From the NCBI GenBank assembly GCA_000092065.1, contig CP000582.1: 64,000 bases of DNA. The stretch is one strand, 5' to 3'. Each line of letters begins with the position of its first letter. The first letter of the stretch is position 1. This DNA comes from Ostreococcus lucimarinus. Taxonomy: Eukaryota. Made by a program: the position numbers and the translations under genes. The notes below the pieces were generated by a model. It saw nothing but the letters and a program-made list of their open reading frames with translations. It did no database searches and had not been told where the DNA came from. Positions 1 through 64,000 of the stretch are shown here, in pieces.

Positions 1-597
1 TCGCCCCTCAAGGTGACGAGCGACCCGACCGAGGGCACGTATCAATTGTTCGAAGAGGCTGGCACCGATTTGGGTCAACTTTTGACGAAGAAGAAGACAC
101 TGGCGGACATGAAGAGCGCCATGTCACCTGACGTCGCCAAGGCGCTCGGTCGTGTCAGTGGAGGCTTGTACGTCGTCACCGCCGCGCAGGGCACCGCGCG
201 TTCGGCGATGATCGCGTCTTGGGTCGCCCAAGCCTCGTTCGAACCTCTCGGTTTTACCGTCGCGGTGGCGAAAGATCGCGCCATTGAATCACTGATGCAA
301 GTCAACGACACGTTTGTCCTGAATTGCCTTCCCGAGAACGGCTTCGAACCGTTAATGAAGCACTTTCTGACGCGATTCCCACCCGGCGCCGACCGCTTCG
401 AGGGCGTGGAGTGGGCGCCTGCCAACTGCGGCGCGCCCATCCTCGGCGACGCCGTGGCGTTCATGGAGTGCCGAGTGGTGTCTCGAATGGAAGCCAACGA
501 TCACTGGATCGTGTACAGCGAAGTTTTCAACGGTAAGGTGTTCAACCAAGACGTACGAACGGCGTCCCATCATCGCAAAGTCGGCTCTTACTACTGA
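1..597 (+). CDS. Flavodiiron protein (class C, FlvA/FlvB-type), C-terminal flavin-reductase-like domain only; 5'-truncated at the window edge
   Basis: Frame 1 is open from nt 1; the track 'M' at 13 is a GTG. The translated segment YQLFEEAGTDLGQLL...LGRVSGGLYVVTAAQG...HHRKVGSYY is colinear with the C-terminal 190 aa of the complete Flv gene at 6487..8718 (LQLCEESGTDLAQAV...VGRIVGSLCAVTT...HHRKTGSSY). Confidence 0.8.
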   Translation, partial: SPLKVTSDPTEGTYQLFEEAGTDLGQLLTKKKTLADMKSAMSPDVAKALGRVSGGLYVVTAAQGTARSAMIASWVAQASFEPLGFTVAVAKDRAIESLMQVNDTFVLNCLPENGFEPLMKHFLTRFPPGADRFEGVEWAPANCGAPILGDAVAFMECRVVSRMEANDHWIVYSEVFNGKVFNQDVRTASHHRKVGSYY

Positions 598-1541
598 CGC
601 GCCGTCGACCCCGCATGTAATTCTTAACAAAAAATGTTGGCTCTTTCAATACAACAAACGTCGCGACGTGCGAGCGTTCCAGCACTTTCTAATCAATTCG
701 CGCACGTCTACATGCTCATCCTACCCACGAAGCGTTCCACGTCGCGCGTGAATTGCGCCTCCGCCGCCGTCTCCCCCCTTCGCGTCGCGTCGCTCGTCGC
801 GCTCTTAACCGTCCCCGCCACCATCGTCCGCTTCACTCCACTCACCACCGGTTGCGGTGTCGGCGCATCCGTCGTCATCGTCGGCATCATGCTCACCACG
901 CCGAGCGCGAACGCCAGCACCGCCTTTGTCGCCGCGTCCCGCTCGCGATTCACCCTCGCCGCCGCGCGTTCCAACCGCGTCGGTTTCACCGCGCGTCCCG
1001 CGTCCACGGAATCTCCGAGTCTCAGCTTCGCGACGAGATCATCGTTCTTCGCTCGCCGCGCCGTGGACGACGCGTCGCTCGTCGGCGCGTCGTCCGCGGA
1101 CGTCGCGCGTCGCTTCGGGACGCGGCGACGGTGAGAGTCGAAAAACGCGCTCGGCGGCACGCGCGGAAGCAGCATGGCGACGCGCGCGCGTCACGTCGCG
1201 CGCGAAGCGCTTTTTCTTCGTCACCGCGCGCGCGCGGCGTCGGGCGCGCGAAGACGAGGCGCGGTGTGGGGAGAATTATCCAGCCACGAGGGCGACGCCG
1301 CGCCTAGTCAGCGCGCGAGGACGCGCGAGAGGACGCGGCTGAAAAACGAGACGGAGATTGTCTGAAAAGCGGCGACTCGACTTCTGGAGACGTGATTCGT
1401 ACGAGCGTTGATATCTATACAAAACTATGACGGTGCGAACGCGCGCGGTGAAAGCTGGAGGAGGCGCGAGAGACGATATCGCCGGCGCGAGATCGCTCGA
1501 TCTCCTCGGAAAAAGTGGTTGGAATCGCGCGGAGAGCGGCG

Positions 1542-3269
1542 TTAGCTCACCGTGCGACCGAACGCGACGGCGCTGATGTAAAGGTTCTTCGCCCACTTTT
1601 CTTTGACGTGCGTGGACGGGAAGGCCGAGGTGCGAAGAGTTTCCTGCGTCTCGTCGCCCGGTCGGCGGCGAGGGATGGAGAGCACGAAGGCGGCTTGGTC
1701 TGTCGTCGCCGCGCAGCACGTGATGCGGAAACCACCGTTCCAGCGTCGGTGAATGCCTTCACTCGGGTACATAAAGTCCAGTTCAACGCATTGATCGACG
1801 AAACCGGCGTTTCGGGACATGACGACTGCCCAGCGGCACCCGCAAGTGGCCATGGAGGTGACGTAAAAGCCTTCCTTCCACTTTTTATTGATCCACTTGA
1901 AGGGGAACGAGTCGCTCACCTTGTACGACTGCTGCGTGTACGTCGAGCCTTTCGACATGACGACGATGGCAGAGCCGGCGGACGAACCCGCGAGCGCGGT
2001 GATGTAGTATCCATCGTCCCACTGTTCCAAGATCCAGTCCTTCGGCAAGAAGTGCGTGGACAAGTTCCAAATCTGCGCGCTGAAGCCCGTACCGGCGTCC
2101 ATGATGAGCGCCCAGAGCTCAGCCGAACAGGAGACGCTGGAGATGAATAGACCGTCATCGTTACCTTTCTCCACGTGCTGCTCGATGCGCGAGTTCGCCA
2201 CGTTGTAGTGGTATCTTTGCTTCATCGGTCGGTGGGCGTTGTAAATGGTGATCCATTGCTGCGCGGGCAAGCCGACGCGTACCTTCTTCTTCAGTCGGTC
2301 CTTATCGTCGGTGTCAAACTGCATGTCAGAAATTTTACGCTTCATGCCAACCTTCTTCGCGCCTTCGGTAGAGATCGGGCGTCTCGCGACGGCGCCGCAC
2401 AGAGGCTCAAAGAGTCCGGACATGGCTCCGTACTTAGGTTCTTCGTCAAACTTCAAGTTGATGACGGCTTCCATAAACTGCCTGAATGCGCTCGGAGTGT
2501 ATCTGCAAAGCGCCTCGGGACTGGTAGCCATCTTCTTCTTGCATACTAAAAACCCCTTGTTATCGCCTTGGTAACCTTGCCACGGTAATCGCCCCTTCAA
2601 GAGGAACAATAAAGTATACGCCAGCGATTCCAAGTCGTCGCGTCGAGATGCGGTGCGGCCCAAGTGCGCGTGCACGGACGCGTAACGCACTGTTCCTCGG
2701 AAAATATCTGGTCTCTGGTCGTATTCTATGTGAGCCGAACAAATTGGGTCGCGCCAACGCGTCCCCAGACCTAAATCAACCAAATACAACTTCTTCTCCG
2801 TCGGCGTTCCCGGAGGTCCGAGCAAAAAGTTCTCCGGCTTGATGTCGCCGTGCACGAACCCTTTACTGTGAAAGTTCTCCAAAATCGCGAGCGACTCCAC
2901 CGCAATGCACGCGACCATCTCCTGCGACATCATCTGCCCGTTCGCGTTCCACTTATCCCACAAAGACGGCCCCAACAAATCCATCACCATCACGTAGTAG
3001 TCTCCTTGACTCCCCTTATAGTGCACCTTCGGCACCCCGAGAATACCCCCCAGCGAGTTATACACGCTCCACTCGTACGGTGGTCCGTAATCACATCCCT
3101 TACTCGACCTGTGTTCAAACTTCAACGCCACCTGGTTCGCATTCGGCCCCGTCGTCGCGCTCGGGTCGGTCGGCTTCAACCGCCGTCCGACGTACACCTG
3201 CCCGAACCCGCCCTTTCCGAGTTTCCGTTCCACGATGTACACGGGCGATCCCCCGACTTGCGTCTGCAT
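1542..3269 (-). CDS. Casein kinase I family Ser/Thr kinase with a plant MUT9-like (MLK) C-terminal domain
   Basis: ATG confirmed at 3269. The N-terminal kinase domain shows the GKGGFGQVY glycine loop, [11 protein letters not shown] catalytic loop, a DLG motif and the CK1-type layout. A roughly 250-aa C-terminal extension resembles the conserved tail of plant/algal MUT9-like kinases. Confidence 0.85.
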
Positions 3270-3880
3270 CGTTCACAAACCACACACTCGTCAATCTCGC
3301 GTCGTCGTCGCGTCGCCGGCCGCCGTCGCGCCGTCGCGAATCGCGTTCGCGTCGTTCGCGCGTCTCGGGTTTGAATCGCCTCGCCGCGCGCCGCGCGTTT
3401 CCGCGCCCGCGCGCGTCTCTCGCCCTCGCGCGCACCTTCTCCGGCACGGGCGCCGTGGAGGGGTCGTCCCCCACCGGCGCCGCGTGGTCCCCGCTTCGTT
3501 CCTCGCTCGGTTCGTCCATCGCGCGTCGTCGATCGCGCGCCGACGCGTCTTCTCGAGATCCTCTCTCGCGCGTCGCTCGCGCGTCGCTCGAGCGCGCGCG
3601 CGCGTTCGCGCGCGCCGACGCGACGATCGGCGCGTCGTCGACGCGCGCGGACTCGAGGCGTCGCGTCGCGCGGGCGTCGCGCGGGCGTTCGACGATCGGT
3701 CGAGTCGTCAAGTGTCGCGTCGGCGAATCGTCGCGTCAGACGACGACGCGCGACGCGCGACGCGCGACGCGCGCCATGATTCGCGCGCGCGTCGCGCCCG
3801 CGCGCGCGCGAGATCGCGTCGCGTCGACGCGCGCGCGCGCGCGACGCGGGCGTCGCTCGAGCGCGGCGCGGGCGTCGTTC

Positions 3881-4603
3881 ATGGATAAACTGTTGGACTT
3901 GGTGACGCCGAAGGATTCCGACTCGAGCGCGCCGAATCGCGAGGCCTACGACGCGTGGACCGCGCGGGCGACGGCGAAGGACGCGTCCGTCGCGGCGGTG
4001 CTCGCGGCGGTGCGCGGGACGGTGCTGGAGGGGAGGGTTTTGGAGGTGGCGTACGACGCGGAGACGCGAGGGTACAACGCGCGAGCGTTTCACGCCGACG
4101 TCGACGGGCGCGGGCCGTGCCTGGTGATCGGGAAAACCACGAAAGGGTCGCGGTTCGCGGGGTTCAATCCGCTGGGTTTTTATTCCGTCGAGGATTATCG
4201 CGAGAGCGGGAACGCGTTTTTGTGCAAGTGGCGGAGCGACGCGGCGTTTCGACGAGGAGACGCGCCGAGCGACGTCGCGAACGTCTTGCCGGGGGGAAAT
4301 GCGGCGATCTTTGATTTTGGCGCGCAGGGACCGTGCTTCGGCGTCGATGCTTTGCGCGTGCCGCTCGGTTTCGCGCCACCGAACGGGTCGTCGTACGCGG
4401 GCGTCGGCGGTTCGTTCGATCTCGGCGAGGCGAACGCCACGGGCTCGCGCGAGTGTAAGAGCCGGTTGGGCACCCATTACGAATCATTCGAGGACGGGTC
4501 CGGACTTTTTAAAGAAGGCGCCGGCGCGACGCTCGCGGAATTACGAGTGTACTACGCCCCCGCGCTGCGTCGAAACGAATCCGACGGGTTGTACGTTTCT
4601 TGA
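3881..4603 (+). CDS. TLDc-domain-like protein (hypothetical)
   Basis: The long track ORF 3080..4603 begins with an Arg-rich, low-complexity segment. The first credible ATG is at 3881 (MDKLLDLV). The downstream sequence (VLEVAYDAETRGYNARAFHADVDGRGPCLVIGKTTKGSRFAGFNPLGF...NAFLCKW...AIFDFGAQGPCFG) follows the TLDc pattern. Confidence 0.45.
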   Translation: MDKLLDLVTPKDSDSSAPNREAYDAWTARATAKDASVAAVLAAVRGTVLEGRVLEVAYDAETRGYNARAFHADVDGRGPCLVIGKTTKGSRFAGFNPLGFYSVEDYRESGNAFLCKWRSDAAFRRGDAPSDVANVLPGGNAAIFDFGAQGPCFGVDALRVPLGFAPPNGSSYAGVGGSFDLGEANATGSRECKSRLGTHYESFEDGSGLFKEGAGATLAELRVYYAPALRRNESDGLYVS

Positions 4604-4658
4604 ACGATTCGCCGCTTTTTAGAATACGACTAGAACTAGCTAGCAGCGTCCGAATCAC

Positions 4659-5672
4659 TCACGCCAGACTAAACGCTTTCGCGAGTTCGTTCATCGACGC
4701 TCGATCGATGACGGAGCCGCCGCACACGACGACGACGATCGGCGCTCGCGGGTCGGACGATATCCCGTCGAGCGCGCCGAGTTCCGGAAAGTACGCGGCG
4801 GAGAGCGCGGCGCCGCACGCCGGCTCGACGAGCACGCGATGATCGTCGGCGAAGCGCAGGCACGCGGCGACGGCGTGCGCGTCGTCGCACGCGCGCACGC
4901 GCACGCGCGCGTCGCCGAGTTCGACGCACATCTTAAACACCGCCGGCGACGGCGACGCCGCGCCGAGAGATTTCGCCACGCTCGTGATCGCCGGCAGCGT
5001 CACCACCTCTCCCGCGCGCATCGACGCGTTCAGCGAATCCGCCCCGATCGTCTCCATCGCCACCACGACGACGTCGTCGCCCCATCCGCACCGCTCGATG
5101 CCTCGCAGACATCCCGCCAGCAATCCGCCGCCGCCGACGCACGTCGCGACGGCTGCCGGCTTTCGTCCGCCCAAATCTTCCGCGATCTCATCGATCATCG
5201 TGCTGTGCCCGTCCCACGTGTCCTCGCCCTCGAACGGGTGTATCATCGCCCCTCCGCACGCCGCCGCGCGCGCCGTCGCCGCCGCGTTCGCCTCGCTCCA
5301 CTGCGTCCCGCGCACCTCAACCTCGGCGCCGTACGCGCGCAGCGCGTCCCGCACGCGCTCCGGCGTCGTCTCCGGCACGTACACCACCGTTTGCGCGCCC
5401 AGCTCGCGTCCCGCGTGCGCCGTCGCGAGTCCCGCGTTGCCGCCCGAAGAGGAGACGAGCAGGCGCGCGCCGTCGCGCTCGACGGCGAGCGCGCACGCGC
5501 GTCCGACGCCGCGCAGCTTGAACGACCCGCTCGGCTGCGCGCACTCGAGCTTGAGGTACACGTCGCGACGCATTATCTCGCTCAGCGGCGCGGACTTCAC
5601 GAGCGGGGTGCGAACGTGGAGCCGCGAGACGTCGCGCGCGGGCGCGACGGAGGCGAAGACGACGCGAGGCAT
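4659..5672 (-). CDS. PLP-dependent L-serine/threonine dehydratase-like enzyme (fold-type II)
   Basis: ATG confirmed at 5672. It has the SGSFKLRG PLP-lysine motif, glycine-rich loops (SSGGNAGLA, CVGGGGLLAG) and the overall serine dehydratase / threonine ammonia-lyase architecture. Confidence 0.8.
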   Translation of the reverse strand: MPRVVFASVAPARDVSRLHVRTPLVKSAPLSEIMRRDVYLKLECAQPSGSFKLRGVGRACALAVERDGARLLVSSSGGNAGLATAHAGRELGAQTVVYVPETTPERVRDALRAYGAEVEVRGTQWSEANAAATARAAACGGAMIHPFEGEDTWDGHSTMIDEIAEDLGGRKPAAVATCVGGGGLLAGCLRGIERCGWGDDVVVVAMETIGADSLNASMRAGEVVTLPAITSVAKSLGAASPSPAVFKMCVELGDARVRVRACDDAHAVAACLRFADDHRVLVEPACGAALSAAYFPELGALDGISSDPRAPIVVVVCGGSVIDRASMNELAKAFSLA

Positions 5673-6358
5673 GGTGTGACGCGACGACGGTTCGCGACCG
5701 ATCGACGACGACGACGACGCGAAGACGACGCGCGCGAACGATTCATTTCGAGCGCCGCGTTAAAACTAACGCTAGACTACCCGCGCGACGCGACGCGACG
5801 CGACGCTCGACGACTATCGCGACGGCGCGCCGACGCGCGCTCGACGACGGCGCTCGCGCGCTCTGCGCGTCTTCGTGTGCGCCAGCGCGACGCCCTCGCC
5901 CTCGAGCCACTCGACGAACACCGCGCGACTCGCCCGCACGCCCGCGACTCGCGCGCGCGCCAGCGCGTCGTCGACGTCGACGCCGCGCGTCAGCAGCGCG
6001 CGCTCGTACGTCTCGTCGTCGGCGCGAAGCCACGCCGCGAGCGCGTTCGCGACCTCGGAATCCGTCGCCGCGCGTCGCGTCGCGCGTCGCGTCGCGCTCG
6101 ATCGCGCGTCTCCCGTCGTCGCGGCGTCGCGGCCGCGCTTTAATCGCTCGCGAAGCGGTGGAATCTCGCTCTCGGACGCGTCGTCGCCGTCGCGCCGAGC
6201 GTCGAGCGCCGAGCGCGGTCCGTCGTCGTCGTCGTCGTCGTCGTCGCTCGTCGACGCGTCGCCGCTCGCGCGTCGATCGGCGAGAATTCGAGCGAACGCC
6301 TCGCGCACGCGCGCGCCGCCCTCGCGCTCGTCCCTGCGCGCGACGCGTCGTCAGTCGT

Positions 6359-6390
6359 CGCGAACCGAACCGAACCGAACCGAACCGAAT
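6359..6390. repeat. (CGAAC)n pentanucleotide microsatellite in the divergent SDH-like / Flv intergenic region
   Basis: cgaaccgaaccgaaccgaaccgaaccgaat at 6361..6390, upstream of the Flv ATG at 6487. Confidence 0.8.
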
Positions 6391-6486
6391 CGTCGCGCGC
6401 GCGCTCGCCGCGCGCACCGATCGACGCCCATCGCGCGCAGGAGCTCGCCGACGACGTCGTCGCGCGTCGCGCCGAGCGCGCGCGCG

Positions 6487-8718
6487 ATGGCGTCGACGCG
6501 CTCCATCGCGCGCGCGTCGCGCGATGGCGACGCGCTGACGCGGACGGCACTCGACGACGCCGCGATGCGCGCCGCGACGCGCGCCGCGACGCGCGGTGAC
6601 GCGACGCGATGCGCGACGCGACGCGCGCGCGATGTCGCGCGTCGACGGCGCGCGACGGCGCGACGCGCGCTCGAGACGGGACGCGAGGAGACGCGCGCGG
6701 CGGATTCGAAGCGCGCGCGCGACGCGCTGTTCGCGGCGAACGACGGCGCGCGCGACGGCGACGACGGCGACGATCGCGTCGCGACGCGCGATGACGTCGT
6801 CGGCGGGGTGGCGATGGTGTCGTTCGCGACGCGCGCGCGACGGACGTTCGAGGTGGAGTACGGCGCGCGGCGAGGGACGACGGAGAACGCGTACGCGACG
6901 CGAGGCGAAAAGGATGCGTGCCTGATCGATTGCGTCGACGGGAGACACGCGGAGGGGTACGCGCGCGAGATCGAGGGGCTGGGGGCGTGGGCGCGCGACG
7001 CGGCGTATCACGCGGTGCTGCACGTGAGTCCGCGGCGGTTGGACGCGCTCGCGGCGGCGATCGCGAACAGGAGCGAGGGCGCGGCGTGCGTGGAGGTGCT
7101 GTGCTCGAATCCGGGGGCGCAGTTGATTCAACAGGCGCTGAAACCGAATAGTCCTCTGACGAATGAAGCGCTGTGTGCGGCGTGGAAGGGGACGGATGGG
7201 AAACTGAGGGCGCGGTTGCGCGTCGTGCGCAACGGCGAGCGGTTGGATTTGGGCGGGCGGACTTTGAGATTTACGCTCGCGCCCACGCCGCGTTGGCCGG
7301 ATTTGATCTTCGCGCGCGATGAGAAGTCGCAAACTCTGTTTACATCGAAGTTTTTCTCCGCACACGTCGGCACGATGGAAGGATACGGCGATGAGGGCGG
7401 GTTGGAGACGTTCGGGGAGGATTGGAGGTTTTACTTTGACTGCCTCCTCGCGCCGATGGCGAGGCAAGTGTCGCCTTTGCTCGAGAAGCTTACCGTGAAA
7501 GAAGAGAACGCGTACGACGAACGGATGGGACGACGGATGGAGGAGTGGGAAAAGAGCGGCGCGGTGAAAAAGGTTTTGCTGCGCGCGATGGGCAAGTCCA
7601 TGGCGGGGAAAACGAGCTCGCAAGCGTTCGAGGGCGTCGCGAAGACTATTTGCCCGGCGCACGGCCCGGTCGTCGCGTCCTCGGTCACGGAGCTGTATCG
7701 AGAGTACGTAGAGTGGTGCAAAATGCAAACTTCCGCTGGGGATAACTTGTCCGTGGCCGTCATCTACGCCAGTGCGTACGGGAACACCGGCGCGATGGCG
7801 CAAGCCATCGCGCGAGGCGTCGCCAAGACAGGCGTCGGCGCGGAAATGTTCAACTGCGAGCTCGCGTCACCGATCGAAGTGGAAGAAGTGTTGAAACGTA
7901 GCGCGGGGTTCGCCCTCGGTGCACCGACGCTCGGTGGCACTTTACCGACGCCCGTGCAGACCGCACTCGGGGCGATCGTGAAGGAGGGCGATTTGGAGAA
8001 GCCGTGCGGCTCCTTTGGATCCTTTGGCTGGTCTGGCGAAGCGGTGGCGATGATCGACAAACGCTTGACAGACGCGGGCTTTAAAAGTGCGTTCGAGCCG
8101 TTGCGGTGTAAATTCAAACCTACCGCCGAGACGCTGCAGCTTTGTGAAGAGAGCGGGACGGATCTCGCGCAAGCGGTGCGCAAGATCGAGCGCCGCAAAC
8201 AAGTGCTCGAGCGTAAATCCGTCGGCCAAGCCGCGGACGGCGTCAGTGACACCGCCGCCGCCGTCGGGCGCATCGTCGGCTCGCTATGCGCGGTGACGAC
8301 GAAGAACGAAGACACGCAAAGTGCCATGTTAGCGTCTTGGGTATCTCAAGCGAGCTTCAATCCGCCGGCGCTCACCGTCGCCGTCGCCAAGGAGCGCGCC
8401 GTCGAGAGTTTCCTCATGACCGGCGGCAAGTTCAACCTCAACGTCCTCAAGTCCGGCGGCGAAAAGGACGTCATGAAGGCCCTACTCAAACCGTTCGCTC
8501 CCGGTGAGAACCGTTTCGGCGCGCTCGACGTAGACATCTCCGAAACCAACGGCTGCGCCGTGGTGAAACAGGCCCTCGCGTGCGTCGAGTGCACCGTCAC
8601 GAAGCGAATGGAGGCCGGCGACCACTGGGTCGTCCTCGCCGAAGTCGAGCGCGGGACTCTCTTAGACGCCGAAGGCGTGACGAGCATCCACCACAGAAAG
8701 ACTGGTAGTTCTTATTAA
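6487..8718 (+). CDS. Flavodiiron protein, class C (metallo-beta-lactamase-like + flavodoxin + flavin-reductase-like domains), with a putative plastid transit peptide
   Basis: Flavodoxin core VAVIYASAYGNTGAMAQAIARG...GSFGWSGEAV. C-terminal NAD(P)H:flavin-reductase-like domain IVGSLCAVTT...HHRKTGSSY. A beta-lactamase-like N-domain lies upstream. The track ORF starts at 5875 in Arg/Ser low complexity; the first plausible ATG is 6487, followed by an R/S/T/A-rich presequence. The start is uncertain (confidence for the start about 0.5). Confidence 0.85.
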   Translation: MASTRSIARASRDGDALTRTALDDAAMRAATRAATRGDATRCATRRARDVARRRRATARRALETGREETRAADSKRARDALFAANDGARDGDDGDDRVATRDDVVGGVAMVSFATRARRTFEVEYGARRGTTENAYATRGEKDACLIDCVDGRHAEGYAREIEGLGAWARDAAYHAVLHVSPRRLDALAAAIANRSEGAACVEVLCSNPGAQLIQQALKPNSPLTNEALCAAWKGTDGKLRARLRVVRNGERLDLGGRTLRFTLAPTPRWPDLIFARDEKSQTLFTSKFFSAHVGTMEGYGDEGGLETFGEDWRFYFDCLLAPMARQVSPLLEKLTVKEENAYDERMGRRMEEWEKSGAVKKVLLRAMGKSMAGKTSSQAFEGVAKTICPAHGPVVASSVTELYREYVEWCKMQTSAGDNLSVAVIYASAYGNTGAMAQAIARGVAKTGVGAEMFNCELASPIEVEEVLKRSAGFALGAPTLGGTLPTPVQTALGAIVKEGDLEKPCGSFGSFGWSGEAVAMIDKRLTDAGFKSAFEPLRCKFKPTAETLQLCEESGTDLAQAVRKIERRKQVLERKSVGQAADGVSDTAAAVGRIVGSLCAVTTKNEDTQSAMLASWVSQASFNPPALTVAVAKERAVESFLMTGGKFNLNVLKSGGEKDVMKALLKPFAPGENRFGALDVDISETNGCAVVKQALACVECTVTKRMEAGDHWVVLAEVERGTLLDAEGVTSIHHRKTGSSY

Positions 8719-8958
8719 TCACATTTTTTCCGCCGCGTCTCCCCGCGCCGCGCCCAGGGGACCGAACGGGAGCGCAACACCCCGCGCGTAAAAAAACCAT
8801 CATCGGCATAACGCGCCTCGTGCGCGCGCGCGCGACGTGATTCGCCGGCCGGACGCGCGCACGCGAGAAAGAAATCCTCGACGCGCGTTCCGAAGCGCTC
8901 AGAGCGCGACTCGGACGCGCGCGCGCGCGACGCGGCGACGAAATAACGCACAGAAACC

Positions 8959-10743
8959 ATGGGCTTCAAAGAGCTCCTCAAAGACTCCGTCACGGAGGTC
9001 TTCACCTACCGCACCACGAAGCTCGTGAAGACGAACGATAAGTTCTTAGTGACGCTGCACTTCATATTCATGAGCCTGATCGCGACGTTCGCGCTGGTGT
9101 CGATCTTATTGAGTCATAACTACATGCTTTTCGAGCTTCCGGCGCTGTACGTGACGACGACGTATCAGAAATTCGGACCGGATCCGGTGACGAGCAACGT
9201 GGTGCTGGCGCGTGAAATCGCGCAGAATGCGACTGTGGATTATTGTAACACAGGGTACGTGAATTGGCGTCGAGGGGGGAAGGTGTTTGACGACGCTTAC
9301 ATGACGGCGCTCGAATGTACGGCGCAGCACGCGCCGGCTGAGTACGTGTGGCCGTTCGATGCGGGGAATGGGATGACCATCGGCACGTTTGCAGAAGTAC
9401 ACTCCGTGACGAGATCGTGTACATCACCGGGCGCGTCGACGTACGGGGCGGCAGGGTGTACGGAGACTCAGACGTCGCCGCAAGCGTACATGGTGGTCGG
9501 CGTAGACTTGCTGAGCATGCAGTTAGATATTCGGTACCAAACAGCCACTGGAACTCTTAACGAGGCGGAAGTCGTTGACGTAAATGGAGTAGAGTATATC
9601 ACCTCGATAACCAAGCCGACGGTCACGTTTCCGCAGTTGTTAGCCATGGCGGGGATCAACTCGCTCGACGAAACAAATCCCTCAATCGTCGGCGACCGAG
9701 GCTCCGTGACAGGGCTGCCCTATCGCATGTCGGGCCTGCGCCTGAACGTGAAGGTGTCGTTTACAAACACTTATTTTAGTAAACCGTTGAAGACGACGGT
9801 CACGGCGACTTTGTCTGCGGAACAAGTGAAGACGAATAACTTCAACGCGAAGACGACGGTGACGTATTTGCCTCACCCAACAGATGCCGGGATACATTCC
9901 ATATCGCGGTACTTCCACACGTGGGCCACGTCAACCGTCACGTTTGTGTCGTCCGGGCATATCGGCAAGTTCGACTTGTTCGCCTTGGCTCTCGCCATCA
10001 CGAACGCTTTCGTGCTAATTGGCATGGCGACGACCATCGTAGATTTTGTTGGCGTCATGTCTTCTGAAACGTTTTTAGACGACAAGTACGAAGACGACGG
10101 CGAACGTTTCGGTTTAGAAATGATGCTAGCGAACATCGAGAACGATGATCACCCGGGAGTGCCGTTCGATCCCAACGACTTGCGCTTGAAGGACGCTGCC
10201 GGCGACCCTGGCCTGAGCTACGAAAAGACACTCGAGCAGTTACTCGACGAGGTGCGGGAAATCCAAGAACAGCTCAGTCTGCTGCCGGAAGATGAAAATG
10301 AGCTTCGCGCTATCACTACTGGCCATGCTGAGGAAGAAGAGTATAGAAAGCTGCGCTTGATTTACGTCCCTGACCCGCTCTCAACTGAGGCAAACGACAA
10401 GTCCTACGTTCCTCCAGAGATTTTATTGCACGACGGTCAGCAAACGATCGGTCGTGGCATGGGGGGTATTGAAAACAAGGGCGTGAGTAGACAGCAGTTC
10501 TCAATCGCGGTCATCAAGGAAAGGATCCGCATGAAGTCTCTGCACGAAGGACCTGGGGTGTGGCGCCAGAGCTCAGGTCGTTGGGAGATGCTCCCAGTCG
10601 GCAAGGCCGCTGTCTTGAGTGTTGGCGATCGTTTGTGCTTTAGAATGCGAGAGGGTAAATTGGGGGGGCACGAAGGCGTGTTCACGCTCGATTTCCAAGA
10701 CACGCGCATGGAGTGCACGGTGTTTGGAATCCCGTTGCGTTGA
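8959..10743 (+). CDS. P2X-receptor-like ATP-gated cation channel homologue with a C-terminal FHA-like domain
   Basis: ATG confirmed at 8959. It has a P2X-like N-terminus with TM1 (FIFMSLIATFALVSILL), a Cys-containing ectodomain, and the hallmark pre-TM2 motif GKFDLFALALAITNAFVLIGMATTIVDFV (compare animal P2X GKFDIIPT...GMATV). The C-terminal roughly 110 aa (TIGRG...GVSRQQFSIAV...LSVGDRLCF) look FHA-like. Confidence 0.75.
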   Translation: MGFKELLKDSVTEVFTYRTTKLVKTNDKFLVTLHFIFMSLIATFALVSILLSHNYMLFELPALYVTTTYQKFGPDPVTSNVVLAREIAQNATVDYCNTGYVNWRRGGKVFDDAYMTALECTAQHAPAEYVWPFDAGNGMTIGTFAEVHSVTRSCTSPGASTYGAAGCTETQTSPQAYMVVGVDLLSMQLDIRYQTATGTLNEAEVVDVNGVEYITSITKPTVTFPQLLAMAGINSLDETNPSIVGDRGSVTGLPYRMSGLRLNVKVSFTNTYFSKPLKTTVTATLSAEQVKTNNFNAKTTVTYLPHPTDAGIHSISRYFHTWATSTVTFVSSGHIGKFDLFALALAITNAFVLIGMATTIVDFVGVMSSETFLDDKYEDDGERFGLEMMLANIENDDHPGVPFDPNDLRLKDAAGDPGLSYEKTLEQLLDEVREIQEQLSLLPEDENELRAITTGHAEEEEYRKLRLIYVPDPLSTEANDKSYVPPEILLHDGQQTIGRGMGGIENKGVSRQQFSIAVIKERIRMKSLHEGPGVWRQSSGRWEMLPVGKAAVLSVGDRLCFRMREGKLGGHEGVFTLDFQDTRMECTVFGIPLR

Positions 10744-11172
10744 GGAATAGAATAATTAAGTTGTAAATTGTCCAGTTATCCTAAGAAGACGAGTTTTACT
10801 CGCGCGCGAAACGCTCAAACTCGTGCGCACCGCATCGCATCGCATCGCATCGCTATCGCGGCTTGACTGATACTGTACAACTAATCATTTGATATACAAA
10901 TTCGAACAATCCCGTGTGGTACGTACGGGCTAAAAAATCTCTGTTTCCGAGCGCGCCGCCTTAAAGGCTATGCAAAACGTGTCGCGCAAGACGGTTCGAA
11001 CGACCGTTAACGGCCAGGTACCAAGTTGATGTGTTGCAAGTTGGAACGTGAATAGATGTGCGGTTGATGTGAGGATATTCTTGAAGACGTACGATACGCC
11101 GCGCGAAGACGCGCGACGAGCGACAAATCGTCGCTCGACGCGTTTCCATCGCGAGGAGGACTACGTCTTACA

Positions 11173-11734
11173 TTAGTCCTCCATGTCCATCTCCATCCTT
11201 TTTCGTTCCTTCTTGCTCATCTTGACCTGTCCGCCGGTGCGTTCGAACTCTTCTCTTTCGAGGCGAGCGGCGACCTTGGCCTCCTTCGCCGCTCTGCGTT
11301 CCGCCTTCGCGCGCTGCTTCGCGCGTTCGTGTTCGCCCATGATCTCGAGCGCGCTCTTCTGGCGACTGGCCTCGTTCAACTTTTTCGTCTGGGCTTCGCC
11401 CAAGATACCCTTACCGAACGATTTAATCGTCCCGTTCTGTTCGGCGCGAATCGAGAATCATCCGAGGTCAGTCTCGCCACGTCAGCATCCGCGTCAGCAT
11501 CCGCGAATCGCCGACCCGCGCCATCGATCCCGCGCCCGCGCGCGCGCGCCCCCCCGCCCCTCCGTCCCGCGAACGATTCACAAAAAACCCACGCCGCTCA
11601 AAACGTACCGCGATGTGCTGCTGCACCTCGTACGCGTTCACCTGCTGCGACCGGTTCATGTACGCGAACACCGCCATTTGTTCATCCGCGGTGAGCCCGT
11701 GTTGATCGAGCGAGGTTTGCACGTTGACCGACAT
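11173..11734 (-). CDS. Small charged/coiled-coil protein of unknown function, two exons (exon 1 11609..11734; intron 11437..11608; exon 2 11173..11436)
   Basis: ATG at 11734. Exon 1 ends ...HIA followed by GTACGT. The intron contains GAGACTGAC 28 nt upstream of a CAG acceptor. Exon 2 joins in phase 0 to the 11173..11403 ORF and ends in a Lys/Glu/Arg-rich tail (KKERKRMEMDMED). Confidence 0.4.
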
Positions 11735-12108
11735 TTGACCGTCGAGGTTGGTTGTGTGTGAGCGAGTGTCGTGTAACGCTTAAATTTCAAGCGTCGCCGT
11801 GTCGTCGCGCGGGGCGTCGACGGGTCGTTCTGAGTTCAGTAATGCCGTCGCCGCGCGCGCGCGCGCGACCCGCGTCGAGGTGCCGAGGCGGCCCGGGGTG
11901 GCGATCGCGTTTTTATTGGTCGTCGTGCTTCCATCTAGGCGAATGGGTCGCTCGAATACGGATCGAGCGGCCTCGGACGAGACGACGGGTCCCGACTCGA
12001 CGCGATCGGGGGTCGGGGGTCGAAACGATCCGTGTGTCGCGTGCGTCTCGCACCGCGCGCGTCCGCATCGTTCGCGTCGTCCGTCGCCGCGGCGACGCGC
12101 GCCGCTCG

Positions 12109-15100
12109 ATGGCGCGCGACGCCGCGCTCGGCGTCGCCGCGGACGACGTCGACGCCGTCCGTCGTCGCGTGCTCGCGCGCGCGGCGCGCGCGGCGCGCGA
12201 GGACGACGCGAACGATGCGGACGTCGACGCGGACGTCGACGACGCGCGGCGCCTGCGCGCGAGGCTCGAGCGCGACGCCGAGGCGACGCGGGCGGAGTAC
12301 GAGGCGGTCGAGCGCGCGCTGGAGGAGTGCGACGAAGCGCGGGACGCGCTGCGCGCGGCGGTGGGGAAGAAACGGTTGGAGGGACTGCGAGGGAAGATGG
12401 AGGCGCAGGCGGCGGCGGCGCGCGCGGCGGAACGCGCGGCGCGGGCGATCGAGGACGACGGAGGGACGGCGGAGGGAGAGGGAGGCGCGAGAGGAAGGGT
12501 CGCGTCGACGACGGCGACGACGCGCGGGACGGAGGGAGACGGGCGCGCGACGAACGGGCGGGCGAGGACATCGGCGGCGCGGCCGAAGCCGGACGACGAC
12601 TTTTTCGACGAGCTCTTCGACGAGCCCGCGGCGGCGAAAGCCGCGGCGACGGAGACGGAGCGCGAGCGGTTGATCAGGATTGGAGTTTTGACGCCGTTCG
12701 ATAGGCTCGATGGATTCGAACGCGTGGTGAAGGAGAAGGAGACGGCGACTAAAGCCGCCGCGGCGACCAAGGCGTGGCGAGATTCGAGGAGTCGAGCGAA
12801 GACGTTGACCGTGGAGGAAACTCCGCGGTTAGAGCCGAACGCGCGGCCGTTTGCGAGCCGCGCGATGAGAAACGCGACGAGCGCGGCGACGAAGCAGAAG
12901 ATGGCAGCGAAGCGTGCAGAGTGGCGGGCAAAGATGCGCGAGAACGACGAAGACGCGACGGGCGTCGCAAAGCGCTCGCGGCGTAACGGATTTCACGACA
13001 GCGACGAGGACCGAGCGGCGGAAGATGACGAAGACGAAGACGAAGACGAAGATGAAGAACCATTAGAGGACGTCGAGTTTGCGGGCGGATTATCGATCCC
13101 GGGCGATACGTACGAAAGGTTGTTACCACACCAAAAGACGTGCCTGAAGTGGTTGTGGGAATTGCACTGCCAACGCGCCGGAGGCATCATTGGAGACGAG
13201 ATGGGACTCGGTAAGACGGTACAAGTGGCGTCGTTTTTAGCCGCTTTACATCATTCGCGCATGTACTCGCCCTCGATCATCGTTTGCCCGGCGACGATGT
13301 TGCGGCAGTGGCGTCGAGAGCTTCGAATCTGGGCGCCTAAATTGAAGACGACAATTTTGCACGATTCAGCCATCTCCAGCGAGGCGGGCGGGAAGAAACG
13401 CGCGCGAGAGCGATTGTTTAACGAGTGCATTTCCGACGGTGACGGAGTTTTACTCACTACATACGAGCACATGCGAATGTTTCGCGATCGAATTTGCGCC
13501 GTGCGCTGGGGATACGCCGTCTTGGACGAAGGACACAAAATTCGCAATCCAGACGCCGACGTGACCATCGTCGCCAAGCAGCTTCAAACCGTCCATCGCA
13601 TCATCATGAGCGGTGCGCCGATTCAAAACCGCCTGTCAGAACTTTGGTCATTGTTTGACTTCGTGTTCCCTGGAAAGCTGGGCACGCTTCCCGTGTTTCA
13701 AGCGCAATTCTCGGTACCGATTCAAATCGGCGGTTACACGAACGCGAGTAATCAGCAAGTCACGACGGCGTATCGCTGCGCGGTGACTCTAAAAGATCTT
13801 ATCGCGCCGTATCTACTTCGACGCATGAAATGTGACGTAGACGTAAAGTTACCGGACAAAACTGAGCAAGTTTTGTTCTGTCCGATGACTTGCGAGCAAC
13901 GAGAAGCGTACCGAGCGTACTTGGCCAGTCGCGAGGTGGAGGAAATATTAGATGGCTCGCGCGAAGCCTTGGGGGGCATCGATGTCTTGCGCAAAATCGT
14001 CAATCATCCAGACTTGCTCGAGCGTCGAACGCAAGCCGCGAACGAAGGCTACGGCGACTCTGTGCGCAGTGGTAAGCTTCAGGTGACGCTCAAGGTGCTT
14101 TCACTTTGGCGCGAGCAAGGTCACCGATGCCTCGTGTTCAGCCAGACGCAGCAGATGCTCGATATCTTGGAGAGCGCAGTGGCGTCTGCTGGGTACAATT
14201 ACCGCCGAATGGATGGAAACACGTCTATCGCTTCGCGCATGTCTCTCATCGATGACTTCAACGACGACGACAGAGGCGTGTTTGTGTTTTTGCTCACCAC
14301 CAAAGTCGGCGGTTTGGGCGTAAATCTCACCGGGGCGAATCGCGTGTTGTTGTACGATCCCGACTGGAACCCTTCTACGGATGCGCAAGCGCGCGAACGC
14401 GCGTGGCGTATTGGTCAGAAGAAAGAAGTCACGATTTATAGACTCATCACCGCGGGGACGATCGAAGAAAAGGTGTATCACAGGCAAATTTACAAGGAAT
14501 TTTTGACGAGTAAAGTGCTCAAAGATCCCAAGCAGCGACGCTTTTTCAAAGCGCGCGACATGGCTGATCTATTCACCTTTGACGAAGTCGCCGCCGGAGG
14601 CGGAGACGCGCACGATAAGGCGACGATTGAAACCGTGGAGCTGTTCTCCGAAGTCGAGGGTCAGATCTTACGCGGCGACGTCGAGGACGAAGACGAAACG
14701 AAGGCAACGTCCGAGGATGGCGAAATAGAGCGCGACGCGTGGGACCCAGACGACAACGAGGCACCGCCACCGAAATCTAGAACGCGTCCTACTCGACAAA
14801 GTAACCGAGTTCGTGTGGAAACCGCGCGCGAGACCGCGTCAACAGCGAGCGGTGACGGCGGCGCTGGCGATTCGCAAATTTTGCGCGGTTTGTTCGATTC
14901 GGGAAACATTCAAGTCGCGATGAATCACGACAAGATCATGAACGCCGCAGGTGTCGACCGTATGTCACATAATGCTGAGGCGGATCGCGTCGCGCGTCGC
15001 GCGGCCGAGGCGCTTCGCTTGTCTACGCAAACAGCTCGCGCGGGTTTGGCCGTTCATGTACCGACGTGGACGGGCAATCGCGGCGCCGTTGGTGGCGCGC

Positions 15101-15522
15101 GGACTGGGGTGTCCGCCAACACCACAGCACGCCCGCTCGGACGTTTCGGTCGCACGAGCACGGCACCCTGCGCGTTAGCTACGGACGCTCCCGCCGTGGG
15201 CTCTCGCGCACTCCTTGACCGTATAGCCGCTCGACGAGAAGAAACAGCTCGAGCAGTCGAAGCCGATTTGGACAGTGCAGAGCTCGACGAAACTCAAGCT
15301 AACGAGCTCATGCGCGACATTATCTTACTTCTCAAATCTCGAGGCGGACGAGCACCGACAAACTTCGTCATAGACGCCTTCCAGGACCGCATCCAGAGTC
15401 ACCAGCACGCGCTGTTTCGCAAACTCTTGAAGCTCGCCGCCGACTTGGAGCGCAACACCGCGAGCTCTCGCCAAGGCGCCGCCAGCGCGTGGGTGCTCAA
15501 ATCAGAGTTCATGAGCTTGTAA
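12109..15522 (+). CDS. ERCC6: SNF2-family DNA translocase, ERCC6/CSB (Rad26) orthologue, transcription-coupled repair
   Basis: Near-colinear with CSB across the ATPase core: LLPHQKTCLKWLWELHCQRAGGIIGDEMGLGKTVQ, DEGHKIRN, FSQTQQMLDIL, LTTKVGGLGVNLTGANRV, WNPSTDAQARERAWRIGQKK. The conserved C-terminal VPTWTG motif and winged-helix tail are present. The track start at 11752 is a TTG in low complexity; ATG 12109 (MARDAALG) is chosen as start, and ATG 11842 is an alternative. Confidence 0.9.
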   Translation: MARDAALGVAADDVDAVRRRVLARAARAAREDDANDADVDADVDDARRLRARLERDAEATRAEYEAVERALEECDEARDALRAAVGKKRLEGLRGKMEAQAAAARAAERAARAIEDDGGTAEGEGGARGRVASTTATTRGTEGDGRATNGRARTSAARPKPDDDFFDELFDEPAAAKAAATETERERLIRIGVLTPFDRLDGFERVVKEKETATKAAAATKAWRDSRSRAKTLTVEETPRLEPNARPFASRAMRNATSAATKQKMAAKRAEWRAKMRENDEDATGVAKRSRRNGFHDSDEDRAAEDDEDEDEDEDEEPLEDVEFAGGLSIPGDTYERLLPHQKTCLKWLWELHCQRAGGIIGDEMGLGKTVQVASFLAALHHSRMYSPSIIVCPATMLRQWRRELRIWAPKLKTTILHDSAISSEAGGKKRARERLFNECISDGDGVLLTTYEHMRMFRDRICAVRWGYAVLDEGHKIRNPDADVTIVAKQLQTVHRIIMSGAPIQNRLSELWSLFDFVFPGKLGTLPVFQAQFSVPIQIGGYTNASNQQVTTAYRCAVTLKDLIAPYLLRRMKCDVDVKLPDKTEQVLFCPMTCEQREAYRAYLASREVEEILDGSREALGGIDVLRKIVNHPDLLERRTQAANEGYGDSVRSGKLQVTLKVLSLWREQGHRCLVFSQTQQMLDILESAVASAGYNYRRMDGNTSIASRMSLIDDFNDDDRGVFVFLLTTKVGGLGVNLTGANRVLLYDPDWNPSTDAQARERAWRIGQKKEVTIYRLITAGTIEEKVYHRQIYKEFLTSKVLKDPKQRRFFKARDMADLFTFDEVAAGGGDAHDKATIETVELFSEVEGQILRGDVEDEDETKATSEDGEIERDAWDPDDNEAPPPKSRTRPTRQSNRVRVETARETASTASGDGGAGDSQILRGLFDSGNIQVAMNHDKIMNAAGVDRMSHNAEADRVARRAAEALRLSTQTARAGLAVHVPTWTGNRGAVGGARTGVSANTTARPLGRFGRTSTAPCALATDAPAVGSRALLDRIAARREETARAVEADLDSAELDETQANELMRDIILLLKSRGGRAPTNFVIDAFQDRIQSHQHALFRKLLKLAADLERNTASSRQGAASAWVLKSEFMSL

Positions 15523-15670
15523 ATTAGCCATTAGTTAGCAGCACCCGTAGCCATTATAGATGACAATTGTCATAGAAACGTAGCAAACGCGACCGTCGAC
15601 GCCGTCGAGCCGCACTCGTCGTCGCGCCGTCGACCGCACGGCGTCGACACCGCGCCAATCTCGCGACAGG

Positions 15671-16279
15671 ATGACGTCTTTTGCGATAATGTCGCTTCCG
15701 ACGCCCACGACGGGTGCCGCACTTCGTCTTTTCGCCGCGTTCCTCGCGCACTTTCACCTGAGTGAGTTCGCATTCGCCCTGCGCTTCAACCCCCAAGACG
15801 TCAGCACGCGCTCGTTCCTGCTTTCCAGGCCCTACGCCGCGGCGATGACGTGTGGAGTGATTGAATTCGCCGCGTCGAGCGCGCTGATGCCCGAGCGTAA
15901 GGCGTCACTGGTTCGTGGGACGTTTTACCTCGGCGCGTTCATGTGCGTCTTCGGCGAATGGCTGCGCAAGTCAGCGATGTGCACCGCAGGGGCGGCGTTC
16001 ACGCACTTGATTCAGACGCGACGACGGGCGACGCACGTGCTGGTGACCGAGGGGGCGTACGCGTACGCGCGGCATCCGGGCTACCTCGGATGGTTCATAT
16101 GGGCGCTCGGGACGCAGTTGGTCCTCGGAAACGTGGCGAGCGTGGCGGCGTTTGCCGTCGTGACGTGGGTGTATTTTAAACGTAGGATCACATACGAGGA
16201 GCGGCATTTAAGGAATATGTTTTCAGAGTACGATGCGTACGCCAAACGCGTGCGAACATGGATACCGGGGATTAAGTGA
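15671..16279 (+). CDS. ICMT: Protein-S-isoprenylcysteine O-methyltransferase (ICMT/STE14 family)
   Basis: ATG at 15671. It is a multi-TM protein with the C-terminal ICMT signature LVTEGAYAYARHPGYLGWFIWALGTQ...EERHLRNMFSEYDAYAKRV. Confidence 0.8.
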   Translation: MTSFAIMSLPTPTTGAALRLFAAFLAHFHLSEFAFALRFNPQDVSTRSFLLSRPYAAAMTCGVIEFAASSALMPERKASLVRGTFYLGAFMCVFGEWLRKSAMCTAGAAFTHLIQTRRRATHVLVTEGAYAYARHPGYLGWFIWALGTQLVLGNVASVAAFAVVTWVYFKRRITYEERHLRNMFSEYDAYAKRVRTWIPGIK

Positions 16280-16408
16280 GTGGTCCGCCGCCGTCACGAA
16301 TCGCGCAAACGCGAATGCGAATTGATAGCTCACAATGCAATAGAAATTAGCGCTAGGATACAACTGATACAACGTTTCGCGCTCTAGAGCGCGCTCACTT
16401 CTCGTGCG

Positions 16409-17314
16409 CTACAGCACGCTCACGTCGTTCGAGACCACGACGTATGTTTCCGCACCGTTTGTCGCGTTGATGGAGCCTTTCGCATTGTTACGAAGCTCGC
16501 TCGACTCTATTTCGCCCTCGCAATCGATCAACTCCACGCCGTAACGCTTGTTACCGTTCAACGTACAGTGCCGCATGTGCACGACGACCCCTCCGCGGAT
16601 CAACGCCCCGTTGGCGTTGTTACCATCGAACGTGCACCGCTCCAACGTTGCTCGACCGCTTCCCGGCAAACCGGTCGAGTCCCCCAAACCGACGAATCCG
16701 TGCGACGCGCACCCGCTCGCGACGCAATCGACGAGCGTGACTTCCCCACCCTCCACCGCAAATCCCGAACCAGTCGTCGATTTCACCGCGCACGACTCAA
16801 ACGTCGCGCTCGAGCCCTCCACCGCGAAGACGCCGTAATTGTTCGCCACGGATTTCGACCCGTGCGCGACGTCCAAATTCTTCACCACCACCCCTCGACC
16901 GCGAATCTCCAGCACGCTCTCGTACGGATTCGACGTAAAGTGACTCAACGTCGCCCGGCCACCGTCCGCGACGTCGATCGTGAGTCCATCGACGTTCGCC
17001 GCGAACGTTCCCTCGTGCGCGCTCGCGGCGGCCAGCGTCACCGTCGACCCACTCCGCGCGTTCGCCAGCGCCTCTCGCAGCGACGCGTACGCCCGTCCGT
17101 CGACCGCGACCGTCGACGCCAAGTTTCCCGACGCCGTCGCGTCGCTCGCGTCGGCGCGCGGCGACCGGAGCGACTCGAAAACGACGACGGCGCGGACAAA
17201 GTCGCGACGGTTCAACTTCACCGCGATCGAAACCTTCGACGCGCGTTCGCATCGCGCGCGCGCGTCGCGCGCCGCTCGACCGCGCGCGGGCGTCGTCGAG
17301 CGAATCGCGCGCAT
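16409..17314 (-). CDS. Right-handed parallel beta-helix repeat protein (pectin-lyase-fold / CASH-like), hypothetical
   Basis: The C-terminal two-thirds consist of repeated G-x-x-V/I-x-N/D beta-helix rungs ([17 protein letters not shown]..., [16 protein letters not shown]..., [17 protein letters not shown]..., [16 protein letters not shown]...). The track ORF extends to 17467, which would abut the chorismate synthase start, so I use the internal ATG at 17314. The start is uncertain. Confidence 0.45.
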
Positions 17315-17475
17315 CGCCCGCGCGCGCTCGGACGCGCGACGCGCGCGCGTGTGCGGCGGCGCGTTTGATCCAAACGAACGAAACCCTCGACGAGGATCGG
17401 AGATTCGCGCGCGCCGCACACGCGCGCGCGCGACGCTCGAAACCGCGCCCGAACGCCGAGAACACATCGCGCGCG
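17315..17475. promoter_or_regulatory. Putative short bidirectional promoter (beta-helix protein minus / chorismate synthase plus)
   Basis: This is a head-to-head gene pair with about 160 bp between the chosen ATGs. It is an inference from gene arrangement only. Confidence 0.2.
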
Positions 17476-18852
17476 ATGCGCACCGCGCGCGCGACGTCGA
17501 AACCGAGCGCGCGCGCGGCGCGATCGACGACGAAGTCGACTCGAACGGCGACCGGGCGGACGCGCCCCGCGCGGTGTCCCGACGCCGGCGACGCGCGTCG
17601 AGGCGCTCGAACGATCCCGCGCGCGGGAAGCACGTTTGGACGGATATTCCGCGTCACCACGTTCGGGGAATCGCACGGTGGCGGCGTTGGGTGCGTCGTG
17701 GATGGGGTGCCGCCGCGACTGCGCGTCACGCGCGAGGAGCTGCAGTTCGAGCTCGACCGGCGACGCCCGGGACAGAGCCGAATCACGACCCCGCGAAACG
17801 AAGAGGACTCGTGCGAGATACTGAGCGGGGTCGGGCTCGATGGCGTCACGCTGGGCACGCCCGTGGCGGTGCTGGTGAGGAATAAAGACCAGCGAAGCCA
17901 AGACTACGGAGAAATCGCGGTGGCGTATCGACCGTCGCACGCGGATGCGACGTATGATATGAAATACGGCGTCCGAGCGATCGCCGGTGGTGGACGAAGC
18001 AGTGCTAGAGAAACTATCGGACGCGTCGCGGCCGGTGCGATCGCGAAGAAGGTGCTCAAGGAGGTGGCGGGGACGGAAATTTTGGCGTACGTGAGCGCGG
18101 TGCGCGACGTGAAAACCACCGCGGTGAACCACGAGACTATGACGATGGATGACGTTGAGTCAAACATCGTGCGGTGCCCGGACGAGAGTTGCGCGCAAAA
18201 GATGATCGATGCGATCGATGAGGTTCGGGTGAAGGGGGACTCGTGCGGGGGCGTGGTGACGTGCGTCGTGCGCAACCCACCGCGAGGCTTGGGTGCGCCC
18301 GCGTTCGACAAGCTCGAAGCCGATTTGGCTAAGGCGATGTTGAGCTTACCGGCGACGAAAGGTTTCGAAATCGGTAGCGGTTTCGACGGCACGTTGCAAA
18401 AGGGTAGCGAGCACAACGACGAGTTTTTCATGGATAGCGAAAAGGGTTTGCGTACGCGCACGAACCGCTCCGGCGGTATCCAGGGTGGCATCTCCAACGG
18501 GGAGATGATCGAGATGAAGATTGCGTTCAAACCGACGTCGACGATCACACAGGCGCAAAATACGGTGAACCGCGATGGGGTGGAGACGGAGCTCAAGGCT
18601 CGCGGTCGACACGACCCGTGCGTGGTCCCGCGCGCGGTGCCGATGGTGGAAGCCATGGTCGCGCTCACGCTCGTGGATCACTTGATGCTTCAGCACGCAC
18701 AATGCAACTTGATCGACGCTGGAGATTTGACTGAGCTCGTTCAAGGAAACCTGCCCACTCTTTACGACCCCGAAGCCATCGCCGCTGCGGCCGCGGCGTC
18801 CAAGGCGCAAATGACCACGAAGGACATGTCTGACGCGTTCAGCGAAGATTAA
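17476..18852 (+). CDS. Chorismate synthase with an N-terminal plastid-type transit peptide
   Basis: Mature N-terminus [24 protein letters not shown]. Further motifs: [48 protein letters not shown]. The track start at 17365 is a TTG; the first ATG is 17476, followed by an R/S/T/A-rich presequence of about 55 aa. Confidence 0.9.
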
Positions 18853-18938
18853 CGCATGACACTCACGTTCATTACCACATTTGATTTCACGTTCATTACC
18901 ACATTTGATTTCTATTATATCAGCTATTGATAACCCAG

Positions 18939-20975
18939 CTATTTCTTGTCCTTCTTGTCCTTCTTGTCCTTCTTGTCCTTCTTCTCTTTCTTCGCCTTCT
19001 TCTCGGTTTTTTCCTTCTTCACCTTCTTCTCGATGACTGTCTCCTTGACCGGTGGATCCTTGCGCTTCGAGCTCTTGCTCTTCGTCGGCTCATCCGCGCC
19101 GAACTCCTTCTCAAACTCACTCATCATCGTCTCTGCAGTCTTTTGCTTACTCTTCCATTGATCTGGTGCGGCTTTAAATTGCGTGACGCCGAGACGTCGC
19201 ATGAGAATCGGGCCGTGTCTCGTCGCGTTGAGCGGCCCTTCTTGTCCGGCAAGCCCGCTTAATATGAGCTCCTTACCTCGCGCGTCGGCTTCTCGATAGC
19301 ACGCTTCGAGTACATGCGAACCAACGGGCGACAGCCCGAGCTGTGCCCATCGACCGTTGAGCTTGGCGATGAATTCCTTCTTCAAGTTTTGCTTTTGCGA
19401 CGGCGACGCCAAAAACGCCTCTATCGCTCGCGATCCGGCGCTGTCCTGGCACACCTTGAAGACCTCGACGTCGGTCATGGACACCAAACTTTCAGAAAAC
19501 ATGGGCACGCAATCGGCGTTGAACTTGAACAGCGTCTGAAACATCGCGCTCCCGAGTACCGAGCATCGACCGTAATTCGGCGTGTCGAGCCAAAACAGCG
19601 CCGGCGCGAGCTGCGAACGACCTTCCTTTCGAGCCTCCATCTTGAGCGTCAGGCCTCGCGCGAGCGCCTTGGCGCTGTCCTTTTCGGCCACTTTCAATCG
19701 CGCGCACGCGGCCAACGTTGCGGCTACGACGCCCGAACGCTTTTCGTGAAGCAAAGTCCCGAACACTTGCGAGAGCTCGCCGAGCGTGCTCGAGACGTGT
19801 TCGGGATCCTTCGTCGCCGCCAATAACGCCTGAAGCACAAAGTTGGACACTGGATGTTTCGCGGTAGAAATCATCTTGTCACGGAAAAAACGTCGATATA
19901 TTTCGTTGAACAAACCTTTCGGCGCGACACCCAGGATGGCTTCCATCAAGTGCGATCCGGCGCGCGACTGCATCACATTCTTGATATCCCACTCCTGGGC
20001 GTCCGCGAGAAGTTCGCCTTCGGTCGTGCCTTCGGCGGGCGCGCAGCCGAGTAAGCCGGGTATGATCCAATTCAACGCCTCGCCATCGCCTTCGTGCGCT
20101 TTGAGCGTGGCTTGCAACAACGCGCTCCCGCACGTGTCCTCGACCAAATTCCACAACTCCTCCTCGATGGCGGCCAACATGGCGTCAGAGAACTTCCTCA
20201 GCTCCTCATTGAATCTATACGACGCGTTGTGTGAACTAGAAAATTTCCCCGCCGCGGACGTCCCTCCACGCAGCTTATCCGCCAGACTCTTACCGTCGCT
20301 TCGCGCGCCGCCGCCGCCGCCGCCGCTCGCGTTCAAATCCGCCCTTCCCGCGAGTAAAGCTAAAAATTTCCGCGCCACGGGGCTCGCGCGCTTATCGAAC
20401 GCCACATCCACCGCGTTCTCCACCAACGCGCGTCCCATGGGTTCCAACACATCCCTCCGAAACGCATCCGTCCTCGCCTCGTCCGCCTCGTTCGCGCCCT
20501 CCGTCCTCAGGTGCTTCTCCATCATCACCCCCATCGCGCTCTCCAGCACCCTCGACCCGAACAACGACTTCGCCATGACGTAATACCCCCCACCGTTCGC
20601 TTCCGTCACCTCCCCGCACCGTTTCATGAACCCCTCGACCGCCTCTCGCGTCGCTCGCGTCGCGCACGCCTCGAGCGTCCGCGAGCACCGCGCGTCCATG
20701 CTCAGCGCGCACTCCTGCCCCTCGCATCCCTCCAGCGCGTTCGACCCGATCGCGCGCGCTTCCTCCTCGATCGCGCGCGCTTCCTCCTCGTCCTCGCGCG
20801 CCGTCTCGCGCGCCCGTCGTTCGCACGCGTCCAGCGCGCGCTGAATCTCGTCGTAGTACGCCACCGCGTCCTCGTCGACGCGGTACCGCCGCCCGTCGCA
20901 TCCCTGCACGCTGCCGTCGTACCCAGACTTGGCGCGTCGCTTCTCCAGCGCGTCCTCGCGCGCGGCGTCGTCCAT
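18939..20975 (-). CDS. Pumilio/Puf-repeat nucleolar protein (Nop9 / Puf-A-like) with a Lys-rich C-terminal tail
   Basis: It has repeated Puf-like helices (GSHVLEACY..., HPVSNFVLQALL..., GSHLMEAIL...). The C-terminus KKEKTEKKAKKEKKDKKDKKDKKDKK is encoded by a 9-bp DNA repeat. The track start at 21314 is a GTG and would overlap the NDH2 gene; ATG 20975 (MDDAARED) is chosen. Confidence 0.7.
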   Translation of the reverse strand: MDDAAREDALEKRRAKSGYDGSVQGCDGRRYRVDEDAVAYYDEIQRALDACERRARETAREDEEEARAIEEEARAIGSNALEGCEGQECALSMDARCSRTLEACATRATREAVEGFMKRCGEVTEANGGGYYVMAKSLFGSRVLESAMGVMMEKHLRTEGANEADEARTDAFRRDVLEPMGRALVENAVDVAFDKRASPVARKFLALLAGRADLNASGGGGGGARSDGKSLADKLRGGTSAAGKFSSSHNASYRFNEELRKFSDAMLAAIEEELWNLVEDTCGSALLQATLKAHEGDGEALNWIIPGLLGCAPAEGTTEGELLADAQEWDIKNVMQSRAGSHLMEAILGVAPKGLFNEIYRRFFRDKMISTAKHPVSNFVLQALLAATKDPEHVSSTLGELSQVFGTLLHEKRSGVVAATLAACARLKVAEKDSAKALARGLTLKMEARKEGRSQLAPALFWLDTPNYGRCSVLGSAMFQTLFKFNADCVPMFSESLVSMTDVEVFKVCQDSAGSRAIEAFLASPSQKQNLKKEFIAKLNGRWAQLGLSPVGSHVLEACYREADARGKELILSGLAGQEGPLNATRHGPILMRRLGVTQFKAAPDQWKSKQKTAETMMSEFEKEFGADEPTKSKSSKRKDPPVKETVIEKKVKKEKTEKKAKKEKKDKKDKKDKKDKK
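18944..18988. repeat. 9-bp tandem repeat (tcttgtcct)x4-5 encoding the KKDKK C-terminal tail of the Puf protein
   Basis: Perfect 9-mer repeats at the 3' end of the minus-strand CDS 18939..20975. Confidence 0.8.
20747..20788. repeat. Perfect 21-bp in-frame tandem duplication inside the Puf CDS (encodes EEEARAI x2)
   Basis: gatcgcgcgcgcttcctcctc occurs twice in direct succession. Confidence 0.8.
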
Positions 20976-21205
20976 CGCGCGCCGTCGCGCGATGCCGCCG
21001 CGCGACGCCGCGCGCGCGGACGCGCGCCGGCGGCGCGATGGCCGACGCGCGATCGATCGATCGCGGACGCGCGACGTCGATCGATCGCGCGTCGATCGAC
21101 GCGCGATCGTCGATCGACGTCGCGCGCGCTTCGAGTGTCCGAACGCGCGCGCGACGCCGTCCGCGCGATCGCAGATGGACGAAACAGCGCGCATAGTACG
21201 ACGCG
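20976..21205. promoter_or_regulatory. Putative bidirectional promoter region (Puf minus / NDH2 plus) rich in TCGATCGA/CGCG palindromic repeats
   Basis: Divergent ATGs lie at 20975 (minus) and 21206 (plus). The sequence between carries repeated gatcgatcg / tcgatcgacg palindromes. I see no TATA box, and this is an inference only. Confidence 0.25.
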
Positions 21206-23149
21206 ATGGCGAATAAACGATGGCGCATAAACGATGCGCGCGGCACCCTCGCACACGCGGGTTTTTCACGAGGGGGGCTCCCGCGCCGCGGCAAAGCACG
21301 CCGCGGCGTCGCACGCCGACGCGCGCGCGCGACGCGCACGGCGACGCGCGACGCGCGACTCGAATTCGTCGCGCTCGCGATGCCGTTCGCGTCCGTGCAG
21401 GCGTGCGCGCGCGCGCTGAGCGTCGCGGTGCGATGTAAGACGGCGTCGCTCGTGCCGAGACGCTCGCGCGCCGCGGTGACGGCGCCGGCGACGACGGGCG
21501 CGCGGCGGGGCGTGATGACGGAGGCGGTGATCGCGGACGACGTCGGCGAGGCGCGGGTGACGGCGGCGGCGGCGGGGAAGCGACGGGTGGTGGTGCTGGG
21601 GAGCGGATGGGGGGCGATTTCGTTCGTGAAGAGCCTCGACGCGAGCGGGCCGTACGACGTCACGCTGGTGTCGCCGAGGAATTATTTTTTGTACACGCCG
21701 TTGTTGCCGGGAGCGGCGACGGGGGCGGTGGAGGATCGGTCGATCGTGGAGCCGATTCGACGCCCCATCTCGAGCAAGGGGTACAGGTACTTTGAGGCGA
21801 ACGCGCTGAGCGTGGACGTGGCGAAGCGAACCGTGCGGTGCCGAGGGAGCGATCATACGTTTCAAGATGAGGAGGATCTGGCTAAGAGCCAGGCGTGGAA
21901 GGAGTTTGACTTGGAGTACGATTACTTGGTCACGGCGGTGGGGGCGGTGCCGAACACGTTTGGCGTGCCGGGGGTGCAGGAAAATTGCATGTTTTTCAAA
22001 GAGATCAACGACGCGGCGCGGTTTCGACGCGAGGTTAACGAAAGATTTGAATGTGCCACGCTTCCGGGGGTGCCGAAAGAGCGCATCCAGCAGTTGTTGC
22101 GTTTCGTTGTCATCGGCGCCGGGCCCACCGGCGTCGAGCTCGCCGCGGAGCTGTACGACTACGTGTACCAAGATGTGGCGAAGACATTCCCTCGTCGGTT
22201 GCTCGAAGACGTGAGCATCGAAATCATCGATTTACAAGAAAAGATTTTGTCGGCGTACGACAGGCGGATCGCAGAGTACGCGACGGATTTCTTTCAACGG
22301 GCCAACATCAAGTGCCTGCTCGGCGCCGCCGTTAAGGAGGTCAAGGACGGCGCCGTCGTCATCTCTGATCGTGATGGTTCGAACGTGCGCGAAGTTCCGT
22401 TCGGGCTCGCAGTTTGGTGCACGGGTATCAAGCTCAACCCGTTCTGCGAAAAGCTGATCGAGTCTTTACCCCAACAAGAAAACAAGCGTTCGTTACTCAC
22501 CGATAAGAATCTTCGAGTCAAGGGAAGCGACGGGACGATTTTTGCCTTGGGCGATTGCGCCACGATCGAACGTCCGCGCTCGCTCGCCAAAGCGGAAGAA
22601 CTCTATCGAGAAGCGGCGCGATGCACCCCAGAAGGTGACTGCGAAATCGATCTCAGCAAGGACGGCGTGAAGAAGGCGTTGAAGTACGGCTTCGACGAGT
22701 TTCCGCACTTGGAAGAAATTTACAACCGCGTGGATGATGTTTTCACTACGTTCACGGGTGGTAGTGATCGTATGTCTTTCCCCGAGTTCCGTGTCATGCT
22801 CGAAGACGTTGACAAAGGCCTTCGCGCTTTGCCGGCGACGGCGCAGGTAGCTAAGCAAGAGGGCCAGTACCTTGCTCAGTATTTCAACACTTGCGCGGGG
22901 GATGAGGATAAAATCAAACAAGGTGACGCGCGATTCGATTACGTGCACAAAGGTTCGCTCGCGTACATCGGCAAGGACGCGGCTGTCGCTGATATTCCCG
23001 GTTTCGCCATCGTAAAGGGCTTTGCTGCCGGTTTGATTTGGAAATCGTTTGAGACAGTTTCCCAGGTTTCCCCGCGCAACGTTCTTCTCGTCGCCGCCGA
23101 CATGATCAGAACCAAGATCTTTGGTCGCGACATTTCGCGCATCAACTAA
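21206..23149 (+). CDS. Type II NAD(P)H dehydrogenase (alternative, rotenone-insensitive; NDB-like with EF-hand-type insertion), organellar presequence
   Basis: Two dinucleotide-binding motifs (VVVLGSGWGAISFV, FVVIGAGPTGVELAAEL). The C-terminal region matches NDH-2 family proteins. An EF-hand-like insertion is present (DLSKDGVKKALKYGFDEF...GGSDRMSFPEF). ATG at 21206; an alternative ATG at 21380 (MPFASVQACARAL...) would give a cleaner presequence. Confidence 0.85.
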   Translation: MANKRWRINDARGTLAHAGFSRGGLPRRGKARRGVARRRARATRTATRDARLEFVALAMPFASVQACARALSVAVRCKTASLVPRRSRAAVTAPATTGARRGVMTEAVIADDVGEARVTAAAAGKRRVVVLGSGWGAISFVKSLDASGPYDVTLVSPRNYFLYTPLLPGAATGAVEDRSIVEPIRRPISSKGYRYFEANALSVDVAKRTVRCRGSDHTFQDEEDLAKSQAWKEFDLEYDYLVTAVGAVPNTFGVPGVQENCMFFKEINDAARFRREVNERFECATLPGVPKERIQQLLRFVVIGAGPTGVELAAELYDYVYQDVAKTFPRRLLEDVSIEIIDLQEKILSAYDRRIAEYATDFFQRANIKCLLGAAVKEVKDGAVVISDRDGSNVREVPFGLAVWCTGIKLNPFCEKLIESLPQQENKRSLLTDKNLRVKGSDGTIFALGDCATIERPRSLAKAEELYREAARCTPEGDCEIDLSKDGVKKALKYGFDEFPHLEEIYNRVDDVFTTFTGGSDRMSFPEFRVMLEDVDKGLRALPATAQVAKQEGQYLAQYFNTCAGDEDKIKQGDARFDYVHKGSLAYIGKDAAVADIPGFAIVKGFAAGLIWKSFETVSQVSPRNVLLVAADMIRTKIFGRDISRIN

Positions 23150-23340
23150 ACAGTCAAGCTTCGCATCAATAGCATTTAAGCGAAGTGATTTAAGCCGCTC
23201 ACTACAGCATCATACTGTACTCGTGTTGAAATGAAATCTCATCGTACTTCACGCGTCGCTCGCCGCTAACTTGTTTTTTTAGAAAGATGGTTGGAAAAGA
23301 TGTTTGGTTTCTTATTACTGTAGCCAACGACATAAATGTC

Positions 23341-26300
23341 TCATGCGGCCGCACGGCGCGATCGTCGCGGCGGACTTGTCGGTGGCGTCGCAACCTTGGG
23401 TAAATCGGGCGCAACGTTTTCTTGCTCATCGGAAGTCTTGCTGTCTGTTCGGACAATTTCCGATGGAATTTCCTCGTCGTTGTCCACTGTTTGAGGTTTT
23501 TCCTCGCTAGGTTCTTCTTCCTCTTTCTTAATTTCTGCAACAACAGTCTCTTCTTTACCCTCAGCTCGCGCCGACACGTTGTATGCTGCCGCTCGTTCGA
23601 CGTGCGCGTCGTTAAGCCTAGTCTCGAAAGCCTCCACAAACTGTTTTGCTTCGGGCTTTGCCGCGCGCTTCTGCTTGTGACACATCGCGATGAAGCACGC
23701 ATGTACTTCGTGATCATACAAGGCAGCATCGTACTGCTTCCAACTCTCTGTGAACTTCTTGAAAGCACGCTCGCTGAGGTTGAGTTGCGAGATGCAAAAG
23801 GCGATATCGCGCGCAGGTTTCGGTGTTTCAGCCAAACACGCCTCGGCAAATCTCGCGCACATCTTTTCGCATATTGCTTCAGCCTGACGCTCCTTGTCAA
23901 TGAACCCGACGAGACGAGTCATGATGCGCTTGAAAGCGTCCGGAGAAATATCTTCGTCGGAGGACAGCCTAGACAATAAATCTGTCAGCAAGTTGTAAAT
24001 CGGATTACCGTGCTTCTGAGAGAGTTCGTGGAAGAACAGCTTTGCCACGCCGGCGACTCGGGGGTCGACATCCTCCAGACATCGAGCCATCTCGCTGATA
24101 TGACCCTTGACTTTCATCATATCGTTCAAAACCAAATGGGACAACATCGTGATGGCGTGTTGTCGAACGCTTGCGTCGGTGTCGTGCAACGAGTTGCCCC
24201 ATTCCTTGATACCGTACAAGTGTTCAGTCCACGGCTCGACGGCGTTGGGGAATCGGAACGCCAGATCACCAAGGGCGACAAGAAGCGCGGAGCGAGTACC
24301 CTTGTCGGACTCGACTTTGAGACGAGTAAAGATCAATTTGAGATGATCCTCGCAGAATTTGGCGTCCAAAACCATGAAGCGCGTAAGCGCGGCGAGCGCA
24401 GCGCCGCGCAAAAGTTCGGGCCCTTGCACCACTGCTGGGTGAGAGCAAAGCTGCACGACAAATGGAGCATATATGGCGACGAGCCCACGCGCAGCGCCCT
24501 TTTTCGTGGCGAGAAGCTCAGCTTCGGCCTTTTCTCGAGTGGCGTCTAACAAGAGATCCTCTGCGACGGCACCTTCGCCCATGGCGGCGGCGAGATCGTT
24601 GTCACCCGAGTCACCTTTTTCCTTTGCCTCGGCCGCCTCGCGGTCACGAACGACTCTGGCTTGACGAACGGAGCGCGCGAGCTTTTCGATGTGTACCAAG
24701 TGTTTCAGTGAAACCTCGCCGAGAACGAACAAGAACCGTGCCAACACAGCAGTAGGTATTTTGTCCATAGAGTTGCCATTGAACGTAGCAACGGCGAACG
24801 CCTTGATGACTTCCGAAGACGCATGCTCAGGGTCGGGATGGAGCGAATAGAGAGCCGAAATCGCTTGTTCGGCGGATGGAAACCACGCGCGACCCGCGAG
24901 CGGAGCGGCCGGATGAAGCACCTTGGCAAGCTCAGCGAATACCGGGTGGCTGAGCTCCAAAGGCTCGCCATCCTTTCCTCGGACCACCGTGAGCGCGCAG
25001 CACGCGGCTCGGCACAGTGTTGGAGATTTCTTTTCGCCCGATAGCGCAGCCTCGATCGCGGCGCACACAGTTCCGAGATGTCCCCGCACGATTTCAGGAC
25101 TCGTACGAGCGCACATCGTGAGTACATTAAGCGCCGCGGCCTTGCGGTTATTCGAACATTCATCACTCGATACATTTGACCACAAAGTCTTCATCACCGC
25201 GCCAGTCGGCGGCAATCGACCCGATAAGACGAGCGCCTTCAGGACATCTTCAAGCGACGCTAGTTCACCTAGTGCGGCTGTGGCAGCGAGTTCGCTCAAG
25301 CCCGCTGCTGCGAGCATCGGGCTCTCGGCGTTCGAAAGATACAACACATCCACAGCTTCGACAACGGCGTCTTTGATGGCTTGATCGCGAGAGAAGATGA
25401 GGCCGAGCAATCGTCGAACACCTTCGGTAGAACCATCGACATTAAATTGACGCATGCGAACGAGTAAGCCAATAGCTTCGGTGACGTCGGAGGCGACAGA
25501 GGAAGTGAGGAGATTGCTCAAGTTTGCCACCGTGCCAGAGAGTTGCACCGTGAACCCGAGGGCGGTTTTCAGCGCCGCAACCATGGTGCGAACTGCTTCG
25601 AGACCGCCATTGAGATGGATTGCGGCGTTCGCATCGCCTTCTTGTTGTTTCGGAGGTTCCTGCGATCCGTCCTCGGTGTTCGATTCTTTGCCTTCGGCGC
25701 TCTCCTCGGGCGTTTCTTCTTCGGGCGGAGTCATCGACGCGAGCTTGGCTTCGTAATCCTTCAACGATTCAGCAAACGTCGCGCTCGGAAGTTGCGGAGC
25801 GAAAGGGTTGAACCCCAAAAGCGATGCAAGTAGACCCATAGCCGCCTTGCGCACGAGTGCGCCCTTGTCGTGCAGTCGCCCGATTGCGAGGTCCGTGACG
25901 ACGAGCCAGTGCGACAACGGAATCGCCTTGGCTTCAGCCATGGTCGCCCACGTGTTCAATACTCGTGCTCGCGTAAACGCACTCGTATCGTGTACACGCT
26001 CGACGAGTAGATCTAAGAACCCTTGTTTCGTGCGTAGAAGTGGCGCAGTGCTGTTGTCGTGATGATCGCTCACCGCAACGACATCCTTCTGCGAAATCAA
26101 GAGGTGTCCCAATACAGAGACTATCGCAGAACGCAAAGAGTACGCTTCGCCATCCAAATGAGGCATGAGCACGGACATGTTCGTCATCGTCGTCTTTGGC
26201 ATACGTTCTGCGATTTCACTGAGGAAAGCACCGACACAACGCACGCCGACAGCGTCGCTGGCTTGCTGCAGCTTGTAATCATGAGGATCGACGCGCCCAA

Positions 26301-26982
26301 CCTCGCGAATAAGTGCCGCCGCGAGGTGCGCGTTTTCAAATCTATCAGCCGCCGCGCTCGCGAGTTCCGCGATTGGGCCGGACAAATGCTCGCACTTGTT
26401 CAGTAGATGAATCAACGCTGTGGTTACTTGCTCGAGCTGGCCCCACTTGAGCGCACAAGAGCCCATCATTTCAAACGCCGCGCGCTTCGTCACTTTGCTC
26501 TTCAACGCCGCGGGATTTTCGAGCAACATCGACCCGAGACGCACAAACAACCTCAAGAAGTCCTCCTCGGGCTGCTTCGGACGGAATACCTGCCACAAAT
26601 CGATGTCCAAGGCACCAGCCATGACGTGCACGATGCGCTCACGCTGTTCGTCCCACGCCCACTCCGCCAACTTTGCCTTATTCGTCTGCTTCTTCTTCCC
26701 CTTGGCGCCAGGCGCGGGCTTTTGCGCGCACGCCATCGCGGCGCACTCCTTCGATTCTTTTTCGCACACCTCGCACACGTGGAATATAAACGTTGCGTAC
26801 GCCTTCAACGCCTGTCGATACCCAAACATCGTCTCCGCGTGCGCCTCATCCGCGCTCGCGCCGCTCACCACCGCCGCCGTCACGCTCGCGCTCAACACGC
26901 TCAAATTCGAACACAACGCATCGATCAAGCGCATGCGTTCGATCGGCGTCAACTCGATGAAATCTCTGCGTTCGCGCACCAT
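23341..26982 (-). CDS. NCAPD2: Condensin complex subunit 1 (Cnd1 / NCAPD2-like HEAT-repeat protein)
   Basis: ATG at 26982. The 1213-aa protein is HEAT/ARM-like throughout, with the conserved Cnd1 C-terminal region (LGDLAFRFPNAVEPWTEHLY...VRQHAITMLSHLVLNDMMKVKG) followed by an acidic/Lys tail. Confidence 0.85.
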   Translation of the reverse strand: MVRERRDFIELTPIERMRLIDALCSNLSVLSASVTAAVVSGASADEAHAETMFGYRQALKAYATFIFHVCEVCEKESKECAAMACAQKPAPGAKGKKKQTNKAKLAEWAWDEQRERIVHVMAGALDIDLWQVFRPKQPEEDFLRLFVRLGSMLLENPAALKSKVTKRAAFEMMGSCALKWGQLEQVTTALIHLLNKCEHLSGPIAELASAAADRFENAHLAAALIREVGRVDPHDYKLQQASDAVGVRCVGAFLSEIAERMPKTTMTNMSVLMPHLDGEAYSLRSAIVSVLGHLLISQKDVVAVSDHHDNSTAPLLRTKQGFLDLLVERVHDTSAFTRARVLNTWATMAEAKAIPLSHWLVVTDLAIGRLHDKGALVRKAAMGLLASLLGFNPFAPQLPSATFAESLKDYEAKLASMTPPEEETPEESAEGKESNTEDGSQEPPKQQEGDANAAIHLNGGLEAVRTMVAALKTALGFTVQLSGTVANLSNLLTSSVASDVTEAIGLLVRMRQFNVDGSTEGVRRLLGLIFSRDQAIKDAVVEAVDVLYLSNAESPMLAAAGLSELAATAALGELASLEDVLKALVLSGRLPPTGAVMKTLWSNVSSDECSNNRKAAALNVLTMCARTSPEIVRGHLGTVCAAIEAALSGEKKSPTLCRAACCALTVVRGKDGEPLELSHPVFAELAKVLHPAAPLAGRAWFPSAEQAISALYSLHPDPEHASSEVIKAFAVATFNGNSMDKIPTAVLARFLFVLGEVSLKHLVHIEKLARSVRQARVVRDREAAEAKEKGDSGDNDLAAAMGEGAVAEDLLLDATREKAEAELLATKKGAARGLVAIYAPFVVQLCSHPAVVQGPELLRGAALAALTRFMVLDAKFCEDHLKLIFTRLKVESDKGTRSALLVALGDLAFRFPNAVEPWTEHLYGIKEWGNSLHDTDASVRQHAITMLSHLVLNDMMKVKGHISEMARCLEDVDPRVAGVAKLFFHELSQKHGNPIYNLLTDLLSRLSSDEDISPDAFKRIMTRLVGFIDKERQAEAICEKMCARFAEACLAETPKPARDIAFCISQLNLSERAFKKFTESWKQYDAALYDHEVHACFIAMCHKQKRAAKPEAKQFVEAFETRLNDAHVERAAAYNVSARAEGKEETVVAEIKKEEEEPSEEKPQTVDNDEEIPSEIVRTDSKTSDEQENVAPDLPKVATPPTSPPRRSRRAAA

Positions 26983-27507
26983 CGTCAGTCTCCGACCGCG
27001 CCCTCATCGTTTCGTCGCGCGCTCGCGCGGGCGCGCTTCGCTCGCCCCGGAATCAAAGTTCGTTGAAAACGGCCCACGCGTCGCATCGTATTCCTTCGCT
27101 CCGCGCACCTGCACAGCGCGTACGCCCCCCCGAACGCGTTCAAATCGTTCACCAACGTCTCGGCTTCGCCATCGCACAGGATGCGGACGACGTCATCGAC
27201 CGCGTCGGCGCGTTCGGACGGATCGCACGACGCGACGTCGAGGCTGGCGTCGCGCGCGATGACGATGCGTCGTCGTCCGTCGCGCGCGCGGGCGTCGTCG
27301 TCGTCGGCGTCGACGCAGAGGTCGGCGAAGGCGTCGGGAACGACGAATTCTCGCGCGAGGTCGAGGGCCATCGCGGCGCGGGGACGCGCGTGGGTGTGAG
27401 GGAGGTGGCGGGCGAGCGAGCTTTTGGTTCCCCCGCCGCGCGCGCGAGGGCGAAGGCGCGAGGGGTGATTGCGGATGAATTCAATTAAAGATTGAGACCG
27501 CGCGCGT

Positions 27508-30500
27508 CTATGCGACGTCGCTCGTGTCGGATGGCGCGACGTCGACTTGGACGTCGACGCCTTCGTCGGGCGCTTCGATGACGGGCGCTTCGATGACGGG
27601 CGCTTGGACGTCGACGTCGACGACGTCGACGGCTTCGACGAGGCTCGTATCGATTTCTTGACGGTTGCCGCCGCCGAAAAGACCACCAAAGAAGCCTGGT
27701 TTCTTCGTACGCTTTTTCGCTTGCTTTTGTGCGCGCTTTTCGAGTGTTTTTGACTTCTTTTCTGCCAAAATCTTGAGATTGTCGTGCGCGGCTTGCGCGC
27801 ACTCCTGACAGCGAACGCTGAAGCCACTTTCGGCGATGCTCTGAGACGCGCGGACGCACCAGTCAACGAAATCGGTCACTTCGCTCTGTAAATGTTGTTC
27901 AAGTGACGTGTCTTCTTCGTCCGATCGAATAGACTTGATTATACGCTCCGTCATCGTCTCGAGAACCTGCATGAACTTGACGTCGCCAAAGTTTTTAAAT
28001 AGGGGCTTCCATTCCACGGCGCGCAGCACCACGCAGTTTTGTAAGTAGGTGTCATGATTTTTCAGAGCATCGATGGTTTCGTCGAGCAAAAGCCTGTTCG
28101 CTTCGACATTATCACCAACGAGAGACTCGCTTTCTGGATGTCTGAAGAGCTCGATGCATGCGTCCCGCCAAGTTTCGTGCTTGACGATGATGTCGTCGAA
28201 GGCGTTCAAGACGACGAGCACCCTGCCGACGTCGTCAACAGAAACTACCTGCGCGAGTTGAATAGTGAAGGTATCGGCCTGGGTGCAGAGAATTGATGCG
28301 TTCAGTTCATCCGTGCCGAAGTGTTCGGGAAGCGTTCTTTGCTCATCTTCGAGAGCCACTGCCTCTTGACCTAAAGAGATGAGTTCCGTTACTCGCTCAC
28401 CGCGAGCGTACTCCAACATATCGTCATCCAACTGCTTAGCAGCGCGATCGAATGCATGAATTCGCAGCAGTAAGTGTAAAGCGCCGGCGGTTGACTCGTT
28501 TGCATTCGTCCGGCGTACAAACTCTACCTCGGCGGCTTCAATCAAAGTCGTCAGTAAGTTGGCGGCGCTTTCAATTTGTTGTTCAACGTCGCGGTCCGCC
28601 GGCACAGGTTGAATGGTACACACGTTGACGATGTGCGCCACCTCATTCGCGATTTCCAGAAGTGCACGAATTTGTGCGGGATCTTCGTCACCCTTGTCCT
28701 TCATGTGTTGAACTCTCCGTAGCATGGCCTCACGTGTAGCCTCGAGCCGCGCGCGAACTTTGCGTTTGGATACGGCGACTTGAGCTCTCAACGCGTAGAT
28801 GCTAACGATCTTTCCAGCCTTCGCGAGATCGATAAATTCTCGATGGACAGAATTTGCGCTCTCCTCAGGTTCTTTCTCAAAATTCAGCTTTTTCGTGACC
28901 TTCTTGCTCACTGAAAGCCTTTCTGATACAATCATACCAACGCGCACCATCAACAGAGCGCATATGATGCCCATCAGAAATGCTGTGGACAGGCCCGTCA
29001 ACGAGCTGTCTGTCGCGAATATCATACCGAGGAGGGGAATGAGACCTTGCAAAAAACCAGCGGTCGACTCAGTCTTATTGAGCGCATTGTGGATTTTCTT
29101 TTGAGCAAAACCGAGGGTGATAATACGCCATGGCTGGCAAATCAAAACGAACAAAGCGGATATCCAGTGCACCGCCACGAGGCCGTAAATACTGATGCCC
29201 TCGGCGATGTTTGGAGAACCCGCGAGAATCACTCCAAGCTTTTGAATCATTTCAATTGCGAGGTAATTCAATGCCAGACGATCGAGCCAAGCCATTTTCG
29301 AGGCGCGCTCTCGAGCTTTCTGGGTCAACGTTCTTTTCAATGGTTTCTTTTTCATCGAAAGTTCCGGAAGGCGTTCGCGACGACTCTTCTGATTCTTTAG
29401 ACTCTTCGCTTTCTCGAGGATTCGACCGAAGAAGGATGGTTTTTCCGTCGCTTGACCGCTTTGTTCCTCGAATAACTCATCGTCGACTATGGCGGCGAGC
29501 TCTTCGGTTTCCGAGTCGAGCTTGAAAGTCGACGTTCGTTCAAATGTGGGCTTACGAAGACTGACACTTTGGGACAAAGATTTATCAATTTCGACTCTCG
29601 CCAAAGTTGAAGTTCGTTGAAGCGTCGGTTTTCGCTCAGCCCCGCTTGGGGTAGGCGAGTGTGAATCGCCGTCTTGCGCAAGAGTCGTAGACCGCGATAG
29701 CACTGGTGTGCGTATAGTCGCTTGTCGCGAGACGTTCCTCACAATCTCCGAGATTTCCAACTTATCAGATTCCGTCAACTCAGTGCGTCTGTAGATATCG
29801 TATAGGGCACCCCAGCTATCGAGGGTTCGCGCATCGTCCAATTTACCATCGATTCGAATACGACGAACTTTGTTGATAACGAAAAGTGGTAGCCCCACAC
29901 CGATGGCGAGTATGATCCCGCATGCCGCAGATGTCGCGAGAATATGCTCTGGTGAATCGCAATCGACGTCAACGTCGTAGACCAACACTCTGGCTTCGCT
30001 CGAGCCGTACTTTATGCAATCAAACGCCTGGAGACACAGGCGGACAATCGGTAAATACAGAATTGTCAAACAGAGCGAGCCAAATACTCGAAGCGTCGCC
30101 CTTAGCTTGTATTGCCGCTGCAATTCTTTCACCACTCGATCACCGCTCTCAGACGCGTATGTTCGACGCTCCTTCGAGCTAAAGATGCCAGGCCGAGCGA
30201 TCCAGAACATCGTCTTTTCTCCGTCGTGAGCGCTGCGAATTGCCAAAACAGTGTGTTCGTAACAGTATGCAGCGTAGCGATCGCGAAGATAAAACACCAC
30301 AGCTAAGCCGCATGGAATTATGAGCGCACCCGACCAAAAGAGAGTGGGCCATTTGATGTTCGCACCTGCGCACTCCGGAGCCAAAAACTCGATGTTGAAG
30401 TTGAAAGCCTTCAGCCAATCCGCAAAGTTCAGAACCGGGAGAGGCCATTTAATTTCCACACTAAAGGAGATGGAAAAGAATTGCAAAGTCTCAACCACTT

Positions 30501-33500
30501 TTTTGATCATGTTGGTAGAAACGGCACCCAAAGCTTCCGCAGCTTTGAAGCCCACGAGGCCTGCGACAACGACGAAGAAGGCGGCGACGCCGGCGCTCGC
30601 CGCCGAGTTTTCTGGGCATTCTAAACATTGCGTGCCGCTCTTGTAATAGCCTTCGAGACAAGCTCGGCAAAGCAGACCCGTTGATCCTTCACGGCAGCCA
30701 GCATTTCCTTCAACGCAGCGTATGGGAAAAGGACATTCTCCCTGTGGCACACAAAAATCATCGATAGAAGCGTATACACCCTCGTTGTTTGTGCAGTCTT
30801 GGATGTAAGCGTTCGGAGGACCGTCGGTGTTGGGCAGTTCGTCGAATCGCTTGAACATCAAGGGCCAATGCTCAACATCGGCGAACATTCCAGTGGAATT
30901 CTCATAAGAAACTGTAGAATTCCAAACGGTGATGTCGCTCTTGAAGGGTGTCACTTGCGCAAACATGTTGCGCATGTCTGTCACCTGCCTGACGTTCCAG
31001 CTGTTGATGGATAAATCCATTAGAGACGCTCCTTGAAACATTGAATTCATATCAACCACGGAAGACGTGTCCCAAGCCAGCGAAGAGACATTGTTATTGT
31101 TAAAATTCGTTGCGAGATTAAACATTCGCGCCATGCTCGTAACTGAACCTGTATTCCAATTACCGACGCCACCGTTGAATAAGGATGCTCCGAGAAACAT
31201 TTCTTCCATATCCTTGACGGCTAGAGTGTTCCAAGCACCCCAAAAGCGATCACCACTATCGATAATCGGGTTCAAAGCGGATGCAGAGGCGAACATTCTT
31301 TTCATTGACGTCACGGCTGCTGTGTTCCATCTGCCGACACCACTGTTCGCAGTGCCGGCGCCGTTGAACGCGACTGCGCCCTCAAACATGGACGCCATCG
31401 AGATCACTGAAGAAGTATCCCAATTATTGATGTCCTGGTCGAATGTAGTGGCACGGTATAGCATGTACTGCATATCGACGACATTACTTGTGTCCCACGA
31501 GTAGAGTGGTTGATTGAAAGCCGCATTATCAGCCATCATGTAGGACATGTTCACCACCGAGGACGTGTCCCAAGCACCGATGGCGCTGTTGAACAGAGCC
31601 GCCCCCTGTAACATGTTTGCCATGGTCGTGACAGAGCTTGTGTTCCAAACACCGATATCGCCGGCAAACGCGGTAGCGTTTGCGAAAACCTCCGACATAT
31701 CCTGCACCGTATTCGTGTTCCAACTCGTCAGATCACTGGTAAACGTCGTCGCACCTCGAAACATGCCTCGCATCCTCTGCAAATTCGTCGTACTCCACGA
31801 TGCAAGGACGGAGTTGAACGTTGACGCAAACGCAAACATATCAGTCATATCAACGACATTAGATGTGTCCCAGTCATCGATCGAACTTGTGAATGCAGTG
31901 GCGTTGTAGAACATCTCCTTCATCGACGTTGCAGCGCCCGTATTCCACGAACCAATCGGTTGGCTGAAGCTCGATGCCTGCGAAAACATTGCCTCAAAGC
32001 TTCCGACCGACGCAGTATTCCAGGACGATATGGGTTGATTGAACGTGGACGCGCCGCTGAACATTCCAGCCATGTTCGTGACCGCGCGCGTATTCCACGT
32101 CGATAGAGCACCGTTGAACAGATTTGCACTCGCAAACATGTTCTGCATATTCTTCACGTTGACCACGTCGAAGCCGCTCAAGTCACTCGGTGCGAACGCC
32201 TTCGCCGACGAAAACATAGAACTCATGTCCGTCACCGAACTCGTCACCCAACCGCCAGCCGAACCGAGTCCCGGACGGTTGAAATCAAACGCGCTCTCGA
32301 ACATAGAGCTCATATCTAGCACAGACGCCGTGTTCCAGCCCGAGATGTCCTCGTTAAACTTGAGCGCCAATTTGAAAGTGCCGGCCATATCGACGACGTT
32401 CCTCGTGTTCCAAGCACCAATACCGGCGCCTGGGAAGTCGGATGCCATCTCAAACATGCTCGAAATATTTCCCACATTCACCATGTTCCAAGTGCCGACG
32501 TTCTGTGTAAAAAAGTTGGCTTTATAAAACATTTGACTCATGTCCGTCACCAACGCCGTACTCCAGCTTCCGATCGCCTTGTTGAATCGGCTGGCGCCGG
32601 CGAACATTCCAACCATTTTCGTCACCGCAGCCGTATTCCACGCCGAGATGTCCGCATTGAACGATTGCGCATCCTTGAACAATTCCGACATATCGGTGAT
32701 GAGCGCGGTGTTCCACTGCGTAATATCGTCGTACACGGCAGGACCACAGTCCACCGGCGCACTGTCGCAATTGCACGCCCCGGAAGAGGAAGCGGCCAAG
32801 CAACTGCTCACGGCGGCTTTCAGCTGACTCAAGGACGTGAACGGACCTGGGCTAACCCAAACAGAAGGCGGACCGTCGCGCGATGCGGAGAAATCAGGCT
32901 GGCGGTACATCGTCAACCAAGCCGTGGCGGAACTGAACATGTTTGTCACGCCGGCGCCGGCGGGGACGGACCAGTTACGAATGCCGTCTTGCAAGAAAGC
33001 CGTCGCCCCTTGAAACATGCGCGTCATCGAAACCGCAGACGTCACGACCCACGAAGAAATATCTTGATTGAATGAAGGGTTACCCTCAAACATGTATTCA
33101 AAATCTTCAACTTTGGACACGTCCCACCCGCCAATCGATCCGTTGAAGGAAGTGCCCTGAAACATGTACGCCGTGCTGCGAACCTCACCAGTGTTCCAGA
33201 TGGTCAGGTTCAGTAAAGGCGCGTTGGTGCCCTGAAACATCGCATGCATGCCCGTGACTTTACTCGTGTCCCACGTGTTGAGGGGCTGATTGAAAGAGGT
33301 CGCGCTTTCAAACATGTACTCCATGTCCGTCACTTCCCCGGTGTCCCACTTGGTGATGTCCTGATTGAAACTCGTCGCCTGTTTAAACATCGAATTCATG
33401 TTCGTCACTCTCGCCGTGTTCCACGATTGTATATTTTGATTGAAGGCGGTCGCGCCTTGTAACATATTTCTCATGTTCGTGACCTTCTCCGTATTCCATG

Positions 33501-34755
33501 CCGTGATATCCGAATTGAAACTCCGCGCGCCATAAAAGGCTGATTCAAGGTTCGTCACTCGCCGCGTGTTCCATGCTCCGATGTTCTGATTGAACGCGGT
33601 AGCTTCTTCAAAAATAGCCTGCATGTCGAGCACGCTTTCCGTGTTCCAGCTTCCGATGTTCTGATTGAACGCAGACGCTCTATAAAACATGTACCTCATT
33701 TTCTGCACGTTGTTCGTGTTCCAAGAAGAGATGTCCTGATTGAACGCCGCGGCTTCTTGAAACATAAAGTTCATCCTCGTCACAAGAGCCGTATTCCACG
33801 CCGAGATGTCCGCGTTAAACGATGTCTTACCTCGAAAAACCTCCGATAAGTCCGTAAGTTGTTCAACGCGCCATAGACGTATCGGCGCGCCCTCGCCGCT
33901 TCCGCAGTCTACGCTCTGCAATTTGCAGTTGCACGCCCCAGAAGGCGAAGCGGCGAGACAGTTGTCCACCGCGGTTTTCAAGGCCGTTTTACTCGTAAAC
34001 GGCGACGGTCCCGTCCAGGCAGAGGCTGGTCCGGCCTTCAACGTCGTCCAATCGTTTCTGCGATACTTCTCAAGCCACTTGGTCGCGCCCTCGAACATAT
34101 CGTTGACATTATTGGTCCCACCGTGCGGCCAACCTGTGATATCTTGATCAAAATTCACGGCGTTTTTGAACATATCAGTGAACCAATTGATCGCGTTTGT
34201 GTTCCAACTAGAGATATCTTCATTGAACGACCTGGCGTTGTCAAACATACCCTCGCAATCAGTGACTTTGGTGACGTTCCAAGCGCCGATGCCCGCGCCG
34301 GTGAACGAACTCGCGCCTCTGAACATGTCCCACATTGTCACTTGCACATTTGACGCTGTGTTTATGGTCCATCCGCCCAGGTTGGCGTTGAATTGGTTTG
34401 TTCTGTACGGAATATTACCGAAACTTTGATCAGTGGCGTATTCAGAATCCGCGAAGACACCCTTGAAACTGACGACGTTCGACACGTCCCACGAGCTTAT
34501 AGGGGGAATGGCATAAGTAACGCCACCTATAGTCACTGTTCCACACGAAGCGCCGGTCGCATCGTGGGCTAAGCAGTGCTTTATCGTCGAGCACATATTG
34601 CATCCCGAGCTTGAATCCCGATTATGTTGCCCTGTGAACGCGCCCGTCGTACAGATGGTGGCGTTGTTGGGCGCGCACAGGACCTGCGCGTCGACGCCGA
34701 TCCATCGCGACCCGATCGCGACGACGACCATCGCCTCCACCATCATCCGCGCCAT
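27508..34755 (-). CDS. Giant multi-pass membrane protein: signal peptide, about 45 tandem DUF285 (Mycoplasma/BspA-type LRR) repeats in two super-repeats, Cys-rich module, multi-TM region, long charged cytoplasmic tail
   Basis: The track ORF 27508..35229 starts with a GTG in Arg-rich sequence. ATG 34755 is followed by a signal-peptide-like MARMMVEAMVVVAIGSRWIGVDAQ. The repeat consensus is roughly W(N/D)TSxVTxMxxMFxxAxxFNQxIxxW. Two spacer modules (W-L/T-x-YR...GPxSxW..PFTS..LKxAVxxCLAASxSGACNC...VDCG) separate the repeat blocks. A Cys-rich segment CxxxC...CxxCxxGYY precedes the first TM (AAFFVVVAGLVGF), and further hydrophobic helices follow. Confidence 0.8.
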   Translation of the reverse strand: MARMMVEAMVVVAIGSRWIGVDAQVLCAPNNATICTTGAFTGQHNRDSSSGCNMCSTIKHCLAHDATGASCGTVTIGGVTYAIPPISSWDVSNVVSFKGVFADSEYATDQSFGNIPYRTNQFNANLGGWTINTASNVQVTMWDMFRGASSFTGAGIGAWNVTKVTDCEGMFDNARSFNEDISSWNTNAINWFTDMFKNAVNFDQDITGWPHGGTNNVNDMFEGATKWLEKYRRNDWTTLKAGPASAWTGPSPFTSKTALKTAVDNCLAASPSGACNCKLQSVDCGSGEGAPIRLWRVEQLTDLSEVFRGKTSFNADISAWNTALVTRMNFMFQEAAAFNQDISSWNTNNVQKMRYMFYRASAFNQNIGSWNTESVLDMQAIFEEATAFNQNIGAWNTRRVTNLESAFYGARSFNSDITAWNTEKVTNMRNMLQGATAFNQNIQSWNTARVTNMNSMFKQATSFNQDITKWDTGEVTDMEYMFESATSFNQPLNTWDTSKVTGMHAMFQGTNAPLLNLTIWNTGEVRSTAYMFQGTSFNGSIGGWDVSKVEDFEYMFEGNPSFNQDISSWVVTSAVSMTRMFQGATAFLQDGIRNWSVPAGAGVTNMFSSATAWLTMYRQPDFSASRDGPPSVWVSPGPFTSLSQLKAAVSSCLAASSSGACNCDSAPVDCGPAVYDDITQWNTALITDMSELFKDAQSFNADISAWNTAAVTKMVGMFAGASRFNKAIGSWSTALVTDMSQMFYKANFFTQNVGTWNMVNVGNISSMFEMASDFPGAGIGAWNTRNVVDMAGTFKLALKFNEDISGWNTASVLDMSSMFESAFDFNRPGLGSAGGWVTSSVTDMSSMFSSAKAFAPSDLSGFDVVNVKNMQNMFASANLFNGALSTWNTRAVTNMAGMFSGASTFNQPISSWNTASVGSFEAMFSQASSFSQPIGSWNTGAATSMKEMFYNATAFTSSIDDWDTSNVVDMTDMFAFASTFNSVLASWSTTNLQRMRGMFRGATTFTSDLTSWNTNTVQDMSEVFANATAFAGDIGVWNTSSVTTMANMLQGAALFNSAIGAWDTSSVVNMSYMMADNAAFNQPLYSWDTSNVVDMQYMLYRATTFDQDINNWDTSSVISMASMFEGAVAFNGAGTANSGVGRWNTAAVTSMKRMFASASALNPIIDSGDRFWGAWNTLAVKDMEEMFLGASLFNGGVGNWNTGSVTSMARMFNLATNFNNNNVSSLAWDTSSVVDMNSMFQGASLMDLSINSWNVRQVTDMRNMFAQVTPFKSDITVWNSTVSYENSTGMFADVEHWPLMFKRFDELPNTDGPPNAYIQDCTNNEGVYASIDDFCVPQGECPFPIRCVEGNAGCREGSTGLLCRACLEGYYKSGTQCLECPENSAASAGVAAFFVVVAGLVGFKAAEALGAVSTNMIKKVVETLQFFSISFSVEIKWPLPVLNFADWLKAFNFNIEFLAPECAGANIKWPTLFWSGALIIPCGLAVVFYLRDRYAAYCYEHTVLAIRSAHDGEKTMFWIARPGIFSSKERRTYASESGDRVVKELQRQYKLRATLRVFGSLCLTILYLPIVRLCLQAFDCIKYGSSEARVLVYDVDVDCDSPEHILATSAACGIILAIGVGLPLFVINKVRRIRIDGKLDDARTLDSWGALYDIYRRTELTESDKLEISEIVRNVSRQATIRTPVLSRSTTLAQDGDSHSPTPSGAERKPTLQRTSTLARVEIDKSLSQSVSLRKPTFERTSTFKLDSETEELAAIVDDELFEEQSGQATEKPSFFGRILEKAKSLKNQKSRRERLPELSMKKKPLKRTLTQKARERASKMAWLDRLALNYLAIEMIQKLGVILAGSPNIAEGISIYGLVAVHWISALFVLICQPWRIITLGFAQKKIHNALNKTESTAGFLQGLIPLLGMIFATDSSLTGLSTAFLMGIICALLMVRVGMIVSERLSVSKKVTKKLNFEKEPEESANSVHREFIDLAKAGKIVSIYALRAQVAVSKRKVRARLEATREAMLRRVQHMKDKGDEDPAQIRALLEIANEVAHIVNVCTIQPVPADRDVEQQIESAANLLTTLIEAAEVEFVRRTNANESTAGALHLLLRIHAFDRAAKQLDDDMLEYARGERVTELISLGQEAVALEDEQRTLPEHFGTDELNASILCTQADTFTIQLAQVVSVDDVGRVLVVLNAFDDIIVKHETWRDACIELFRHPESESLVGDNVEANRLLLDETIDALKNHDTYLQNCVVLRAVEWKPLFKNFGDVKFMQVLETMTERIIKSIRSDEEDTSLEQHLQSEVTDFVDWCVRASQSIAESGFSVRCQECAQAAHDNLKILAEKKSKTLEKRAQKQAKKRTKKPGFFGGLFGGGNRQEIDTSLVEAVDVVDVDVQAPVIEAPVIEAPDEGVDVQVDVAPSDTSDVA
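31240..34590 (-). repeat. Coding tandem repeat array (about 78-81 bp units, roughly 45 copies) encoding the DUF285 repeats of the giant membrane protein
   Basis: A periodic WNTxxV..M..MF..A..FNQ.I..W peptide pattern is visible across about 1100 aa of the 27508..34755 CDS. A duplicated roughly 60-aa spacer module splits the array into two super-repeats. Confidence 0.7.
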
Positions 34756-34796
34756 CGTCCGCGCGCGCGCGCGCCGTCCGATCCCGCCCCGCGCCG

Positions 34797-34798
<2 letters not shown>

Positions 34799-34831
<33 letters not shown>
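34799..34831. repeat. (GTC)11 microsatellite in the 5' region of the giant membrane protein gene
   Basis: A perfect trinucleotide run upstream of the putative ATG 34755 (minus strand). It lies within Arg-rich low-complexity sequence. Confidence 0.8.
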
Positions 34832-34833
<2 letters not shown>

Positions 34834-35400
34834 ATTCGCGCGGCCCGCGGCGACGTTCGAGTTCGACCCCGCGTCCGCGCGCCTCGCCGCGCCTCGCCGC
34901 GATCGCGCGTCGCGCGTCGCGCGCGCCTCGCCGCGCGCGCCTCGCCGCGTCCGCGTCCGCGTCCGCATCGTCGTCGGCGTCGCGCGCGCGCGTTTGACGC
35001 GCGCGGTCGTTCGTCCCCGTCGCCGACGAACGGTCGATTCTCTGCCAGAGAATCTCTGGATTTGATTTTTCATGGGATCGCGTGCGCGCGGATTACGTGA
35101 TCGACCGCGGTCGCGCGGTGTAAACAGGTGTTCGGACATTCGGTCACCCCGCGGACTGTTTGCCCAGTGCGATGCGCGTCGCGCGGCGTCGCGTCGCCCC
35201 GCGCGCGGCGCGCGGCGCGCGCGCGGCACGCGTCGACGCGACGCGCGCGCGCGATCGAGCGCGCGCGCGCACCGGCGACGGACGACGCGGCGACGAGGGC
35301 GCGCGAAGGCGCGAACGCGCGCGAGACGGCGAATTCACGGGCGCGGAATTCAGTTTGAATCGATCGCGCGCGCGACGGACGACGGACGACGGACGACGGC

Positions 35401-35925
35401 ATGCCGCCGAAGACGACGGCGACGGGGAAGAAACCGGCGGGGAAGGGGACGAAGAAACCGGCGGGGGTGAAGAAGCCGGCGGCGAAGAAGAAGAAAGCGG
35501 CGACGAAGAAGAAGAAGGCGGCGACGAAGAAGAAGGCGACGGCGAAGGCGGAGGCGCCGAAGAACGATTACGAATTGCACGGACAGAAGCGGGACGCGCC
35601 GGACGAGACGGATCCGTTGAGGAAGTTTTACGCGTCGTTGAGGCGACAGAATCCGAAGAGCGTGATGGCGGAGGTGTGGTTGATGGAGCACGGGTTGCTC
35701 GAGGACGCCGAGGCGCAGGCGGACGCGTACAAGCGGTTTTTGAAGAGTAAGGGGAGAGCGGTGCCGAAGCTTGCGGTGAAAAAGACGACCACGGTGAAGA
35801 AGGAACCGAAATCGGAGGTGAAGACGGAAGCGGTGAGTGAAGAACAGGTGAAACCGACGGTGGCGTTGGACGACGAGGACTCGGACTCGGACGTGCCGCT
35901 CGCGCGACGCGCTTCGCTGAAATAA
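35401..35925 (+). CDS. Lysine-rich probable nuclear/chromatin protein (H1/HMG-like basic N-terminus), hypothetical
   Basis: ATG at 35401. The N-terminus is PKTTATGKKPAGKGTKKPAGVKKPAAKKKKAATKKKK... A short conserved-looking core follows (DPLRKFYASLRRQNPKSVMAEVWLMEHGLL), then an acidic/Ser C-terminus. Codon usage (AAG/GAG/GCG) is typical for this region. Confidence 0.4.
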   Translation: MPPKTTATGKKPAGKGTKKPAGVKKPAAKKKKAATKKKKAATKKKATAKAEAPKNDYELHGQKRDAPDETDPLRKFYASLRRQNPKSVMAEVWLMEHGLLEDAEAQADAYKRFLKSKGRAVPKLAVKKTTTVKKEPKSEVKTEAVSEEQVKPTVALDDEDSDSDVPLARRASLK

Positions 35926-36131
35926 AGACTCGAAGCGACGCCGTCGGCGATTCACCAGCGCACGACGACGCGTATTCGTATAGCCCTTAGTGCTCTTTTA
36001 ATCAATCGCGAGTTGTGGATTGATCGGTCGCGGTCGATGATCGCGGCGTCGCCGAGCTATTTCTGGATAGCGCTTTTTGTGGAAGCAGCACACCGCGGAG
36101 CCTCGAGGAGCGCTCGCGCGCGTGTCGCCCG

Positions 36132-36854
36132 ATGCCTCGCGAGGCGCGATATGACACCCTCTACCCCGTGTCCGCGCGTCAATACTACGATTTAATGCTC
36201 TCGAGCGCGTTTCAGCGCGACGTGCACGTCAATGGATTGGGCATGCGGGTCTGGGACAACGTCGACGAATACCCGCGACCGCGGCGATTACATCGTAAGG
36301 CGTACAGCGAACCGACGCTGCGATTGCCAAAATGGATGGCTCGATTCGCGCGCAAGTCGCAGGCGTACACGGAGTATTCGGAATTCGACCCGGAGACACT
36401 GTCGAGAACGACGCGCGTCGTCCCGACGTTGGGCGCGAACGTGATGGAGTTCACCGTGGAGGAGCGATACGTCGATCGCGAACCGAGTGCGAACTCAAAG
36501 ACGAAACGGGGTAAGCGGTCCACGACGGTCGAGCGTGCGGGCTGCGTGGTTATTTCAGTGGTGCGTATTCGATGCAAGGTGCGGTTGTTTCGTAACTTGT
36601 TTGAGCGATGGATTTTAGAACAAAGCGAACTCAAAGTGGCGCAGAGAGATGCGTACGTGTTGAACGCGTTGAAAGAAAACGCTTACGACGATCTGTTGGC
36701 TCGCGACGAGCTCGAGAAAGCTCAATCGCAACGTGACGCGATCGACGCGCACGCTTCGTCGCCGCTGACGTCGATTGCGCGCACCGCCACCGCATCTGCT
36801 GCTATCGTCGTGGTAAGGCTTCTCGTCGCGCGGCCCGGCCGCCGAAGCCGCTAA
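36132..36854 (+). CDS. Hypothetical protein (possible lipid-binding SRPBCC/VASt-like fold)
   Basis: ATG at 36132. It is a non-low-complexity 240-aa ORF with mixed composition (MPREARYDTLYPVSARQYYDLMLSSAFQRDVHVNGLGMRVWDNVDEYP...). I cannot assign a family with confidence. Confidence 0.4.
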   Translation: MPREARYDTLYPVSARQYYDLMLSSAFQRDVHVNGLGMRVWDNVDEYPRPRRLHRKAYSEPTLRLPKWMARFARKSQAYTEYSEFDPETLSRTTRVVPTLGANVMEFTVEERYVDREPSANSKTKRGKRSTTVERAGCVVISVVRIRCKVRLFRNLFERWILEQSELKVAQRDAYVLNALKENAYDDLLARDELEKAQSQRDAIDAHASSPLTSIARTATASAAIVVVRLLVARPGRRSR

Positions 36855-36890
36855 CTTCTATACCTATAGCGAATTAATTAATTCTAGTTT

Positions 36891-38165
36891 CTAGTGCTTT
36901 CTACTCATCCAAGCCGTGTACTTGTGCTCGACGACATTTACGAGAGGTTCGAGCTTTACGAGCGCGTTCGACTCCGTCGGTCCGACTACCTCAACAACGC
37001 CACAACGTCCGAAATGCTGCGCCAGACTCAAGCCGCTGAGACAATAACACGTGTGATAGTGATCTCGACCCGTTCCAGGCTTGTCGCGCAACCCGCCCGC
37101 ACCCTGTTCGGATTGGCAACAATCCAGAATCCACCCTTGCAGGGCGCCGTTCGCAAACGGAGCCGGCGCAGGGATCGACGACGGAAACTCTGCGGGCGTA
37201 AACAAAGTCGCCGCACACGCACCCATGGGACGAGCATTGAATGCGAAATCTCTTGGATCGATTTGAGAGCCTTCTGGTGTCACCACGTGTCGGCTTTGGT
37301 GAATAAACTGTTCGAGAAGGTGCGAGTTCGCGAGGGCCAACAGCGGAAAGCAACCACCTTGCCAGAACGAATAGCACCCATCAACGAGTTTGTTCGTTCG
37401 ACCATTAAACCCGCCCTCGATCTCTCCTTGCCTGTTCGCCAACCAGCGCTCGAGACTCGCTAGATCTAACGCCCCAATGTCGCCCGCCAACGCGCACGCC
37501 GCGAGCCCGCAAAACGTGTAACCGCCGTGCGCCTCCCCACGCGGCTCGCCACCGATACCACCCTCGTAACTCTGACAGCTCGCCACGAATGAGCTCACAC
37601 CACGCGTCAACTCTTCATCGAGGACTCCGCACAAGTGCGCGGTCGCCAACGCGGCGTAGCATCCTCGCGTATCGCTCTCGCCGCCTTCGTGCACGCGAAA
37701 GCCACCCGTGCGCGAATCCTTCAGAGACAACAAAAAAGCCCTCAAATCCGCCCCTACGATCGCCTCGCGCGCCTCATCGGTGCCGATCGTCACCAACGCG
37801 CACGTCGCCGCGTACGTCGTCGCGATGTGCGGCATCTGTCCCGGACCACCGCCGAAGCCAAAGCACGCGCGCTCGCCGCGTCGACTTCGGCAGCGCCTCA
37901 AAAACCGCACGACGTCCGACGCCAGCGCTTCATCGCGCTCGCGTAGGTCCACACCGAGGAGTGCGAGTCCGTGCACGCACCAGTACACGACCCACGCCCG
38001 CGAGGCGTCGAGCGAGGTGAAAGCGGTCGGGAGCGTTCTCAGGCCACCGAGCAAATACTCCACGTGTGCGTCCCTGGCGAGCGCGGACGCGCGATCGGGG
38101 CGCTCGTAGATGTCGCGCGCGATGTTTTCGAGGTTCAACACCGCCTCCGCGGATGCGGAGGTCAT
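36891..38165 (-). CDS. Protein prenyltransferase beta subunit (farnesyltransferase / GGTase-I beta, alpha-alpha toroid repeats)
   Basis: ATG at 38165. Prenyltransferase beta repeats are present: GGFGGGPGQMPHIATTYAA, GGFRVHEGGESDTRGCYAA, GGIGGEPRGEAHGGYTFCG, GGFNGRTNKLVDGCYSFWQG. The N-terminus (RAWVVYWCVHGLALLG) is typical of FTase-beta. Confidence 0.8.
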   Translation of the reverse strand: MTSASAEAVLNLENIARDIYERPDRASALARDAHVEYLLGGLRTLPTAFTSLDASRAWVVYWCVHGLALLGVDLRERDEALASDVVRFLRRCRSRRGERACFGFGGGPGQMPHIATTYAATCALVTIGTDEAREAIVGADLRAFLLSLKDSRTGGFRVHEGGESDTRGCYAALATAHLCGVLDEELTRGVSSFVASCQSYEGGIGGEPRGEAHGGYTFCGLAACALAGDIGALDLASLERWLANRQGEIEGGFNGRTNKLVDGCYSFWQGGCFPLLALANSHLLEQFIHQSRHVVTPEGSQIDPRDFAFNARPMGACAATLFTPAEFPSSIPAPAPFANGALQGWILDCCQSEQGAGGLRDKPGTGRDHYHTCYCLSGLSLAQHFGRCGVVEVVGPTESNALVKLEPLVNVVEHKYTAWMSRKH

Positions 38166-38310
38166 GTCGCTCGAGCGATCGCTCTAGGGAGGCGAACTGT
38201 GGCGGCGGGACGCGGCGTACCAACCAACTCGTGCTAGAAATTAAATAAGCTATTACGCGTCGAGCAACGCGCGACAACGGACGCGAACGAAGTGTTACCG
38301 TGGGTGCGAC

Positions 38311-39258
38311 TCACAGTGGCTCAAGCAAGCGCTTCATCCACTCCACGCTCACGAACCGCACCATGTTGAGCGGTACCTGCCGAGCGGTGGTCGGGACGAG
38401 CCCCTTGTACACGGCGAACACGCCCTCGCGTCTGACCGTCTTCGCGATGCAATCTAACGTCCCAGAATACGGCATTTTACCGTGTTCGTCGGCTTTCATG
38501 CTCATCAAGCGCGACTTGGCGAGATCGATCGGGTTCGACGTCAGCGCGGCGACGACGCCGGCGCCAAACGACGCCCCGGTTTGCGCCAACAATCCATCGT
38601 TTAACGACGTGTGCTCGACGATGTAATGCTTGGCTTGATCGTACACCGCCATCTGACTCGCCGTGACGATCATCGCTCGATTCACCGTCGGCGCGCACCC
38701 TCGCCAGAGCGCTCCGACGCCTTCCTCTCTCGCCACTCGCATCAACGCGTCGGCGCCGTTGCGATAATTCCTTCGCAACTCCACCGGCAACCGTCCATCG
38801 GCCTGCATCCGCACCATGGCTAAGTCCGCTGGATTTCCAACCGCCGCGCCGATCGCGCCCGCGCCGATCCCACACATCGTCATCTTCCAAAACGGCAACT
38901 TTTCGTCGCCTTCGCTTCGCAGCGCCGCCTTGAGCGCGTCGTACGCCCCGAACTTGGTCCCTATGAACGACGCCTGTCGCATCAGCGACGCCGTGAGCCC
39001 TTTGTAAAGTCCGAGCGCACCTTCCACTCGCAGGACGTGCGCGAACGTGGACACCATCCCCGGCGCGCGCGTCGAGGCGCGCGAAGATGCGGCGGCCGCC
39101 GCTTTATCCACCTCGCCTCTGAGCTGCATGCGAACTTTGACGAGGTCTATCGGGTGCGTCACCGCGCCCGACGCCATGGCGCCCAAAGAGCCGCTCGCGA
39201 AGCCTTTCCACGCGGCGGGGCCGGAGGGCTGAGACAGTCCCGCGGCGTTTGTGCTCAT
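38311..39258 (-). CDS. Mitochondrial carrier family protein (dicarboxylate/2-oxoglutarate/UCP-like subfamily)
   Basis: ATG at 39258. It has three tandem carrier repeats with PIDLVKVRMQ, PADLAMVRMQ and NPIDLAKSRLM signature motifs and six predicted TM helices. Confidence 0.85.
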   Translation of the reverse strand: MSTNAAGLSQPSGPAAWKGFASGSLGAMASGAVTHPIDLVKVRMQLRGEVDKAAAAASSRASTRAPGMVSTFAHVLRVEGALGLYKGLTASLMRQASFIGTKFGAYDALKAALRSEGDEKLPFWKMTMCGIGAGAIGAAVGNPADLAMVRMQADGRLPVELRRNYRNGADALMRVAREEGVGALWRGCAPTVNRAMIVTASQMAVYDQAKHYIVEHTSLNDGLLAQTGASFGAGVVAALTSNPIDLAKSRLMSMKADEHGKMPYSGTLDCIAKTVRREGVFAVYKGLVPTTARQVPLNMVRFVSVEWMKRLLEPL

Positions 39259-39323
39259 CGCGCGTCGAAGTCTGGGACGGCTGAGGCGCGAGGCGCGAGT
39301 TACAAGGCAAACGTCGCCGCGGG

Positions 39324-40877
39324 CTAAGTCTTTCGTTCTATGGGCTTTTGATCGGCACCGCGGGCGTTCCAGAGTAATCCCTGCTTAACGGCGGCGAACC
39401 AATCGTTGTTTTCGCTGGCGTTGCACACGCTCGGGACGGGAAAACCGGCGACGCGCACGACGACGGCGTCGCCGCGGGCGAGCTCGGTTTGGAATTTGCC
39501 GTCGAACGCGGCCCAGGCGGTGTTGCGAGCGTCGCGCGGGCACGTGATGGTGACCACGACGGAGTCAGGCAGAACGATGGGGCGGAAAGAGAGGGAGTGC
39601 GGACAAATCGGGGTGACGCACAGCGCCGGTACGCCGGGATGCACCATGGAGCCGCCGGCGGCGAGCGAGTACGCCGTGCTCCCGGTGGGGGAGCTTAAAA
39701 TGACGCCATCAGCGGCGACTTTGGTGACGTGATAACCGTCGACTGCGATATCGAGCTCGACCATGACCGGCTTCGGACCGCGATCGATGAGAACTTCGTT
39801 TAGGACGTATCGCCACTGCGACGACACGCCTTCGGCTGAGACGACTTTAGCCACGAGTCGGCTTCGCATCGAGATCGTAAAATCTCCCTGCATCACGACA
39901 GCGAGTTTCTTCTCCATGTCATCCACCCTGTGCGACGTGAGAAATCCGAGCGAACCCATGGCGAAAGGCACCACGGGGGGCATCGCCTTCGGGAAATACT
40001 TTGATGCCCACAAAATCGTGCCGTCCCCGCCCAAGACGACGATGAAATCGATAATCTCATCCAGATGAAAGCTTGCATCGCCTGCATCCCAAGTCTGACA
40101 ATCACCCTGTAACTCGGCGAACTCATCCCACACCGCGCGTTCGAGCCAAGCGGTAACGCCCTTACTCTTCAGCACGCGCGTCGCGCGAATCATCATCTCC
40201 GCCGCCGCGGCGTCGTGAATCTTCTTCACCACAAGCGCATTCCTCGGCGCCTCGAGCCAGGAAAACTTACTGTGCGGCAAACCTTTCTGCTTCGTGCGGA
40301 TCTTTCTATCGAGCGGTTCCAGGACTTCCACTCCCTCGTCGTTCGCCAGCACCAACTCGAACGCCGCCTTGAGCGTCCCTCGCGCCTCCGCCGACGCCGA
40401 CGGCGGCGATTCGATCAACGACTGCGCGCTCGCCCGCCCTCGCCCACACGGCGGCTCTACGCCATCGTCCAATCCATCGCTATCGTCGTCGGCCTCGCCG
40501 CCGCCCGCGCTGCTCGTGAATCCTTCGCCTTGCTCGTCGCACTCGCGAACGACGAATTTGTGACTCTTCGTGCGGAAGCCAGCCAACCGCTTTTCCCTGG
40601 CGCTCGTCGTGAGCGACTCCGTGCTCTCGCTCCGGTGCACGCTGATTGGCTCGACGCCCTCGTCTTCGAAGCGCACGCCGCGCGCGCGCGACGACGGCGC
40701 CGAGGCGTCGACATCGGGACGATTACGCAGCGATTCGACCAAACGTTTGAGCTCGACGTTCTCGCGCTCGAGCGCGCGCGCGCGGTCCTCGGCGCGCGCG
40801 TCGTCGGCGTGGATAGTTTTTAGACGCTCGAGCGCGCGCTCGAGCGCGGGCACGTCGATCGGGTCGGCGCGGGACAT
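39324..40877 (-). CDS. NADK: NAD+ kinase with a long N-terminal coiled-coil/acidic extension
   Basis: It carries the GGDGTILWAS motif, NEVLIDRG, and DGVILSSPTGSTAYSLAAGGSMVHPGVPALCVTPICPHSLSFRP (NAD kinase core). The track start at 40976 is a TTG; the first ATG is 40877 (MSRADPIDV). Confidence 0.85.
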   Translation of the reverse strand: MSRADPIDVPALERALERLKTIHADDARAEDRARALERENVELKRLVESLRNRPDVDASAPSSRARGVRFEDEGVEPISVHRSESTESLTTSAREKRLAGFRTKSHKFVVRECDEQGEGFTSSAGGGEADDDSDGLDDGVEPPCGRGRASAQSLIESPPSASAEARGTLKAAFELVLANDEGVEVLEPLDRKIRTKQKGLPHSKFSWLEAPRNALVVKKIHDAAAAEMMIRATRVLKSKGVTAWLERAVWDEFAELQGDCQTWDAGDASFHLDEIIDFIVVLGGDGTILWASKYFPKAMPPVVPFAMGSLGFLTSHRVDDMEKKLAVVMQGDFTISMRSRLVAKVVSAEGVSSQWRYVLNEVLIDRGPKPVMVELDIAVDGYHVTKVAADGVILSSPTGSTAYSLAAGGSMVHPGVPALCVTPICPHSLSFRPIVLPDSVVVTITCPRDARNTAWAAFDGKFQTELARGDAVVVRVAGFPVPSVCNASENNDWFAAVKQGLLWNARGADQKPIERKT

Positions 40878-40997
40878 CGCGCGAGGCGCGCAGTGCGTTC
40901 GAAGCCGACCCGCCGCGCGCGCTCGCCAATCTTCATAAAACGAATGAAACGACCATCGTCTCGCATCACAATTCAAATCAATCGGCGTTCGTCGAGG

Positions 40998-41412
40998 CTA
41001 CAGCTCATCGTCCTCGTCGAAGGCGTTTCGACGACGATCAAAGTTAATTTTACCCACGCGTCCGCTCGCCGCGCCGCTCGCGCCGCCAGCCGCGTTTTCC
41101 AACATTCCAATCAACGCCTGTTCGCTCACCCTGCGCACGCGTCCCGCCCGCGCGGCGCGAAGTATGCTCTCCTCGAGCGCTCGCGCTTTTTCCGGCTTCA
41201 CGATCGCTATTCGGCTCAGTCGCTCTCTCGCCGCGGGTTCGAGCGCGCTCGCGAGCGCCGCGCCGCGTCGCGCCTCGTCCTCCCTCGCGCGCGCCTCCGC
41301 GTTCGCCGTCTCCTCCGCGTTCACGACGCCGTCGCCGTCCGCGTCCGCCTGTCGTCGTCGTCGTCGTCGTCGTCGTCAGTCTCGCGGTTTCGTCGTCGGC
41401 GTCCGTCGCGCG

Positions 41413-41445
<33 letters not shown>

Positions 41446-41559
41446 GTCAAAGTCGCGGTTTCGTCGTCGTCGTCGCGCGCGCGCGCCGTCGCGCGGGCTC
41501 GCGTCGCGTCGCGCGGGCTCGCGTCGCGTCGCGTCGCGCGCGCACCGTCCGAAGCGCCG
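40998..41559 (-). CDS. PDCD5: PDCD5/TFAR19-family dsDNA-binding protein; proposed two-exon model (exon 1 41536..41559; intron 41349..41535; exon 2 40998..41348)
   Basis: Exon 2 (…ARERLSRIAIVKPEKARALEESILRAARAGRVRRVSEQALIGMLE...KINFDRRRNAFDEDDEL) matches the PDCD5 core. The track ORF starts at GTG 41324 with no upstream in-frame ATG. An upstream ATG (41559, MDAAALRT) with GTGCGC donor, GAGACTGAC branch point and CAG acceptor at 41349 restores an ATG start. The exon-1 assignment is tentative. Confidence 0.5.
41351..41445. repeat. Two (GTC)9 trinucleotide arrays embedded in an approximately 68-bp direct tandem duplication
   Basis: 41351..41377 (gtc)9 followed by agtctcgcggtttcgtcgtcg...cgcgcgcgc. 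41419..41445 (gtc)9 followed by aaagtcgcggtttcgtcgtcg...cgcgcgcgc. This lies inside the proposed PDCD5 intron / upstream region. Confidence 0.7.
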
Positions 41560-42278
41560 CGGCGTCCATCGCGCGCGCCGTCGCGCGTCGCGCGGTGCCG
41601 CCGCACACGTCGACGCGCGCGCGATGGCTCGAGAGCAGAGGTGCGCGACGACGGCGCGCGCGACGGACGACGACGGCGCGAGGCGCGTCGAGGACGACCG
41701 CGCGATGGACGACCGCGGGTCGAGGACGCGGCGACGCGCGACGGACGCGCGACGGATGCGCGCGAGTTGTTTGAGTTGTTTGAGTTTTTGAGTTTCGACG
41801 CGACGACTGACGCGAGACGACGGACGCGCGCAGCGCGAACGACGAGGACGCGTCGACGAGCTTTTTCTTGGTGTCGCCGAGCGCGGTGGTGGGCGCGAGG
41901 AAGCGCGGGTCGGACGCGGCGTTCGGGACGAGGGACGGCGCGGACGCGCGCGACGGCGCGGAACGCGCGGGGAAGCGACGGAGGAGTTTGCGACTCGCGC
42001 GCGCGGCGCCGGCGCGGGCGAAGGATGATTGCGGCGATGCGCGCGCGAAGGGGACGGGCGCGGCGCGCGCGGTGCCGAAACCGCGAGTTTTGACGAAGGC
42101 GAACGCGAACGTTCCGGCGCCGAGAGGCGCGGCGACGAAAGTCGTCGGCGAGGTCGCGCCGGCGAAGAAATCGTTTCCGGCGCCGCGGTTGGATAAACTG
42201 CGGGGGACGTGAGTGTCGTGACGCGCTCGCCGCGCGGTCGGGTCCTCGAACGTCGCTGAGAAATAGTTACAAGCGTAC

Positions 42279-44267
42279 TCAAATAGATTCCGCGAAGCGG
42301 ACGACGTCGCGAACCGCGCCGCCGCGACACTGACTTCCAGAGCCGTCTAGCCCGTCGAAAGTTCGGGACCAGACGTCGTGCACGAACGCGCGCTCGCGCT
42401 CGAGCGCGAAGCGCGGCTCGCCGTGGACGCCGATGAGCCAAGGAAGGGGCTTTTCTCCGTTTTCTATGACGAATTCGAGCTCGAAGAATACCGGAGCGCC
42501 GACGGCGGCGTATCCGGCGTAATGCGAGTCTTGTATGACGTTCCGTTCTTCCCTGACGCGCGCGCGGAAAGCGCGCACGACGGTTTGACACTGCGCGATC
42601 ATAGTCTTTGAAATGTCGTCCAATCCAAGCAAGCGCGCGCACAAGTCATCGATGTCGACTTCTCGCACCACGGCGGAGGCTTCGTCGCCGCTCAAGCCTC
42701 GATTTGTGAACTCGCGCAAGAACAGCTCGTCGTCGTATTCGTCACCCAAAATCACGCCATCGCCGTACTCGCGCACCGTGGAGTGCACTGACACGTATTG
42801 CGCGATGTACGCGACGTCGAAGCTCGGTTCGCGATCGGGAACGAACGCCGCGCGGACGCGTACCGAGCACTTTCGACCGAGCTCGTCCGTCACGCAGTCC
42901 TCGACGCGTCGCTGTGCGATGAGCCCACCTCGCGATCGTCGCGACGACGAGTCGATGATTTCCTCGCGAAAATACGCCAGCGTCCCGATGCGATTCTTGC
43001 GCTGTTTGAAAAGGCCTGGAAATTTCACGTGCTCGCCTTTGAGAACGTAGAGACGATTCGCGTCGCCAGAGCTCAAGTTTTCATCGATGTTCTCACTCGT
43101 GACCAACGTGGGCGATGAGACCGCGCCAGTGCCGTCGTACTGCGCGATAGCCTCGTGCGCTCGCGTTTTCGATGTCAGGAGTTCGTGCCAATGAGCGCCG
43201 TGGCTCACACTGTTGAACATGTCGAGCGAAGCGAAGAGGGAATCTTCGCCGCGCTCGGCTTCTGCGACCGACTCGCGCGCATTCCGCCACATTTCGCGGT
43301 ACGCCTCCACACTCTCATCGTCTCCACCATCGCACGCTAAGCGTGCGAGCGGATATACCGCCATGATTCCCGCGCCCGCGTGGAGCGCTTGCGTGTACAA
43401 ACTCGTCGGCTCGGCGGCGTAGCCGTTGAGATGCAGCGCGTGCGCGAGCGTGAACAACAACAGCGGATGCTTACCCGGTCTCACGAACTTACCCTCGGGA
43501 CCTCCTGATTTAGCCAACCGCATGAGTTTCACCGCACTCGCGATCGCGCCGAACTGCACGCACATCAGTCGCGCCAGCGCGATCCACGCGTCTGGATAGT
43601 CAAACGCGACGTTGACGCACTTGGCGTACTCCTCCTCGGCGTGATTGTACAACCCCAGATCTTCGCACATTCGTCCCGCGAATACGTACGCGGCGACGCA
43701 ACTGGGCGTGTGCTCGTACGTCGATCGCACGCATGAGAGACCGCGCGCGACGTACCCCTGCGCGCGATACACCGCGCCCAGCTGCAGCGACGCCTCGTAG
43801 TACTCTGGTTCAATCGCCAACGCGCGCTCCACCTTTTCCGCGAACGCGACCGCGGCCGCCCGCGCGCGCGGCGCGCCCTCGGGCGCCACCATCGCGTTCC
43901 TCGCGTCCTCCATCAGCTCCACGACCCTCGGATCGCGATCGCGCGCCTCGGCCGCCGCCGTCATCGCGCGCACCTCGGCGTCTCGCTTCGCCTCGTCCAG
44001 CCCCTCCCGCGCGCTCGCCTCGGCGTCCTCGCGAAGCGCCGCCTCCACGTCGTCCAGCGCGCGACGCGCGTCGTTCACGTCATCGTCGTCGCGCTCGTCC
44101 TCGTCGCCGTCGCGCGCGCGATCCATCGCGTCCGCGCGCGCGCCCTCGATCGCCGCTCGAATCTTTTTCGCATCCTCGAGCACGACCCTCGCGTCGCGTC
44201 TTCGCGCCGTCTCCGCCGCGCGCCGTCGCGCCGTCGCGTACGACGTCGCGCGCTCGAATCCATACAT
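42279..44267 (-). CDS. Tubulin-tyrosine-ligase-like (TTL/TTLL ATP-grasp) protein with an N-terminal TPR-like/acidic region
   Basis: ATG at 44267. The C-terminal half has the TTL pattern (LYVLKGEHVKFPGLFKQ..., VRVRAAFV..., FELEFVIENGEKPLPWLIGVHGEPRFALE, compare the TTLL FELxGxDxxxD..PWLLEVN.sP motif). The N-terminal half holds helical TPR-like repeats and an acidic coiled-coil. Confidence 0.6.
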   Translation of the reverse strand: MYGFERATSYATARRRAAETARRRDARVVLEDAKKIRAAIEGARADAMDRARDGDEDERDDDDVNDARRALDDVEAALREDAEASAREGLDEAKRDAEVRAMTAAAEARDRDPRVVELMEDARNAMVAPEGAPRARAAAVAFAEKVERALAIEPEYYEASLQLGAVYRAQGYVARGLSCVRSTYEHTPSCVAAYVFAGRMCEDLGLYNHAEEEYAKCVNVAFDYPDAWIALARLMCVQFGAIASAVKLMRLAKSGGPEGKFVRPGKHPLLLFTLAHALHLNGYAAEPTSLYTQALHAGAGIMAVYPLARLACDGGDDESVEAYREMWRNARESVAEAERGEDSLFASLDMFNSVSHGAHWHELLTSKTRAHEAIAQYDGTGAVSSPTLVTSENIDENLSSGDANRLYVLKGEHVKFPGLFKQRKNRIGTLAYFREEIIDSSSRRSRGGLIAQRRVEDCVTDELGRKCSVRVRAAFVPDREPSFDVAYIAQYVSVHSTVREYGDGVILGDEYDDELFLREFTNRGLSGDEASAVVREVDIDDLCARLLGLDDISKTMIAQCQTVVRAFRARVREERNVIQDSHYAGYAAVGAPVFFELEFVIENGEKPLPWLIGVHGEPRFALERERAFVHDVWSRTFDGLDGSGSQCRGGAVRDVVRFAESI

Positions 44268-44417
44268 GCGTTCGATCGCGCGCGCGCGCGACGCGTCGTC
44301 GTCTCGCGCGTCGGTCGCGCGGTTTCCGCGCGCCGCGTGCGTTTTCGAAAAAGCGTTTTTTCGACGATTCGACTCGGCGCGCGGTCAAACCGCGACGCCG
44401 CGTCGTTCGCGCGCTCG

Positions 44418-45164
44418 ATGCGCGCGCTCGTCGGCGGCGCGGACTGCGCGCGCGCGGGCGTCGCGATCGTCCTCGGCGGATTCGCGCGCGATCGCGCGTG
44501 GCGCGACGTCGCGCGCGACGACGACGGCGCGCGATCGTCGCGCGCCGTCGTCGACGATGATTTCGACGACGACGACGCGCGCGCGACGGCGACGGCGACG
44601 CCGACGCTCGGCGCGGCGCGCGACGGCGACGACGCCTTCGTCGCGCTGAACGCGCGCGTCGACCGCGCGGACGCGGCGCGCGTCGCGCTGGAGGCGATCG
44701 ACGCGCTGGACGCGCTCGCGGGCGACGACGCGCTGGACGAGGCGTGCTTCGTCGTGGCGGTGCGCGACGACGCGCTCGAGCGGGACGCGCGCGAGGTGGA
44801 CGACGCGGAGGCGTTTCTCGCGTTCGAAGACGCGCGAAACGGCGCGCGGGCGTCGCGAGCGGAGGGGATCGTGGCGAGGGCGCTCGGCGCGCGAGGGCTC
44901 GACGCGCGAGACGGCGGCGCGCTGGCGACGACGCTGCGGGCGTTGGAGGCGCGCGGGACGAAGACGAGGGTGCTGTACGCGCCGGCACACGAGGCGGGGA
45001 AGTTCGACGCGGACGGCGGGCGAGCGGCGATGGCGGTGAGGCATCGGTTGGGGCGGGCGGTGGAGGCGAGCGCGTTCGCGACGGCGCGCGCGTACGACGA
45101 GGACGCGGCGGCGAGATTGACGCCGGCAGCGGCGGCGAACGAGCGCGAGTCCCTGTACGTGTGA
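44418..45164 (+). CDS. Hypothetical Ala/Asp-rich protein
   Basis: The track ORF starts at a GTG (44337); the first ATG is 44418. Its composition (A/D/E/G-rich rather than R/S/P-rich) matches the coding-strand bias seen in verified genes here. I see no recognizable family. Confidence 0.3.
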   Translation: MRALVGGADCARAGVAIVLGGFARDRAWRDVARDDDGARSSRAVVDDDFDDDDARATATATPTLGAARDGDDAFVALNARVDRADAARVALEAIDALDALAGDDALDEACFVVAVRDDALERDAREVDDAEAFLAFEDARNGARASRAEGIVARALGARGLDARDGGALATTLRALEARGTKTRVLYAPAHEAGKFDADGGRAAMAVRHRLGRAVEASAFATARAYDEDAAARLTPAAAANERESLYV

Positions 45165-45216
45165 TGGCGCGCTAAACTGAACGGTATTGTAATATTAAAT
45201 CGACGAACGCGTTCGC

Positions 45217-46302
45217 TCACGCGGACGGTGGCGGCGGCGGCGGCGGCGGCGGTCCGCGCGCCGGCGGCATCACGATGGTCGGTCGCCCTCGCGCGTCGTA
45301 TCGCACCGGCACGTACATCATCGGCTGCCCAGCGGCGGACGGTGGCGGCGGCGCGCCGCCGACGCCCATCTGTCCCATTGCCGCGCTCGGCGGCGGCGGT
45401 GGCGGTCGCGGAAGCCCGCGCATGCCGAACATACCGCCGCCGCCCATCGGCGACGGCTTGGCGCCGCCGCCGCGCGCGCCGGACGATCGCTTCTTTCCGT
45501 TCGCCTTTTTCCGCGCCGCTTTCGCCGCGGCTTCCTCTTCGTCGTCGCTGAACTCTTCCTCCTCGACCACTTCCTCGTCATCCTTACCGCTCGCGTCGTA
45601 CCCCTTCTTATACAACCTCGCGACGTTCGGAATCCTCCTCGACCGCCCGACGACGACGAACACCTCGTCCCCCGTCTCCGCCGTCACCTCCTCCGGCAAC
45701 CGCAGCGCGTACAGCGGCGCGCTCACCGGTCCAAACACCTCCTCGATCGCTCCCAACCCTCGCCGATCGCGCGTGCACAGCACGCTCTCCTCGTCCAGCG
45801 TCTCGTCGACGCCGTCCAGATCCGTCTCTCGCTCGCGCGTCGCGTCGCCCCTCCCGCTCTGCACCACCATCGTCCGTCCCACCACCGACACCACCCGTCC
45901 CACCGCCTCGATCGTCTCGTCGCTCCCGATCGCCGCCACCGGCGTCACCGCCCCGTCGTCGTTCGCGATCTCGTTCCGCGTCCTCGGCGGCGCGTCGCCG
46001 TCTTCGCCGTCCTCGTCGTCGTCGTCGTCGTCCCCCCCGTCGCGCGCGCGCGCCAACCACTTCGGCACGTCCCTCGCGCTCACGCTCTCGCACGACGTCG
46101 ACCCATCGTCTTCGTCGCTCTCGCTCGTCGTCCACGCGCTCGACGAGCTCGCGTCGTCGCGCCGTCGCGCCTCGTCGAACGCGAATTCCGGCACGCGCGC
46201 CTCGTCGCTCGCGTCGTCGCGTCGCGCGTCGCCCGTCGCGCGGGCCGCCGCCGCGGCGACGCGCACGTCGAGCGGCGCGCGTTCGAGCGCGCGCTCGAGC
46301 AT
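45217..46302 (-). CDS. NAF1: H/ACA snoRNP assembly factor NAF1-like (Gar1-homology domain, Pro-rich C-terminus)
   Basis: A Gar1/Naf1 beta-barrel region is present (VGRVVSVVGRTMVVQSGRG...VLCTRDRRGLGAIEEVFGPVSAPLYALRL). A poly-Pro/Gly tail follows. The track ORF runs to 47346 but that part is antisense to exportin; ATG 46302 (MLERALERAPL) is chosen. Confidence 0.7.
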   Translation of the reverse strand: MLERALERAPLDVRVAAAAARATGDARRDDASDEARVPEFAFDEARRRDDASSSSAWTTSESDEDDGSTSCESVSARDVPKWLARARDGGDDDDDDEDGEDGDAPPRTRNEIANDDGAVTPVAAIGSDETIEAVGRVVSVVGRTMVVQSGRGDATRERETDLDGVDETLDEESVLCTRDRRGLGAIEEVFGPVSAPLYALRLPEEVTAETGDEVFVVVGRSRRIPNVARLYKKGYDASGKDDEEVVEEEEFSDDEEEAAAKAARKKANGKKRSSGARGGGAKPSPMGGGGMFGMRGLPRPPPPPPSAAMGQMGVGGAPPPPSAAGQPMMYVPVRYDARGRPTIVMPPARGPPPPPPPPPSA

Positions 46303-46430
46303 CGCGCGCGCCGTCGCGGCGCGACGACGCGAAGTGCGGCGCTCGATCGAGTCGTTGCGGGACGTCGCGACGACCGCCGGCACACGCGCGCGCGCTCGCG
46401 ATCGCGACGACGCGACGGCGCGACGACGCG
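46303..46430. promoter_or_regulatory. Putative short bidirectional promoter (NAF1 minus / XPO1 plus)
   Basis: 128 bp lie between divergent ATGs 46302 and 46431. It is an inference from gene arrangement only. Confidence 0.2.
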
Positions 46431-49400
46431 ATGGACGTCGCGCGCGCGGTGCTCGACGGCGACGTCGCGGCGCTGGACGAGGTGGTGGAGCAATTCTACG
46501 GCGGTGACTCTGGCAAGGTGCGACGAATCGAACGCGCGAACGAACGAATCGGGACGGAAAGGGCGCGGAAGCGGGCGCGGGACGCGCCGAGACGGGATCG
46601 AAGGCGAGGACGAACGATGGGACGTCGATGGACGGGGCGCGAACGCGCGAGGGCGCGCGGAGGGACGAAAGGGGGGGGGGGGGATCGATGAGATGATCGA
46701 CGCGCGAGCGAAGGCGCGGAGCGAAGGCGCGGAGCGAAGGCGTGGACGGCGCGACGCGCGACGCGCGACGCGAGGGGAGGACGCGCGGACGCGAAAACGC
46801 GCGGATCGGGACGGGCGACGAGAATTTGAGGACTGACGAAGACGGTTCGACTCGACGGCGACAGCGCGCGGAGGCGGAGAAGATTTTGCAGAGTTTGCAA
46901 GAGCACGAACAGACGTGGACGCGCGTGGATGGGATCTTGGAGACGTCTAAGAATGCGAATACGAAGTTTTTCGCGCTGCAAGTGCTGGATGGGGTGATCA
47001 AGTACCGATGGGGGTTGTTGCCGAACGACCAACGCGAGGGGATCAAAAATTTCGTGAGCAATTTGATCATCAAGTTGAGCGCCGATGAGACGACGTTTAG
47101 GCGGGATCGGGCGTACATCAACAAGATCAATAACGTGCTGGTGCAGATTTTGAAACACGATTGGCCGCATCGCTGGCAGAGTTTCATTCCGGATTTGGTG
47201 GGCGCGGCGAGGACGAGCGAGTCGCTGTGCGAAAACTGCATGAGCATCTTGAAATTGCTGTCGGAGGAAGTTTTCGATTTCAGTCGAGGGGAGATGACGC
47301 AAGACAAAATTAGAGCGCTGAAGACTTCTTTGAACAGCGAGTTCAAGATGATTCACGAGCTGTGCGAGTTTGTCCTGACGCATTCGCAAAAACCAGAGTT
47401 GATAAAGACGACGCTCACGACGCTCAACGCGTTCTTGTCGTGGATACCTCTCGGTTACATCTTCGAGTCGTCGTTGTTGGACACCTTGCTCGCGCTCGCG
47501 CCCAATCCGGCGTATCGCAACATCGCATTCCTCTGTCTGTCGGAGATTGGTGGTTTGAACGTCGAGGCGAAATACGACGCGCACTTCATCAAGCTCTACA
47601 CCGTCGCCGTGGAACACCTGCTGGGCATCTTGCCTCGCGGCGTGAACATCGCCCAGGCGTACGCCAACGGTACGGATGACGAGCAGGCGTTTGTGCAAAA
47701 CTTGGGCATCTTCCTCACTCAATTTTTCAAAGCTCACATCGTGCTCTTGGAATCGACCGCCGAGTTGCAGCAATCGATGCTCATCGGCATCGAGTATCTT
47801 TTGAACATTTCCTACGTGGAAGAACCTGAAGTTTTCAAGGTTTGCCTCGATTACTGGCACTTCATGGTGTGTGATGTGTTCCAATCCGAAGGCGGTGATG
47901 CCGGGGACTTCCGATTCGGCGGAGATGTCGTCGCTCAAAACGAGCGAGGCGTAAACCGTCGAGTGCTGTACGCCGCGCCGTTTAGCAAACTGCGCTTGCT
48001 GATGATTTCGCGCATGGCCAAACCGGAGGAGGTTTTGATCGTAGAGGATGAAAATGGGAACATCGTGCGAGAAACTTTGAAGGATAACGACGTCTTGGTG
48101 CAGTACAAGATTATGCGCGAGACTCTGATTTACCTTGCGCATCTCGACCACAAGGATACCGAAACGCAAATGCTCGAAAAACTGCACGCGCAGCTCAACG
48201 GTCGTGAGTACACGTGGCATACGTTGAACACGCTCTGTTGGGCCATCGGTTCGATCAGTGGATCCATGCAAGAGGATCAAGAGAACCGATTTCTGGTGAC
48301 CGCCATTCGAGACTTGCTCAACCTGTGCGAAATCATGCGCATGAAGGACCACAAAGCCGTCATCGCGTCAAACATCATGTACGTTGTCGGACAGTACCCG
48401 CGCTTCTTACGTCTACATTGGAAGTTCTTGAAGACCGTGGTGAACAAGCTGTTCGAGTTCATGCACGAGACGCATCCGGGTGTGCAGGATATGGCGTGCG
48501 ATACGTTTCTGAAGATCTCCATGAAATGCAAGCGCAAATTTGTCATTTTACAAGTTGGCGAGACGGAGCCGTTCGTCGACGAACTTTTGCGAGGACTGTC
48601 TGACACTATTCGCGACTTAGAGCCGCATCAAGTGCACACGTTCTACGAATCTGTCGGTCACATGATCGGCAGCGAGTTGAACCCGGCGAAGAGAGAAGAG
48701 TACGTGCAGCGATTGATGGCGCCTCCCAATGAGCAGTGGCAACAAATCATGACTCAGGCGCGCCAGAATAGTGAGTGCTTGAAGAATCAAGACGTCATCA
48801 AAAACATCTTGAACATTCTCAAGTCGAACACGCACTTTTGCATGTCTCTTGGCCAACCGTTCCAAAACCAAATGTCAGCCATTTACGCGGATGTTTTGAA
48901 CGTTTACAAGCTTTACAGCGAATTGGTCAGTCAAAGCATCGCGGAAGGCGGGCCGTACGCAAGTAAGTCGTCCTTTGTCAAGTTGTTGCGCTCCGTCAAA
49001 CGAGAAGTTCTTCGACTCATCGAAACATTTGTCGAACGCTGCGACGACCCGCATCTCGTCGCGCAGCAGCTCGTGCCGCAGATGTACGATCCCATCTTGG
49101 GTGACTATGCGCGGAACATTCCGGACGCGCGCGACGCCGAGGTGTTGTCGCTCTTCGCGGCAATCATCAATAAGGTGGAGACTGCGATGACCGATGAAAT
49201 TCCGAAGATCTTCGACGCCGTGTTTGAGTGCACGTTGTCGATGATTACGAAGAACTTTGAGGACTTCCCCGATCATCGACTAAAGTTCTTCCTGCTTCTT
49301 CGTTCGGTAACGAATCACTGCTTCCGAGCTCTCGTTGCGTTGAGCCCGGCGCATTTGAAACTCATCATTGATTCCATTGTCTGGGCATTCCGTCACACCG

Positions 49401-49957
49401 AGCGCAACGTCGCGGATGAAGGTTTGAACTTACTTTTGGAGATGATGAAGTACTTTCAACTCTCCGAATACTGCAATCAATTCCACCAAAGCTTCTACTT
49501 GATGACGATGAGCGAGGTCTTCGCCGTCATGACGGATGGTTTTCACAAGCCAGGTTTCAAATTGCACGCTCTCATTCTGCAAAATCTCTTCACTATTAGC
49601 GAAAGTGATCAATTGAGTGCGCCTCTTTGGGACGTTGCGGCGAAGGGGGCGGGCGCTTATCCGTCCAACGCGGCTTTCGTTCAAGAGCACTGCGCGCAGT
49701 TGTTGTGCACCTCGTTCCCGAACATGCCACCAGCTGAAGTTCAAACGTTAGTTCTCGCGATGTTCCAATGCAAGAATGACCTCGCGGCGTTCAAGTCAAC
49801 GTTGAGGGACTTCTTAGTGCAGACGAAACAATTTAGCAGCGTGGATTTTGCAGAGGAAGAGCAAAGCCGGTTAGCGGCTCAGCGACAAGCGCGGCTTTCA
49901 GCTATTCCGGGGATGGTCAGCGGCGCGAACGTCGGTGACATGGATGACGACGAGTAG
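46431..49957 (+). CDS. XPO1: Exportin-1 (CRM1); two exons (exon 1 46431..46517; intron 46518..46864; exon 2 46865..49957)
   Basis: Exon 2 is colinear with CRM1 along its whole length (WTRVDGILETSKNANTKFFALQVLDGVIKYRWGLLP...). The track start at 46742 is a GTG with no ATG. Upstream ORF 46431 (ATG) encodes MDVARAVLDGDVAALDEVVEQFYGGDSGK, matching the CRM1 N-terminus (…LLDNVVNCLYHGEG). Splicing AAG|GTGCGA ... GACTGAC ... CAG|CGC gives a junction with exactly the CRM1 spacing. Confidence 0.9.
46671..46683. repeat. G13 homopolymer inside exportin-1 intron 1
   Basis: A run of 13 consecutive G at 46671..46683. Confidence 0.9.
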
Positions 49958-50010
49958 ATCGACGGCTCTTTAAATACTACGAAATCTAACAATAGCTAAA
50001 TATATATAGT

Positions 50011-51276
50011 TCACACGCCGCTCTTGGGATCGTACACGCGCATCAGCTCCTTCGCCGCTCGCTCGTACGTCTCATCGCTCGTATTCTCGAGGAACAGTGG
50101 TTTTGCGTTTTCGACTTCCTGCGGGCGCGATCGAGCCGCGGCTGCGGCGTACGCCGAGTCGTAGTGTTCTTCTAGTATATCTTGCACGAAAGCATCCCAG
50201 TCTCCACCGGCGATGAGCGCCTTCCACGCATTCACCCTCTCGTGTCCGACGCGCTTCACGAGAACATCTATACACTCCAACAAGCGATCCGTCTCCGTCG
50301 TCTCAAAGTGCTGGTACCCCGCTCGAATCCACTTCACGCGCTCCGACATGGGTATCTCCAGCTGTGTCACCGCTCCTTTGCGCATGCCTGACCACATCGT
50401 GCTGGGCACTTGGACTTTTCCAATCATTGAGCTCTCGCCCTCGACGAACACGGGCCTTGTGGGATCGAACCGGCGCGCCTTGCACGCGATGCGAGAGTCA
50501 AAAAGTTTTTGACTTGGCTGCTCGCGTGCGCCGGGTTCTTCCCCTAGAATCGAGCCACGATGATTTGCCATCACTTCTAAATCGATCACCTGCGCACCCG
50601 CGGCTTCGAGAGCGTCCAATAACTTACCCTTTGCACAACCGGTTTTTCCCGCGACGACGTGATAGGAAAATTGATCCATCCCTCGCAACCATTCGAGCAC
50701 GCCAGCTCGGTAACGTTTATACCCGCCGGGGGCAAAGTGAACATCAAAACCAATTCTGCTGAGCACGTGCGCCAGACTGAGCGACCGCTCACCGCCGCGC
50801 CAACAATAAACTAAAATCTTCGTCGACTTTTCGCAAGCCATGAAATTTTCATCAATTATCTTACTCAAGTTTTGTGCCACGAGCGCTGCCCCGAGTTTCT
50901 TCGCCTCAAACGGGTCGACTTGCTTATATATAGTTCCCACACGTTTCCTCTCTTCGTCATCAAGCACTGGGGTGCTTATCGCTCCCGGGACGTGGTCGTC
51001 CTCGTACTCGCTCGGCGCGCGCGCGTCGCACACGTAGTCGAACGCTCCCGCGTCGAATCCATCGTCGTCGAGCGTCACCGTTCGAATGCGTGGGCCGAGG
51101 TCCAAGAAGTCCTCGGGATAGGTGTGTTTAGCCTGCGCGCGCGCGGGCGCAGGTCCAGCGCGATGTCCCCAGTGCCTAACGACCGCTTCAGGTTTTCGCG
51201 CGAAATGCGCGACAAGCGACGTCGCACGACCGCGCGTCGAGCTCGCGCGAAGTGCGTGCGAGCACATGTGACGCAT
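50011..51276 (-). CDS. selU: tRNA 2-selenouridine synthase (SelU/MnmH family: rhodanese domain + P-loop domain) with an N-terminal organellar-type presequence
   Basis: A rhodanese domain is present (YVCDARAPSEYEDDHVPGAISTPVL..., active-site LVYCWRGGERSL), followed by a P-loop region (VVAGKTGCAKGKLL). The track start at 51342 is a TTG; the first ATG is 51276 (MRHMCSHALRASSTRGRATSLVAHFARK..., a basic/hydroxylated presequence). Confidence 0.75.
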   Translation of the reverse strand: MRHMCSHALRASSTRGRATSLVAHFARKPEAVVRHWGHRAGPAPARAQAKHTYPEDFLDLGPRIRTVTLDDDGFDAGAFDYVCDARAPSEYEDDHVPGAISTPVLDDEERKRVGTIYKQVDPFEAKKLGAALVAQNLSKIIDENFMACEKSTKILVYCWRGGERSLSLAHVLSRIGFDVHFAPGGYKRYRAGVLEWLRGMDQFSYHVVAGKTGCAKGKLLDALEAAGAQVIDLEVMANHRGSILGEEPGAREQPSQKLFDSRIACKARRFDPTRPVFVEGESSMIGKVQVPSTMWSGMRKGAVTQLEIPMSERVKWIRAGYQHFETTETDRLLECIDVLVKRVGHERVNAWKALIAGGDWDAFVQDILEEHYDSAYAAAAARSRPQEVENAKPLFLENTSDETYERAAKELMRVYDPKSGV

Positions 51277-51447
51277 TGAACTCGCGAGCGAATTTGCGAC
51301 ACGCGTCGCGTCACGGTCGACGCGCTGGCGTGTGCTGCACAAGCAGGCGGCGGGACAACGCCGTATTCGGCGAGAAGACGCATTTGAACATTCGTCGGCG
51401 TGTCCGTCACAATGGGCTAGTCTATATCAGCTAATTATCGTGTATTT

Positions 51448-53646
51448 TCATTCGTCGTCGTCGTCTGAATCGCTCTCGTCGTCGTCCTCGAGATCGTAAA
51501 CTTGAACGCGCGTAGCGCCGACGAGAACGCTCGCCAGGCCGCGGTTCGCGCTGACGGCTAAAGGCGCGAGCGGCTCGACGCAGGGTAAAACGCGCTCGCG
51601 AATTTGTATGGAGTTCAAATCCACCAGCGCACCATCGCGCGGCAGCGCTTGAAACGCGCCATCATCCAGGAGCACGAGTCGCGCCTTGGCGCCTCCCATC
51701 ACGTCCTTGGGCTTGAGGAGGAGCGCGATGGAATCGCCCTTGTAAGCGCACGCGTCGACGATGAGCTCGTTCGGCGTTGTCACTGTTGCGGTTCTAAGGC
51801 ACTTATCGTCAAACGCGCGATACATGTGCACGCGATCTCGCAAAGTGTCGACGTGGAAACTTTCTCTGTGCGCTTCGACGGCTTCGGCGTTGGAAAACAC
51901 TGATTGCTCGGTGTTGTCCTGCACCTCATCCGCGTACGTCCACGCACATTTTGCGCTCAACACATCACATGACGATTCTAAAACACCGTTTACTTCACGT
52001 GTGATGCGCGTGAGCGTTTCACACAACGAAAGCGGCTCGCCATCCGAAAGGGCATCGTTGAGTCGTAGCATGGATTCGAGAGGAGGCTGCGCGCCGCGCA
52101 AGAATACTCCGTCGCCGGTGTGCACACGGTCATGACGCACTGAAAGTGCGTAGTCAAGACAATCTTGAGAAACGCCGTTTTTGCTGAACGCCAAATCCAA
52201 GTACTCTTTTACTAAATCCAAACGTGGCGACGGAAGCTGAGCGCCGTGCGCGTCGCCGTCTTCGGCGACGATTTGCGCTCTAATGATGTACACGAAAAAT
52301 GCACGCAGTTGCATCGTTCGTTTTGTCACCACGCGCCCGGCGTCGATAATGGCAAATGTGAACTGCTCACACATCTTTATGACTTCTTCCACGCGCGATT
52401 CATCGATGCCCACGCCATCTGATCCGTAACCGAGTCGCGCCAACCCGAGCAGGGCGTTCAGCCGAAGCATGATGTCATCCATCAAAGGAGCGACCACGCT
52501 CACGAGATGCTCGTGCACGATCGTTAACGCAACGTCTACATCTTTCGCCATTCGCTTGACGTGCGCCATTTTGAATGTGGTCATAAAGAAATGCTCCAAC
52601 GCTTCGTCAAACGTTCCCGTCGTCAAAAGCATCAACAGTCGCTCGCGAAGTTCATAGTACAGGTCCATTTCTTCGCCGTACATCTCTGTCATGAGTAACG
52701 TGTCCGTAAACTGCTTAAATTGATCATCGAGACGACGTTTGTACCCTTGCTCGTACTTCGCGCTAGCTTCCCGCACGACGATAATCGCGCGCTCCAGTGA
52801 CGTCTTCAAGTGCGCAGCGTGCGTGGACACCAAATACACCTCTCTTACGTGCACCGCCATGTACGCCGCGTCCAATCGCGCGAAAGAAGCCTTTCTTCGC
52901 GATGCGTCGCGAACTATCGCATCAACGCTCGTAAAATCATCTCTCGACGCCAACGCCTCGACGCTGCCTGTCTTCGCGAACGCGTCTCGCCATAAGCCCA
53001 CGCGAAACATCCCGAACGCGTGCATCGCGACCACCCCGTTCGCGTTCGCCGCGACGAGGGCGCTAAACTTGCCCGTACTTTCAAAATGATCCACCAACCC
53101 GGCGGCGTTCCACGACTCGCGCTTGCCCGTGAATCTCGCGCTCGCGCCGCCTTCTCTCTCCCGCGCGCCGTCGCGCGTGCCGTTCCATCCGTGCCTCGCC
53201 GCTCGACTCTCGTCGCGCACCACCGCTCCCTCGCGCGCGTCGATCCATCGTAAGCACGTGATTCCACACCCATCGCTTCCGCCTTCTCCGCCTTTATCCC
53301 GTTCCGCCGCTGTCCCGCTCGCGCCGTCGCGCGCGTCCCGCTCGAAGCCTTCCAGCCCCGTAATCACCCTCAAACACTCCCCGTCCTCCGTCGCGTGCGC
53401 CGTGATCGCTCCCGAGGCGTAGCCGACGACGAGAACCTTGCCGTCCGGGCGAAACGTCGCGCGCGTGGGCGTTTCGAGCTCGGGCGCTAAGGTTTTCGTC
53501 CAGAGTTTGTTCCAGTTCAACCGAAACGCGGTTAAAGTGCCGCCGTTCGCGCACGCGACGACGACGAGATCCATCGTCGGACACAGCGCGATCGTCGTCG
53601 CGGGTGCGCCGAGCTTTGCGTCTCGCGCGAGGACGAAGGACGTCAT
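51448..53646 (-). CDS. ANAPC4: Anaphase-promoting complex subunit 4 (APC4)-like
   Basis: The N-terminal WD40-like region CPTMDLVVVACANGGTLTAFRLNWNKLWTK...FRPDGKVLVVGYASGAI matches the APC4 N-terminal pattern. A long APC4-like helical domain follows and the protein ends with an acidic tail. The track start at 53790 is a TTG; the first ATG is 53646. Confidence 0.65.
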   Translation of the reverse strand: MTSFVLARDAKLGAPATTIALCPTMDLVVVACANGGTLTAFRLNWNKLWTKTLAPELETPTRATFRPDGKVLVVGYASGAITAHATEDGECLRVITGLEGFERDARDGASGTAAERDKGGEGGSDGCGITCLRWIDAREGAVVRDESRAARHGWNGTRDGAREREGGASARFTGKRESWNAAGLVDHFESTGKFSALVAANANGVVAMHAFGMFRVGLWRDAFAKTGSVEALASRDDFTSVDAIVRDASRRKASFARLDAAYMAVHVREVYLVSTHAAHLKTSLERAIIVVREASAKYEQGYKRRLDDQFKQFTDTLLMTEMYGEEMDLYYELRERLLMLLTTGTFDEALEHFFMTTFKMAHVKRMAKDVDVALTIVHEHLVSVVAPLMDDIMLRLNALLGLARLGYGSDGVGIDESRVEEVIKMCEQFTFAIIDAGRVVTKRTMQLRAFFVYIIRAQIVAEDGDAHGAQLPSPRLDLVKEYLDLAFSKNGVSQDCLDYALSVRHDRVHTGDGVFLRGAQPPLESMLRLNDALSDGEPLSLCETLTRITREVNGVLESSCDVLSAKCAWTYADEVQDNTEQSVFSNAEAVEAHRESFHVDTLRDRVHMYRAFDDKCLRTATVTTPNELIVDACAYKGDSIALLLKPKDVMGGAKARLVLLDDGAFQALPRDGALVDLNSIQIRERVLPCVEPLAPLAVSANRGLASVLVGATRVQVYDLEDDDESDSDDDDE

Positions 53647-53833
53647 CGCGGCGCGGTGTGCGGTTGATTCTTCAGTGGATGCGCGCGGCGCGACAGCCAG
53701 AGCGACAGACGCGGCGAATTTCAAACTCGGGGGGCGACAAACAGCGGCGAATCGAGCGGGCGGTGTGGCTAAGACTGTCTTATGATACAAGAGGCTAGTT
53801 ATTACGGTTCGCGGTTGACGATGACGAAGTCCA

Positions 53834-55144
53834 TCACGCGACGTTGGCGACGCTTTCGGCGCCGCGCGGCCGCGATAAAAAGGAGAAATCGGGCTCGACG
53901 ACGGGCTTTAAAAACAGCACTGGTTGCGCCATCAACGCGTTGCCGACGATCAAAGGGAGCCAGAGCGCGCCCGCGGAGAGGCGGAACGACAGTGGGGCGG
54001 CGGGCCACACTCGATCGATGAGCATGCTGAACCCGCGAACGAGCAAGATGTGCGTGAGATAGCAGTAGAGCGTTCGCGAACCCATGGCGGTGATGAAGGA
54101 CTTCTTACTCGGCACGAGCGCCAAGACGCCCAAGCCGGCGAATGCGGTGAAGACGTAAAGCGCGATGCGTTTGAGCATGTCGATGAACTGCGCGGCCACG
54201 GAGGACGACTTGTACGGCGCGATGGACCAGATGAACCACTGCACGTCGTCGAAGCACTCTTCGAAGACGTTGAGCACGACGTAGAGAAGCGCGTACGCCA
54301 CCGCGAGAACAATCGCCCCGAACGTCGCGCGACGACCGTAATCGATACTCTGCAAGCGCTGCAAGTGCTCCGGCTTCAACGCGACGCAGCCGAGGAAAAA
54401 ATACACGGAATACACGAAGACGCGCTGCCAATCGAAAGCCGCGTTTCCATTCTTCGTCGTCGCCGTCTCCGTGAACCCCACGAACAGCCCCATGAACACA
54501 CTCAGCGCCACGATGACCCCATTTCGTAACCCCCCCACCACGAGCACGCTCATGCGCCAAAAGAACAGCGCGAGCAAGTACCACATCACCCCCACCGGCG
54601 CCCACCACTGCAGCGGCGCGACGTCGTAATAATTAATCGCCACGTAAAACGCCTGCCACACCGCGTACGTCCCCAACAGCGTCCCGAACGCCCCTCGCAC
54701 GCGCACCAACAAATTCACCGCGCTCGCCTCGTCCTCCCTCGCCGCGCGGAGCCAACTCTTCGACAGGTATCCGCTCGCGCCCGCGAACAACGGCATCCCC
54801 GTCGCGCACAACACCAAATATAACGTTCGCACGTGTCCGTGCGTCGTCGCGTTCACCGCGTCCCTCTCGCACCACCCTCGCCGCTCGTGCGCGTCCAGCG
54901 CTCTCAGGAACTCCTGCAGCGCGTGATTCCACACGACGATCAGCATGAGCGCGTACTTCAGGTTGTCCAGGTACGCGTCCCGTCGGTCGCTCGCGCGTTC
55001 GTCGAACGCGCGCGGCGTCGCCGCGTCCGCGTCCAGGCTCGCGTCGAGGTTTCTCGCCCGTCGCGTCGCGCGCGCGTCGCGCGACATCGCGTATCCGGTC
55101 GCGTCGCCGTCTCGCGCCGTCGCGTAACACCATCCAGTTTTCAT
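53834..55144 (-). CDS. Acyltransferase-3 (OafA-like) family multi-pass membrane protein
   Basis: ATG at 55144. The start of the domain RRDAYLDNLKYALMLIVVWNHA fits the acyltransferase-3 N-terminal motif (R..LD.lR..a...V...H). It has about 10 predicted TM helices. Confidence 0.55.
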   Translation of the reverse strand: MKTGWCYATARDGDATGYAMSRDARATRRARNLDASLDADAATPRAFDERASDRRDAYLDNLKYALMLIVVWNHALQEFLRALDAHERRGWCERDAVNATTHGHVRTLYLVLCATGMPLFAGASGYLSKSWLRAAREDEASAVNLLVRVRGAFGTLLGTYAVWQAFYVAINYYDVAPLQWWAPVGVMWYLLALFFWRMSVLVVGGLRNGVIVALSVFMGLFVGFTETATTKNGNAAFDWQRVFVYSVYFFLGCVALKPEHLQRLQSIDYGRRATFGAIVLAVAYALLYVVLNVFEECFDDVQWFIWSIAPYKSSSVAAQFIDMLKRIALYVFTAFAGLGVLALVPSKKSFITAMGSRTLYCYLTHILLVRGFSMLIDRVWPAAPLSFRLSAGALWLPLIVGNALMAQPVLFLKPVVEPDFSFLSRPRGAESVANVA

Positions 55145-55308
55145 CAGTCAGAAGCGTCTTAACACACGGATCATCGGTCGGACGCGCTTGAACACACGGA
55201 CCATCAGCGCCGCCGACGACGATCGACGCGCGCGCGCGACGTCGGACATCGCGCGACGCCGCGCGCGCTCGGACGCCGCGACGACGCCGCGGTCGACGCC
55301 GGTCCGCG

Positions 55309-57399
55309 ATGTCCGACACGGCTCGCGCGACGCGGGTGAAGAATAAAGCGCCCGCGCCGGTGCAAATCACCGCGGAACAAATCGTGCGCGAATCCGCGGA
55401 GCGCGCGGAGGACGTGTACGGGGCGCCGAAGCGGAAGATCGCGGACCAGGAGGAGCTGAAGGAGTACAGATACGAACAGCGGAAGCAGTTCGAGGATCGA
55501 GTGCGGTCGTCGTACTGGGAACCGCGGGCGTGGATACGGTACGCGAAGTGGGAGGAGGGACAGGGGGATTTGCCGAGGGCGCGAAGCGTGTGGGAGCGAG
55601 CGCTGGAACATCACGGACGGGACGTGCCGATATGGTTGCAGTACGCGGAGATGGAGATGAAGAACAAAGCGATCAATCACGCGAGGAACGTGTGGGAGCG
55701 GGCGTGCTCGACGCTGCCGAGGATTGATGTGTTTTGGTACAAGTACGTGAACATGGAGGAGACGCTCGGGCAGGTTGCGGCGGCGAGACAGGTTTTCGAG
55801 AAATGGATGAAGTGGGAACCCGAACACACGGCGTGGAACGCGTATGTGAAGATGGAGCAGAGGTACGGGGAGAAAGAGCGGGCGAGGGATATCTTTCAGC
55901 GGTATGTGCAGGTGCACCCGGACGTGAAGGCGTGGACGCGCTGGGCAAAGTTTGAGTTTTCGTCGGGCGAACGCGACAAGGCGCGCGAGGTGTACGAAGC
56001 CGCGGTGGAGTTTCTGCGGAACGAACCAGAGGTTGGGAACTTATACGCCAACTTTGCCAAGTTTGAGGAGATGTGTCACGAAGTTGAGCGCGCTCGGGCG
56101 ATTTATAAATTCGCTCTCGATCGTTTGCCCAAGGAGCAAGCCGAGTCTGTGTACAAGGAGTTTATGAAGTTTGAAAAGATGCACGGAAATCGAGAAGGGA
56201 TCGAGGACGTCGTTGTGGGGCAACGACGGTTCAAGTACGAGGAAGAAGTGTCCAAGAATCCGCTGAACTACGACACTTGGTTCGATTACATTAGACTAGA
56301 AGAAAACGCCGGCGACATGGCGAAGACGCGCGAGGTGTACGAACGCGCCATCGCCAACGTGCCGCCAGCGAACGAAAAACGCTTTTGGCAGCGATACATT
56401 TATATTTGGATCAACTACGCGCTTTACGAAGAGCTCGAGGCGCGAGACGTGGAACGCACGCGAGAGGTGTACCGAGCGTGCCTCAAGGTGATTCCACACG
56501 CCGAGTTTTCGTTTTCAAAGATTTGGATCATGGCGGCAAAGTTCGAGCTTCGTCAGCGACGACTCGATGCGTGCCGTAAGATTTTTGGATTGGCCATTGG
56601 ATTAGCACCGAAGGCAAAGATATTCGCGACTTACATTGAGATCGAGTTCCAGCTCGGGAACGTCGACAGGTGTCGCACCCTGTACGAAAAGTACTTGGAA
56701 ATTGAGCCGCAAAATTGCTCGACGTGGATCAAGTACGCCGAACTCGAGCGATCGCTCGGAGAAATCGAACGTGGGCGCTCGATTTTCGAACTCGCGGTTG
56801 ATCAGGCCATGCTAGACATGCCGGAGGTACTTTGGAAGGCGTACATCGATTTCGAGACGTCCGAGGGAGAGCGCGAGCGTACGCGCGCGCTTTACGAGCG
56901 TCTTCTCGAGCGTACGAAGCACGTCAAGGTATGGATGTCTTACGCGCGCTTCGAAGCAACACCGATTGTTGTTGTGGATGACGACGCCGACGACGCTGCG
57001 ATAGCCGCCGCCACCGCCGCGGCGGAGAACGACGAGCACGAACGCCTCGAGACGCGCCAAGCGAAAAGCCGCGCCGTGTACGAGCGAGCGCTCGCTGAAC
57101 TCAAAGAAATCGATCCAGACGCCAAAGAAGAGCGTGTCATGCTTCTCGAGGCGTGGAAGTCATTCGAAGACACCTTACCGAGCGAATTCTCGAAATCCGC
57201 CGACGTCAAGGCGCGTCTTCCCAAGCGCGTTAAGCGCAAGCGCGCCGTCGAGGACGACGACGGTCGCGAAATCGCACAGGAAGAGTACTACGATTACGTC
57301 TTCCCCGACGACGCCGGCGCCGCGCAACCGTCGCTCAAGCTTCTCGAAGCCGCGTACGCGTGGAAGAAGGCCAAAGCCGCGGCTGAGGCGACGGATTAA
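55309..57399 (+). CDS. CRNKL1: Crooked-neck-like pre-mRNA splicing factor (CRNKL1/Clf1/Syf3), HAT repeats
   Basis: ATG at 55309. Tandem HAT repeats run throughout (…WIRYAKWEE..., IWLQYAEMEMK..., FWYKYVNMEE..., AWNAYVKMEQRYG..., AWTRWAKFEF...). An acidic C-terminus follows. This is the typical Clf1 layout. Confidence 0.9.
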   Translation: MSDTARATRVKNKAPAPVQITAEQIVRESAERAEDVYGAPKRKIADQEELKEYRYEQRKQFEDRVRSSYWEPRAWIRYAKWEEGQGDLPRARSVWERALEHHGRDVPIWLQYAEMEMKNKAINHARNVWERACSTLPRIDVFWYKYVNMEETLGQVAAARQVFEKWMKWEPEHTAWNAYVKMEQRYGEKERARDIFQRYVQVHPDVKAWTRWAKFEFSSGERDKAREVYEAAVEFLRNEPEVGNLYANFAKFEEMCHEVERARAIYKFALDRLPKEQAESVYKEFMKFEKMHGNREGIEDVVVGQRRFKYEEEVSKNPLNYDTWFDYIRLEENAGDMAKTREVYERAIANVPPANEKRFWQRYIYIWINYALYEELEARDVERTREVYRACLKVIPHAEFSFSKIWIMAAKFELRQRRLDACRKIFGLAIGLAPKAKIFATYIEIEFQLGNVDRCRTLYEKYLEIEPQNCSTWIKYAELERSLGEIERGRSIFELAVDQAMLDMPEVLWKAYIDFETSEGERERTRALYERLLERTKHVKVWMSYARFEATPIVVVDDDADDAAIAAATAAAENDEHERLETRQAKSRAVYERALAELKEIDPDAKEERVMLLEAWKSFEDTLPSEFSKSADVKARLPKRVKRKRAVEDDDGREIAQEEYYDYVFPDDAGAAQPSLKLLEAAYAWKKAKAAAEATD

Positions 57400-57760
57400 A
57401 CGGATAAACACACCATATCCATCTATGATAGCACTCCAGACCCTTCGAATACGACAAAACCAAAACCTACGCCATCCGTACCTCAACGCCGCGCGCGCTC
57501 GAACGTCACACGCGCTCGCCCGACGCGTACGGCGGACTCGCGCCGGGCCGACACGACGGATCACTGAGGTGACTCCGCGCACACGCACGATTCAGCGCGC
57601 GCACGCGGCGCCCGCGCGCGCCGCGCACGGGCCGCGCGCGAACGCGAATTCCAGGCGGCGACCGACGCGGCGACGCGACCGACGCGCGACGACCAAACGC
57701 GCGTCCATCGGCTACCCGAGCGGTGAAGACGTCGACGTCAGCATCGACATCGACGCCGAA

Positions 57761-60427
57761 ATGTCGAAGATCGCGGTCGAGCGCGCGCTGCCGACGATGT
57801 TCAGCGACCTGACGATGACGGACCCCAAGCACTGGCGGTCGACGCACGCGAGAATCGCGAACGGACCGGTGGTGCCGCAACAACTCATCGGTGGGACGCC
57901 GATGATCGATTTGAGTGAATTCAGTGCGAATCCAAAGGTGAAGATTTATGGCAAGTGCGAGTACTTGAATCCGAGCGGGAGTATTAAGGATCGAATCGCG
58001 CAGGAAATTTTGGCGAGAGCGCTGGAAACGGGAGAGCTGAAGGCGGGGATGACGGTCGTCGCGGCGACGAGTGGGAACACGGGTGCGGCGATTGCGATGG
58101 CGTGTGCGATTCGCGGGTTTCCATACATCGTGATTACGAATCAGAAGACGAGCAAGGAGAAGATTGACGCCATGCGGGCGTATGGGGGGGAGGTCATCGT
58201 CGCACCGAGCGGGGTGCCGGCGGATCACCCGGATCATTATCAAAACATCGAAGCGACGATGTGCGCAAAAAATCCGAAATTTTATGGTGTGAATCAATAC
58301 GACAATCCGTACAACGCGGATGCGTACGAAAAGACACTTGGTCCTGAGATTTGGTCGCAAACCGAAGGGGCGGTGACGCACTTCGTCGCCGGTGGCTCGA
58401 CTGGCGGTACGATCACAGGCACGGGTCGTTATCTTAAGAGTGTCGACCCGACGATTAAAATCGTCTTGGCCGATCCCAAGGGAAGCGTTCTGTGGGATTA
58501 TTTTGTGAACGACATTCCTGAAGAAGAACTCGTGGCGAAGAGTTGGGAAGTCGAGGGTGTGGGTAAAGATTCCATTCCGGGTGTACTCGACACCGAATAC
58601 ATTGACGGCGCCGTCATGGGTGACGACAGTAGTTCCTTCCGCATGGTTCGCACGGTTGCTGAATCTTCTGGTGTCTTGCTCGGTGGTAGCTCCGGTCTAA
58701 ACCTGCACGCTGCTCGCGTGCTCTCGAGTCACATCAAGGAGGGGACCATCGTCACGGTACTGTGCGACAGCGGTGTCAAGTACTTGTCCAAGATCTATAA
58801 CGATGAGTGGCTTCAAGCGAAGAATCTTGACAAACCGTTAGCCGACGTTTCGAAGTACGAAGTCCACTGGAAGAACGGCTCGCATGAAGTAACGGAGGAT
58901 GAAGAAAACGACAGCTTGTGGGGCCGTGAACAGGAAGAGAAAGAACTTCGTTTCCTCGATGAAGTGGCGACGCACATGGTTGAATACCACCGTAACTCGA
59001 TTCGAGCGACGGAACCGGTGAGTGTGTACAACTCTCCCGCCGATCTCCACGCCAGCTTCGAAGAGATGGGCGTTCCACTGAATTTTCGCTCCGGCGAATC
59101 GCCAATTTCCATCAACAATCTTACAACCGCTATGAATGCTGTTTTGGACAACAGTGTGCGAAGCTCGCACCCGATGTTCATGAATCAGCTCTACGCAGGC
59201 GTTGACCCCATCGCGCTCGCGGGCGAATGGGCATCAAGCGCGCTGAACTCAAACGTGCACACCTTTGAAGTAGCACCGATTCTCACCGAAATTGAGCGTT
59301 CAATGCTCGCAAAGATTGCGTCACTCTGGCTTGGAGAGAATGCAGATGGCTCGGCGCCTGATCACGACGGCTTATTTGTACCGGGAGGTTCCATCGCTAA
59401 TCTGTACTCTATGATCTTGGCGCGCGAGCGCGCATGCCCAGAAGCGAAGAAAACCGGAATGCCGCAAGGCTACGTTGCCTTCTGCTCTGAACAATCGCAC
59501 TACTCCTACAAGAAGTGCGCCCACATGATAGGTTTAGGTATGGATAACATGATCAAGGTCGATTGTGGCAAGAATGGTGCCATGCTTCCTGAAGCACTCG
59601 AAGCCGCGATAGCGGCCGCGAAGGCTGCGGGCAAGACACCGTTTTACTGCGGCGCCACGGCGGGGAGCACTGTTTTGGGCGCGTATGACCCGTTTGCTGC
59701 GTTGGCCGACGTGTGTGCCAAAGATAACGTTTGGTTGCACGTCGATGGGGCGTGGGGTGGCGCTGCGCTCGTCTCCAAGCAGCACAAACACTTGATGAAC
59801 GGCGTCGAGCGAGCAGACAGCTTTTGCTGGAACCCGCACAAGCTGTTGGGCATTCCTCTCCAGTGCTCCATCGTTCTGAGTAGACACGCTGGAGAATTCA
59901 TGGCGGCCAATTCTTACAAGGCGGACTACTTGTTCCAGCCCGACAAGAATAACACCGAAGCTGATTTGGGCGATCGCACTATCCAATGCGGCCGCAAGTC
60001 TGACGCGCTCAAATTGTGGCTCGCGTGGAAGTACCGCGGCGACGAAGGTTGGGAAAAACTCGTTGACCACGCCTTCTCTTTGGCCAAGTTCGTCGAAGCA
60101 GAAGTCGTGCAGGACACCACGGGTGCTTGGGCGCTGGCCACACCCGCGCAGTGCGCCAATGTCGGATTCTGGTACGTGCCGCCGCGCCTACGTCCGTTCA
60201 ACAAGGACACCGCGACGCCCGAACAATTCGCGGAAATTGCCAAGGTTGCCCCGAAGCTCAAGGATCGGATGCAACGCGCCGGTGACGCTATGATCGGTTT
60301 CCAACCCGTTCCGGCGCTCAACCTGCCCAACTTTTTCCGTCTCGTATTGCCGAATCCTCGTCACAACAGCGAGACCAAGCTTCGCGAGCTCATGAAGCGC
60401 ATGGACGCGATGGGCGCCGACCTCTGA
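57761..60427 (+). CDS. Bifunctional PLP protein: N-terminal cysteine-synthase/CBS-fold (fold-type II) domain fused to a C-terminal group-II decarboxylase (CSAD/GAD-like) domain
   Basis: N-domain motifs: IGGTPMIDL, KCEYLNPSGSIKDRIA, TSGNTGAAIA, GGSTGGTITG. C-domain: the NPHKLLGIPLQCS PLP-lysine motif, SIANLYSMILARE, and overall CSAD/GADL1/GAD similarity. The track ORF starts at 57134 in Arg-rich sequence overlapping the 3' end of the upstream gene; ATG 57761 (MSKIAVERAL) is chosen. No stop lies between the two domains. Confidence 0.85.
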   Translation: MSKIAVERALPTMFSDLTMTDPKHWRSTHARIANGPVVPQQLIGGTPMIDLSEFSANPKVKIYGKCEYLNPSGSIKDRIAQEILARALETGELKAGMTVVAATSGNTGAAIAMACAIRGFPYIVITNQKTSKEKIDAMRAYGGEVIVAPSGVPADHPDHYQNIEATMCAKNPKFYGVNQYDNPYNADAYEKTLGPEIWSQTEGAVTHFVAGGSTGGTITGTGRYLKSVDPTIKIVLADPKGSVLWDYFVNDIPEEELVAKSWEVEGVGKDSIPGVLDTEYIDGAVMGDDSSSFRMVRTVAESSGVLLGGSSGLNLHAARVLSSHIKEGTIVTVLCDSGVKYLSKIYNDEWLQAKNLDKPLADVSKYEVHWKNGSHEVTEDEENDSLWGREQEEKELRFLDEVATHMVEYHRNSIRATEPVSVYNSPADLHASFEEMGVPLNFRSGESPISINNLTTAMNAVLDNSVRSSHPMFMNQLYAGVDPIALAGEWASSALNSNVHTFEVAPILTEIERSMLAKIASLWLGENADGSAPDHDGLFVPGGSIANLYSMILARERACPEAKKTGMPQGYVAFCSEQSHYSYKKCAHMIGLGMDNMIKVDCGKNGAMLPEALEAAIAAAKAAGKTPFYCGATAGSTVLGAYDPFAALADVCAKDNVWLHVDGAWGGAALVSKQHKHLMNGVERADSFCWNPHKLLGIPLQCSIVLSRHAGEFMAANSYKADYLFQPDKNNTEADLGDRTIQCGRKSDALKLWLAWKYRGDEGWEKLVDHAFSLAKFVEAEVVQDTTGAWALATPAQCANVGFWYVPPRLRPFNKDTATPEQFAEIAKVAPKLKDRMQRAGDAMIGFQPVPALNLPNFFRLVLPNPRHNSETKLRELMKRMDAMGADL

Positions 60428-60649
60428 GTGCGGTCATCCGTCTCTATTTAAACGCACAATAAGCCCACCGTGGGCAACATATTACACGACAATATCACGG
60501 GTTGAAGTCATTATTCGTTTAAATCGTTGTCTTATTAAATCGTTGTCTGGTTGTCAATACAAAACACATCCAAGTTTTGTCGCTTAGCTTCGCGCGCCGT
60601 CGTTTGAACTCGGAACGACAGACGCCAGCGCATCCGTCTCGCCCTCGCC

Positions 60650-62061
60650 ATGGTTCGCGTCAAAACCATCGAAATCGCGTGGCACAACGTCGAGAAAACA
60701 AACGTACGCGCGCATCGCGCCCTCGCCGCGCGCATCGCGCGTCGCATTCGTCGCACTAACGTCTCGTCGTCGTCACTTTTCGAACGCAGCAACCGATTCT
60801 TTCGGTCGATTTTAATCCCCGCACGGGCGCGTTGGCGACCGCGGGCGCGGATAACGAGATCAAACTCTGGCGCGTGGACCGATCGATCGATGGTGAGGTG
60901 ACGGTGACGCACACGGAGACGCTGACGGGACACGCCAAGGCGGTGAACTGCTGTCGGTTTAGCGCGAACGGTCGAGCGTTGGCGAGCGCGGGAGACGCGG
61001 GAGACGTGTACGTGTGGCGAGAGGTGGACGTGGGGTCGACGACGGTCAATTCGCACGGAGACGTTGTCGGGTGGAAGCCGATGAAGACGCTGCGCGGGCA
61101 CTCGGACGATGCGTTGAGCGTCTGCTGGGGACCGAGGGAGACGCTGGCGAGCGCTTCGGTGGATAACACGACGATTTTATGGGATTGCGAGAGTGGTAAC
61201 GGTGTGGTGCAGTTGCGCGAACACGCGCATTACGTGCAGGGAGTGAGTTATGATCCGCGGGGGGAGTTTATAGTCTCGCAGAGTCCCGATCGAACCGCAC
61301 AAGTGTACGCCGTTGTCGGCGGCGGTAAGCCGTCGGCGAAGAGCGTGAAACACGTGCGGGCGATTAAGGCGATTAACGACACGAATGAGAGAGTCGATGG
61401 CGGGCGCATGGCGTCAATCTTTCACGACGACTCTATGACGTCGTTTTTCCGCCGCCCGGCCTGGTCACCAGATGGTTCGTTCGTAGTGTTTCCGGCTGGA
61501 GTGTTCAAACGCCCGGGCGCCAAGCGAGCCATGCATACGACGTATGTCTACGCTCGTGGGAACTTTGAAACGCCCGTCATGCACTTACCAGGCGGCGAGA
61601 CGCCATCTGTGTGTGTTAGATTCAATCCTGTGCTGTTCAAGCGTCGAAAAGACGCCGCTGATCCTACGACACCGTCAGACTTGCCGTATCGCGTCGTCTT
61701 CGCGGTGTGCTCGCAAGACGGCGTCACGATCTACGACACCGATGAAACCGAACCGATCGTGTACGTCGCTGGTATCCACTGCACGTCTATCACAGACTGC
61801 GCATGGTCCCCGGATGGTGGAATGCTTGTCGTGAGTAGCACGGACGGTTTCGCGAGCGTCGTCGCCTTCGATGAAGGCGAGCTTGGCGCGCCAGAGACTA
61901 ACATCCCCGAACACGTGAAGTCTTTGCTAGCGTCGTCGAGGATAGGAGAAAGCGTGCCCGATGAAGTTGTCGTTGTTGCGCCGGCGGTACCCAATCCGGT
62001 AGCCGCTGGACCGGGACCGACGAGAATCGCGCCAGTGCGCATCGCGCCGACGCCCATGTAG
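60650..62061 (+). CDS. CHAF1B: Chromatin assembly factor 1 subunit B (CAF-1 p60, WD40); two exons (exon 1 60650..60703; intron 60704..60789; exon 2 60790..62061)
   Basis: Exon 2 is colinear with CAF1B (ADNEIKLWRV..., TGHAKAVNCCRFSANG..., LRGHSDDALSVCWGP..., ASASVDNTTILWD..., MFHDDSMTSFFRRPAWSPDGS..., LPYRVVFAVCSQDGV..., SSTDGFASVVAFDEGELG). The track start at 60832 is a TTG. The upstream ATG ORF (MVRVKTIEIAWHN...) matches the CAF1B N-terminus (MKVITCEIAWHN). Intron: GTACGC donor, ACTAAC branch point 27 nt before the CAG acceptor. Confidence 0.8.
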
Positions 62062-62257
62062 AACTTAGGACACAATTTGATGCTTCACGATTTCATTCGA
62101 ATTAAAAGGTACAAATGTCGTGAGACTTTCTAAAAAGTTGAGCGCTAACCGAGCCTGGTCAGCGTCTCCCCCCTCGTTATGATTTCAGAACTAAAACTGT
62201 TGAACATGATGCGCGTGCCAGCGCTCGAAACATTTAACACTTGCACGAGTGATTTTT

Positions 62258-64000
62258 TTAGAACGTGGCGTTCCAATCGCTCGTCTTTACACGCGTCGAT
62301 CGACGCGTTGGCGTCGTCGGTGCGCTTAGATGACCCCCGACGGATCCATTAACCAAAAGACATTTTTTCCCGTTACCACCGTAGCCAAGAGCGCACCCAA
62401 CAGAAGACACAAAGTTTTTCACCAACGCGCCCGCCTTGGCCGCCGCCGCTCCCATCGGAGACTTCAAATGAGGGTCGGATTGCGGCAAGACAGACTCGTT
62501 CGGAACAACGATTTGCGCGACGTCGAACTCAGTTTTCTCAACCGAACGACGGGGAGGAGACGCGAGGGCATCCGGCGCAGGTCTGTTCGCGCCAGATTTC
62601 TTCACGGGTTCCTCCTTTTTAATCGCACGTTCCTTTGTGCTTTCGCTGATAATTTTCTTCTTCTTGGGCACAACGCACGTGCTGGGATCGTACTGAACGA
62701 CGTCCCACCCGTGCGCTAAGAGCTCATCGAGCGGATCAAACGTAATCGTCAGAGGTAGTGAGACGGCATCGTCCATCGCCGCCTGGACGCGGCGACGACG
62801 CTTTGTCGCAGCCGGATTGAAACACGGTCTGCGGCGTCGCTTCCTCTGCGCTTCAGCTTGCTCTGCTCTAAGCGCTCTCTCTTTTTGCTGCCTCGAGACG
62901 GCCTGAAGATTGAAACAGAATAAATAAGCGAGTTGCTCAGATTCCGTGGCAAGTTCGGGACGCTCTCTCAGCCGCAACGGAGGCACTGGATCAAAGCGCG
63001 AAAGCAAAGGTTTCCCTCCGTTTTTCCATCGCATGTTGAGCCAGTACCGGTAGATCTTGCAAAACACCGCAAGAGAGGGTGCTTTTTTGTTGATCTTGAA
63101 TATTTTGTCGTTTATTTGGTTAACGATTTTGACTGCGTTCTTGAGCTCACTCTTGCCTCCAGTCGGGGGGCGCGGCACACGGGCGCCGCGAGCGATAAAC
63201 ATAGATTTACCGCCGCGACGCGTCATACCCACATGGGCGCGGGTGCCGAGATCACTGCTCTTTACGTTTTCCGACGGTTGACGAACCGTATTCGTCGCAT
63301 ACTGACGTTCGATGAGATCGTCGGCAGACTGCGTCGACGAATTGTCGTCACCGTTTTCCGATGGAACGCCGTCCGAAGGAGACGCTCGCTTCTGCAAGAA
63401 TTGAACGCTCCCACTCGGTGTCAACGGTGCCGCGGCCGTTTCCGATGAGCTTTGATTGGATCGTTCGTCATTCAAATCGAATGGGTTCCAGTTTTCAGCC
63501 TCAGCCTTGAGGTTAACGAGTTGACCGTCGCCCAACTGTGCGTTCGACGCCCAGTGCAAAACATCCTCAAGCTTCCCCTCCGCGGTGTTGGCCGAGTTGA
63601 AGATGTTGCCGAGTACGGTTTGCGCCGCCTGCTCTTGCGTTGGCATCGCAGACGCCGCCCAAGACGTTTCCTCAAAGACGTCGAAGAGCTTCTCCAAGTG
63701 TTCTGGACGCATGTAGTTGGCGTTCGGCGTCGTCGTGCACACCTCCGATCCCTTGCCTTCAAGTGGCTCGTCAGCATTCATGTGTTCGAGCCACTTGAAA
63801 TCCGCTGCCGTGGCCTCGTACATGGACGCCGCCGTGCCCGGGCCGAATCGGTGAAGTTGATGATCCGGCGCTTGCTGACGCAAATACTTGGCCGGTTGTC
63901 TGAATCCGCCGGCGTGCAACGCTTCGTAATCCGACACAACGTTGAAGTTCGGAACGTGAATGTTTGCCTTTGGCGCGAAGTAATCGCGCGCGGGCTTCTG
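62258..64000 (-). CDS. Enhancer-of-polycomb-like (EPcA-domain) chromatin protein, 5'-truncated at the window edge
   Basis: The frame is open to nt 64000, and the track 'M' at 63937 is a GTG. The N-terminal region (…IHVPNFNVVSDYEALHAGGFRQPAKYLR...YEATAADFKWLEHMN...MRPEHLEKLFDVFE) matches the EPcA pattern of Epl1/EPC proteins. The family call is moderate. Confidence 0.5.
   Translation of the reverse strand, partial: QKPARDYFAPKANIHVPNFNVVSDYEALHAGGFRQPAKYLRQQAPDHQLHRFGPGTAASMYEATAADFKWLEHMNADEPLEGKGSEVCTTTPNANYMRPEHLEKLFDVFEETSWAASAMPTQEQAAQTVLGNIFNSANTAEGKLEDVLHWASNAQLGDGQLVNLKAEAENWNPFDLNDERSNQSSSETAAAPLTPSGSVQFLQKRASPSDGVPSENGDDNSSTQSADDLIERQYATNTVRQPSENVKSSDLGTRAHVGMTRRGGKSMFIARGARVPRPPTGGKSELKNAVKIVNQINDKIFKINKKAPSLAVFCKIYRYWLNMRWKNGGKPLLSRFDPVPPLRLRERPELATESEQLAYLFCFNLQAVSRQQKERALRAEQAEAQRKRRRRPCFNPAATKRRRRVQAAMDDAVSLPLTITFDPLDELLAHGWDVVQYDPSTCVVPKKKKIISESTKERAIKKEEPVKKSGANRPAPDALASPPRRSVEKTEFDVAQIVVPNESVLPQSDPHLKSPMGAAAAKAGALVKNFVSSVGCALGYGGNGKKCLLVNGSVGGHLSAPTTPTRRSTRVKTSDWNATF

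Follow-up and report, generated by a model that had tools for sequence, protein, structure and literature searches.

P2X receptors are the textbook ATP-gated channels. To our knowledge, the ballast domain of P2X7 is the only known capture of a cytosolic domain by a P2X protein other than the one described here. This ballast is the folded C-terminal tail of P2X7, which binds Zn and GDP (PMC7016195); the general remark, in a preliminary description of our locus, that the C-tails of animal P2X receptors are short and unstructured does not hold for this receptor. In green algae, a functional ATP-gated P2X receptor of 387 amino acids (OtP2X, CAL54489) has been described from Ostreococcus tauri, and four distant P2X-like open reading frames (ORFs) were reported in the same species by Fountain et al. 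2008 (PMC2397467). Protist "Branch 1" P2X-like proteins are known from Dictyostelium, green algae, and fungi (PMC10620158), and P2X genes have been reported in prasinoviruses of Bathycoccus (PMC8528832). On the side of forkhead-associated (FHA) domains, the type closest to the one reported here is that of APLF, aprataxin, and PNKP (FHA_2, PF17913; 5e50, 3kt9, 1yj5). All three are soluble DNA-repair factors of the nucleus, with CK2-phosphorylated XRCC1/XRCC4 as binding partners, whereas the FHA domain at our locus is tethered to a membrane channel. As a membrane protein with cytosolic FHA domains, we compared the ABC transporter Rv1747 of Mycobacterium tuberculosis (6ccd), which differs in being bacterial, in being an ATP-driven exporter rather than a channel, in its unrelated membrane domain, and in the N-terminal position of its FHA domains.

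Here we report a fusion of a P2X-like channel and a C-terminal FHA tail that is conserved in an ecologically important class of algae, is newly recognized, and has so far gone unannotated; a search of open-access papers on P2X together with FHA or "forkhead-associated" found none describing it. We analyzed a window of 64,000 nucleotides from the nuclear genome of the prasinophyte Ostreococcus lucimarinus, in which the gene is a single ORF of 594 amino acids on the plus strand (8959..10743, stop codon included), as are all features given below. The frame opens with an ATG and runs uninterrupted through 594 codons (1782 nt without the stop codon). Its product is identical to XP_001416101.1 of O. 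lucimarinus CCE9901 (OSTLU_119396, UniProt A4RTC4), which the databases label only as a "hypothetical" or "uncharacterized" protein and whose 90% cluster holds 149 sequences. The neighboring genes encode a flavodoxin/flavin-reductase protein and an SNF2 helicase, and we found no connection between these two flanking genes and the channel.

The layout of the protein follows the P2X topology, with a cytosolic N-terminus, a first transmembrane helix (TM1), a large ectodomain, TM2, and a cytosolic C-terminus. Hydropathy analysis found exactly two hydrophobic membrane segments (aa ~31-53 and ~340-366), and in an AlphaFold2 model of the full protein, built on 28 homologues, helices 28-53 and 340-368 flank a beta-rich domain. 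The cytosolic motif Y17-R-T19-T-K21 (9007..9021) has the form YxTxK/R and aligns to Y15-D-T17-P-R19 of human P2X4. YxTxK/R is the N-terminal motif of P2X receptors (PMC3853471), and in our family alignment every homologue whose N-terminus is intact has YxTxK, apart from P0019 and P0020, whose N-termini are apparently mis-called. TM1 (aa ~31-53; 9049..9117) leads into the ectodomain (aa 54-339; 9118..9975), a P2X-type beta-rich body with four family-conserved cysteines (C96, C120, C154, and C167) and an invariant R256-x-x-G259; the vertebrate-type set of ten conserved ectodomain cysteines is not present. Dictyostelium P2X is not known to have this set either, so it does not define the superfamily. 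The pre-TM2 stretch G336-K-F-D339 and TM2 (aa 340-366; together 9964..10056) align to GKFD...LLGMATVLCD of human P2X4, and the signature G-K-F-D...L353-I-G-M-A-T358...D362 matches positions 308-346 of the Pfam P2X model. Within TM2, the eleven consecutive residues T348-N-A-F-V-L-I-G-M-A-T358, as well as D362, are invariant. A cytosolic linker follows (aa 367-464; 10057..10350), with an invariant, acidic, juxtamembrane F372-x-D-D-K-Y-E-D-D-x-E-R383, a P402-F403 motif, and a helix (aa 421-439) with heptad-like hydrophobic residues, through which a bundle of three helices may assemble beneath the pore. The linker is highly conserved yet predicted to be disordered in the monomer model. The protein closes with the FHA domain (aa ~465-580; 10351..10698). 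Conservation is strongest in TM2, in the acidic juxtamembrane DDKYEDDGER, in several linker motifs, and in the FHA loops, and weakest in the ectodomain.

Pfam found no FHA domain in OSTLU_119396 and matched P2X_receptor (PF00864) below threshold (14.3 bits against a cut-off of 27, E 0.022) in the pre-TM2/TM2 region only, so both domain assignments needed profile and structure evidence. Weak PF00864 matches were present in 25 of 28 homologues (best E 1.4e-4), and the family profile matched residues 323-357 of human P2X4 in the PDB (E 0.006). The AlphaFold2 model has an ectodomain pLDDT of 80-92 and a whole-model pTM of 0.48, from an alignment of 20-28 sequences only. When we searched it against the PDB with Foldseek, the best 50 matches were all P2X receptors (E 5e-9 to 5e-7, probability 1.0), at a TM-score of only 0.4-0.5 on the target and 10-12% identity, which gives the protein the fold of a P2X subunit. 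We then performed an exhaustive HMMER search with the family profile across 1.84 billion representatives, which found 643 proteins at E <= 1e-3; many of these cover profile positions ~13-360, and seven of ten sampled P2X-like relatives exceed the Pfam P2X_receptor threshold, one at 76 bits. From such relatives we built an outgroup alignment, A3, of 30 P2X-like sequences plus human P2X4 (100% identical to PDB 9bqh_A). Aligned to the family with hhalign, A3 gave a probability of 100% and an E value of 1.5e-45 over 347 columns, and its HMM matched the OSTLU_119396 ORF at E 7e-55, though A3 was drawn from matches to the family's own profile and these E values are not fully independent. Together with the N-terminal and TM2 motifs, the fold and profile results bear out the preliminary assignment to the P2X type, for which the Pfam model by itself falls short. 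On this combination of profiles and modeled fold, the gene encodes a P2X-type homologue that has diverged very far from the ATP-gated channels of animals.

The tail was assigned in the same manner. Weak Pfam FHA_2 matches occur in three of 28 homologues. Searched as a single sequence against the PDB, the tail matched the APLF FHA domain (5e50, 5w7w; E 0.0015), and a profile of 20 tails matched it at E 7e-5 over 72 positions; APLF FHA chains were the only significant PDB sequence matches of the tail. Modeled on its own (aa 455-594), the tail is an all-beta sandwich (pLDDT 77.5, pTM 0.70) whose closest structures are the FHA domains of APLF, aprataxin, and PNKP. We are certain that the tail has the FHA fold, as the preliminary description had proposed from residue spacing, even where the Pfam FHA models miss it.

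All 28 aligned homologues, from 94% down to 34% identity, carry TM2, the linker, and the FHA domain; the shorter entries lack the N-terminal part and retain the tail. The suggestion that the tail be checked for conservation across relatives is thus answered by its presence in every full-length homologue. An HMM of the tail picked out FHA tails in additional, distantly related members (P0065, P0066, P0068-P0071, P0073, P0074, P0076, and P0101), one of which, P0069, is alone on a 2.3-kb contig. The named sources of the fusion are Ostreococcus (O. lucimarinus), Mantoniella beaufortii, and Crustomastix stigmatica, which we take to represent the Mamiellales and Dolichomastigales; the remaining members are marine metagenome and Tara sequences, all labeled "hypothetical." As it is present across Ostreococcus, Mantoniella, Crustomastix, and marine metagenome lineages, the fusion is older than the diversification of the Mamiellophyceae and does not stem from faulty annotation. 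We also scanned IMG/VR viral contigs with the family alignment and found no relatives, nor any link to the P2X genes of Bathycoccus prasinoviruses, in what is a weak test that used two peptide patterns only.

With canonical P2X receptors (PF00864; human P2X4, 9bqh; zebrafish P2X4; OtP2X), the protein shares cytosolic termini, two transmembrane segments, a beta-rich ectodomain, YxTxK, the pre-TM2 GKFD, the TM2 (L/I)GMAT...D, and the overall fold. Unlike them, it falls below the Pfam threshold, is only 10-12% identical to solved structures, has four rather than ten conserved ectodomain cysteines, does not conserve K67/K69/T186/R295/K313, and carries a conserved cytosolic extension of ~230 amino acids ending in the FHA domain. 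The functional prasinophyte P2X receptor invoked in the preliminary description does exist, in the form of O. tauri OtP2X (CAL54489), but it is a different, canonical paralogue and not an orthologue of OSTLU_119396. Like P2X7, the protein joins a P2X core to a captured, folded C-terminal cytosolic domain, a built-in intracellular signaling module. The two modules differ: that of P2X7 coordinates Zn, binds GDP, and is found in jawed vertebrates, whereas that of the green picoalgae is an independently acquired FHA beta-sandwich. Comparing the two tails, we saw no similarity and no Zn-coordinating, GDP-binding ballast in OSTLU_119396.

We consider it probable that OSTLU_119396 is a divergent channel subunit of the P2X superfamily and that its tail extension was gained by an ancestor of the Mamiellophyceae. 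If it resembles every P2X receptor solved so far, it would assemble as a trimer in which each subunit contributes two transmembrane helices and a large beta-body on the extracytosolic side. The extension, made to the cytosolic C-terminus, comprises the conserved linker of ~100 amino acids followed by an FHA domain of the same type as in APLF, aprataxin, and PNKP. An ion-conducting pore was presumably retained, which we infer from TM2 and its terminal Asp, since no other segment is as strongly conserved. Gating would then come from something other than ATP in the classical pocket, or from ATP in a remodeled pocket. The FHA domain would bind phospho-threonine either on a partner, such as a scaffold or a kinase substrate, or within the cytosolic portions of the channel itself, and Ser/Thr-kinase signaling would in this way control gating, desensitization, assembly, or localization.

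The preliminary description had gone further, to an ATP-gated channel in which the FHA tail would link the cation flux to phospho-Thr signaling or a scaffold, and had named absence of the conserved ATP-binding lysines as grounds for rejecting this. We assigned residue equivalences to human P2X4 by hhalign, anchored on the well-aligned TM1 and TM2 and uncertain by ~1 residue; on this alignment, K67 corresponds to T68, K69 to Q70 (with K71 next to it), N184-F185-T186 to D-L-L, K190 to L, N293-F294-R295 to N294-F295-N296, and K313 to T321 (with H320 just before it). The equivalents of the ATP-coordinating K67, K69, T186, R295, and K313 are thus not conserved in OSTLU_119396, and only the Ostreococcus clade shows the N-F match at 294-295. 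Many relatives have an acidic residue at the equivalent of K69. Judged by column composition, neither Lys nor Arg is conserved across the family at the ATP-coordinating positions, and no lysine is so conserved anywhere in the ectodomain, whose sole invariant basic residue, R256, belongs to a stretch inserted with respect to human P2X4. The claim of ATP gating accordingly fails the check that the preliminary description had set for it; on present evidence, the classical ATP pocket is not conserved in OSTLU_119396, and the term "ATP-gated" is unsupported.

A genuine ATP-gated P2X channel with a remodeled pocket, its FHA tail coupling the cation flux to phospho-Thr signaling, nevertheless has points in its favor beyond the P2X-type fold and TM2. 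The one Ostreococcus P2X paralogue that has been tested is gated by ATP even though its ectodomain is poorly conserved, and many members outside Ostreococcus combine K/R68, R295, and R320, which places basic residues at, or one off, three phosphate-binding positions. OSTLU_119396 has T, F, and H at these positions (Arg is found at position 320 in 21 of 28 members), although its K71 and H320 adjoin the K69 and K313 equivalents. Besides the substitutions above, the behavior of intact O. tauri cells speaks against this alternative: extracellular ATP elicited no response and no sodium-dye signal (PMC2397467). We regard ATP gating through a remodeled pocket as rather unlikely. Because of the missing dye signal, an intracellular membrane would be at least as likely a location as the plasma membrane, by analogy with Dictyostelium P2X.

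Whether the tail reads phosphopeptides bears on a second alternative, in which the FHA fold is a structural or oligomerization "ballast" that reads no phospho-threonine and serves only as a gating weight or assembly module. FHA-like domains without phospho-binding are carried by type III secretion proteins, and weak Yop-YscD_cpl matches occur in two of 28 members. P2X7 offers a precedent for a P2X tail domain with a non-phospho role, and Pfam FHA models do not recognize the tail. Two canonical positions have also changed: the His of SxxH is Q513, and the Asn of the beta6-beta7 loop, present in the APLF/aprataxin/PNKP domains, is replaced by the invariant G531 of a Gly-Pro-Gly (G531-P-G533). 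PNKP, however, likewise has Gln at the His position. In APLF and PNKP, the contacts to the phospho-threonine come from the Arg of "GR" and from the Ser-Arg in the loop after it. Residues G498-R499-G500, K507, S510-R511, and Q513 align with G26-R27-G28, K36, S39-R40, and H42 of APLF and, with G531-P-G533 and D557, are among the invariant residues of the domain. At ~30-40% identity, what stays invariant is exactly the phospho-threonine-contacting Arg of GRG and the Ser-Arg, plus K507, and the nearest structures are the phosphopeptide-binding FHA domains of APLF, aprataxin, and PNKP. Of the canonical binding set, three core contacts are kept (G498-R499, S510-R511) and one, the loop Asn, is lost, and the pattern GRG...S(R/H)xQ persists in the most distant FHA-bearing members. 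Phosphopeptide binding by the tail is therefore likely as far as its residues indicate, and with Gly-Pro-Gly in place of the loop Asn it may be atypical; a purely structural tail seems to us unlikely.

A channel with a phosphopeptide-reading tail could also be regulated from within. Outside the FHA domain, only two cytosolic threonines are conserved throughout the family, T19 of the YxTxK motif and T25, which makes an intramolecular switch conceivable, though speculative. The protein would then be a self-contained phospho-switch, a non-ATP pore of P2X fold whose gating or desensitization is set by its own FHA domain docking, within the trimer, on phosphorylated T19-T-K-L22 (a pTxxL-type site) or on phosphorylated T25. 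The restriction to these two threonines and the invariance of the phospho-threonine-binding residues are both consistent with such a reading, which we hold to be decidedly unlikely. If true, it would link the long-debated "PKC-site" threonine of P2X receptors directly to a dedicated reader domain.

It is very improbable that channel function was lost altogether, leaving a membrane-anchored receptor or scaffold whose P2X-like ectodomain binds and whose FHA domain signals. The loss of the ATP site and an ectodomain so divergent from solved P2X structures would fit this, but TM2, the pore-lining helix of P2X receptors, is the most strongly conserved stretch of the protein, and a helix that served only as a membrane anchor would hardly need a run of eleven invariant residues plus D362. 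Finally, we rejected an artefactual channel-FHA fusion, from two adjacent genes or an unspliced intron read through, as hardly credible: although the ORFs had been listed mechanically without intron calling and the linker is modeled as disordered, 1782 nt pass without any stop codon, few parts of the protein are as well conserved as the linker (its DDKYEDDGER, PF, and YE motifs are invariant), every full-length aligned homologue has the identical architecture, and transcript-derived ORFs marked complete encode the 594-aa product in several strains. One such MMETSP ORF, flagged "type:complete," is among the members of the 90% cluster, and because these transcript-derived ORFs give the 594-aa product, the channel part and the tail are co-encoded. 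The earlier worry about an intron or a downstream gene is thereby removed.

A divergent P2X-superfamily channel with an FHA tail would mean that the Mamiellophyceae, a whole class of abundant marine picoalgae, keep a P2X-fold protein with two unusual properties, the loss of the classical ATP-binding residues and the capture of a signaling domain. It offers a specific and testable example in which the scaffold of a ligand-gated channel is coupled directly to Ser/Thr-kinase signaling. Since O. tauri is genetically tractable, localization, knockout, and tail-deletion work is feasible. The family also belongs to a large P2X-like radiation in protists, which spans over 600 sequence clusters and has largely escaped standard Pfam annotation; some of these clusters carry tail domains of other kinds. 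The "Branch 1" proteins and the prasinophyte P2X-like P0077, P0081, and P0085 have a divergent P2X-like core as in OSTLU_119396, with which they share the ectodomain R-x-x-G and an Arg at the fourth position ahead of the conserved pre-TM2 Gly. They differ in having no FHA tail; some carry an Ig-like domain of the AIR9 type (IG_AIR9 match) and others are short-tailed.

Many members of the FHA-tailed family outside Ostreococcus combine a basic residue at position 68 (K/R68) with R295 and R320, which lie at or one position off three canonical phosphate-binding positions of human P2X4. The window protein instead carries T at residue 68 (DNA about 9160-9162), F at residue 295 (about 9841-9843) and H at residue 320 (about 9916-9918). 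Because the basic residues co-occur elsewhere in the family and are replaced by T, F and H here, the alignment suggests that an anion-binding site was lost in a lineage-specific manner.

Elsewhere in the protein, an R-x-x-G motif (R256 and G259; residues 256-259, DNA 9724-9735) is invariant in the family. In alignment A3, which holds 30 P2X-like outgroup sequences and human P2X4, this motif is common to nearly all of the protist P2X-like sequences and is not present in human P2X4. It is a candidate for ligand contact or for a structural role in the protist branch. One subclade (P0019 and P0020) has in its ectodomain a proline-rich, extensin-like insertion of about 45 residues (SPPPxP; columns ~296-345 of the family alignment, A1), and the N-terminal extensions of these two proteins look like mis-called starts.

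The divergent P2X-like radiation to which this family belongs also includes proteins with long cytosolic tails of other kinds. Three prasinophyte P2X-like proteins without an FHA tail match IG_AIR9 (PF23197) at the tail place held by FHA in the window-protein family: P0077 (782 aa; 27.3 bits) and P0081 (878 aa; 26.8 bits) score just under the Pfam cut-off of 27.5, and P0085 (780 aa; 15.9 bits) scores far under it. The P0080 cluster, from Crustomastix stigmatica, is another of these other-tailed relatives. Exchange of tail domains on the P2X-like core may be common in these algae. At the extreme C-terminus, in the last columns of A1, most Micromonas/Mantoniella-like homologues (P0021, P0026-P0037) end in ...LGC, and the Ostreococcus clade ends in ...FGIPLR; the C-terminal Cys of the former may act as a signal for lipidation or anchoring.

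A P2X receptor is reportedly encoded by all five Bathycoccus prasinoviruses (PMC8528832). A pattern scan of IMG/VR, using two peptide patterns from the family alignment and thus only a weak negative, found no viral relative of the window-protein family, so these viral genes, if real, would belong to a different P2X branch.

Downstream of the channel gene lies a gene for an SNF2-family helicase (11752-15522, + strand; SNF2-rel_dom and Helicase_C) with an Arg/Asp-rich N-terminal region, and no connection was found between it and the channel gene. Between the two is a small Lys/Glu-rich ORF of 76 aa (11173-11403, - strand) with no Pfam match. The upstream gene (5875-8718, + strand) codes for a protein that combines Flavodoxin_1 and Flavin_Reduct domains and may be of flavodiiron type; GC content around this gene is very high (0.69 over 4-8 kb).

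Follow-up and report, generated by a model that had tools for sequence, protein, structure and literature searches.

A giant Ostreococcus protein that joins capped DUF285 solenoids to a conserved membrane module, possibly related to the Flc/Pkd2 family

Introduction

What does the picoalga Ostreococcus lucimarinus encode in a stop-free 7.2-kb reading frame in which DUF285 repeats precede a cluster of hydrophobic helices, and what could the two parts do together? To our knowledge, Ostreococcus has neither a cell wall nor scales, and about 1300 residues predicted to be extracellular on such a wall-less cell would therefore make up a prominent part of the surface that viruses, bacteria and other cells encounter. 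The frame lies on the minus strand of the window, by which we mean the whole 64,000-nucleotide stretch of O. lucimarinus DNA that was analyzed (GCA_000092065.1 CP000582.1), and a sequence-only reading had taken its product for a eukaryotic receptor- or channel-like protein with a repeat-built ectodomain. Both the gene and its repeat class had been catalogued before, and the present results do not by themselves alter current understanding. Ten O. lucimarinus chromosomes, among them chromosomes 1 and 2 with one apiece, were described as carrying PARCEL ORFs in a study that already lists a polytopic topology class of PARCEL proteins and argues for horizontal transfer of PARCEL ORFs, those of Ostreococcus included (Roske et al. 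2010, PMC2996958). Here, the protein is presented as a concrete candidate for the coupling of surface recognition to intracellular signaling in picoalgae: its membrane part appears to be a conserved, portable module common to many protists, not a simple anchor, and may be related to the Flc/Pkd2 family, itself poorly understood.

A predicted single gene for the whole architecture

The reading frame at 27508-35229 (minus strand) is uninterrupted, and from the ATG at 34755 it yields 2415 aa with zero internal stops (ORF list and translation), in keeping with the giant (~2400 aa) multi-pass ORF described from the sequence alone. By exact-sequence look-up, the product equals the annotated XP_001416341.1 / ABO94634.1 / UniRef A4RTB0 of O. 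lucimarinus CCE9901, encoded on an 895,087-bp chromosome, with XP_001416341.1 bearing the database name 'Lipoprotein Q-related gene'. The protein appears to be encoded by one intronless eukaryotic gene of O. lucimarinus, as the earlier reading had also assumed: the full architecture recurs in the orthologues P0252 and P0254 (38-73% identity, region by region), and both P0005 and P0008, the latter an O. mediterraneus UniRef entry, join repeats and membrane module in a single protein. Gene order, with a condensin subunit, farnesyltransferase beta and a mitochondrial carrier, is kept on a Tara Oceans contig. Both the G+C content of the gene (0.52) and its GC3 (0.615) are below those of neighboring genes. 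The features of the locus are given below by window position, with residues counted in the product.

27508..34755, minus strand: complete single-exon CDS, 2415 codons plus stop (ORF list, translation, exact-sequence look-up)
34684..34755, minus strand: signal-peptide-like N-terminus, residues 1-24, MARMMVEAMVVVAIGSRWIGVDA followed by Q (read from translation)
34081..34683, minus strand: N-cap-like Cys motif and DUF285 block A, residues 25-225 (repeat parsing, Pfam DUF285)
33874..34080, minus strand: spacer 1, residues 226-294 (motif at residue 259, AF2 model)
32896..33873, minus strand: DUF285 block B, residues 295-620, 13 repeats of 25 aa (repeat parsing, AF2)
32716..32895, minus strand: spacer 2, residues 621-680 (motif search, repeat parsing, AF2 model)
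32485..33561, minus strand: segment doubled in environmental alleles, reference residues about 399-757 (spacer motifs, global alignments)
30856..32715, minus strand: DUF285 block C, residues 681-1300, 24 repeats (repeat parsing)
30610..30855, minus strand: Cys-rich stalk, residues 1301-1382, with GYYKSG, DUF7630-like (PF24633, invariant Cys columns)
29857..30609, minus strand: first membrane cluster, residues 1383-1633 (hydropathy, invariant columns, AF2 helices with pLDDT 70-90)
29293..29856, minus strand: basic Ser/Thr-rich loop, residues 1634-1821 (model pLDDT, alignment gaps in the family profile A2)
28906..29292, minus strand: second membrane cluster, residues 1822-1950 (hydropathy, invariant columns, AF2)
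27511..28905, minus strand: C-terminal tail, residues 1951-2415 (family conservation, orthologue identity)

Three capped DUF285 solenoids form the ectodomain

The signal-peptide-like start noted earlier is visible in the translation, where it is predicted by reading of the sequence, and a hydrophobic start is likewise present in orthologues P0252, P0254 and P0005. Repeat parsing gave 42 units in all, most spaced exactly 25 residues and with a DNA-level period of 75 nt, which revises the initial count of ~45 repeats of ~26 aa. In PARCEL proteins the repeats keep to one side of the membrane, as a rule the external one. Here the whole set starts after the signal-peptide-like N-terminus and ends before the first hydrophobic helix, and 13 N-x-S/T sequons, together with the Cys-rich stalk, point to an external orientation. 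Their proposed DUF285 identity was confirmed by HMM search, with PF03382 scoring 1096.7 bits (cutoff 25) across 12 stretches, the TIGR02167 PARCEL repeat 245.1 bits (cutoff 30) and NF045896 741 bits (cutoff 500).

The duplicated spacer reported in the sequence-only reading was found again (motif LKxAVxxCLAAS at residues 259 and 645), but two spacers delimit three blocks of about 5, 13 and 24 repeats, not the two super-repeats originally described. Block A contains about 5 irregular repeats with the cap ATKWLEKY at its end. Spacer 1 is made up of this cap end, a flexible linker, the N-cap helix 'TALKTAVDNCLAASPSGACNC' and a Cys loop, the helix occupying residues 42-55 of the AF2 model between low-confidence linkers; a cap-to-cap junction of the same type also occurs in P0207, P0182 and the Bathycoccus protein P0196. 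In spacer 2, a linker connects the C-cap 'ATAWLTMYRQ...DGPP' to the N-cap helix 'LSQLKAAVSSCLAASSSGACNC', and block C ends with a third cap copy, 'HWPLMFKRF...DGPP', just ahead of the Cys-rich stalk; the cap motif W-L-x-x-Y/F...DGPP has three occurrences. In the AF2 model of block B, block means were mostly above 90 pLDDT with one beta-bridge per 25 residues, and the best PDB matches were all LRR ectodomains (e.g., LGR5, SHOC2, Nogo receptor and TLRs). A PDB sequence search with the same block returned nothing meaningful. Overall, the ectodomain is a series of three LRR-like solenoids of DUF285/PARCEL type (5, 13 and 24 repeats), each closed by a conserved cap and connected by flexible cap-to-cap linkers, and what had been called spacers are the C-cap and N-cap elements that eukaryotic DUF285 domains usually have.

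The best structural matches of the repeat block thus all belong with the receptors and channels that have LRR ectodomains (LGR4/5, Nogo receptor, TLRs, plant LRR receptor kinases and LRRC8), which share with the window protein the concept of a curved solenoid binding surface on a membrane protein. The matches were weak (E about 1e-4, TM-score 0.1-0.3, 6-13% identity); these proteins differ from the window protein in repeat family and in curvature and have unrelated membrane parts.

Relatives of the repeats

The suggestion that the repeats are specifically Mycoplasma-like was not upheld, as the closest ectodomain relatives were mostly environmental proteins, many of them carrying PF18962, which we take to be the Bacteroidota type IX secretion sorting domain. 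Named relatives were few and included Flavobacterium, Dyadobacter, Ulvibacter, Bathycoccus and the diatom Attheya. The PF03382/TIGR02167 family corresponds to the 'BspA family leucine-rich repeat surface protein' of NCBI, of which Mycoplasma mycoides LppQ is an example. Like the window protein, DUF285/PARCEL proteins have tandem 25-residue W(N/D)TSxVTxMxxMFxxAxxFNQ(D/N)I repeats with very high HMM scores and a predicted LRR-like solenoid. In contrast to these proteins, the window array falls into three capped solenoids whose N-caps are of eukaryote type and contain Cys, and the same polypeptide continues into a Cys-rich stalk and then a large, conserved multi-pass module that has a predicted cytosolic tail. 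The lipobox for bacterial lipid modification follows the pattern [LVI][ASTVI][GAS]C. An LppQ-type lipobox is absent from the window protein, in which the first Cys (residue 27) stands in the context Q-V-L-C, which does not fit the pattern; the host is eukaryotic, and the protein is not a lipoprotein despite its database name. Dyad symmetry (palindromes) in the repeat-encoding DNA is the feature from which PARCEL takes its name (PMC2996958), and the 3.65 kb of repeat-coding DNA held only two 16-nt, 75%-complementary palindromes, too few to count as PARCEL-type symmetry.

Stalk, membrane domain and tail

The Cys-rich GYY module expected behind the repeats is present (GYYKSG at residue 1369), and eight stalk cysteines are invariant across the family. 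Its assignment to GCC2_GCC3 holds in part: PF24633 (DUF7630) matched stalk residues 1340-1380 at 21.5-22.9 bits, below its cutoff of 27 (E = 9e-5 to 2.6e-4), whereas PF07699 (Ephrin_rec_like, GCC2_GCC3) was absent from the window protein at E ≤ 1 and was found only in distant relatives (13 of 42), where it adjoins DUF7630. PF24633 itself matched 22 of these 42 relatives, with a best E-value of 6.8e-13.

Hydropathy bore out the cluster of hydrophobic helices, with eight strong and one amphipathic conserved hydrophobic segments. The first membrane cluster contains four strongly hydrophobic helices and the amphipathic one, with the conserved motifs WP, APEC, YLP..R..Q, D..C..H and G.LYDIYRR, while the second contains four conserved hydrophobic helices (residues 1827-1950) with invariant QPWR, N..E and Q motifs. 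Between the clusters lies the loop of residues 1634-1821, which has 39 K+R and no Cys, holds repeated RKPT(L/F)xRTST motifs, differs in length between homologues and is predicted to be disordered (pLDDT <50 for much of its length, at model residues 346-356, 373-438 and 455-501). What had been read as a continuous tail of ~900 aa is instead this ~190-aa loop, then the conserved helices at 1827-1950 and a true tail of about 465 aa. The tail is conserved family-wide to about residue 2360, is 51-55% identical to orthologues and is helical at least at its start (the first ~20 residues, which is as far as the AF2 model covers it), and it had no Pfam match and no PDB sequence match. Its acidic end, correctly read in the translation before, carries (IEAPV)n, with a 15-nt tandem repeat at 27567-27605. 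Identity to orthologues reaches 64-73% in the membrane regions as compared to 43-48% in the repeat blocks, and many polar and charged residues in or beside the membrane helices are invariant; the ectodomain evolves faster than the membrane core.

In a nine-helix model the conserved loop cysteines are all outside and the K/R-rich loops inside. The membrane domain is thus most likely nine-helix, with an external N-terminus and an internal C-terminus, a count that is uncertain because AF2 merged the first helix and the amphipathic segment into one 47-residue helix. The disordered loop that splits the domain is lineage-specific and probably cytosolic, and the conserved helical tail is presumed to be cytosolic as well. 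The AF2 model of the membrane domain was of moderate quality (mean pLDDT 62.5, pTM 0.56, 9-sequence alignment) and matched nothing specific among PDB structures, so it lends no structural support to a pore. The fold comparison proposed earlier did not bring out a relative: since no solved TRP, polycystin or GPCR resembles the model, the domain is predicted not to adopt any of these canonical folds. For the GPCR families no fold match rose above background, and a PDB sequence search with the membrane profile gave nothing meaningful.

A portable module in many protists

Stalk, membrane domain and tail are 34-57% identical in picoalgal proteins whose ectodomains are of DUF285, Pro-rich or Receptor-L type. 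Beyond these, a stalk and membrane profile retrieved 3708 proteins at E ≤ 1e-3 and, among these, 717 at E ≤ 1e-10, from sources that include Mantamonas, Fabomonas, Thecamonas and Palpitomonas and with ectodomains that include TIG, Kelch, Filamin, FG-GAP and Ephrin_rec_like. Protist proteins with a PF07699/PF24633 stalk and a multi-pass C-terminus, exemplified by Thecamonas trahens XP_013761415.1 (AMSG_01914), share the stalk and first membrane cluster with the window protein (profile positions about 25-350); beyond the close picoalgal family, the best profile E-values are about 1e-40. They are likewise built on a constant stalk and membrane module while the ectodomain varies, being of the TIG, Kelch, Filamin, FG-GAP or PMP-repeat type instead of DUF285. 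The distant relative P0293 is without the long intracellular loop and has an SH3 domain at its end. The stalk/membrane module is therefore a portable, ancient eukaryotic unit with distant homologues in several unrelated protist groups, and the analysis delimits a family of sequences for whose membrane and tail regions Pfam has no matching model.

A possible link to the fungal Flc/Pkd2 family

Neither the native window protein nor its close homologues matched PF06011, the fungal Flc/Pkd2 'TRP' family, at E ≤ 1. When the loop was deleted from the window protein, PF06011 was the sole match (12.2 bits against a cutoff of 28.5, E = 0.078), in the same register as in relatives; the same deletion in four other homologues gave no PF06011 match. 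Two proteins connect the families: P0293 and P0296 were matched by the family profile A2 (E = 2.2e-25 and 2.1e-24, respectively) and barely passed the PF06011 cutoff of 28.5 (32.3 and 29.4 bits). PF06011 was found at E ≤ 1e-3 in 7 of 42 relatives, with matches centered on the G.LY..YR motif and the helices after it, and the regions matched by A2 and PF06011 overlap only in part, around this motif. A homologue search with the P0293 membrane region returned only two weak matches. As the window protein itself lies below the PF06011 cutoff, homology is transitive, via two near-cutoff relatives, and suggests that the membrane module is a remote relative of the Flc/Pkd2 family. The receptor- or channel-like character first proposed is to this extent favored by membership of a large eukaryotic family with a few PF06011-positive members, and weakened by the sub-cutoff score of the window protein and the lack of a fold match.

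Schizosaccharomyces pombe Pkd2p is built from a signal peptide, an extracellular ML-like/TRP_N domain, a central transmembrane domain and a cytoplasmic C-terminal tail (PMC6727746), and reconstituted S. pombe Pkd2 passes calcium on membrane stretch (PMC9727806). The domain order of Flc/Pkd2 proteins (S. pombe Pkd2p, Saccharomyces cerevisiae Flc1-3) parallels that of the window protein, from signal peptide through ectodomain and membrane domain to tail. Differences are that the window protein has no ML-like/TRP_N domain (Pfam search), that its ectodomain consists of DUF285 repeats and a DUF7630-like stalk, that the ~190-aa loop is inserted mid membrane domain, and that, as far as testable, the tails have no sequence relationship.

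Proposed role and alternative explanations

We infer that the protein most likely acts as a surface recognition or adhesion array coupled to an Flc/Pkd2-like transducer or channel. For the explanation as a whole, an outward solenoid array acting via its stalk on a conserved Flc/Pkd2-related membrane domain, the chances seem to us about even. The solenoid array would bind or tether an extracellular partner on the wall-less cell (another cell, a particle or a virus) and, by way of the rigid, disulfide-bonded stalk, would act on the conserved membrane domain, which would then transduce this event, plausibly as an ion or calcium flux, with the cytosolic loop and tail controlling transduction.

Alternatively, the DUF285 array alone could be functional, as a passive coat or adhesin, and the multi-pass region a robust anchor that neither signals nor transports. 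DUF285/BspA-type arrays are overwhelmingly found on simply anchored surface proteins (PMC2996958, and the relatives described here), the anchors being lipoproteins, single transmembrane helices or PF18962 domains, and the membrane model shows no pore or ligand-binding feature. This explanation is nevertheless rather unlikely, given that conservation within the protein is highest in the membrane helices, which are rich in invariant polar and charged residues, that one module is kept beneath unrelated ectodomains and across distant protists, and that the long conserved tail would be superfluous for anchoring. Similarly doubtful is a receptor that moves no ions, in which solenoid binding is relayed by a conformational change of the helices to effectors of loop and tail. 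The conserved tail, the basic Ser/Thr-rich loop with its repeated motifs, the terminal SH3 domain of P0293 and an ectodomain fold as in LRR receptors would all suit such a protein; however, HMM searches found no kinase, G-protein-coupling or other signaling domains in the window protein, there was no GPCR-like fold match above background, and the sole family link leads to PF06011, the family of S. pombe Pkd2, which is permeable to calcium after reconstitution (PMC9727806).

Two further explanations concern the origin of the gene. A recent graft of a bacterial BspA/PARCEL cassette onto a host membrane protein would agree with block B being up to 48-53% identical to environmental proteins, many with PF18962, and with the horizontal transfer argued for PARCEL ORFs (PMC2996958). 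Low G+C and GC3 were rejected as a sign of recent transfer, as GC3 is equally low in the eukaryote-specific membrane and tail parts and the neighboring condensin gene has 0.632. Similarity in repeat consensus is phylogenetically uninformative, the N-cap and C-cap motifs are common to Bathycoccus and other eukaryote-type proteins, and orthologues that retain both architecture and gene order are about 56% identical in the C-terminal module, so the fusion of repeats and membrane module is old and a recent acquisition very improbable. It is more improbable still that an adjacent secreted DUF285 gene and a membrane-protein gene were read as one ORF. Metagenomic gene callers did pick different starts (P0001, P0123 and P0129), and the orthologue in contig L001 is broken into two overlapping ORFs, but the frame is stop-free over 7.2 kb, its repeats pass straight into cap, stalk and first helix with no gap between, the complete architecture is retained in P0252 and P0254, and P0005 and P0008 hold both parts in one protein.

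Length polymorphism of the repeat region

A natural length variant of the ectodomain was found in the alleles P0117, P0129, P0130 and P0123, in which the segment of reference residues about 399-757 is present twice in tandem (+361 aa); P0117, P0129 and P0130 contain three spacer motifs as compared to two in the reference. In global alignments, these alleles, which come from short-read metagenome assemblies, were 99.2-99.7% identical to the reference with a single 361-residue insertion. The nucleotide repeat units (75 nt) are mutually only 60-87% identical, which indicates that they are old and diverged. Slippage of single units was rejected as the source of variation on these grounds and because the observed variant is a 1083-nt duplication. 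The earlier idea of a repeat-number hotspot is thus right with respect to natural length variation and wrong with respect to its unit, which is the 361-aa super-repeat and not the single repeat; the ectodomain appears to vary in wild populations through unequal recombination of the whole super-repeat.

A broader and decidedly improbable interpretation is that the window protein and its 3708 relatives are pan-eukaryotic, Flc/Pkd2-related, ectodomain-gated transducers whose length polymorphism in Ostreococcus is driven by an arms race. If so, interchangeable modules (DUF285, Receptor-L, TIG, Kelch and FG-GAP) would plug via a Cys-rich stalk onto a nine-helix core, the Ostreococcus version with 42-56 repeats would be a major exposed recognition surface toward, for example, mating partners, bacteria or prasinoviruses, and the oceanic length polymorphism would reflect that arms race. 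The super-repeat duplication also lends itself readily as a marker with which to follow surface-protein evolution in populations; at its junction, 'FNKAIGSW' of block C is joined to 'NTESVL' of block B repeat 4.

Gene model and neighbourhood

The window comes from the nuclear genome of Ostreococcus lucimarinus CCE9901, and five of eight tested ORF products, the target's included, exactly matched NCBI protein records of this strain. On its 895,087-bp chromosome, the target was translated from the ATG at 34755 into 2415 residues without a stop. The product is identical to XP_001416341.1 (ABO94634.1; UniRef A4RTB0), annotated as 'Lipoprotein Q-related gene', and the single-exon gene model was therefore already on record. 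The open frame and its neighbours are:

35229 to 27508, minus strand, open frame of the target ORF (from translation)
23341-26982, minus strand, condensin subunit CAP-D2
36891-38165, minus strand, farnesyltransferase beta
38311-39258, minus strand, mitochondrial carrier

The same order of CAP-D2, farnesyltransferase beta and mitochondrial carrier flanks an orthologue on a Tara Oceans contig.

The repeat ectodomain

Pfam DUF285 matched the target in 12 stretches (1096.7 bits, cutoff 25), and the NCBIfam PARCEL repeat model TIGR02167 scored 245 bits. Parsing on the conserved Trp gave 42 repeat units, spaced by exactly 25 residues in nearly all cases; the corresponding DNA period is 75 nt, with copies merely 60-87% identical. 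From N- to C-terminus, the units form three blocks:

Residues 89-225, block A, about 5 irregular repeats
Residues 295-620, block B, 13 repeats
Residues 681-1300, block C, 24 repeats

Each block is closed by the same cap (W-L-x-x-Y/F-[RK]...DGPP), and the motif PFTSxxxLKxAVxxCLAASxSGACNC...VDCG stands downstream of the first two caps and, in a weaker version, ahead of block A. The sequence-only reading had treated this as a duplicated spacer module. The motif is present, but the same cap-to-cap junction was also found in other eukaryote-type DUF285 proteins, one from Bathycoccus among them, and the spacer therefore corresponds to the C-cap and N-cap normally present in such domains.

Residues 215-700 were modeled with AlphaFold2 from a 40-sequence alignment (mean pLDDT 81.9). 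Most of block B exceeded a pLDDT of 90, a beta-bridge recurred every 25 residues, and the cap helices were bordered by low-confidence linkers. The best PDB matches were all leucine-rich-repeat (LRR) ectodomains (LGR5, SHOC2, Nogo receptor, TLRs), at weak scores (E about 1e-4, low TM-score), and a PDB sequence search with the repeat block returned no related solved structure. From the beta-bridges, the linkers and the LRR-only matches, the ectodomain is predicted to be three LRR-like solenoids on flexible joints.

Stalk, membrane helices and tail

Directly behind the third cap lies a Cys-rich stalk (residues 1301-1382) with eight Cys that do not vary among homologues and a match to DUF7630 that stays below threshold. 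Hydropathy of the target and the family alignment identified a first cluster of conserved hydrophobic segments (1379-1412, 1467-1495, 1552-1581, 1601-1633), followed by a basic, Ser/Thr-rich, length-variable loop of 190 residues that is predicted to be disordered, and four further segments behind it (1827-1848, 1852-1876, 1894-1917, 1916-1950). The cytoplasmic tail of about 900 residues proposed from sequence alone thus contains four more helices, and the actual tail is about 465 residues long. Its conservation across the family reaches about residue 2360, and its end is acidic.

Eight helices would place the tail outside. When a conserved amphipathic helix at 1412-1433, which AlphaFold drew as one long helix with the first, is counted in, the total is nine; this puts all three conserved loop Cys on the outer side and the loops rich in K/R (11, 39, 3 and 6 K+R) on the inner side. 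On this Cys and K/R placement, we infer nine helices with the tail inside.

Two further features were seen in these regions. Loop residues 1690-1740 (about nt 29536-29688) carry a near-duplicate basic motif, 'ERKPTLQRTSTL ... LRKPTFERTSTF', partly kept in the orthologue P0001 as 'ERKPTFKID'; its likeness to basophilic kinase target sites would suggest regulation by phosphorylation. Short tandem repeats also underlie the acidic C-terminal end (window 27567-27641): a 15-nt unit (x 2.6) specifies (IEAPV)n and a 9-nt unit (x 3.3) specifies (VD)n. The acidic or Pro-rich endings of the orthologues differ from this one, and the C-terminal tip therefore evolves quickly.

A portable membrane module

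Residues 1290-2415 retrieved homologues at 34-56% identity with DUF285 (P0001, P0002, P0005 and P0008 from O. mediterraneus), Pro-rich (P0003, P0004, P0006, P0007) or Receptor-L (P0010) ectodomains on the same membrane module. Pfam searches of the target and close homologues matched no family over the membrane region or tail. A family profile of stalk and membrane region, run against 1.84 billion representatives, matched 3708 proteins at E<=1e-3, of which 717 reached E<=1e-10, the distant matches covering mainly the stalk and first membrane cluster. Among 42 sampled distant relatives, 22 carried DUF7630, 13 Ephrin_rec_like and seven TIG, with Kelch, Filamin, FG-GAP or PMP repeats in others. 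Named sources include Mantamonas, Fabomonas, Thecamonas and Palpitomonas, and from this spread the module is judged to be old and widespread in eukaryotes.

Two full-length orthologues share the complete architecture: P0252 has three blocks in 2370 aa, and P0254 has two in 2313 aa. Identity to these is 64-73% in the membrane clusters and 51-55% in the tail, compared with 43-48% in the repeat blocks, which argues that the helices are more than an anchor.

Ectodomains differ widely among the close homologues P0003, P0004, P0006, P0007, P0009 and P0010. In one type, poly-Pro stretches surround a domain of about 100 aa with a terminal RRR..LL motif, and a CGNGV...C-rich region follows; a Pfam search of this Pro-flanked domain gave no match. 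P0010 carries Receptor-L repeats in its place.

Relation to PF06011 and known folds

PF06011 ('TRP') was matched at E<=1e-3 in seven of the 42 distant relatives, two of them above the gathering score of 28.5 bits (P0293, 32.3 bits; P0296, 29.4 bits). In both, the match begins near a G.LY..YR motif behind the fifth helix and runs across the next helices; it is at this very point that members of the Ostreococcus clade carry the 190-residue loop as an insertion. After in silico deletion of the loop, PF06011 was the sole Pfam match of the target, in the same register (E=0.078, 12.2 bits), and loop-deleted constructs of four homologues gave no PF06011 match. The link of the target to this family is thus transitive and suggestive, not established. 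Schizosaccharomyces pombe Pkd2p is a member of PF06011. It is described as starting with a signal peptide, followed by an extracellular domain, a transmembrane domain and a coiled-coil tail in the cytoplasm (PMC6727746). Membrane stretch induced calcium permeability in reconstituted Pkd2p, for which no experimental structure had been determined as of 2022 (PMC9727806).

The AlphaFold model of the membrane region was moderate (pLDDT 62.5, helices 70-90). Foldseek against the PDB returned nothing specific (E>1 for all matches) and a PDB sequence-profile search no match; on this model, the region has neither the canonical six-helix TRP/polycystin fold nor a GPCR fold.

Natural length variation

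Clustered at 90% identity, the target protein falls into a group of 270 members. P0127 and P0125 show the reference arrangement, and P0117, P0129 and P0130 are 99.2-99.7% identical to it plus one extra 361-residue stretch with a third spacer motif; in P0123, truncated at the N-terminus, two spacer motifs are likewise 361 residues apart. In reference numbering, the added stretch covers residues about 399-757, with the third repeat of block C joined to the fourth of block B, a junction that an out-of-register unequal crossover between these blocks would produce. The best-conserved 52-nt stretch between them (32614-32665 vs 33772-33823) is 87% identical. The few differences between the two copies of the segment argue against an assembly artefact, although these alleles come from short-read assemblies.

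Composition and origin

G+C (0.52) and GC3 (0.615) are lower in the target than in most of the genes around it, whose GC3 is 0.63-0.85, and the composition profile dips to 0.50-0.53 at 28-34 kb. A recent transfer as the source of this dip was rejected because values are equally low in the membrane and tail parts, which are specific to eukaryotes, and GC3 is 0.632 in the adjacent condensin gene; the dip more probably reflects low expression or codon bias than a foreign source. Many environmental DUF285 proteins share 40-53% identity with block B, and a good number of them carry PF18962, a domain typical of Bacteroidota; Bathycoccus proteins are about as close. Neither the GC/GC3 nor the block B similarity comparisons gave evidence of recent horizontal transfer, and PARCEL-type DNA palindromes were absent from the repeat-coding DNA.

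Proposed mechanism and prior knowledge

PARCEL repeats were defined by Roske et al. 2010, who reported PARCEL ORFs on ten O. lucimarinus chromosomes, 1 and 2 among them, and whose topology classes included a polytopic one (PMC2996958); an algal giant virus is also rich in DUF285 proteins (PMC10720644). New here are the three-solenoid anatomy, the recognition of a conserved, widely distributed stalk-membrane-tail module, the tentative PF06011 link and the super-repeat polymorphism. As an observation, the sequence-only reading was borne out by the ORF and the DUF285/PARCEL scores, with spacers and tail re-read; its interpretation was supported in part.

We hold the architecture described here to be very probably correct. 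The extracellular array may serve as a recognition or adhesion surface that a rigid stalk would couple to the membrane domain, with the conserved Flc/Pkd2-like domain as putative transducer; this is the most likely mechanism overall, to which we give an even chance. A channel function specifically appears rather unlikely.

Additional observations on gene models

Upstream of the target ATG, the frame stays open for 474 nt (window 34756-35300) and encodes Arg/Thr-rich low-complexity sequence, with (CGT)11.7 at 34798-34832 (a poly-Thr run) and GC-rich tandem repeats of 12-44 nt at 34869-35297. Metagenomic gene callers drew the starts of P0129 and P0251 into this region, which is probably 5' UTR or promoter, not coding. 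On the Tara Oceans contig (L001, 6368-13400), the orthologue is broken into ORFs 6368-7921 and 7647-13400, which overlap, lie in different frames and both contain DUF285; its intact 2370-aa counterpart (P0252) is known elsewhere, and the split suggests a frameshift or assembly error in the contig's repeat region. Three longest-ORF products were present in the protein collection, not under O. lucimarinus records:

1542-3269, minus strand, Ser/Thr kinase
38311-39258, minus strand, mitochondrial carrier
53834-55144, minus strand, acetyltransferase

In the annotation, these genes probably have different starts or small introns; the O. lucimarinus record for the kinase is a 601-aa model vs the 575-aa ORF.

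Follow-up and report, generated by a model that had tools for sequence, protein, structure and literature searches.

The 64,000-nucleotide stretch analysed here (the window) comes from Ostreococcus lucimarinus CCE9901, a green picoalga, and carries a complete, single-exon coding sequence (CDS) for a homologue of SelU/MnmH, a synthase of tRNA 2-selenouridine, at 50011..51276 on the minus strand, as judged from the open reading frame (ORF) list, the sequence itself and NCBIfam MnmH equivalogs scoring above their cut-offs. The CDS encodes 421 amino acids (aa), with the stop codon at 50011-50013, and is counted from the first in-frame ATG; the mechanical ORF extends further, to a TTG at 51342. The product is identical to protein P0121, for which the JGI name is 'tRNA 2-selenouridine synthase', and its aa 82-376 are, letter for letter, the truncated public model XP_001416347.1.

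The gene is flanked by the convergent exportin-1/CRM1 gene (46742..49957, plus strand; Pfam CRM1_C, Xpo1 and IBN_N) and, upstream, by the gene for anaphase-promoting complex subunit 4 (APC4; 51448..53790, minus strand; Pfam ANAPC4 and ANAPC4_WD40), which lies on the same strand with a 171-bp spacer to the SelU ATG. Other neighbours identified by Pfam are a Syf1/crooked-neck splicing factor and CAF1B/HIR1, and the order Syf1-APC4-SelU-CRM1 is also present in another Ostreococcus and in Bathycoccus. Identical copies of the intact ORF were found on 34 contigs. When the entire 64-kb window was scanned against Rfam and for tRNAs, no SECIS element, tRNA or other RNA came up that could be linked with the gene.

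Domain layout and active site

In a whole-protein NCBIfam search the ORF exceeded the cut-offs of three MnmH equivalogs (NF008752, 398.8 bits against 266; TIGR03167, 321.8 against 219.75; NF008750, 307.6 against 241), a family match far beyond chance, and the NF008752 alignment spans aa 76-413. The rhodanese homology domain occupies aa 76-190 (50707..51051, minus strand; Pfam PF00581, E = 1.2e-09) and includes a SelU-specific insertion of approximately 36 aa at aa ~105-140, which aligns with residues 44-79 of the E. coli enzyme and with PDB entry 3g5j. Within the insertion, the E. coli residues A63, L66 and G67 are all kept, as A125, L128 and G129. The rhodanese domain matches 3g5j with a phmmer E-value of 3e-18 and a Foldseek TM-score of 0.78 over 114 residues. 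It is followed by a P-loop domain (AAA_SelU, PF26341) and a helical tail at aa 200-421 (50014..50679, minus strand), assigned from precomputed Pfam results on identical or near-identical proteins; this domain is modelled by AlphaFold with a pLDDT of ~95 and has a fold like that of dephospho-CoA and adenylate kinases. Foldseek matches in the PDB were limited to the rhodanese domain of 3g5j and to P-loop kinases of a general kind, and searching the PDB by sequence likewise gave no structure of a full-length SelU. At the level of sequence, the 421-aa protein is a two-domain SelU/MnmH orthologue, as the initial annotation had proposed, and adds to a known enzyme family a member from a previously unstudied eukaryotic setting.

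The active-site loop LVYCWRGGERSL (aa 155-166; 50779..50814, minus strand) was located by alignment. Its Cys158 (codon 50803-50805) stands in the C-x-x-G-x-R loop CWRGGERS and is aligned with Cys97 of the E. coli enzyme, which settles the earlier concern that the catalytic Cys might be lacking. In E. coli, Cys97 is required for selenation, and roles for A63, L66 and G67 have also been described (PMC4830565). Aligned residues known to matter in enterobacterial SelU are all kept, except for the Ser/Thr of the Walker A motif. One further difference lies in the Cys loop itself, in which the eukaryotic clade described below has Glu or Asp (Glu in O. lucimarinus) where most of the nearest bacteria have Gln or Lys.

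The Walker A motif VVAGKTGCAKGKLL (aa 207-220; 50617..50658, minus strand) was read directly from the sequence and compared in a motif census. It runs G210-K-T-G-C-A215-K216-G217 and departs from the canonical G-x(4)-G-K-[ST], the contrast being GKTGCAKG in the alga and GxTGSGK[ST] in bacteria. Lys216 equals E. coli Lys155 and is invariant in the alignments compared, whereas Gly154 has given way to Ala215, and Gly217 (codon 50626-50628) stands in place of the Ser/Thr found at the position of E. coli Thr156. The Gly-to-Ala change also occurs in some bacteria, but the Ser/Thr-to-Gly change is specific to the clade: nearly every eukaryotic member listed has K-G, and all of the nearest bacterial genomes (78/78) have K-[ST]. 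G217 is invariant in 21/21 clade sequences of the alignment and is the sharpest clade-diagnostic site, with I140, E325 and K218 as other clade-specific positions. The K-G pair occurs in 20 of the best 150 representatives (50%-identity clusters), and in the tree, which included 32 K-G sequences, 31 of them fall in one clade. The region had been described only as 'Walker-A-like'; the P-loop is indeed there, but the departure from the canonical motif and its clade-wide Ser/Thr-to-Gly change had gone unnoticed.

In E. coli SelU, geranylation is an obligatory intermediate step, and in the Salmonella enzyme it needs an intact Walker A and is abolished by K155A (PMC4830565, PMC9105526). Given the clade-wide loss of the Ser/Thr, the selenation chemistry of the eukaryotic clade may therefore differ from the E. 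coli route, and the change offers a natural mutant for learning what the SelU P-loop binds. Taken further, the clade could have acquired a new function in which Mg-geranyl diphosphate is no longer used as in E. coli SelU; it might selenate directly, halt at some other intermediate of a lipid or thio kind, or have a different substrate. The Walker A K-G together with I140, E325 and the Glu/Asp of the Cys loop speaks for this, as do the invariance of G217 in 21 clade sequences, its absence from 78/78 nearest bacteria, the single clade formed by the K-G sequences, the implication of Walker A in geranyl diphosphate binding and the Mg2+ requirement of E. coli SelU. However, the protein retains Lys216, Cys158 and the SelU-specific insertion in full, it scores above the equivalog cut-off and SelD co-occurs, and by our reasoning the loss of the Ser/Thr hydroxyl need not abolish the binding of a phosphate ligand where no hydrolysis takes place. 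We regard such a change of function as quite unlikely.

A eukaryotic clade

Named eukaryotic homologues were found in Mamiellophyceae, Cymbomonas, Trebouxia and the haptophyte Diacronema, all of them photosynthetic eukaryotes, and form one clade in 190/200 neighbour-joining (NJ) bootstraps. This monophyletic eukaryotic clade and its signature in the aligned sequences, GxTGxxK-G instead of K-S/T, are new here. Identity is 29% to the E. coli SelU, 39-51% to the nearest proteins from beta-/gammaproteobacteria, SAR116, cyanobacteria and planctomycetes, and at most ~51% to any of the best 80 loci in a set of 185,579 species genomes of prokaryotes. A cyanobacterial (plastid endosymbiont) origin is not supported, given that the clade grouped with five cyanobacterial sequences in 0/200 NJ bootstraps and is not sister to cyanobacteria, in a tree that is neighbour-joining only and has unresolved deep nodes.

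Compared with an Ostreococcus orthologue, the mature part of the protein has a dN of 0.103, a dS of ~2.1 and a dN/dS of ~0.05, and is under strong purifying selection. A family that is overwhelmingly bacterial, a gene without an intron and a public model titled merely 'predicted protein, partial' could suggest a contaminant, a recent functionless horizontal transfer or a decaying pseudogene. This reading is already refuted by the present results, and we give it virtually no credence: the gene is embedded between APC4 and CRM1 among eukaryotic neighbours with synteny kept to Bathycoccus, the best bacterial identity is only ~51%, the eukaryotic clade is monophyletic, dN/dS is ~0.05, and the ORF is intact, with identical copies on 34 contigs. 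The initial annotation had likewise found no support for a contaminating bacterial contig, and the neighbours CRM1, APC4, Syf1 and CAF1B/HIR1, together with the conserved gene order, bear this out. The sequence evidence is best explained by a nuclear O. lucimarinus gene that is functional and came down by vertical inheritance, with a predicted SelU activity.

The N-terminal leader

The first ~50 aa, MRHMCSHALRASSTRGRATSLVAHFARKPEAVVRHWGHRAGPAPARAQAK (51127..51276, minus strand), form a putative organelle transit peptide on the basis of composition, disorder and dN/dS. They are rich in R/S/T/A, with 10 R+K against 1 D+E (net charge +9), 6 S+T and 11 A, and are without a counterpart in the aligned bacterial homologues. 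The AlphaFold pLDDT is <50 for aa 1-59, so the leader is predicted to be disordered. Against the same Ostreococcus orthologue, the leader has a dN of 0.57, a dS of 0.88 and a dN/dS of ~0.65; it is fast-evolving under relaxed selection, as transit peptides would be. Because there is no further Met between M4 and the conserved domain, the leader must belong to the protein, barring an unrecognised intron. Downstream of it, the segment YPEDFLDLGPRIR (aa 53-65; 51082..51120, minus strand) is conserved directly before the rhodanese domain in the aligned green-algal members, is absent in bacteria and probably marks where the mature protein begins.

With GPR[IL][RK] as the anchor, nearly all full-length clade members were found to carry N-terminal extensions of ~29-209 aa that are unconserved, net positive and rich in S/T/A/R. 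The organelle-type presequence of about 45 R/S/T/A/H-rich residues noticed initially is basic, hydroxyl-rich, predicted to be disordered and fast-evolving, and has counterparts in nearly all full-length clade members. In some deep members (P0212, P0116, P0040 and P0267) a signal-peptide-like hydrophobic segment, as judged by a Kyte-Doolittle hydrophobicity heuristic only, is followed by a transit-peptide-like stretch. This is the arrangement that complex plastids require; it inclines us towards the plastid, as does the fact that every named clade member is photosynthetic. One clade member is fused to DUF1823, and the named DUF1823 homologues are all from algae with complex plastids; the contig of this member also carries a probable dynein heavy chain gene (judged by eye), and an NCBIfam scan of the DUF1823 region matched no family. 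From these sequence features we infer that the ~50-aa leader imports the SelU homologue into an organelle, for which the plastid is a likelier candidate than the mitochondrion. The O. lucimarinus leader by itself is compatible with either organelle, and the comparative hints are indirect.

The same enzyme with the same chemistry could instead be targeted to mitochondria, and would there act on wobble bases of the cmnm5s2U type, selenating them in mitochondrial tRNAs for Lys, Glu and Gln. Mitochondria use the bacterial-type MnmE/MnmG/MnmA pathway, and amphipathic helices could form in the leader of the query, MRHMCSHALRASSTRGR..., as well as in those of the Pavlovales-like members, MRVLARAQRGQLQLLRVL..., all of which are rich in Arg. 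The Pavlovales-like leaders (P0042 and P0044) look more mitochondrial than bipartite, and are without a clear signal peptide despite the complex plastid of that lineage. Set against this, all known clade members come from photosynthetic lineages, the signal-peptide-like N-termini of several deep members are unfit for mitochondrial import, a fusion to DUF1823, a domain of plastid lineages, is present in one member, and the geranyl diphosphate pool of chlorophytes is, by textbook account, plastidial. On balance we consider a mitochondrial destination possible but unlikely.

The selenium donor

Selenouridine synthesis by a SelU would need selenophosphate, and the initial annotation had asked whether SelD is present in the genome. 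It is: the single selenophosphate synthetase (SPS) of O. lucimarinus is an Ndh-SelD (Cys) fusion that lies outside the window, at chr17:69968-72220 (Mariotti 2015 supplement, PMC4561486). The best-matching cluster in our search is represented by a protein 96% identical to the chr17 Ndh-SelD model, and P0475, a long-form member of this cluster, carries the model's own N-terminal residues. Among Mamiellophyceae, the gene calls for Ndh-SelD orthologues come in a short and a long version; the long one has an additional leader of 37-76 aa, and the published SelD model is without it. Pooled, these leaders comprise 430 aa with 82 R+K against 14 D+E (p = 7e-13) and 25% S+T. The junction of the long and short forms is marked by a conserved internal Met, giving two in-frame starts. 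From ORF structure and composition we infer a dual start for Ndh-SelD, with a long form that would bear a transit-peptide-like leader.

Like SelU here, the algal Ndh-SPS fusions represent a bacterial-type selenium-utilisation gene found mainly in algae; they occur in green algae, a haptophyte and stramenopiles, and the eukaryotic sequences mostly cluster together (PMC4561486). They differ from SelU in belonging to another protein family, reported for selenocysteine synthesis (PMC4561486). Neither a link of Ndh-SPS to SelU nor the two-start structure was found in the literature examined. Ndh-SelD is likely to be the partner that supplies selenophosphate to the SelU homologue.

The short SelD form also bears on a cytosolic alternative, in which the enzyme would act on cytosolic mcm5s2U tRNAs and its extension would be a disordered RNA-binding or other non-targeting appendage. 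Basic disordered tails can bind RNA, and the annotated short SelD form is cytosolic. In addition, mnm5se2U has been listed for Eukarya without a known enzyme (PMC7694415). However, the extension is unconserved in both sequence and length (~29-209 aa) and evolves almost neutrally, as is usual for transit peptides but not for RNA-binding appendages that have a function. Furthermore, some members have signal-peptide-like segments and the distribution is limited to algae, and we therefore hold a cytosolic enzyme to be very improbable.

Discussion

The proposal that we favour, with slightly more confidence than doubt when taken as a whole, is a functional nuclear SelU that is imported into an organelle, with the plastid likelier, and selenates organellar tRNAs for Lys, Glu and Gln with selenophosphate from Ndh-SelD. 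Once the leader had taken the protein into the organelle, more probably the plastid than the mitochondrion, the rhodanese Cys and the P-loop domain would swap the 2-thio group of (c)mnm5s2U34 for selenium, with organelle-encoded tRNA-Lys(UUU), tRNA-Glu(UUC) and tRNA-Gln(UUG) as substrates. The route would perhaps pass through an S-geranyl intermediate formed from plastid geranyl diphosphate, as in E. coli; chlorophytes make geranyl diphosphate in the plastid via the MEP pathway. Selenophosphate would come from the alga's only Ndh-SelD fusion protein, the long form with its transit-peptide-like leader serving the organelle and the short form serving the cytosolic selenocysteine pathway. Plant chloroplast tRNAs carry mnm5s2U (PMC9976899). 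The earlier suggestion of wobble selenation of organellar tRNAs is supported by these results as a prediction for the activity, the organelle and the tRNA substrates. Searches of mainly non-subscription literature on selenouridine in algae or chloroplasts gave no study in which se2U or ges2U had been measured in organellar tRNA from algae, and no account of a eukaryotic SelU.

A more radical version would be a mechanistically altered plastid selenouridine system, in which the K-G SelU clade and the alternatively initiated Ndh-SelD are combined with a chemistry other than the obligatory Mg-geranyl-diphosphate route of E. coli. In such a system the K-G would represent loss of the Mg-coordinating Ser/Thr of the P-loop, and the enzyme might selenate directly, rely on a different donor of prenyl or phosphate groups, or leave plastid tRNAs with a wobble base that is stably lipidated. 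We consider this version quite unlikely.

The selenium literature treats tRNA selenouridine as a prokaryotic trait, and the marker gene ybbB has been scored only in prokaryotes in surveys (PMC4561486). In a review from 2020, mnm5se2U appears in the list for Eukarya, and whether eukaryotes possess the bacterial way of selenation is described as unknown (PMC7694415). An algal SelU that bears a leader and is under selection is a testable candidate behind these unexplained reports of selenium-modified tRNA in eukaryotes, and it is accompanied by a SelD gene that possibly serves two compartments. Ostreococcus is a genetically tractable picoalga, and the question of eukaryotic selenation becomes experimentally direct. 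If the proposal is true, such algae would need selenium for organellar translation besides selenoproteins, and the supply of selenium could then be limiting for marine phytoplankton in a second way.

Among known systems, the closest is bacterial SelU/MnmH/YbbB (E. coli b0503; PF00581 + PF26341), which shares with the algal protein the rhodanese domain with its ~36-aa insertion followed by the P-loop domain, the equivalences C97 = C158 and K155 = K216, the kept A63/L66/G67 and the co-occurrence of SelD. The algal protein differs from it in being nuclear-encoded and in having the ~50-aa leader and the conserved YPEDFLDLGPRIR segment, in addition to the altered motifs. The only solved structure related by sequence and fold is 3g5j, the N-terminal rhodanese domain, of SelU type and with the insertion, of a Clostridioides difficile 'ATP/GTP binding protein'; it comprises the rhodanese domain alone, without the P-loop site. 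The archaeal split SelU of Methanococcales (TIGR04568/TIGR04569) shares the rhodanese and P-loop modules, but matches are weak (68.6 and 33.3 bits) and far below the cut-offs of 200 and 180. The archaeal enzyme consists of two polypeptides with the P-loop gene upstream (PMC4830565), whereas the algal protein is one chain in the bacterial order.

Family membership and gene context

An uninterrupted 421-aa ORF on the minus strand, from the first in-frame ATG at 51276 to a stop at 50011-50013, is confirmed as the SelU/MnmH (tRNA 2-selenouridine synthase) homologue that the initial annotation had proposed at 50011-51276. It scores far above the curated cut-offs of three NCBIfam MnmH equivalog models, NF008752 (398.8, cut-off 266; alignment aa 76-413), TIGR03167 (321.8, cut-off 219.75) and NF008750 (307.6, cut-off 241), and Pfam places a rhodanese domain at aa 76-190. 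Both motifs quoted in that annotation were located in the ORF: the Cys-containing rhodanese loop LVYCWRGGERSL (aa 155-166; nt 50779-50814, minus strand) and the Walker-A-like region VVAGKTGCAKGKLL (aa 207-220; nt 50617-50658, minus strand). The sole related solved structure to emerge from sequence and fold searches of the PDB is 3g5j, which covers the rhodanese domain of a SelU-type protein from a clostridium. An AlphaFold model from a 24-sequence alignment is confident over aa 60-421 (pLDDT about 95) and disordered over aa 1-59.

Aligned with E. coli SelU (from NC_000913), the protein retains the catalytic Cys on which the assignment had been made to depend: Cys158 matches Cys97, which is essential for selenation, and Lys216 matches the Walker A Lys155, for which K155A abolishes geranylation (both PMC4830565). 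A125, L128 and G129 match A63, L66 and G67, whose roles we take from PMC4830565, inside a SelU-specific insertion. Whereas Walker A reads GCTGSGKT in E. coli and Salmonella and GxTGSGK[ST] in all 78 of the nearest bacterial sequences, nearly all listed members of the eukaryotic clade carry GxTG[CS][AG]K-G-[KR]. Gly217 is the sharpest clade-diagnostic position, followed by I140, E325 and K218 and by the acidic residue that the clade has in its Cys loop. Judged by sequence, the O. lucimarinus protein is a member of the known SelU family on every criterion but the canonical Walker A Ser/Thr, which it lacks. E. coli SelU requires Mg2+ and does not directly selenate s2U, S-geranyl-s2U being an obligatory intermediate (PMC9105526), so that loss of the usual Mg-coordinating hydroxyl is our main reason for caution over mechanism. 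Altered chemistry owing to this K-G P-loop is a rival reading that we consider quite improbable.

The top matches are Ostreococcus species (77-87% identity), followed by Micromonas-like and Bathycoccus sequences (about 56-65%), and then by Cymbomonas (51%), a Trebouxia cluster and the haptophyte Diacronema (49%); bacterial SelU, at 44-50%, rank below all of these algae. Across one genome per species from 185,579 prokaryotic species, none of the best 80 loci exceeded about 51% identity, and the best matches came from beta- and gammaproteobacteria, SAR116, cyanobacteria, a planctomycete and an actinobacterium. Neighbour-joining on 100 sequences recovered the eukaryotic set as monophyletic in 190 of 200 bootstraps, and in none of the 200 did it group with the five cyanobacterial sequences. 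A second tree with added representatives again placed together 31 of the 32 sequences bearing the clade P-loop signature. When clustered at 50% identity, the clade amounts to at least about 20 groups.

The genes flanking SelU are eukaryotic housekeeping genes: exportin-1/CRM1 (46742-49957, plus strand), APC4 (51448-53790, minus strand) and, further out, an acyltransferase, a Syf1/crooked-neck splicing factor, CAF1B/HIR1 and NAD kinase. The order Syf1/crooked-neck, acyltransferase or hydrolase, APC4, SelU and CRM1 (46742-57399) is shared by a second Ostreococcus species and Bathycoccus prasinos (loci L085, L086 and L087). Against the Ostreococcus orthologue, dN is 0.103 and dS about 2.1 in the mature region, and 0.57 and 0.88 in the first 51 codons. 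Contamination, which the initial annotation had named as a possible refutation, is ruled out by the eukaryotic neighbours and by gene order kept to B. prasinos; with the low mature-region dN, these also exclude recent transfer or a pseudogene, leaving a contaminant or pseudogene a negligible probability. Between the stop of APC4 and the ATG of SelU lies a 171-bp spacer containing two upstream ATGs that are out of frame, one at 51391 and one at 51383 (minus strand; 51381-51391), the latter opening a frame that extends beyond the SelU ATG to 51075.

The gene is already known as a machine annotation: a public 421-aa protein that matches the ORF exactly bears the JGI name 'tRNA 2-selenouridine synthase'. 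In GenBank it is partial and unnamed; XP_001416347.1 (O. lucimarinus CCE9901, 'predicted protein, partial', 295 aa) corresponds exactly to aa 82-376 of the ORF, so that the leader, the beginning of the rhodanese domain and the last 45 aa are missing. These matches identify the window as nuclear DNA of O. lucimarinus. Our literature searches, in which subscription journals were thinly covered so that absence is not proof, found no paper describing or discussing a eukaryotic SelU. The eukaryote-specific features, namely the leader, the K-G P-loop and a possible dual-start SelD partner, make the gene moderately interesting and open to direct testing.

Leader and probable target organelle

The R/S/T/A/H-rich presequence noted from the first ATG holds up as basic, disordered in the model, near-neutral in evolution and absent from bacterial homologues. 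Ser, Thr, Ala and His abound in residues 1-50, where 10 R+K stand against a single D+E. Extensions of about 29-209 aa of similar character, not conserved in sequence, occur in nearly all full-length clade members, whereas bacterial SelU lack a leader and begin about 95 residues ahead of the Cys. Directly after the leader, YPEDFLDLGPRIR (aa 53-65) is common to green-algal members and absent in bacteria. Composition, this junction, predicted disorder and near-neutral evolution fit a cleavable organelle-import peptide, and action of SelU in the cytosol appears highly unlikely.

Four points make the plastid the more likely target. All named clade members are photosynthetic. The deep-branching homologues P0212, P0116, P0040 and P0267 have a hydrophobic signal-peptide-like segment and then a transit-peptide-like stretch, which favours the plastid, as complex plastids require both. 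P0116, from a marine protist (L082:455-2317, also L083 and L084; the adjacent ORF looks by eye like a dynein heavy chain), is fused C-terminally to DUF1823 (PF08853). The DUF1823 part has its closest match in the pelagophyte Aureoumbra (76% identity), and other named homologues come from Guillardia, Diacronema, Emiliania, Amphora and Fibrocapsa; the named stand-alone homologues found are all from algae with complex plastids, so the fusion also favours the plastid. Geranyl diphosphate is made in the plastid in chlorophytes. The nucleoside mnm5s2U is present in plant chloroplast tRNAs (PMC9976899). The mitochondrial appearance of Pavlovales-like leaders speaks against a plastid target and for the same chemistry in mitochondria, a location that we consider unlikely.

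On balance we lean towards a functional, organelle-targeted SelU, with the leader importing it, more likely into the plastid. There, probably by way of an S-geranyl intermediate, it would turn the (c)mnm5s2U34 of organellar tRNA-Lys/Glu/Gln into its 2-seleno counterpart, and it would be fed by a long isoform of Ndh-SelD.

Possible selenophosphate supply

SelD, whose absence would have told against the proposal, is present outside the window: the single selenophosphate synthetase of O. lucimarinus is an NADH-dehydrogenase-like::SelD (Cys) fusion, Ndh-SelD, at chr17:69968-72220 (Mariotti et al. 2015, PMC4561486). Among eukaryotes, fusions of this kind are found mainly in algae and for the most part group with one another, and the ybbB (SelU) survey tables of the same study cover prokaryotes only (Mariotti et al. 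2015, PMC4561486). Searching with the chr17 protein gathered Mamiellophyceae orthologues, likewise outside the window (P0354, P0475, P0391, P0424, P0433, P0435, P0438, P0431, P0447 and P0453), whose gene calls come in short and long forms: 796 versus 834/836 aa, 799 versus 845, 803 versus 856, 814-816 versus 881-885 and 820 versus 896. The long forms add 37-76 aa N-terminal to a conserved internal Met, 10-15 residues upstream of the Rossmann GGGH motif, giving two conserved in-frame starts; the published model begins at the internal Met.

Taken together across eight lineages (430 aa), the leaders hold 82 R+K against 14 D+E (binomial p = 7e-13), with 25% Ser+Thr and 12% Ala. By our own rough estimate, not a tool output, the chance that a frame of about 50 codons is open in 60% GC DNA is roughly 0.2 for each lineage; that it has persisted in at least six diverged lineages argues that the leader is coding. 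The two-start layout is classic for dual localisation by alternative initiation and suggests dual cytosolic and organellar use. From the ORF structure we infer that the short form would be cytosolic, for selenocysteine synthesis, and the long form organellar, which, if true, would dispose of the chief logistic difficulty in placing SelU in an organelle.

Other features of the window

A 1,097-aa ORF at 57134-60427 (plus strand) joins PF00291 PALP (aa 250-545, 253 bits) to PF00282 Pyridoxal_deC (aa 656-1014, 303 bits), both PLP-dependent domains; by these matches a beta-family PLP enzyme is fused to a group II decarboxylase, an unusual combination. Minus-strand ORFs at 62258-63937, 42279-44267 and 41050-42642 (559, 662 and 530 aa) had no Pfam match at E <= 0.001. 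Local G+C peaks at 0.73 in 44001-46000, the rest of the window ranging over about 0.50-0.69, and mechanical ORF calls there are unreliable because the maximum coincides with several long overlapping ORFs on both strands.

Follow-up and report, generated by a model that had tools for sequence, protein, structure and literature searches.

The closest described relatives of the gene analysed here belong to several pathways. In animals, the substrate of the decarboxylases CSAD and GADL1 is supplied by cysteine dioxygenase, and a gate position in the active site, occupied by Phe in CSAD and by Tyr in GADL1, blocks substrates of glutamate length, whereas GAD carries a Ser there (Mahootchi et al.). 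Bacterial cysteate synthase (CapA) is the first enzyme on the way from L-phosphoserine to sulfonolipids (capnine/sulfobacin); it is a stand-alone protein of 333 aa that feeds an acyltransferase. In cystathionine beta-synthase (CBS), the catalytic core is accompanied by a haem domain and by C-terminal tandem CBS (Bateman) domains. Sauropsids are reported to use a cysteine lyase, derived from CBS, that makes cysteate for taurine, a precedent for a CBS-fold enzyme whose cysteate is then decarboxylated to taurine. In phytoplankton, cysteate has been detected and proposed as a taurine precursor, and Micromonas commoda releases taurine and isethionate, as suggested by bacterial reporter-gene expression; a paper of 2024 still called the mechanism of cysteate biosynthesis in phytoplankton unknown.

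The gene described here lies in a window of 64,000 nucleotides of Ostreococcus lucimarinus DNA (contig CP000582.1) and is a single real gene of this tiny marine green alga, in which a cysteine-synthase-like enzyme and a decarboxylase of the taurine type are fused. The gene is not new, because its orthologue in O. tauri (OUS42194.1, P0154, UniRef100_A0A1Y5I202; 888 aa, 83% identity over the full length) is already annotated; the public name of the latter, 'cysteine synthetase/pyridoxal dependent decarboxylase', removes the novelty that the first-pass annotation of the locus had implied. The O. tauri protein, from another Ostreococcus species or clade, agrees with it in both domains and in their motifs, and functionally nothing sets the two proteins apart. 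We take it to be the 'CS/PLP-DC' that is used for taurine production in the Plant Sensory Systems patents (Turano et al.), its expression presumably yielding taurine or hypotaurine, as the patent literature has it. A full-text literature search found no peer-reviewed enzymology and no paper describing the CS/PLP-DC fusion, and no paper matched the exact pair 'cysteine synthetase' and 'pyridoxal dependent decarboxylase'.

One reading frame encodes both domains

The minimal coding sequence of the fusion protein occupies positions 57761–60427 on the plus strand (+), as do all features given below, and its first ATG is conserved in O. tauri, where the annotated model begins with it. Translation gives 888 residues and a stop codon, with zero internal stops, in agreement with the earlier reading of the region as a single uninterrupted ORF. 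Pfam found both PF00291 and PF00282 in this one ORF, and every motif previously quoted for it is present in the translation. The alignment of homologues is colinear over the junction between the PALP and decarboxylase domains, and thus an intron is unnecessary.

Past annotations of this locus have not given a stable gene model, as an older O. tauri model (XP_003075194.2) is partial and contains the decarboxylase only, and P0038 is a PALP+SAPS chimaera; both would suit the view that two genes were joined by a gene-model artefact. However, the frame runs from one half into the other without a stop or a shift, the similarity to GAD already sets in about 25 residues after the PALP domain, and full-length single ORFs are found in transcriptomes and in many independent assemblies; in the MMETSP and EukProt transcriptomes, Mantoniella and Prasinococcus have both halves in one complete ORF. 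The two-gene artefact was rejected, being largely refuted by the continuous frame and by the one-ORF transcripts of relatives; together with the idea that the N-terminal domain is a non-catalytic or regulatory PLP-fold module (see below), we consider it highly improbable.

The reading frame remains open upstream as far as 57134 and contains an in-frame ATG at 57425, so that 57761 is the minimal start and the true start may lie further 5'. The possible N-terminal extension (112 aa; 57425–57760), the ATG of which lies 26 nt past the stop codon of the upstream gene, resembles a transit peptide because a basic, Arg/Ala/Thr-rich stretch is followed by an acidic patch; its status is uncertain. Other versions of the gene in the Ostreococcus clade likewise have an in-frame ATG further upstream, with a similar kind of extension, and the transcript-derived orthologues of Mantoniella, Prasinococcus and Bathycoccus have extensions of 100–220 aa. 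Against a start at 57425 speak the intergenic space of only 25 nt that would be left, the weak codon-position GC periodicity in the extension and the use of the short start by the annotated O. tauri model. The genes adjoining the fusion gene are ordinary nuclear housekeeping genes, uninformative here.

An acidic linker (about aa 355–383; 58823–58909), whose length varies by indels in the orthologue alignment, separates the two domains, and the AlphaFold pLDDT falls below 50 at aa 373–384. In the full-length AlphaFold2 model both domains fold, and the inter-domain geometry is not confident (pTM 0.58). Channelling between the two PLP domains, part of the original proposal for this protein, is unsupported because the model has no defined inter-domain contact; the model speaks neither for it nor against it.

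The C-terminal half is a decarboxylase with a GADL1-like gate residue

The C-terminal half (aa 384–888; 58910–60424) is a group-II (fold-type-I) PLP decarboxylase region with end-to-end homology to animal GAD, CSAD and GADL1, at about 37–38% identity to CSAD and GADL1. The Pyridoxal_deC domain (PF00282) was found at aa 447–805 (E 2.3e-90; 303.5 bits against a cut-off of 27), and the matches to GAD67, GAD65, CSAD and GADL1 run from aa 384 to the end (E about 1e-116 to 1e-101). A phmmer search of the PDB with this half returned GAD67 (E 5e-117), CSAD (E 2e-108) and GADL1 (E 4e-102), and Foldseek confirmed the assignment. The PLP Schiff-base lysine, Lys694 (59840–59842), lies in NPHKLLGIPLQCS (aa 691–703), has its counterpart in the NPHK motif of GAD and CSAD and is invariant, as are His580, Asp662, the catalytic-loop Tyr723 and Arg860 in the orthologue alignment. 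The protein therefore has the features of the GAD/CSAD/GADL1 subgroup (Lys694 of NPHK, the stacking His580, Asp662 of DxAWGG and Tyr723), and animal CSAD and GADL1 have these PLP lysine, stacking His and catalytic-loop Tyr residues as well as the distal Arg.

Three substrate-selectivity positions, Tyr478, Asn498 and His500 (59192–59260), correspond to Phe94, Ser114 and Tyr116 of mouse CSAD and to Ser, Asn and Phe of GAD67. The Phe/Ser/Tyr triad of CSAD sensu stricto is thus absent, with Asn and His in place of the Ser and Tyr of CSAD, and the gate segment reads NQLYAG as against NQLSTG in GAD67 and GAD65, so that the GAD-type Ser is also absent. By sequence, the gate residue is CSAD/GADL1-like and not GAD-like, Tyr478 being equivalent to the Tyr of GADL1. 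The Y(F)/N/H triad is invariant in all fusion proteins; it also occurs more often than any other triad in stand-alone homologues from protists, algae and arthropods (70/105). The Y/N/H combination is not specific to the fusion and is compatible not only with cysteate but also with aspartate or cysteine sulfinate.

The activities of the two halves could be metabolically unconnected, with, for example, the conversion of aspartate to beta-alanine or of glutamate to GABA combined with a CBS-like or H2S-handling PALP domain and fused for co-expression or regulation. The Tyr-gate GADL1 and the arthropod CSAD/ADC-like homologues (Y/N/H and Y/N/Y triads) do include aspartate decarboxylases, a stand-alone decarboxylase gene exists in core chlorophytes, and the same PALP clade is fused elsewhere to a second PALP domain or to a coiled coil. 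Glutamate, however, is disfavoured because the gate residue is aromatic, and very old green-algal lineages have retained the fusion without any change in either active site, which would be hard to explain if there were no functional link. We regard unconnected activities as improbable, though far less so than a two-gene artefact.

The N-terminal half is a fold-type-II PLP domain with intact catalytic motifs

The N-terminal PALP domain (aa 41–336; 57881–58768; Pfam PF00291, E 4.7e-75) is a fold-type-II PLP domain of the superfamily that includes CBS, cysteine synthase and cysteate synthase. It contains the motif GGTPMIDL at aa 44–51 and a PLP Schiff-base lysine, Lys76 (57986–57988), located in KCEYLNPSGSIKDR / SGSIKDR, which aligns with the PLP lysine of CBS and CapA and is invariant in 15 fusion orthologues and in a 13-sequence alignment of the clade. 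The Asn loop TSGNTG (aa 103–108; 58067–58084), the site of substrate carboxylate binding, is preceded by a clade-specific 'AA' instead of 'EP/EG'. The PLP-phosphate-binding loop GGSTGGTITG (aa 211–220; 58391–58420), in which S213–T217 are invariant in the fusion orthologues, has the clade form 'G[GS]STGGT', as against 'GxGTGGT' in CBS. Since the PLP lysine, the Asn loop, the phosphate loop and Ser310 are all invariant in the orthologue and clade alignments, a non-catalytic N-terminal domain is largely refuted, and this possibility was rejected.

The best matches of this half among solved structures are CBS catalytic cores (E about 1e-65), and its fold matches that of A. mellifera CBS and of CapA1 (9k2p; TM 0.86, rmsd 2.9 A). 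The CBS core is the best match in both sequence and fold; the window protein differs from CBS in the absence of the haem domain and of the Bateman domains (a Pfam scan found no PF00571 in it) and in a Lys in place of Tyr308. CapA shares with the domain the fold-type-II PLP fold, a Lys in an EG(I/V)GK loop and, presumably, the chemistry of a beta-replacement with sulfite, but the two are only 32% identical, CapA has 'HSAKDR' and 'SSGNTG' where the window protein has 'GSIKDR' and 'TSGNTG', and the PALP domain of the latter is fused to a decarboxylase. Scores against family models fell below the respective cut-offs in every case: 306.6 bits for the CBS equivalog TIGR01137 (cut-off 510; profile positions 7–324 of 457), 293.7 for the cysteine synthase PRK10717 (cut-off 387), 258.4 for the CapA cysteate synthase equivalog NF053679 (cut-off 600), and 224.6 and 202.4 for TIGR01139 and TIGR01138, both of the CysK/CysM type (cut-offs 351 and 394). 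By score, then, the domain is not a member of the CapA family.

A lysine in the active-site-entrance loop is shared with CapA

The active-site-entrance loop reads EGVGKDSIP (58553–58579), and its Lys269 (58565–58567) stands opposite Tyr308 of human CBS. EGVGKDS is invariant among the fusion orthologues; in the alignment the same loop is EGIGYDFIP in CBS, EGVGEDFWP in Rv1077 of Mtb and EGIGKNLIP in CapA (9k2p), and the equivalent of Lys269 in CBS is Tyr, Glu or Gln. Patterns derived from the clade, run against 185,579 prokaryotic genomes, picked out 80 relatives, at 36–46% identity; none of these 80 closest prokaryotic relatives has the loop lysine, which is replaced by Glu, Asp, Gln or Gly, and none has a group-II decarboxylase beside the PALP gene, so that the bacterial context gives no clue to function.

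A homologue search with CapA as the query returned only near-identical Capnocytophaga sequences and was uninformative on conservation within CapA. In an exhaustive search of representatives none reached the CapA cut-off (the control, CapA of Capnocytophaga ochracea, 9k2p, scored 614 bits against the NCBIfam model 'cysteate synthase', cut-off 600), and conservation of the lysine was therefore judged on proteins with CapA as their best family hit. Lys or Arg occupies the loop position in six of seven such diverse relatives; the loop lysine also occurs in a few proteins with CBS as best hit (P0447, P0461 and P0487). A basic residue in an EGxG(K/R) loop, which the window protein has, is an empirical feature drawn from the present comparison and not a curated criterion. 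We suggest that the loop lysine points to a cysteate synthase and is a candidate determinant of sulfite binding.

The lysine also bears on the classical, oxygen-dependent alternative, in which a cysteine synthase or CBS-type domain would make cysteine from sulfide, a separate cysteine dioxygenase would act on it, and the C-terminal half would be a cysteine sulfinate decarboxylase giving hypotaurine. The top scores of the N-terminal domain are those of the CBS and cysteine synthase A models, the public name reads 'cysteine synthetase/...', and CSAD and GADL1, the latter with the same gate Tyr as here, prefer cysteine sulfinate. One protein would then unite steps 1 and 3 of the pathway and not two consecutive ones; fusions of non-consecutive steps are known in general. 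This alternative nevertheless requires a cysteine dioxygenase, the presence of which in the alga would make the route possible; the CysK, CysM and CBS equivalog cut-offs are all above the scores obtained, and at the position of Lys269, a residue specific to the clade, relatives that use sulfide or thiols have Tyr or Glu, whereas CapA has the lysine. We consider the cysteine sulfinate route unlikely, if somewhat less so than a fusion of unconnected activities.

A proposed route from serine and sulfite to taurine

Decarboxylases of the CSAD/GAD class need an acidic amino acid of three to four carbons, so that, for a partner catalysing beta-replacement, cysteate, made with sulfite as the nucleophile, would be the simplest shared product. 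Lys269, which CapA shares and which CBS and the 80 closest relatives among prokaryotes lack, fits the cysteate-synthase reading; the aromatic gate residue Tyr478 and, as physiological context, the taurine release suggested for Micromonas and the cysteate detected in phytoplankton also fit a route through cysteate to taurine. The fusion protein probably makes taurine from serine and sulfite; for the fuller proposal, that one polypeptide carries two independent and catalytically competent PLP enzymes, a cysteate synthase and a cysteate decarboxylase leading to taurine, we see about an even chance. Of the original interpretation, the domains, their fusion in one ORF and, as the most coherent reading, the order sulfite, cysteate and taurine are retained, and channelling and novelty are not.

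We infer the nucleophile, the intermediate, the product and the location of the following scheme. The N-terminal domain would form a PLP-aminoacrylate from an activated serine, with O-phosphoserine, O-acetylserine, serine or cysteine as the donor, and would add sulfite to it to give L-cysteate, from which the CSAD/GADL1-like decarboxylase would strip the alpha-carboxyl group, leaving taurine. Fusion would fix the domains at a 1:1 ratio and keep both close. Relatives, and perhaps this alga too, would direct the enzyme by an N-terminal targeting peptide to the plastid, the expected site of sulfite and activated-serine production. If correct, the scheme would lead from sulfite to taurine independently of oxygen and without passing through cysteine.

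Distribution of the fusion and of the EGVGK clade

Orthologues of the fusion come from most 'prasinophyte' lineages of green algae, and the decarboxylase is kept as a separate, stand-alone gene in core chlorophytes. The window protein carries the signatures EGVGKDSIP, AATSGNTG, GGSTGGT and NQLY...NxNVHT(F/Y)EVAP, as does virtually every full-length fusion sequence retrieved. Its full-length identity to P0135 is 88%. Neither half shows any change at its catalytic residues in these lineages, with orthologues from Mamiellophyceae, Pycnococcus, Prasinococcus, Prasinoderma and Tetraselmis, and such constancy over deep divergences argues that both activities are under selection.

The 'EGVGK' PALP clade was found in eukaryotes only. 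Besides the decarboxylase fusion described here, it includes PALP-PALP tandems in labyrinthulomycetes, a PALP-coiled-coil protein in a relative and stand-alone forms in dictyochophytes and pelagophytes. We tentatively propose, with less confidence than for the two-step scheme above, that the missing cysteate synthase of marine protists, a sulfite-dependent enzyme, may be this clade, and that in prasinophytes the fused decarboxylase may take cysteate on to taurine, probably in the plastid. If so, the EGVGK clade and the decarboxylase would form an oxygen-independent taurine route parallel to the animal CDO/CSAD pathway, and other lineages could use the EGVGK synthase on the way to DHPS, sulfolactate, isethionate or cysteinolate. 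If it is a cysteate synthase plus cysteate decarboxylase, the fusion would also serve as one marker gene by which the taurine production of picoeukaryotes, including Ostreococcus, Bathycoccus, Mantoniella and Tetraselmis, could be traced through metagenomes and metatranscriptomes; in such data the fusion is abundant, with hundreds of cluster members.

A two-domain open reading frame

The gene at 57761–60427 (+) was described in the first-pass annotation, from sequence alone, as an uninterrupted fusion of a cysteine synthase-like and a decarboxylase domain, and this observation is confirmed. Translation from the ATG at 57761 gave 888 residues and a stop codon with no break, within a frame open from 57134 to 60427 (+); joining the two halves requires neither an intron nor a second start, and no stop intervenes between the assigned domains. 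Pfam placed PALP (PF00291; E = 4.7e-75) at residues 41–336 and Pyridoxal_deC (PF00282; E = 2.3e-90) at residues 447–805. Against solved structures, the N-terminal half matched the catalytic cores of cystathionine beta-synthases (CBS), and the C-terminal half, from residue 384 to the final residue, aligned with human GAD67, GAD65 and CSAD and mouse GADL1 (E from 1e-116 to 1e-101); the two homologies lie only about 25 residues apart, and this short stretch is variable and acidic. Every motif quoted earlier was located at its expected site: GGTPMIDL (residues 44–51), SGSIKDR (containing Lys76), TSGNTG (103–108) and GGSTGGTITG (211–220) in the N-domain, and NPHKLLGIPLQCS, containing Lys694, in the C-domain.

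The novelty implied for the fusion did not stand, since public records already give the name 'cysteine synthetase/pyridoxal dependent decarboxylase' to OUS42194.1 (UniRef100_A0A1Y5I202, 888 aa), its orthologue in O. tauri; relatives in IMG are called 'cysteine synthase/glutamate/tyrosine decarboxylase-like PLP-dependent enzyme'. Turano and colleagues reportedly describe, in patents, expression of a 'cysteine synthetase/PLP decarboxylase (CS/PLP-DC)' from Micromonas and Ostreococcus for taurine, and Tevatia et al., in 2015, are said to discuss microalgal taurine synthesis from serine and sulfate. Full-text literature searches returned no open paper characterising the fusion enzyme. Both the gene and the hypothesis about it are thus already known, and the fusion is unsurprising to a specialist aware of the annotation. 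What is added here is a lysine shared with the bacterial cysteate synthase CapA, a selectivity triad, a view of how widely the fusion is distributed, further architectures in which the PALP clade occurs and a doubt over the start codon; the fusion is a candidate, open to direct testing, for a step of marine sulfonate biosynthesis.

Distribution and conservation of the fusion

The protein shares 83% identity with OUS42194.1 and 88% with a second protein of the Ostreococcus clade, and marine metagenomes contain proteins 100% identical to it. Together with the neighbouring genes, these identities place the window in the genome of an Ostreococcus-type member of the Mamiellophyceae. Full-length two-domain proteins were found in Ostreococcus spp., Bathycoccus prasinos, Mantoniella antarctica, Pycnococcus provasolii/Pseudoscourfieldia marina, Prasinococcus capsulatus, Prasinoderma and Tetraselmis striata, and, in EukProt, in transcriptomes labelled Pelagococcus subviridis (P0013) and Didymoeca costata (P0009). 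The latter, from a choanoflagellate transcriptome and 77% identical to the window protein, is probably an algal contaminant. The pelagophyte-labelled P0013 clusters with sequences of Mantoniella type, a placement suggestive of contamination or gene transfer. A stand-alone decarboxylase gene (about 50% identity) occurs in Cymbomonas and in the core chlorophytes Coccomyxa, Trebouxia, Raphidocelis, Monoraphidium and Elliptochloris. At the orthologous O. tauri locus, older NCBI gene models disagree (P0038, P0153), with an 808-aa PALP+SAPS chimaera and a partial 493-aa decarboxylase-only entry; the RCC1115 model carries the whole 888-aa fusion.

An artefactual fusion, or an N-domain serving as a regulatory module, is highly improbable. 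Several orthologues come from transcriptome assemblies in which the ORF is complete, and therefore in relatives one mRNA holds both halves. Moreover, in an alignment of 15 fusion proteins, Lys76, the SGN of the Asn loop, the STGGT phosphate loop, EGVGKDS and Ser310 are invariant in the N-domain, as are His580, Asp662, His693-Lys694, Tyr723 and Arg860 in the C-domain. This invariance points to purifying selection on both active sites, which largely excludes a decayed or purely regulatory N-domain.

A CapA-like lysine in the N-domain

The N-domain scored below the curated cut-offs of five NCBIfam models, namely CBS (307 bits; cut-off 510), PRK10717 cysteine synthase A (294; 387), CapA cysteate synthase (258; 600), CysK (225; 351) and CysM (202; 394), and therefore lies outside every curated equivalog. 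Its clade, seen in eukaryotic sequences only, is marked by AA(T/S)SGNTG, G(G/S)STGGT and EGVGK. The lysine of EGVGK replaces a Tyr in CBS (EGIGYDFIP; human Tyr308) and a Glu in Rv1077 of M. tuberculosis (EGVGEDFWP), whereas a lysine is found at the same place in PDB 9k2p (EGIGKNLIP). This Capnocytophaga ochracea protein, entitled 'CapA1 from Capnocytophaga ochracea', reached 614 bits against the model for CapA cysteate synthase (cut-off 600) when its sequence was rebuilt from the alignment, and superposes on the N-domain of the AlphaFold2 model with a TM score of 0.86 and an rmsd of 2.9 Å. A scan of 185,579 prokaryotic genomes gave 80 relatives at 36–46% identity, none with Lys at this position: 59 have Glu, five Gln and one Gly, and the remaining 15, missed by the first pattern, have Glu or Asp. 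When CapA served as query in an exhaustive search, Lys or Arg occupied the loop position in six of the seven diverse relatives with CapA as best match, and proteins with CBS as best match mostly had Glu, Tyr or Gln, with a few exceptions. The loop is expected at the active-site entrance, and a basic residue in place of an acidic or aromatic one would suit a co-substrate that is an anion, be it sulfite or, through its phosphate, O-phosphoserine. In bacteria, cysteate synthase opens the route from L-phosphoserine to sulfonolipids.

PALP domains of this clade also occur in other architectures. P0060, an 851-aa paralogue from a compact eukaryotic genome in metagenomes (locus L001, 8001–10556; also L002 and L003), has a PALP domain 68% identical to that of the window protein and nearly identical to that of the fusion protein P0021, flanked by a disordered N-terminus and, in place of the decarboxylase, a coiled-coil C-terminus of about 350 aa; no decarboxylase gene lies near it. 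Proteins of about 700–800 aa from labyrinthulomycete-type organisms (P0048 of Hondaea fermentalgiana, P0045, P0430, P0433 and P0094) carry two tandem EGVGK-clade PALP domains, and rank among the best matches of CapA in the exhaustive search.

Selectivity residues of the C-domain

Structure-based alignments put the C-domain at roughly equal distance from animal GAD, CSAD and GADL1 (35–39% identity), and its substrate is therefore not assignable by orthology. In mouse CSAD, Phe94 excludes glutamate-length substrates, the same position being Ser in GAD and Tyr in GADL1 (Mahootchi et al.). Pairwise alignments place Tyr478 of the window protein here, within NQLYAG as compared to NQLFSG in CSAD and NQLSTG in GAD. 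Two further selectivity positions, reportedly those of Agnello et al. 2013, are Asn498 and His500, against Ser/Tyr in CSAD and Asn/Phe in GAD. The Y(F)/N/H triad is invariant across the fusion proteins; among stand-alone homologues from protists, green algae and arthropods it is likewise the most frequent one (70 of 105), and thus characterises a wide 'short acidic amino acid' subgroup rather than a fusion-specific adaptation. The residues would accommodate cysteate, cysteine sulfinate or aspartate, and speak against glutamate.

A candidate route to taurine

For a decarboxylase needing an acidic three-carbon amino acid, placed behind a beta-replacement enzyme, cysteate is the simplest link. 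On the N-domain, an activated serine would give a PLP-aminoacrylate that takes up sulfite, and the C-domain would decarboxylate the resulting cysteate to taurine. To this combined cysteate synthase and cysteate decarboxylase we give an even chance. A sulfide-using cysteine synthase joined to a CSAD, with a separate dioxygenase, is unlikely. That the two activities are unconnected, one forming for instance beta-alanine, is slightly less likely again.

The context fits the cysteate-to-taurine reading. Release of taurine and isethionate by Micromonas commoda is indicated by the expression of reporter genes in bacteria; cysteate has been detected in phytoplankton, where it is proposed to give rise to taurine, isethionate and DHPS and where the cited paper describes its biosynthesis as unknown; and sauropsids make taurine via cysteate and its decarboxylation. 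The channelled two-step sulfonate synthase proposed in the first-pass annotation is partly supported. The two steps agree with the CapA-like lysine, the aromatic gate and the phytoplankton setting, but channelling is unsupported: in the AlphaFold2 model both domains are well folded (mean pLDDT 79.5), but pTM is 0.58 and the linker (residues 373–384) is of low confidence.

Start codon and genomic neighbourhood

The start at 57761 agrees with the frame and with the annotated O. tauri start, but the ORF is open for 209 codons upstream (57134–57760, +). An in-frame ATG at 57425, 26 nt past the stop of the upstream gene, would lengthen the protein by 112 residues, basic and Arg/Ala/Thr-rich at first, then acidic, and transit-peptide-like. 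In favour of this extension, other Ostreococcus-clade versions also keep an in-frame ATG upstream and a stretch of like composition (in the O. tauri clade, for example, 'MLSLPITTGALARTAPRAPCAAPTRRR...DADDLEELLNLDYPVD'), and in Mantoniella, Prasinococcus and Bathycoccus the orthologues known from transcripts are extended N-terminally by 100–220 aa. Against it, only 25 nt of intergenic space would be left, codon-position GC periodicity is weak in 57425–57760, and the short start is the one chosen in the annotated O. tauri model. The proteins of the relatives are likely targeted to an organelle, plausibly the plastid, and the window protein possibly is as well; the plastid is the expected site of sulfite and activated serine synthesis.

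The surrounding genes are ordinary eukaryotic nuclear genes, densely packed, and include those for exportin-1/CRM1, a rhodanese-domain protein, APC4 and an acyltransferase, with crooked-neck/CRNKL1 ending at 57399 and CAF-1 subunit B starting at 60832. A 559-aa ORF at 62258–63937 (-) is basic and of low complexity, with no Pfam match at E <= 0.001. The rhodanese (sulfurtransferase-like) domain lies in an ORF of about 440 aa at 50011–51342 (-), 6 kb upstream of the fusion gene; the genome being eukaryotic, this closeness is probably coincidental.
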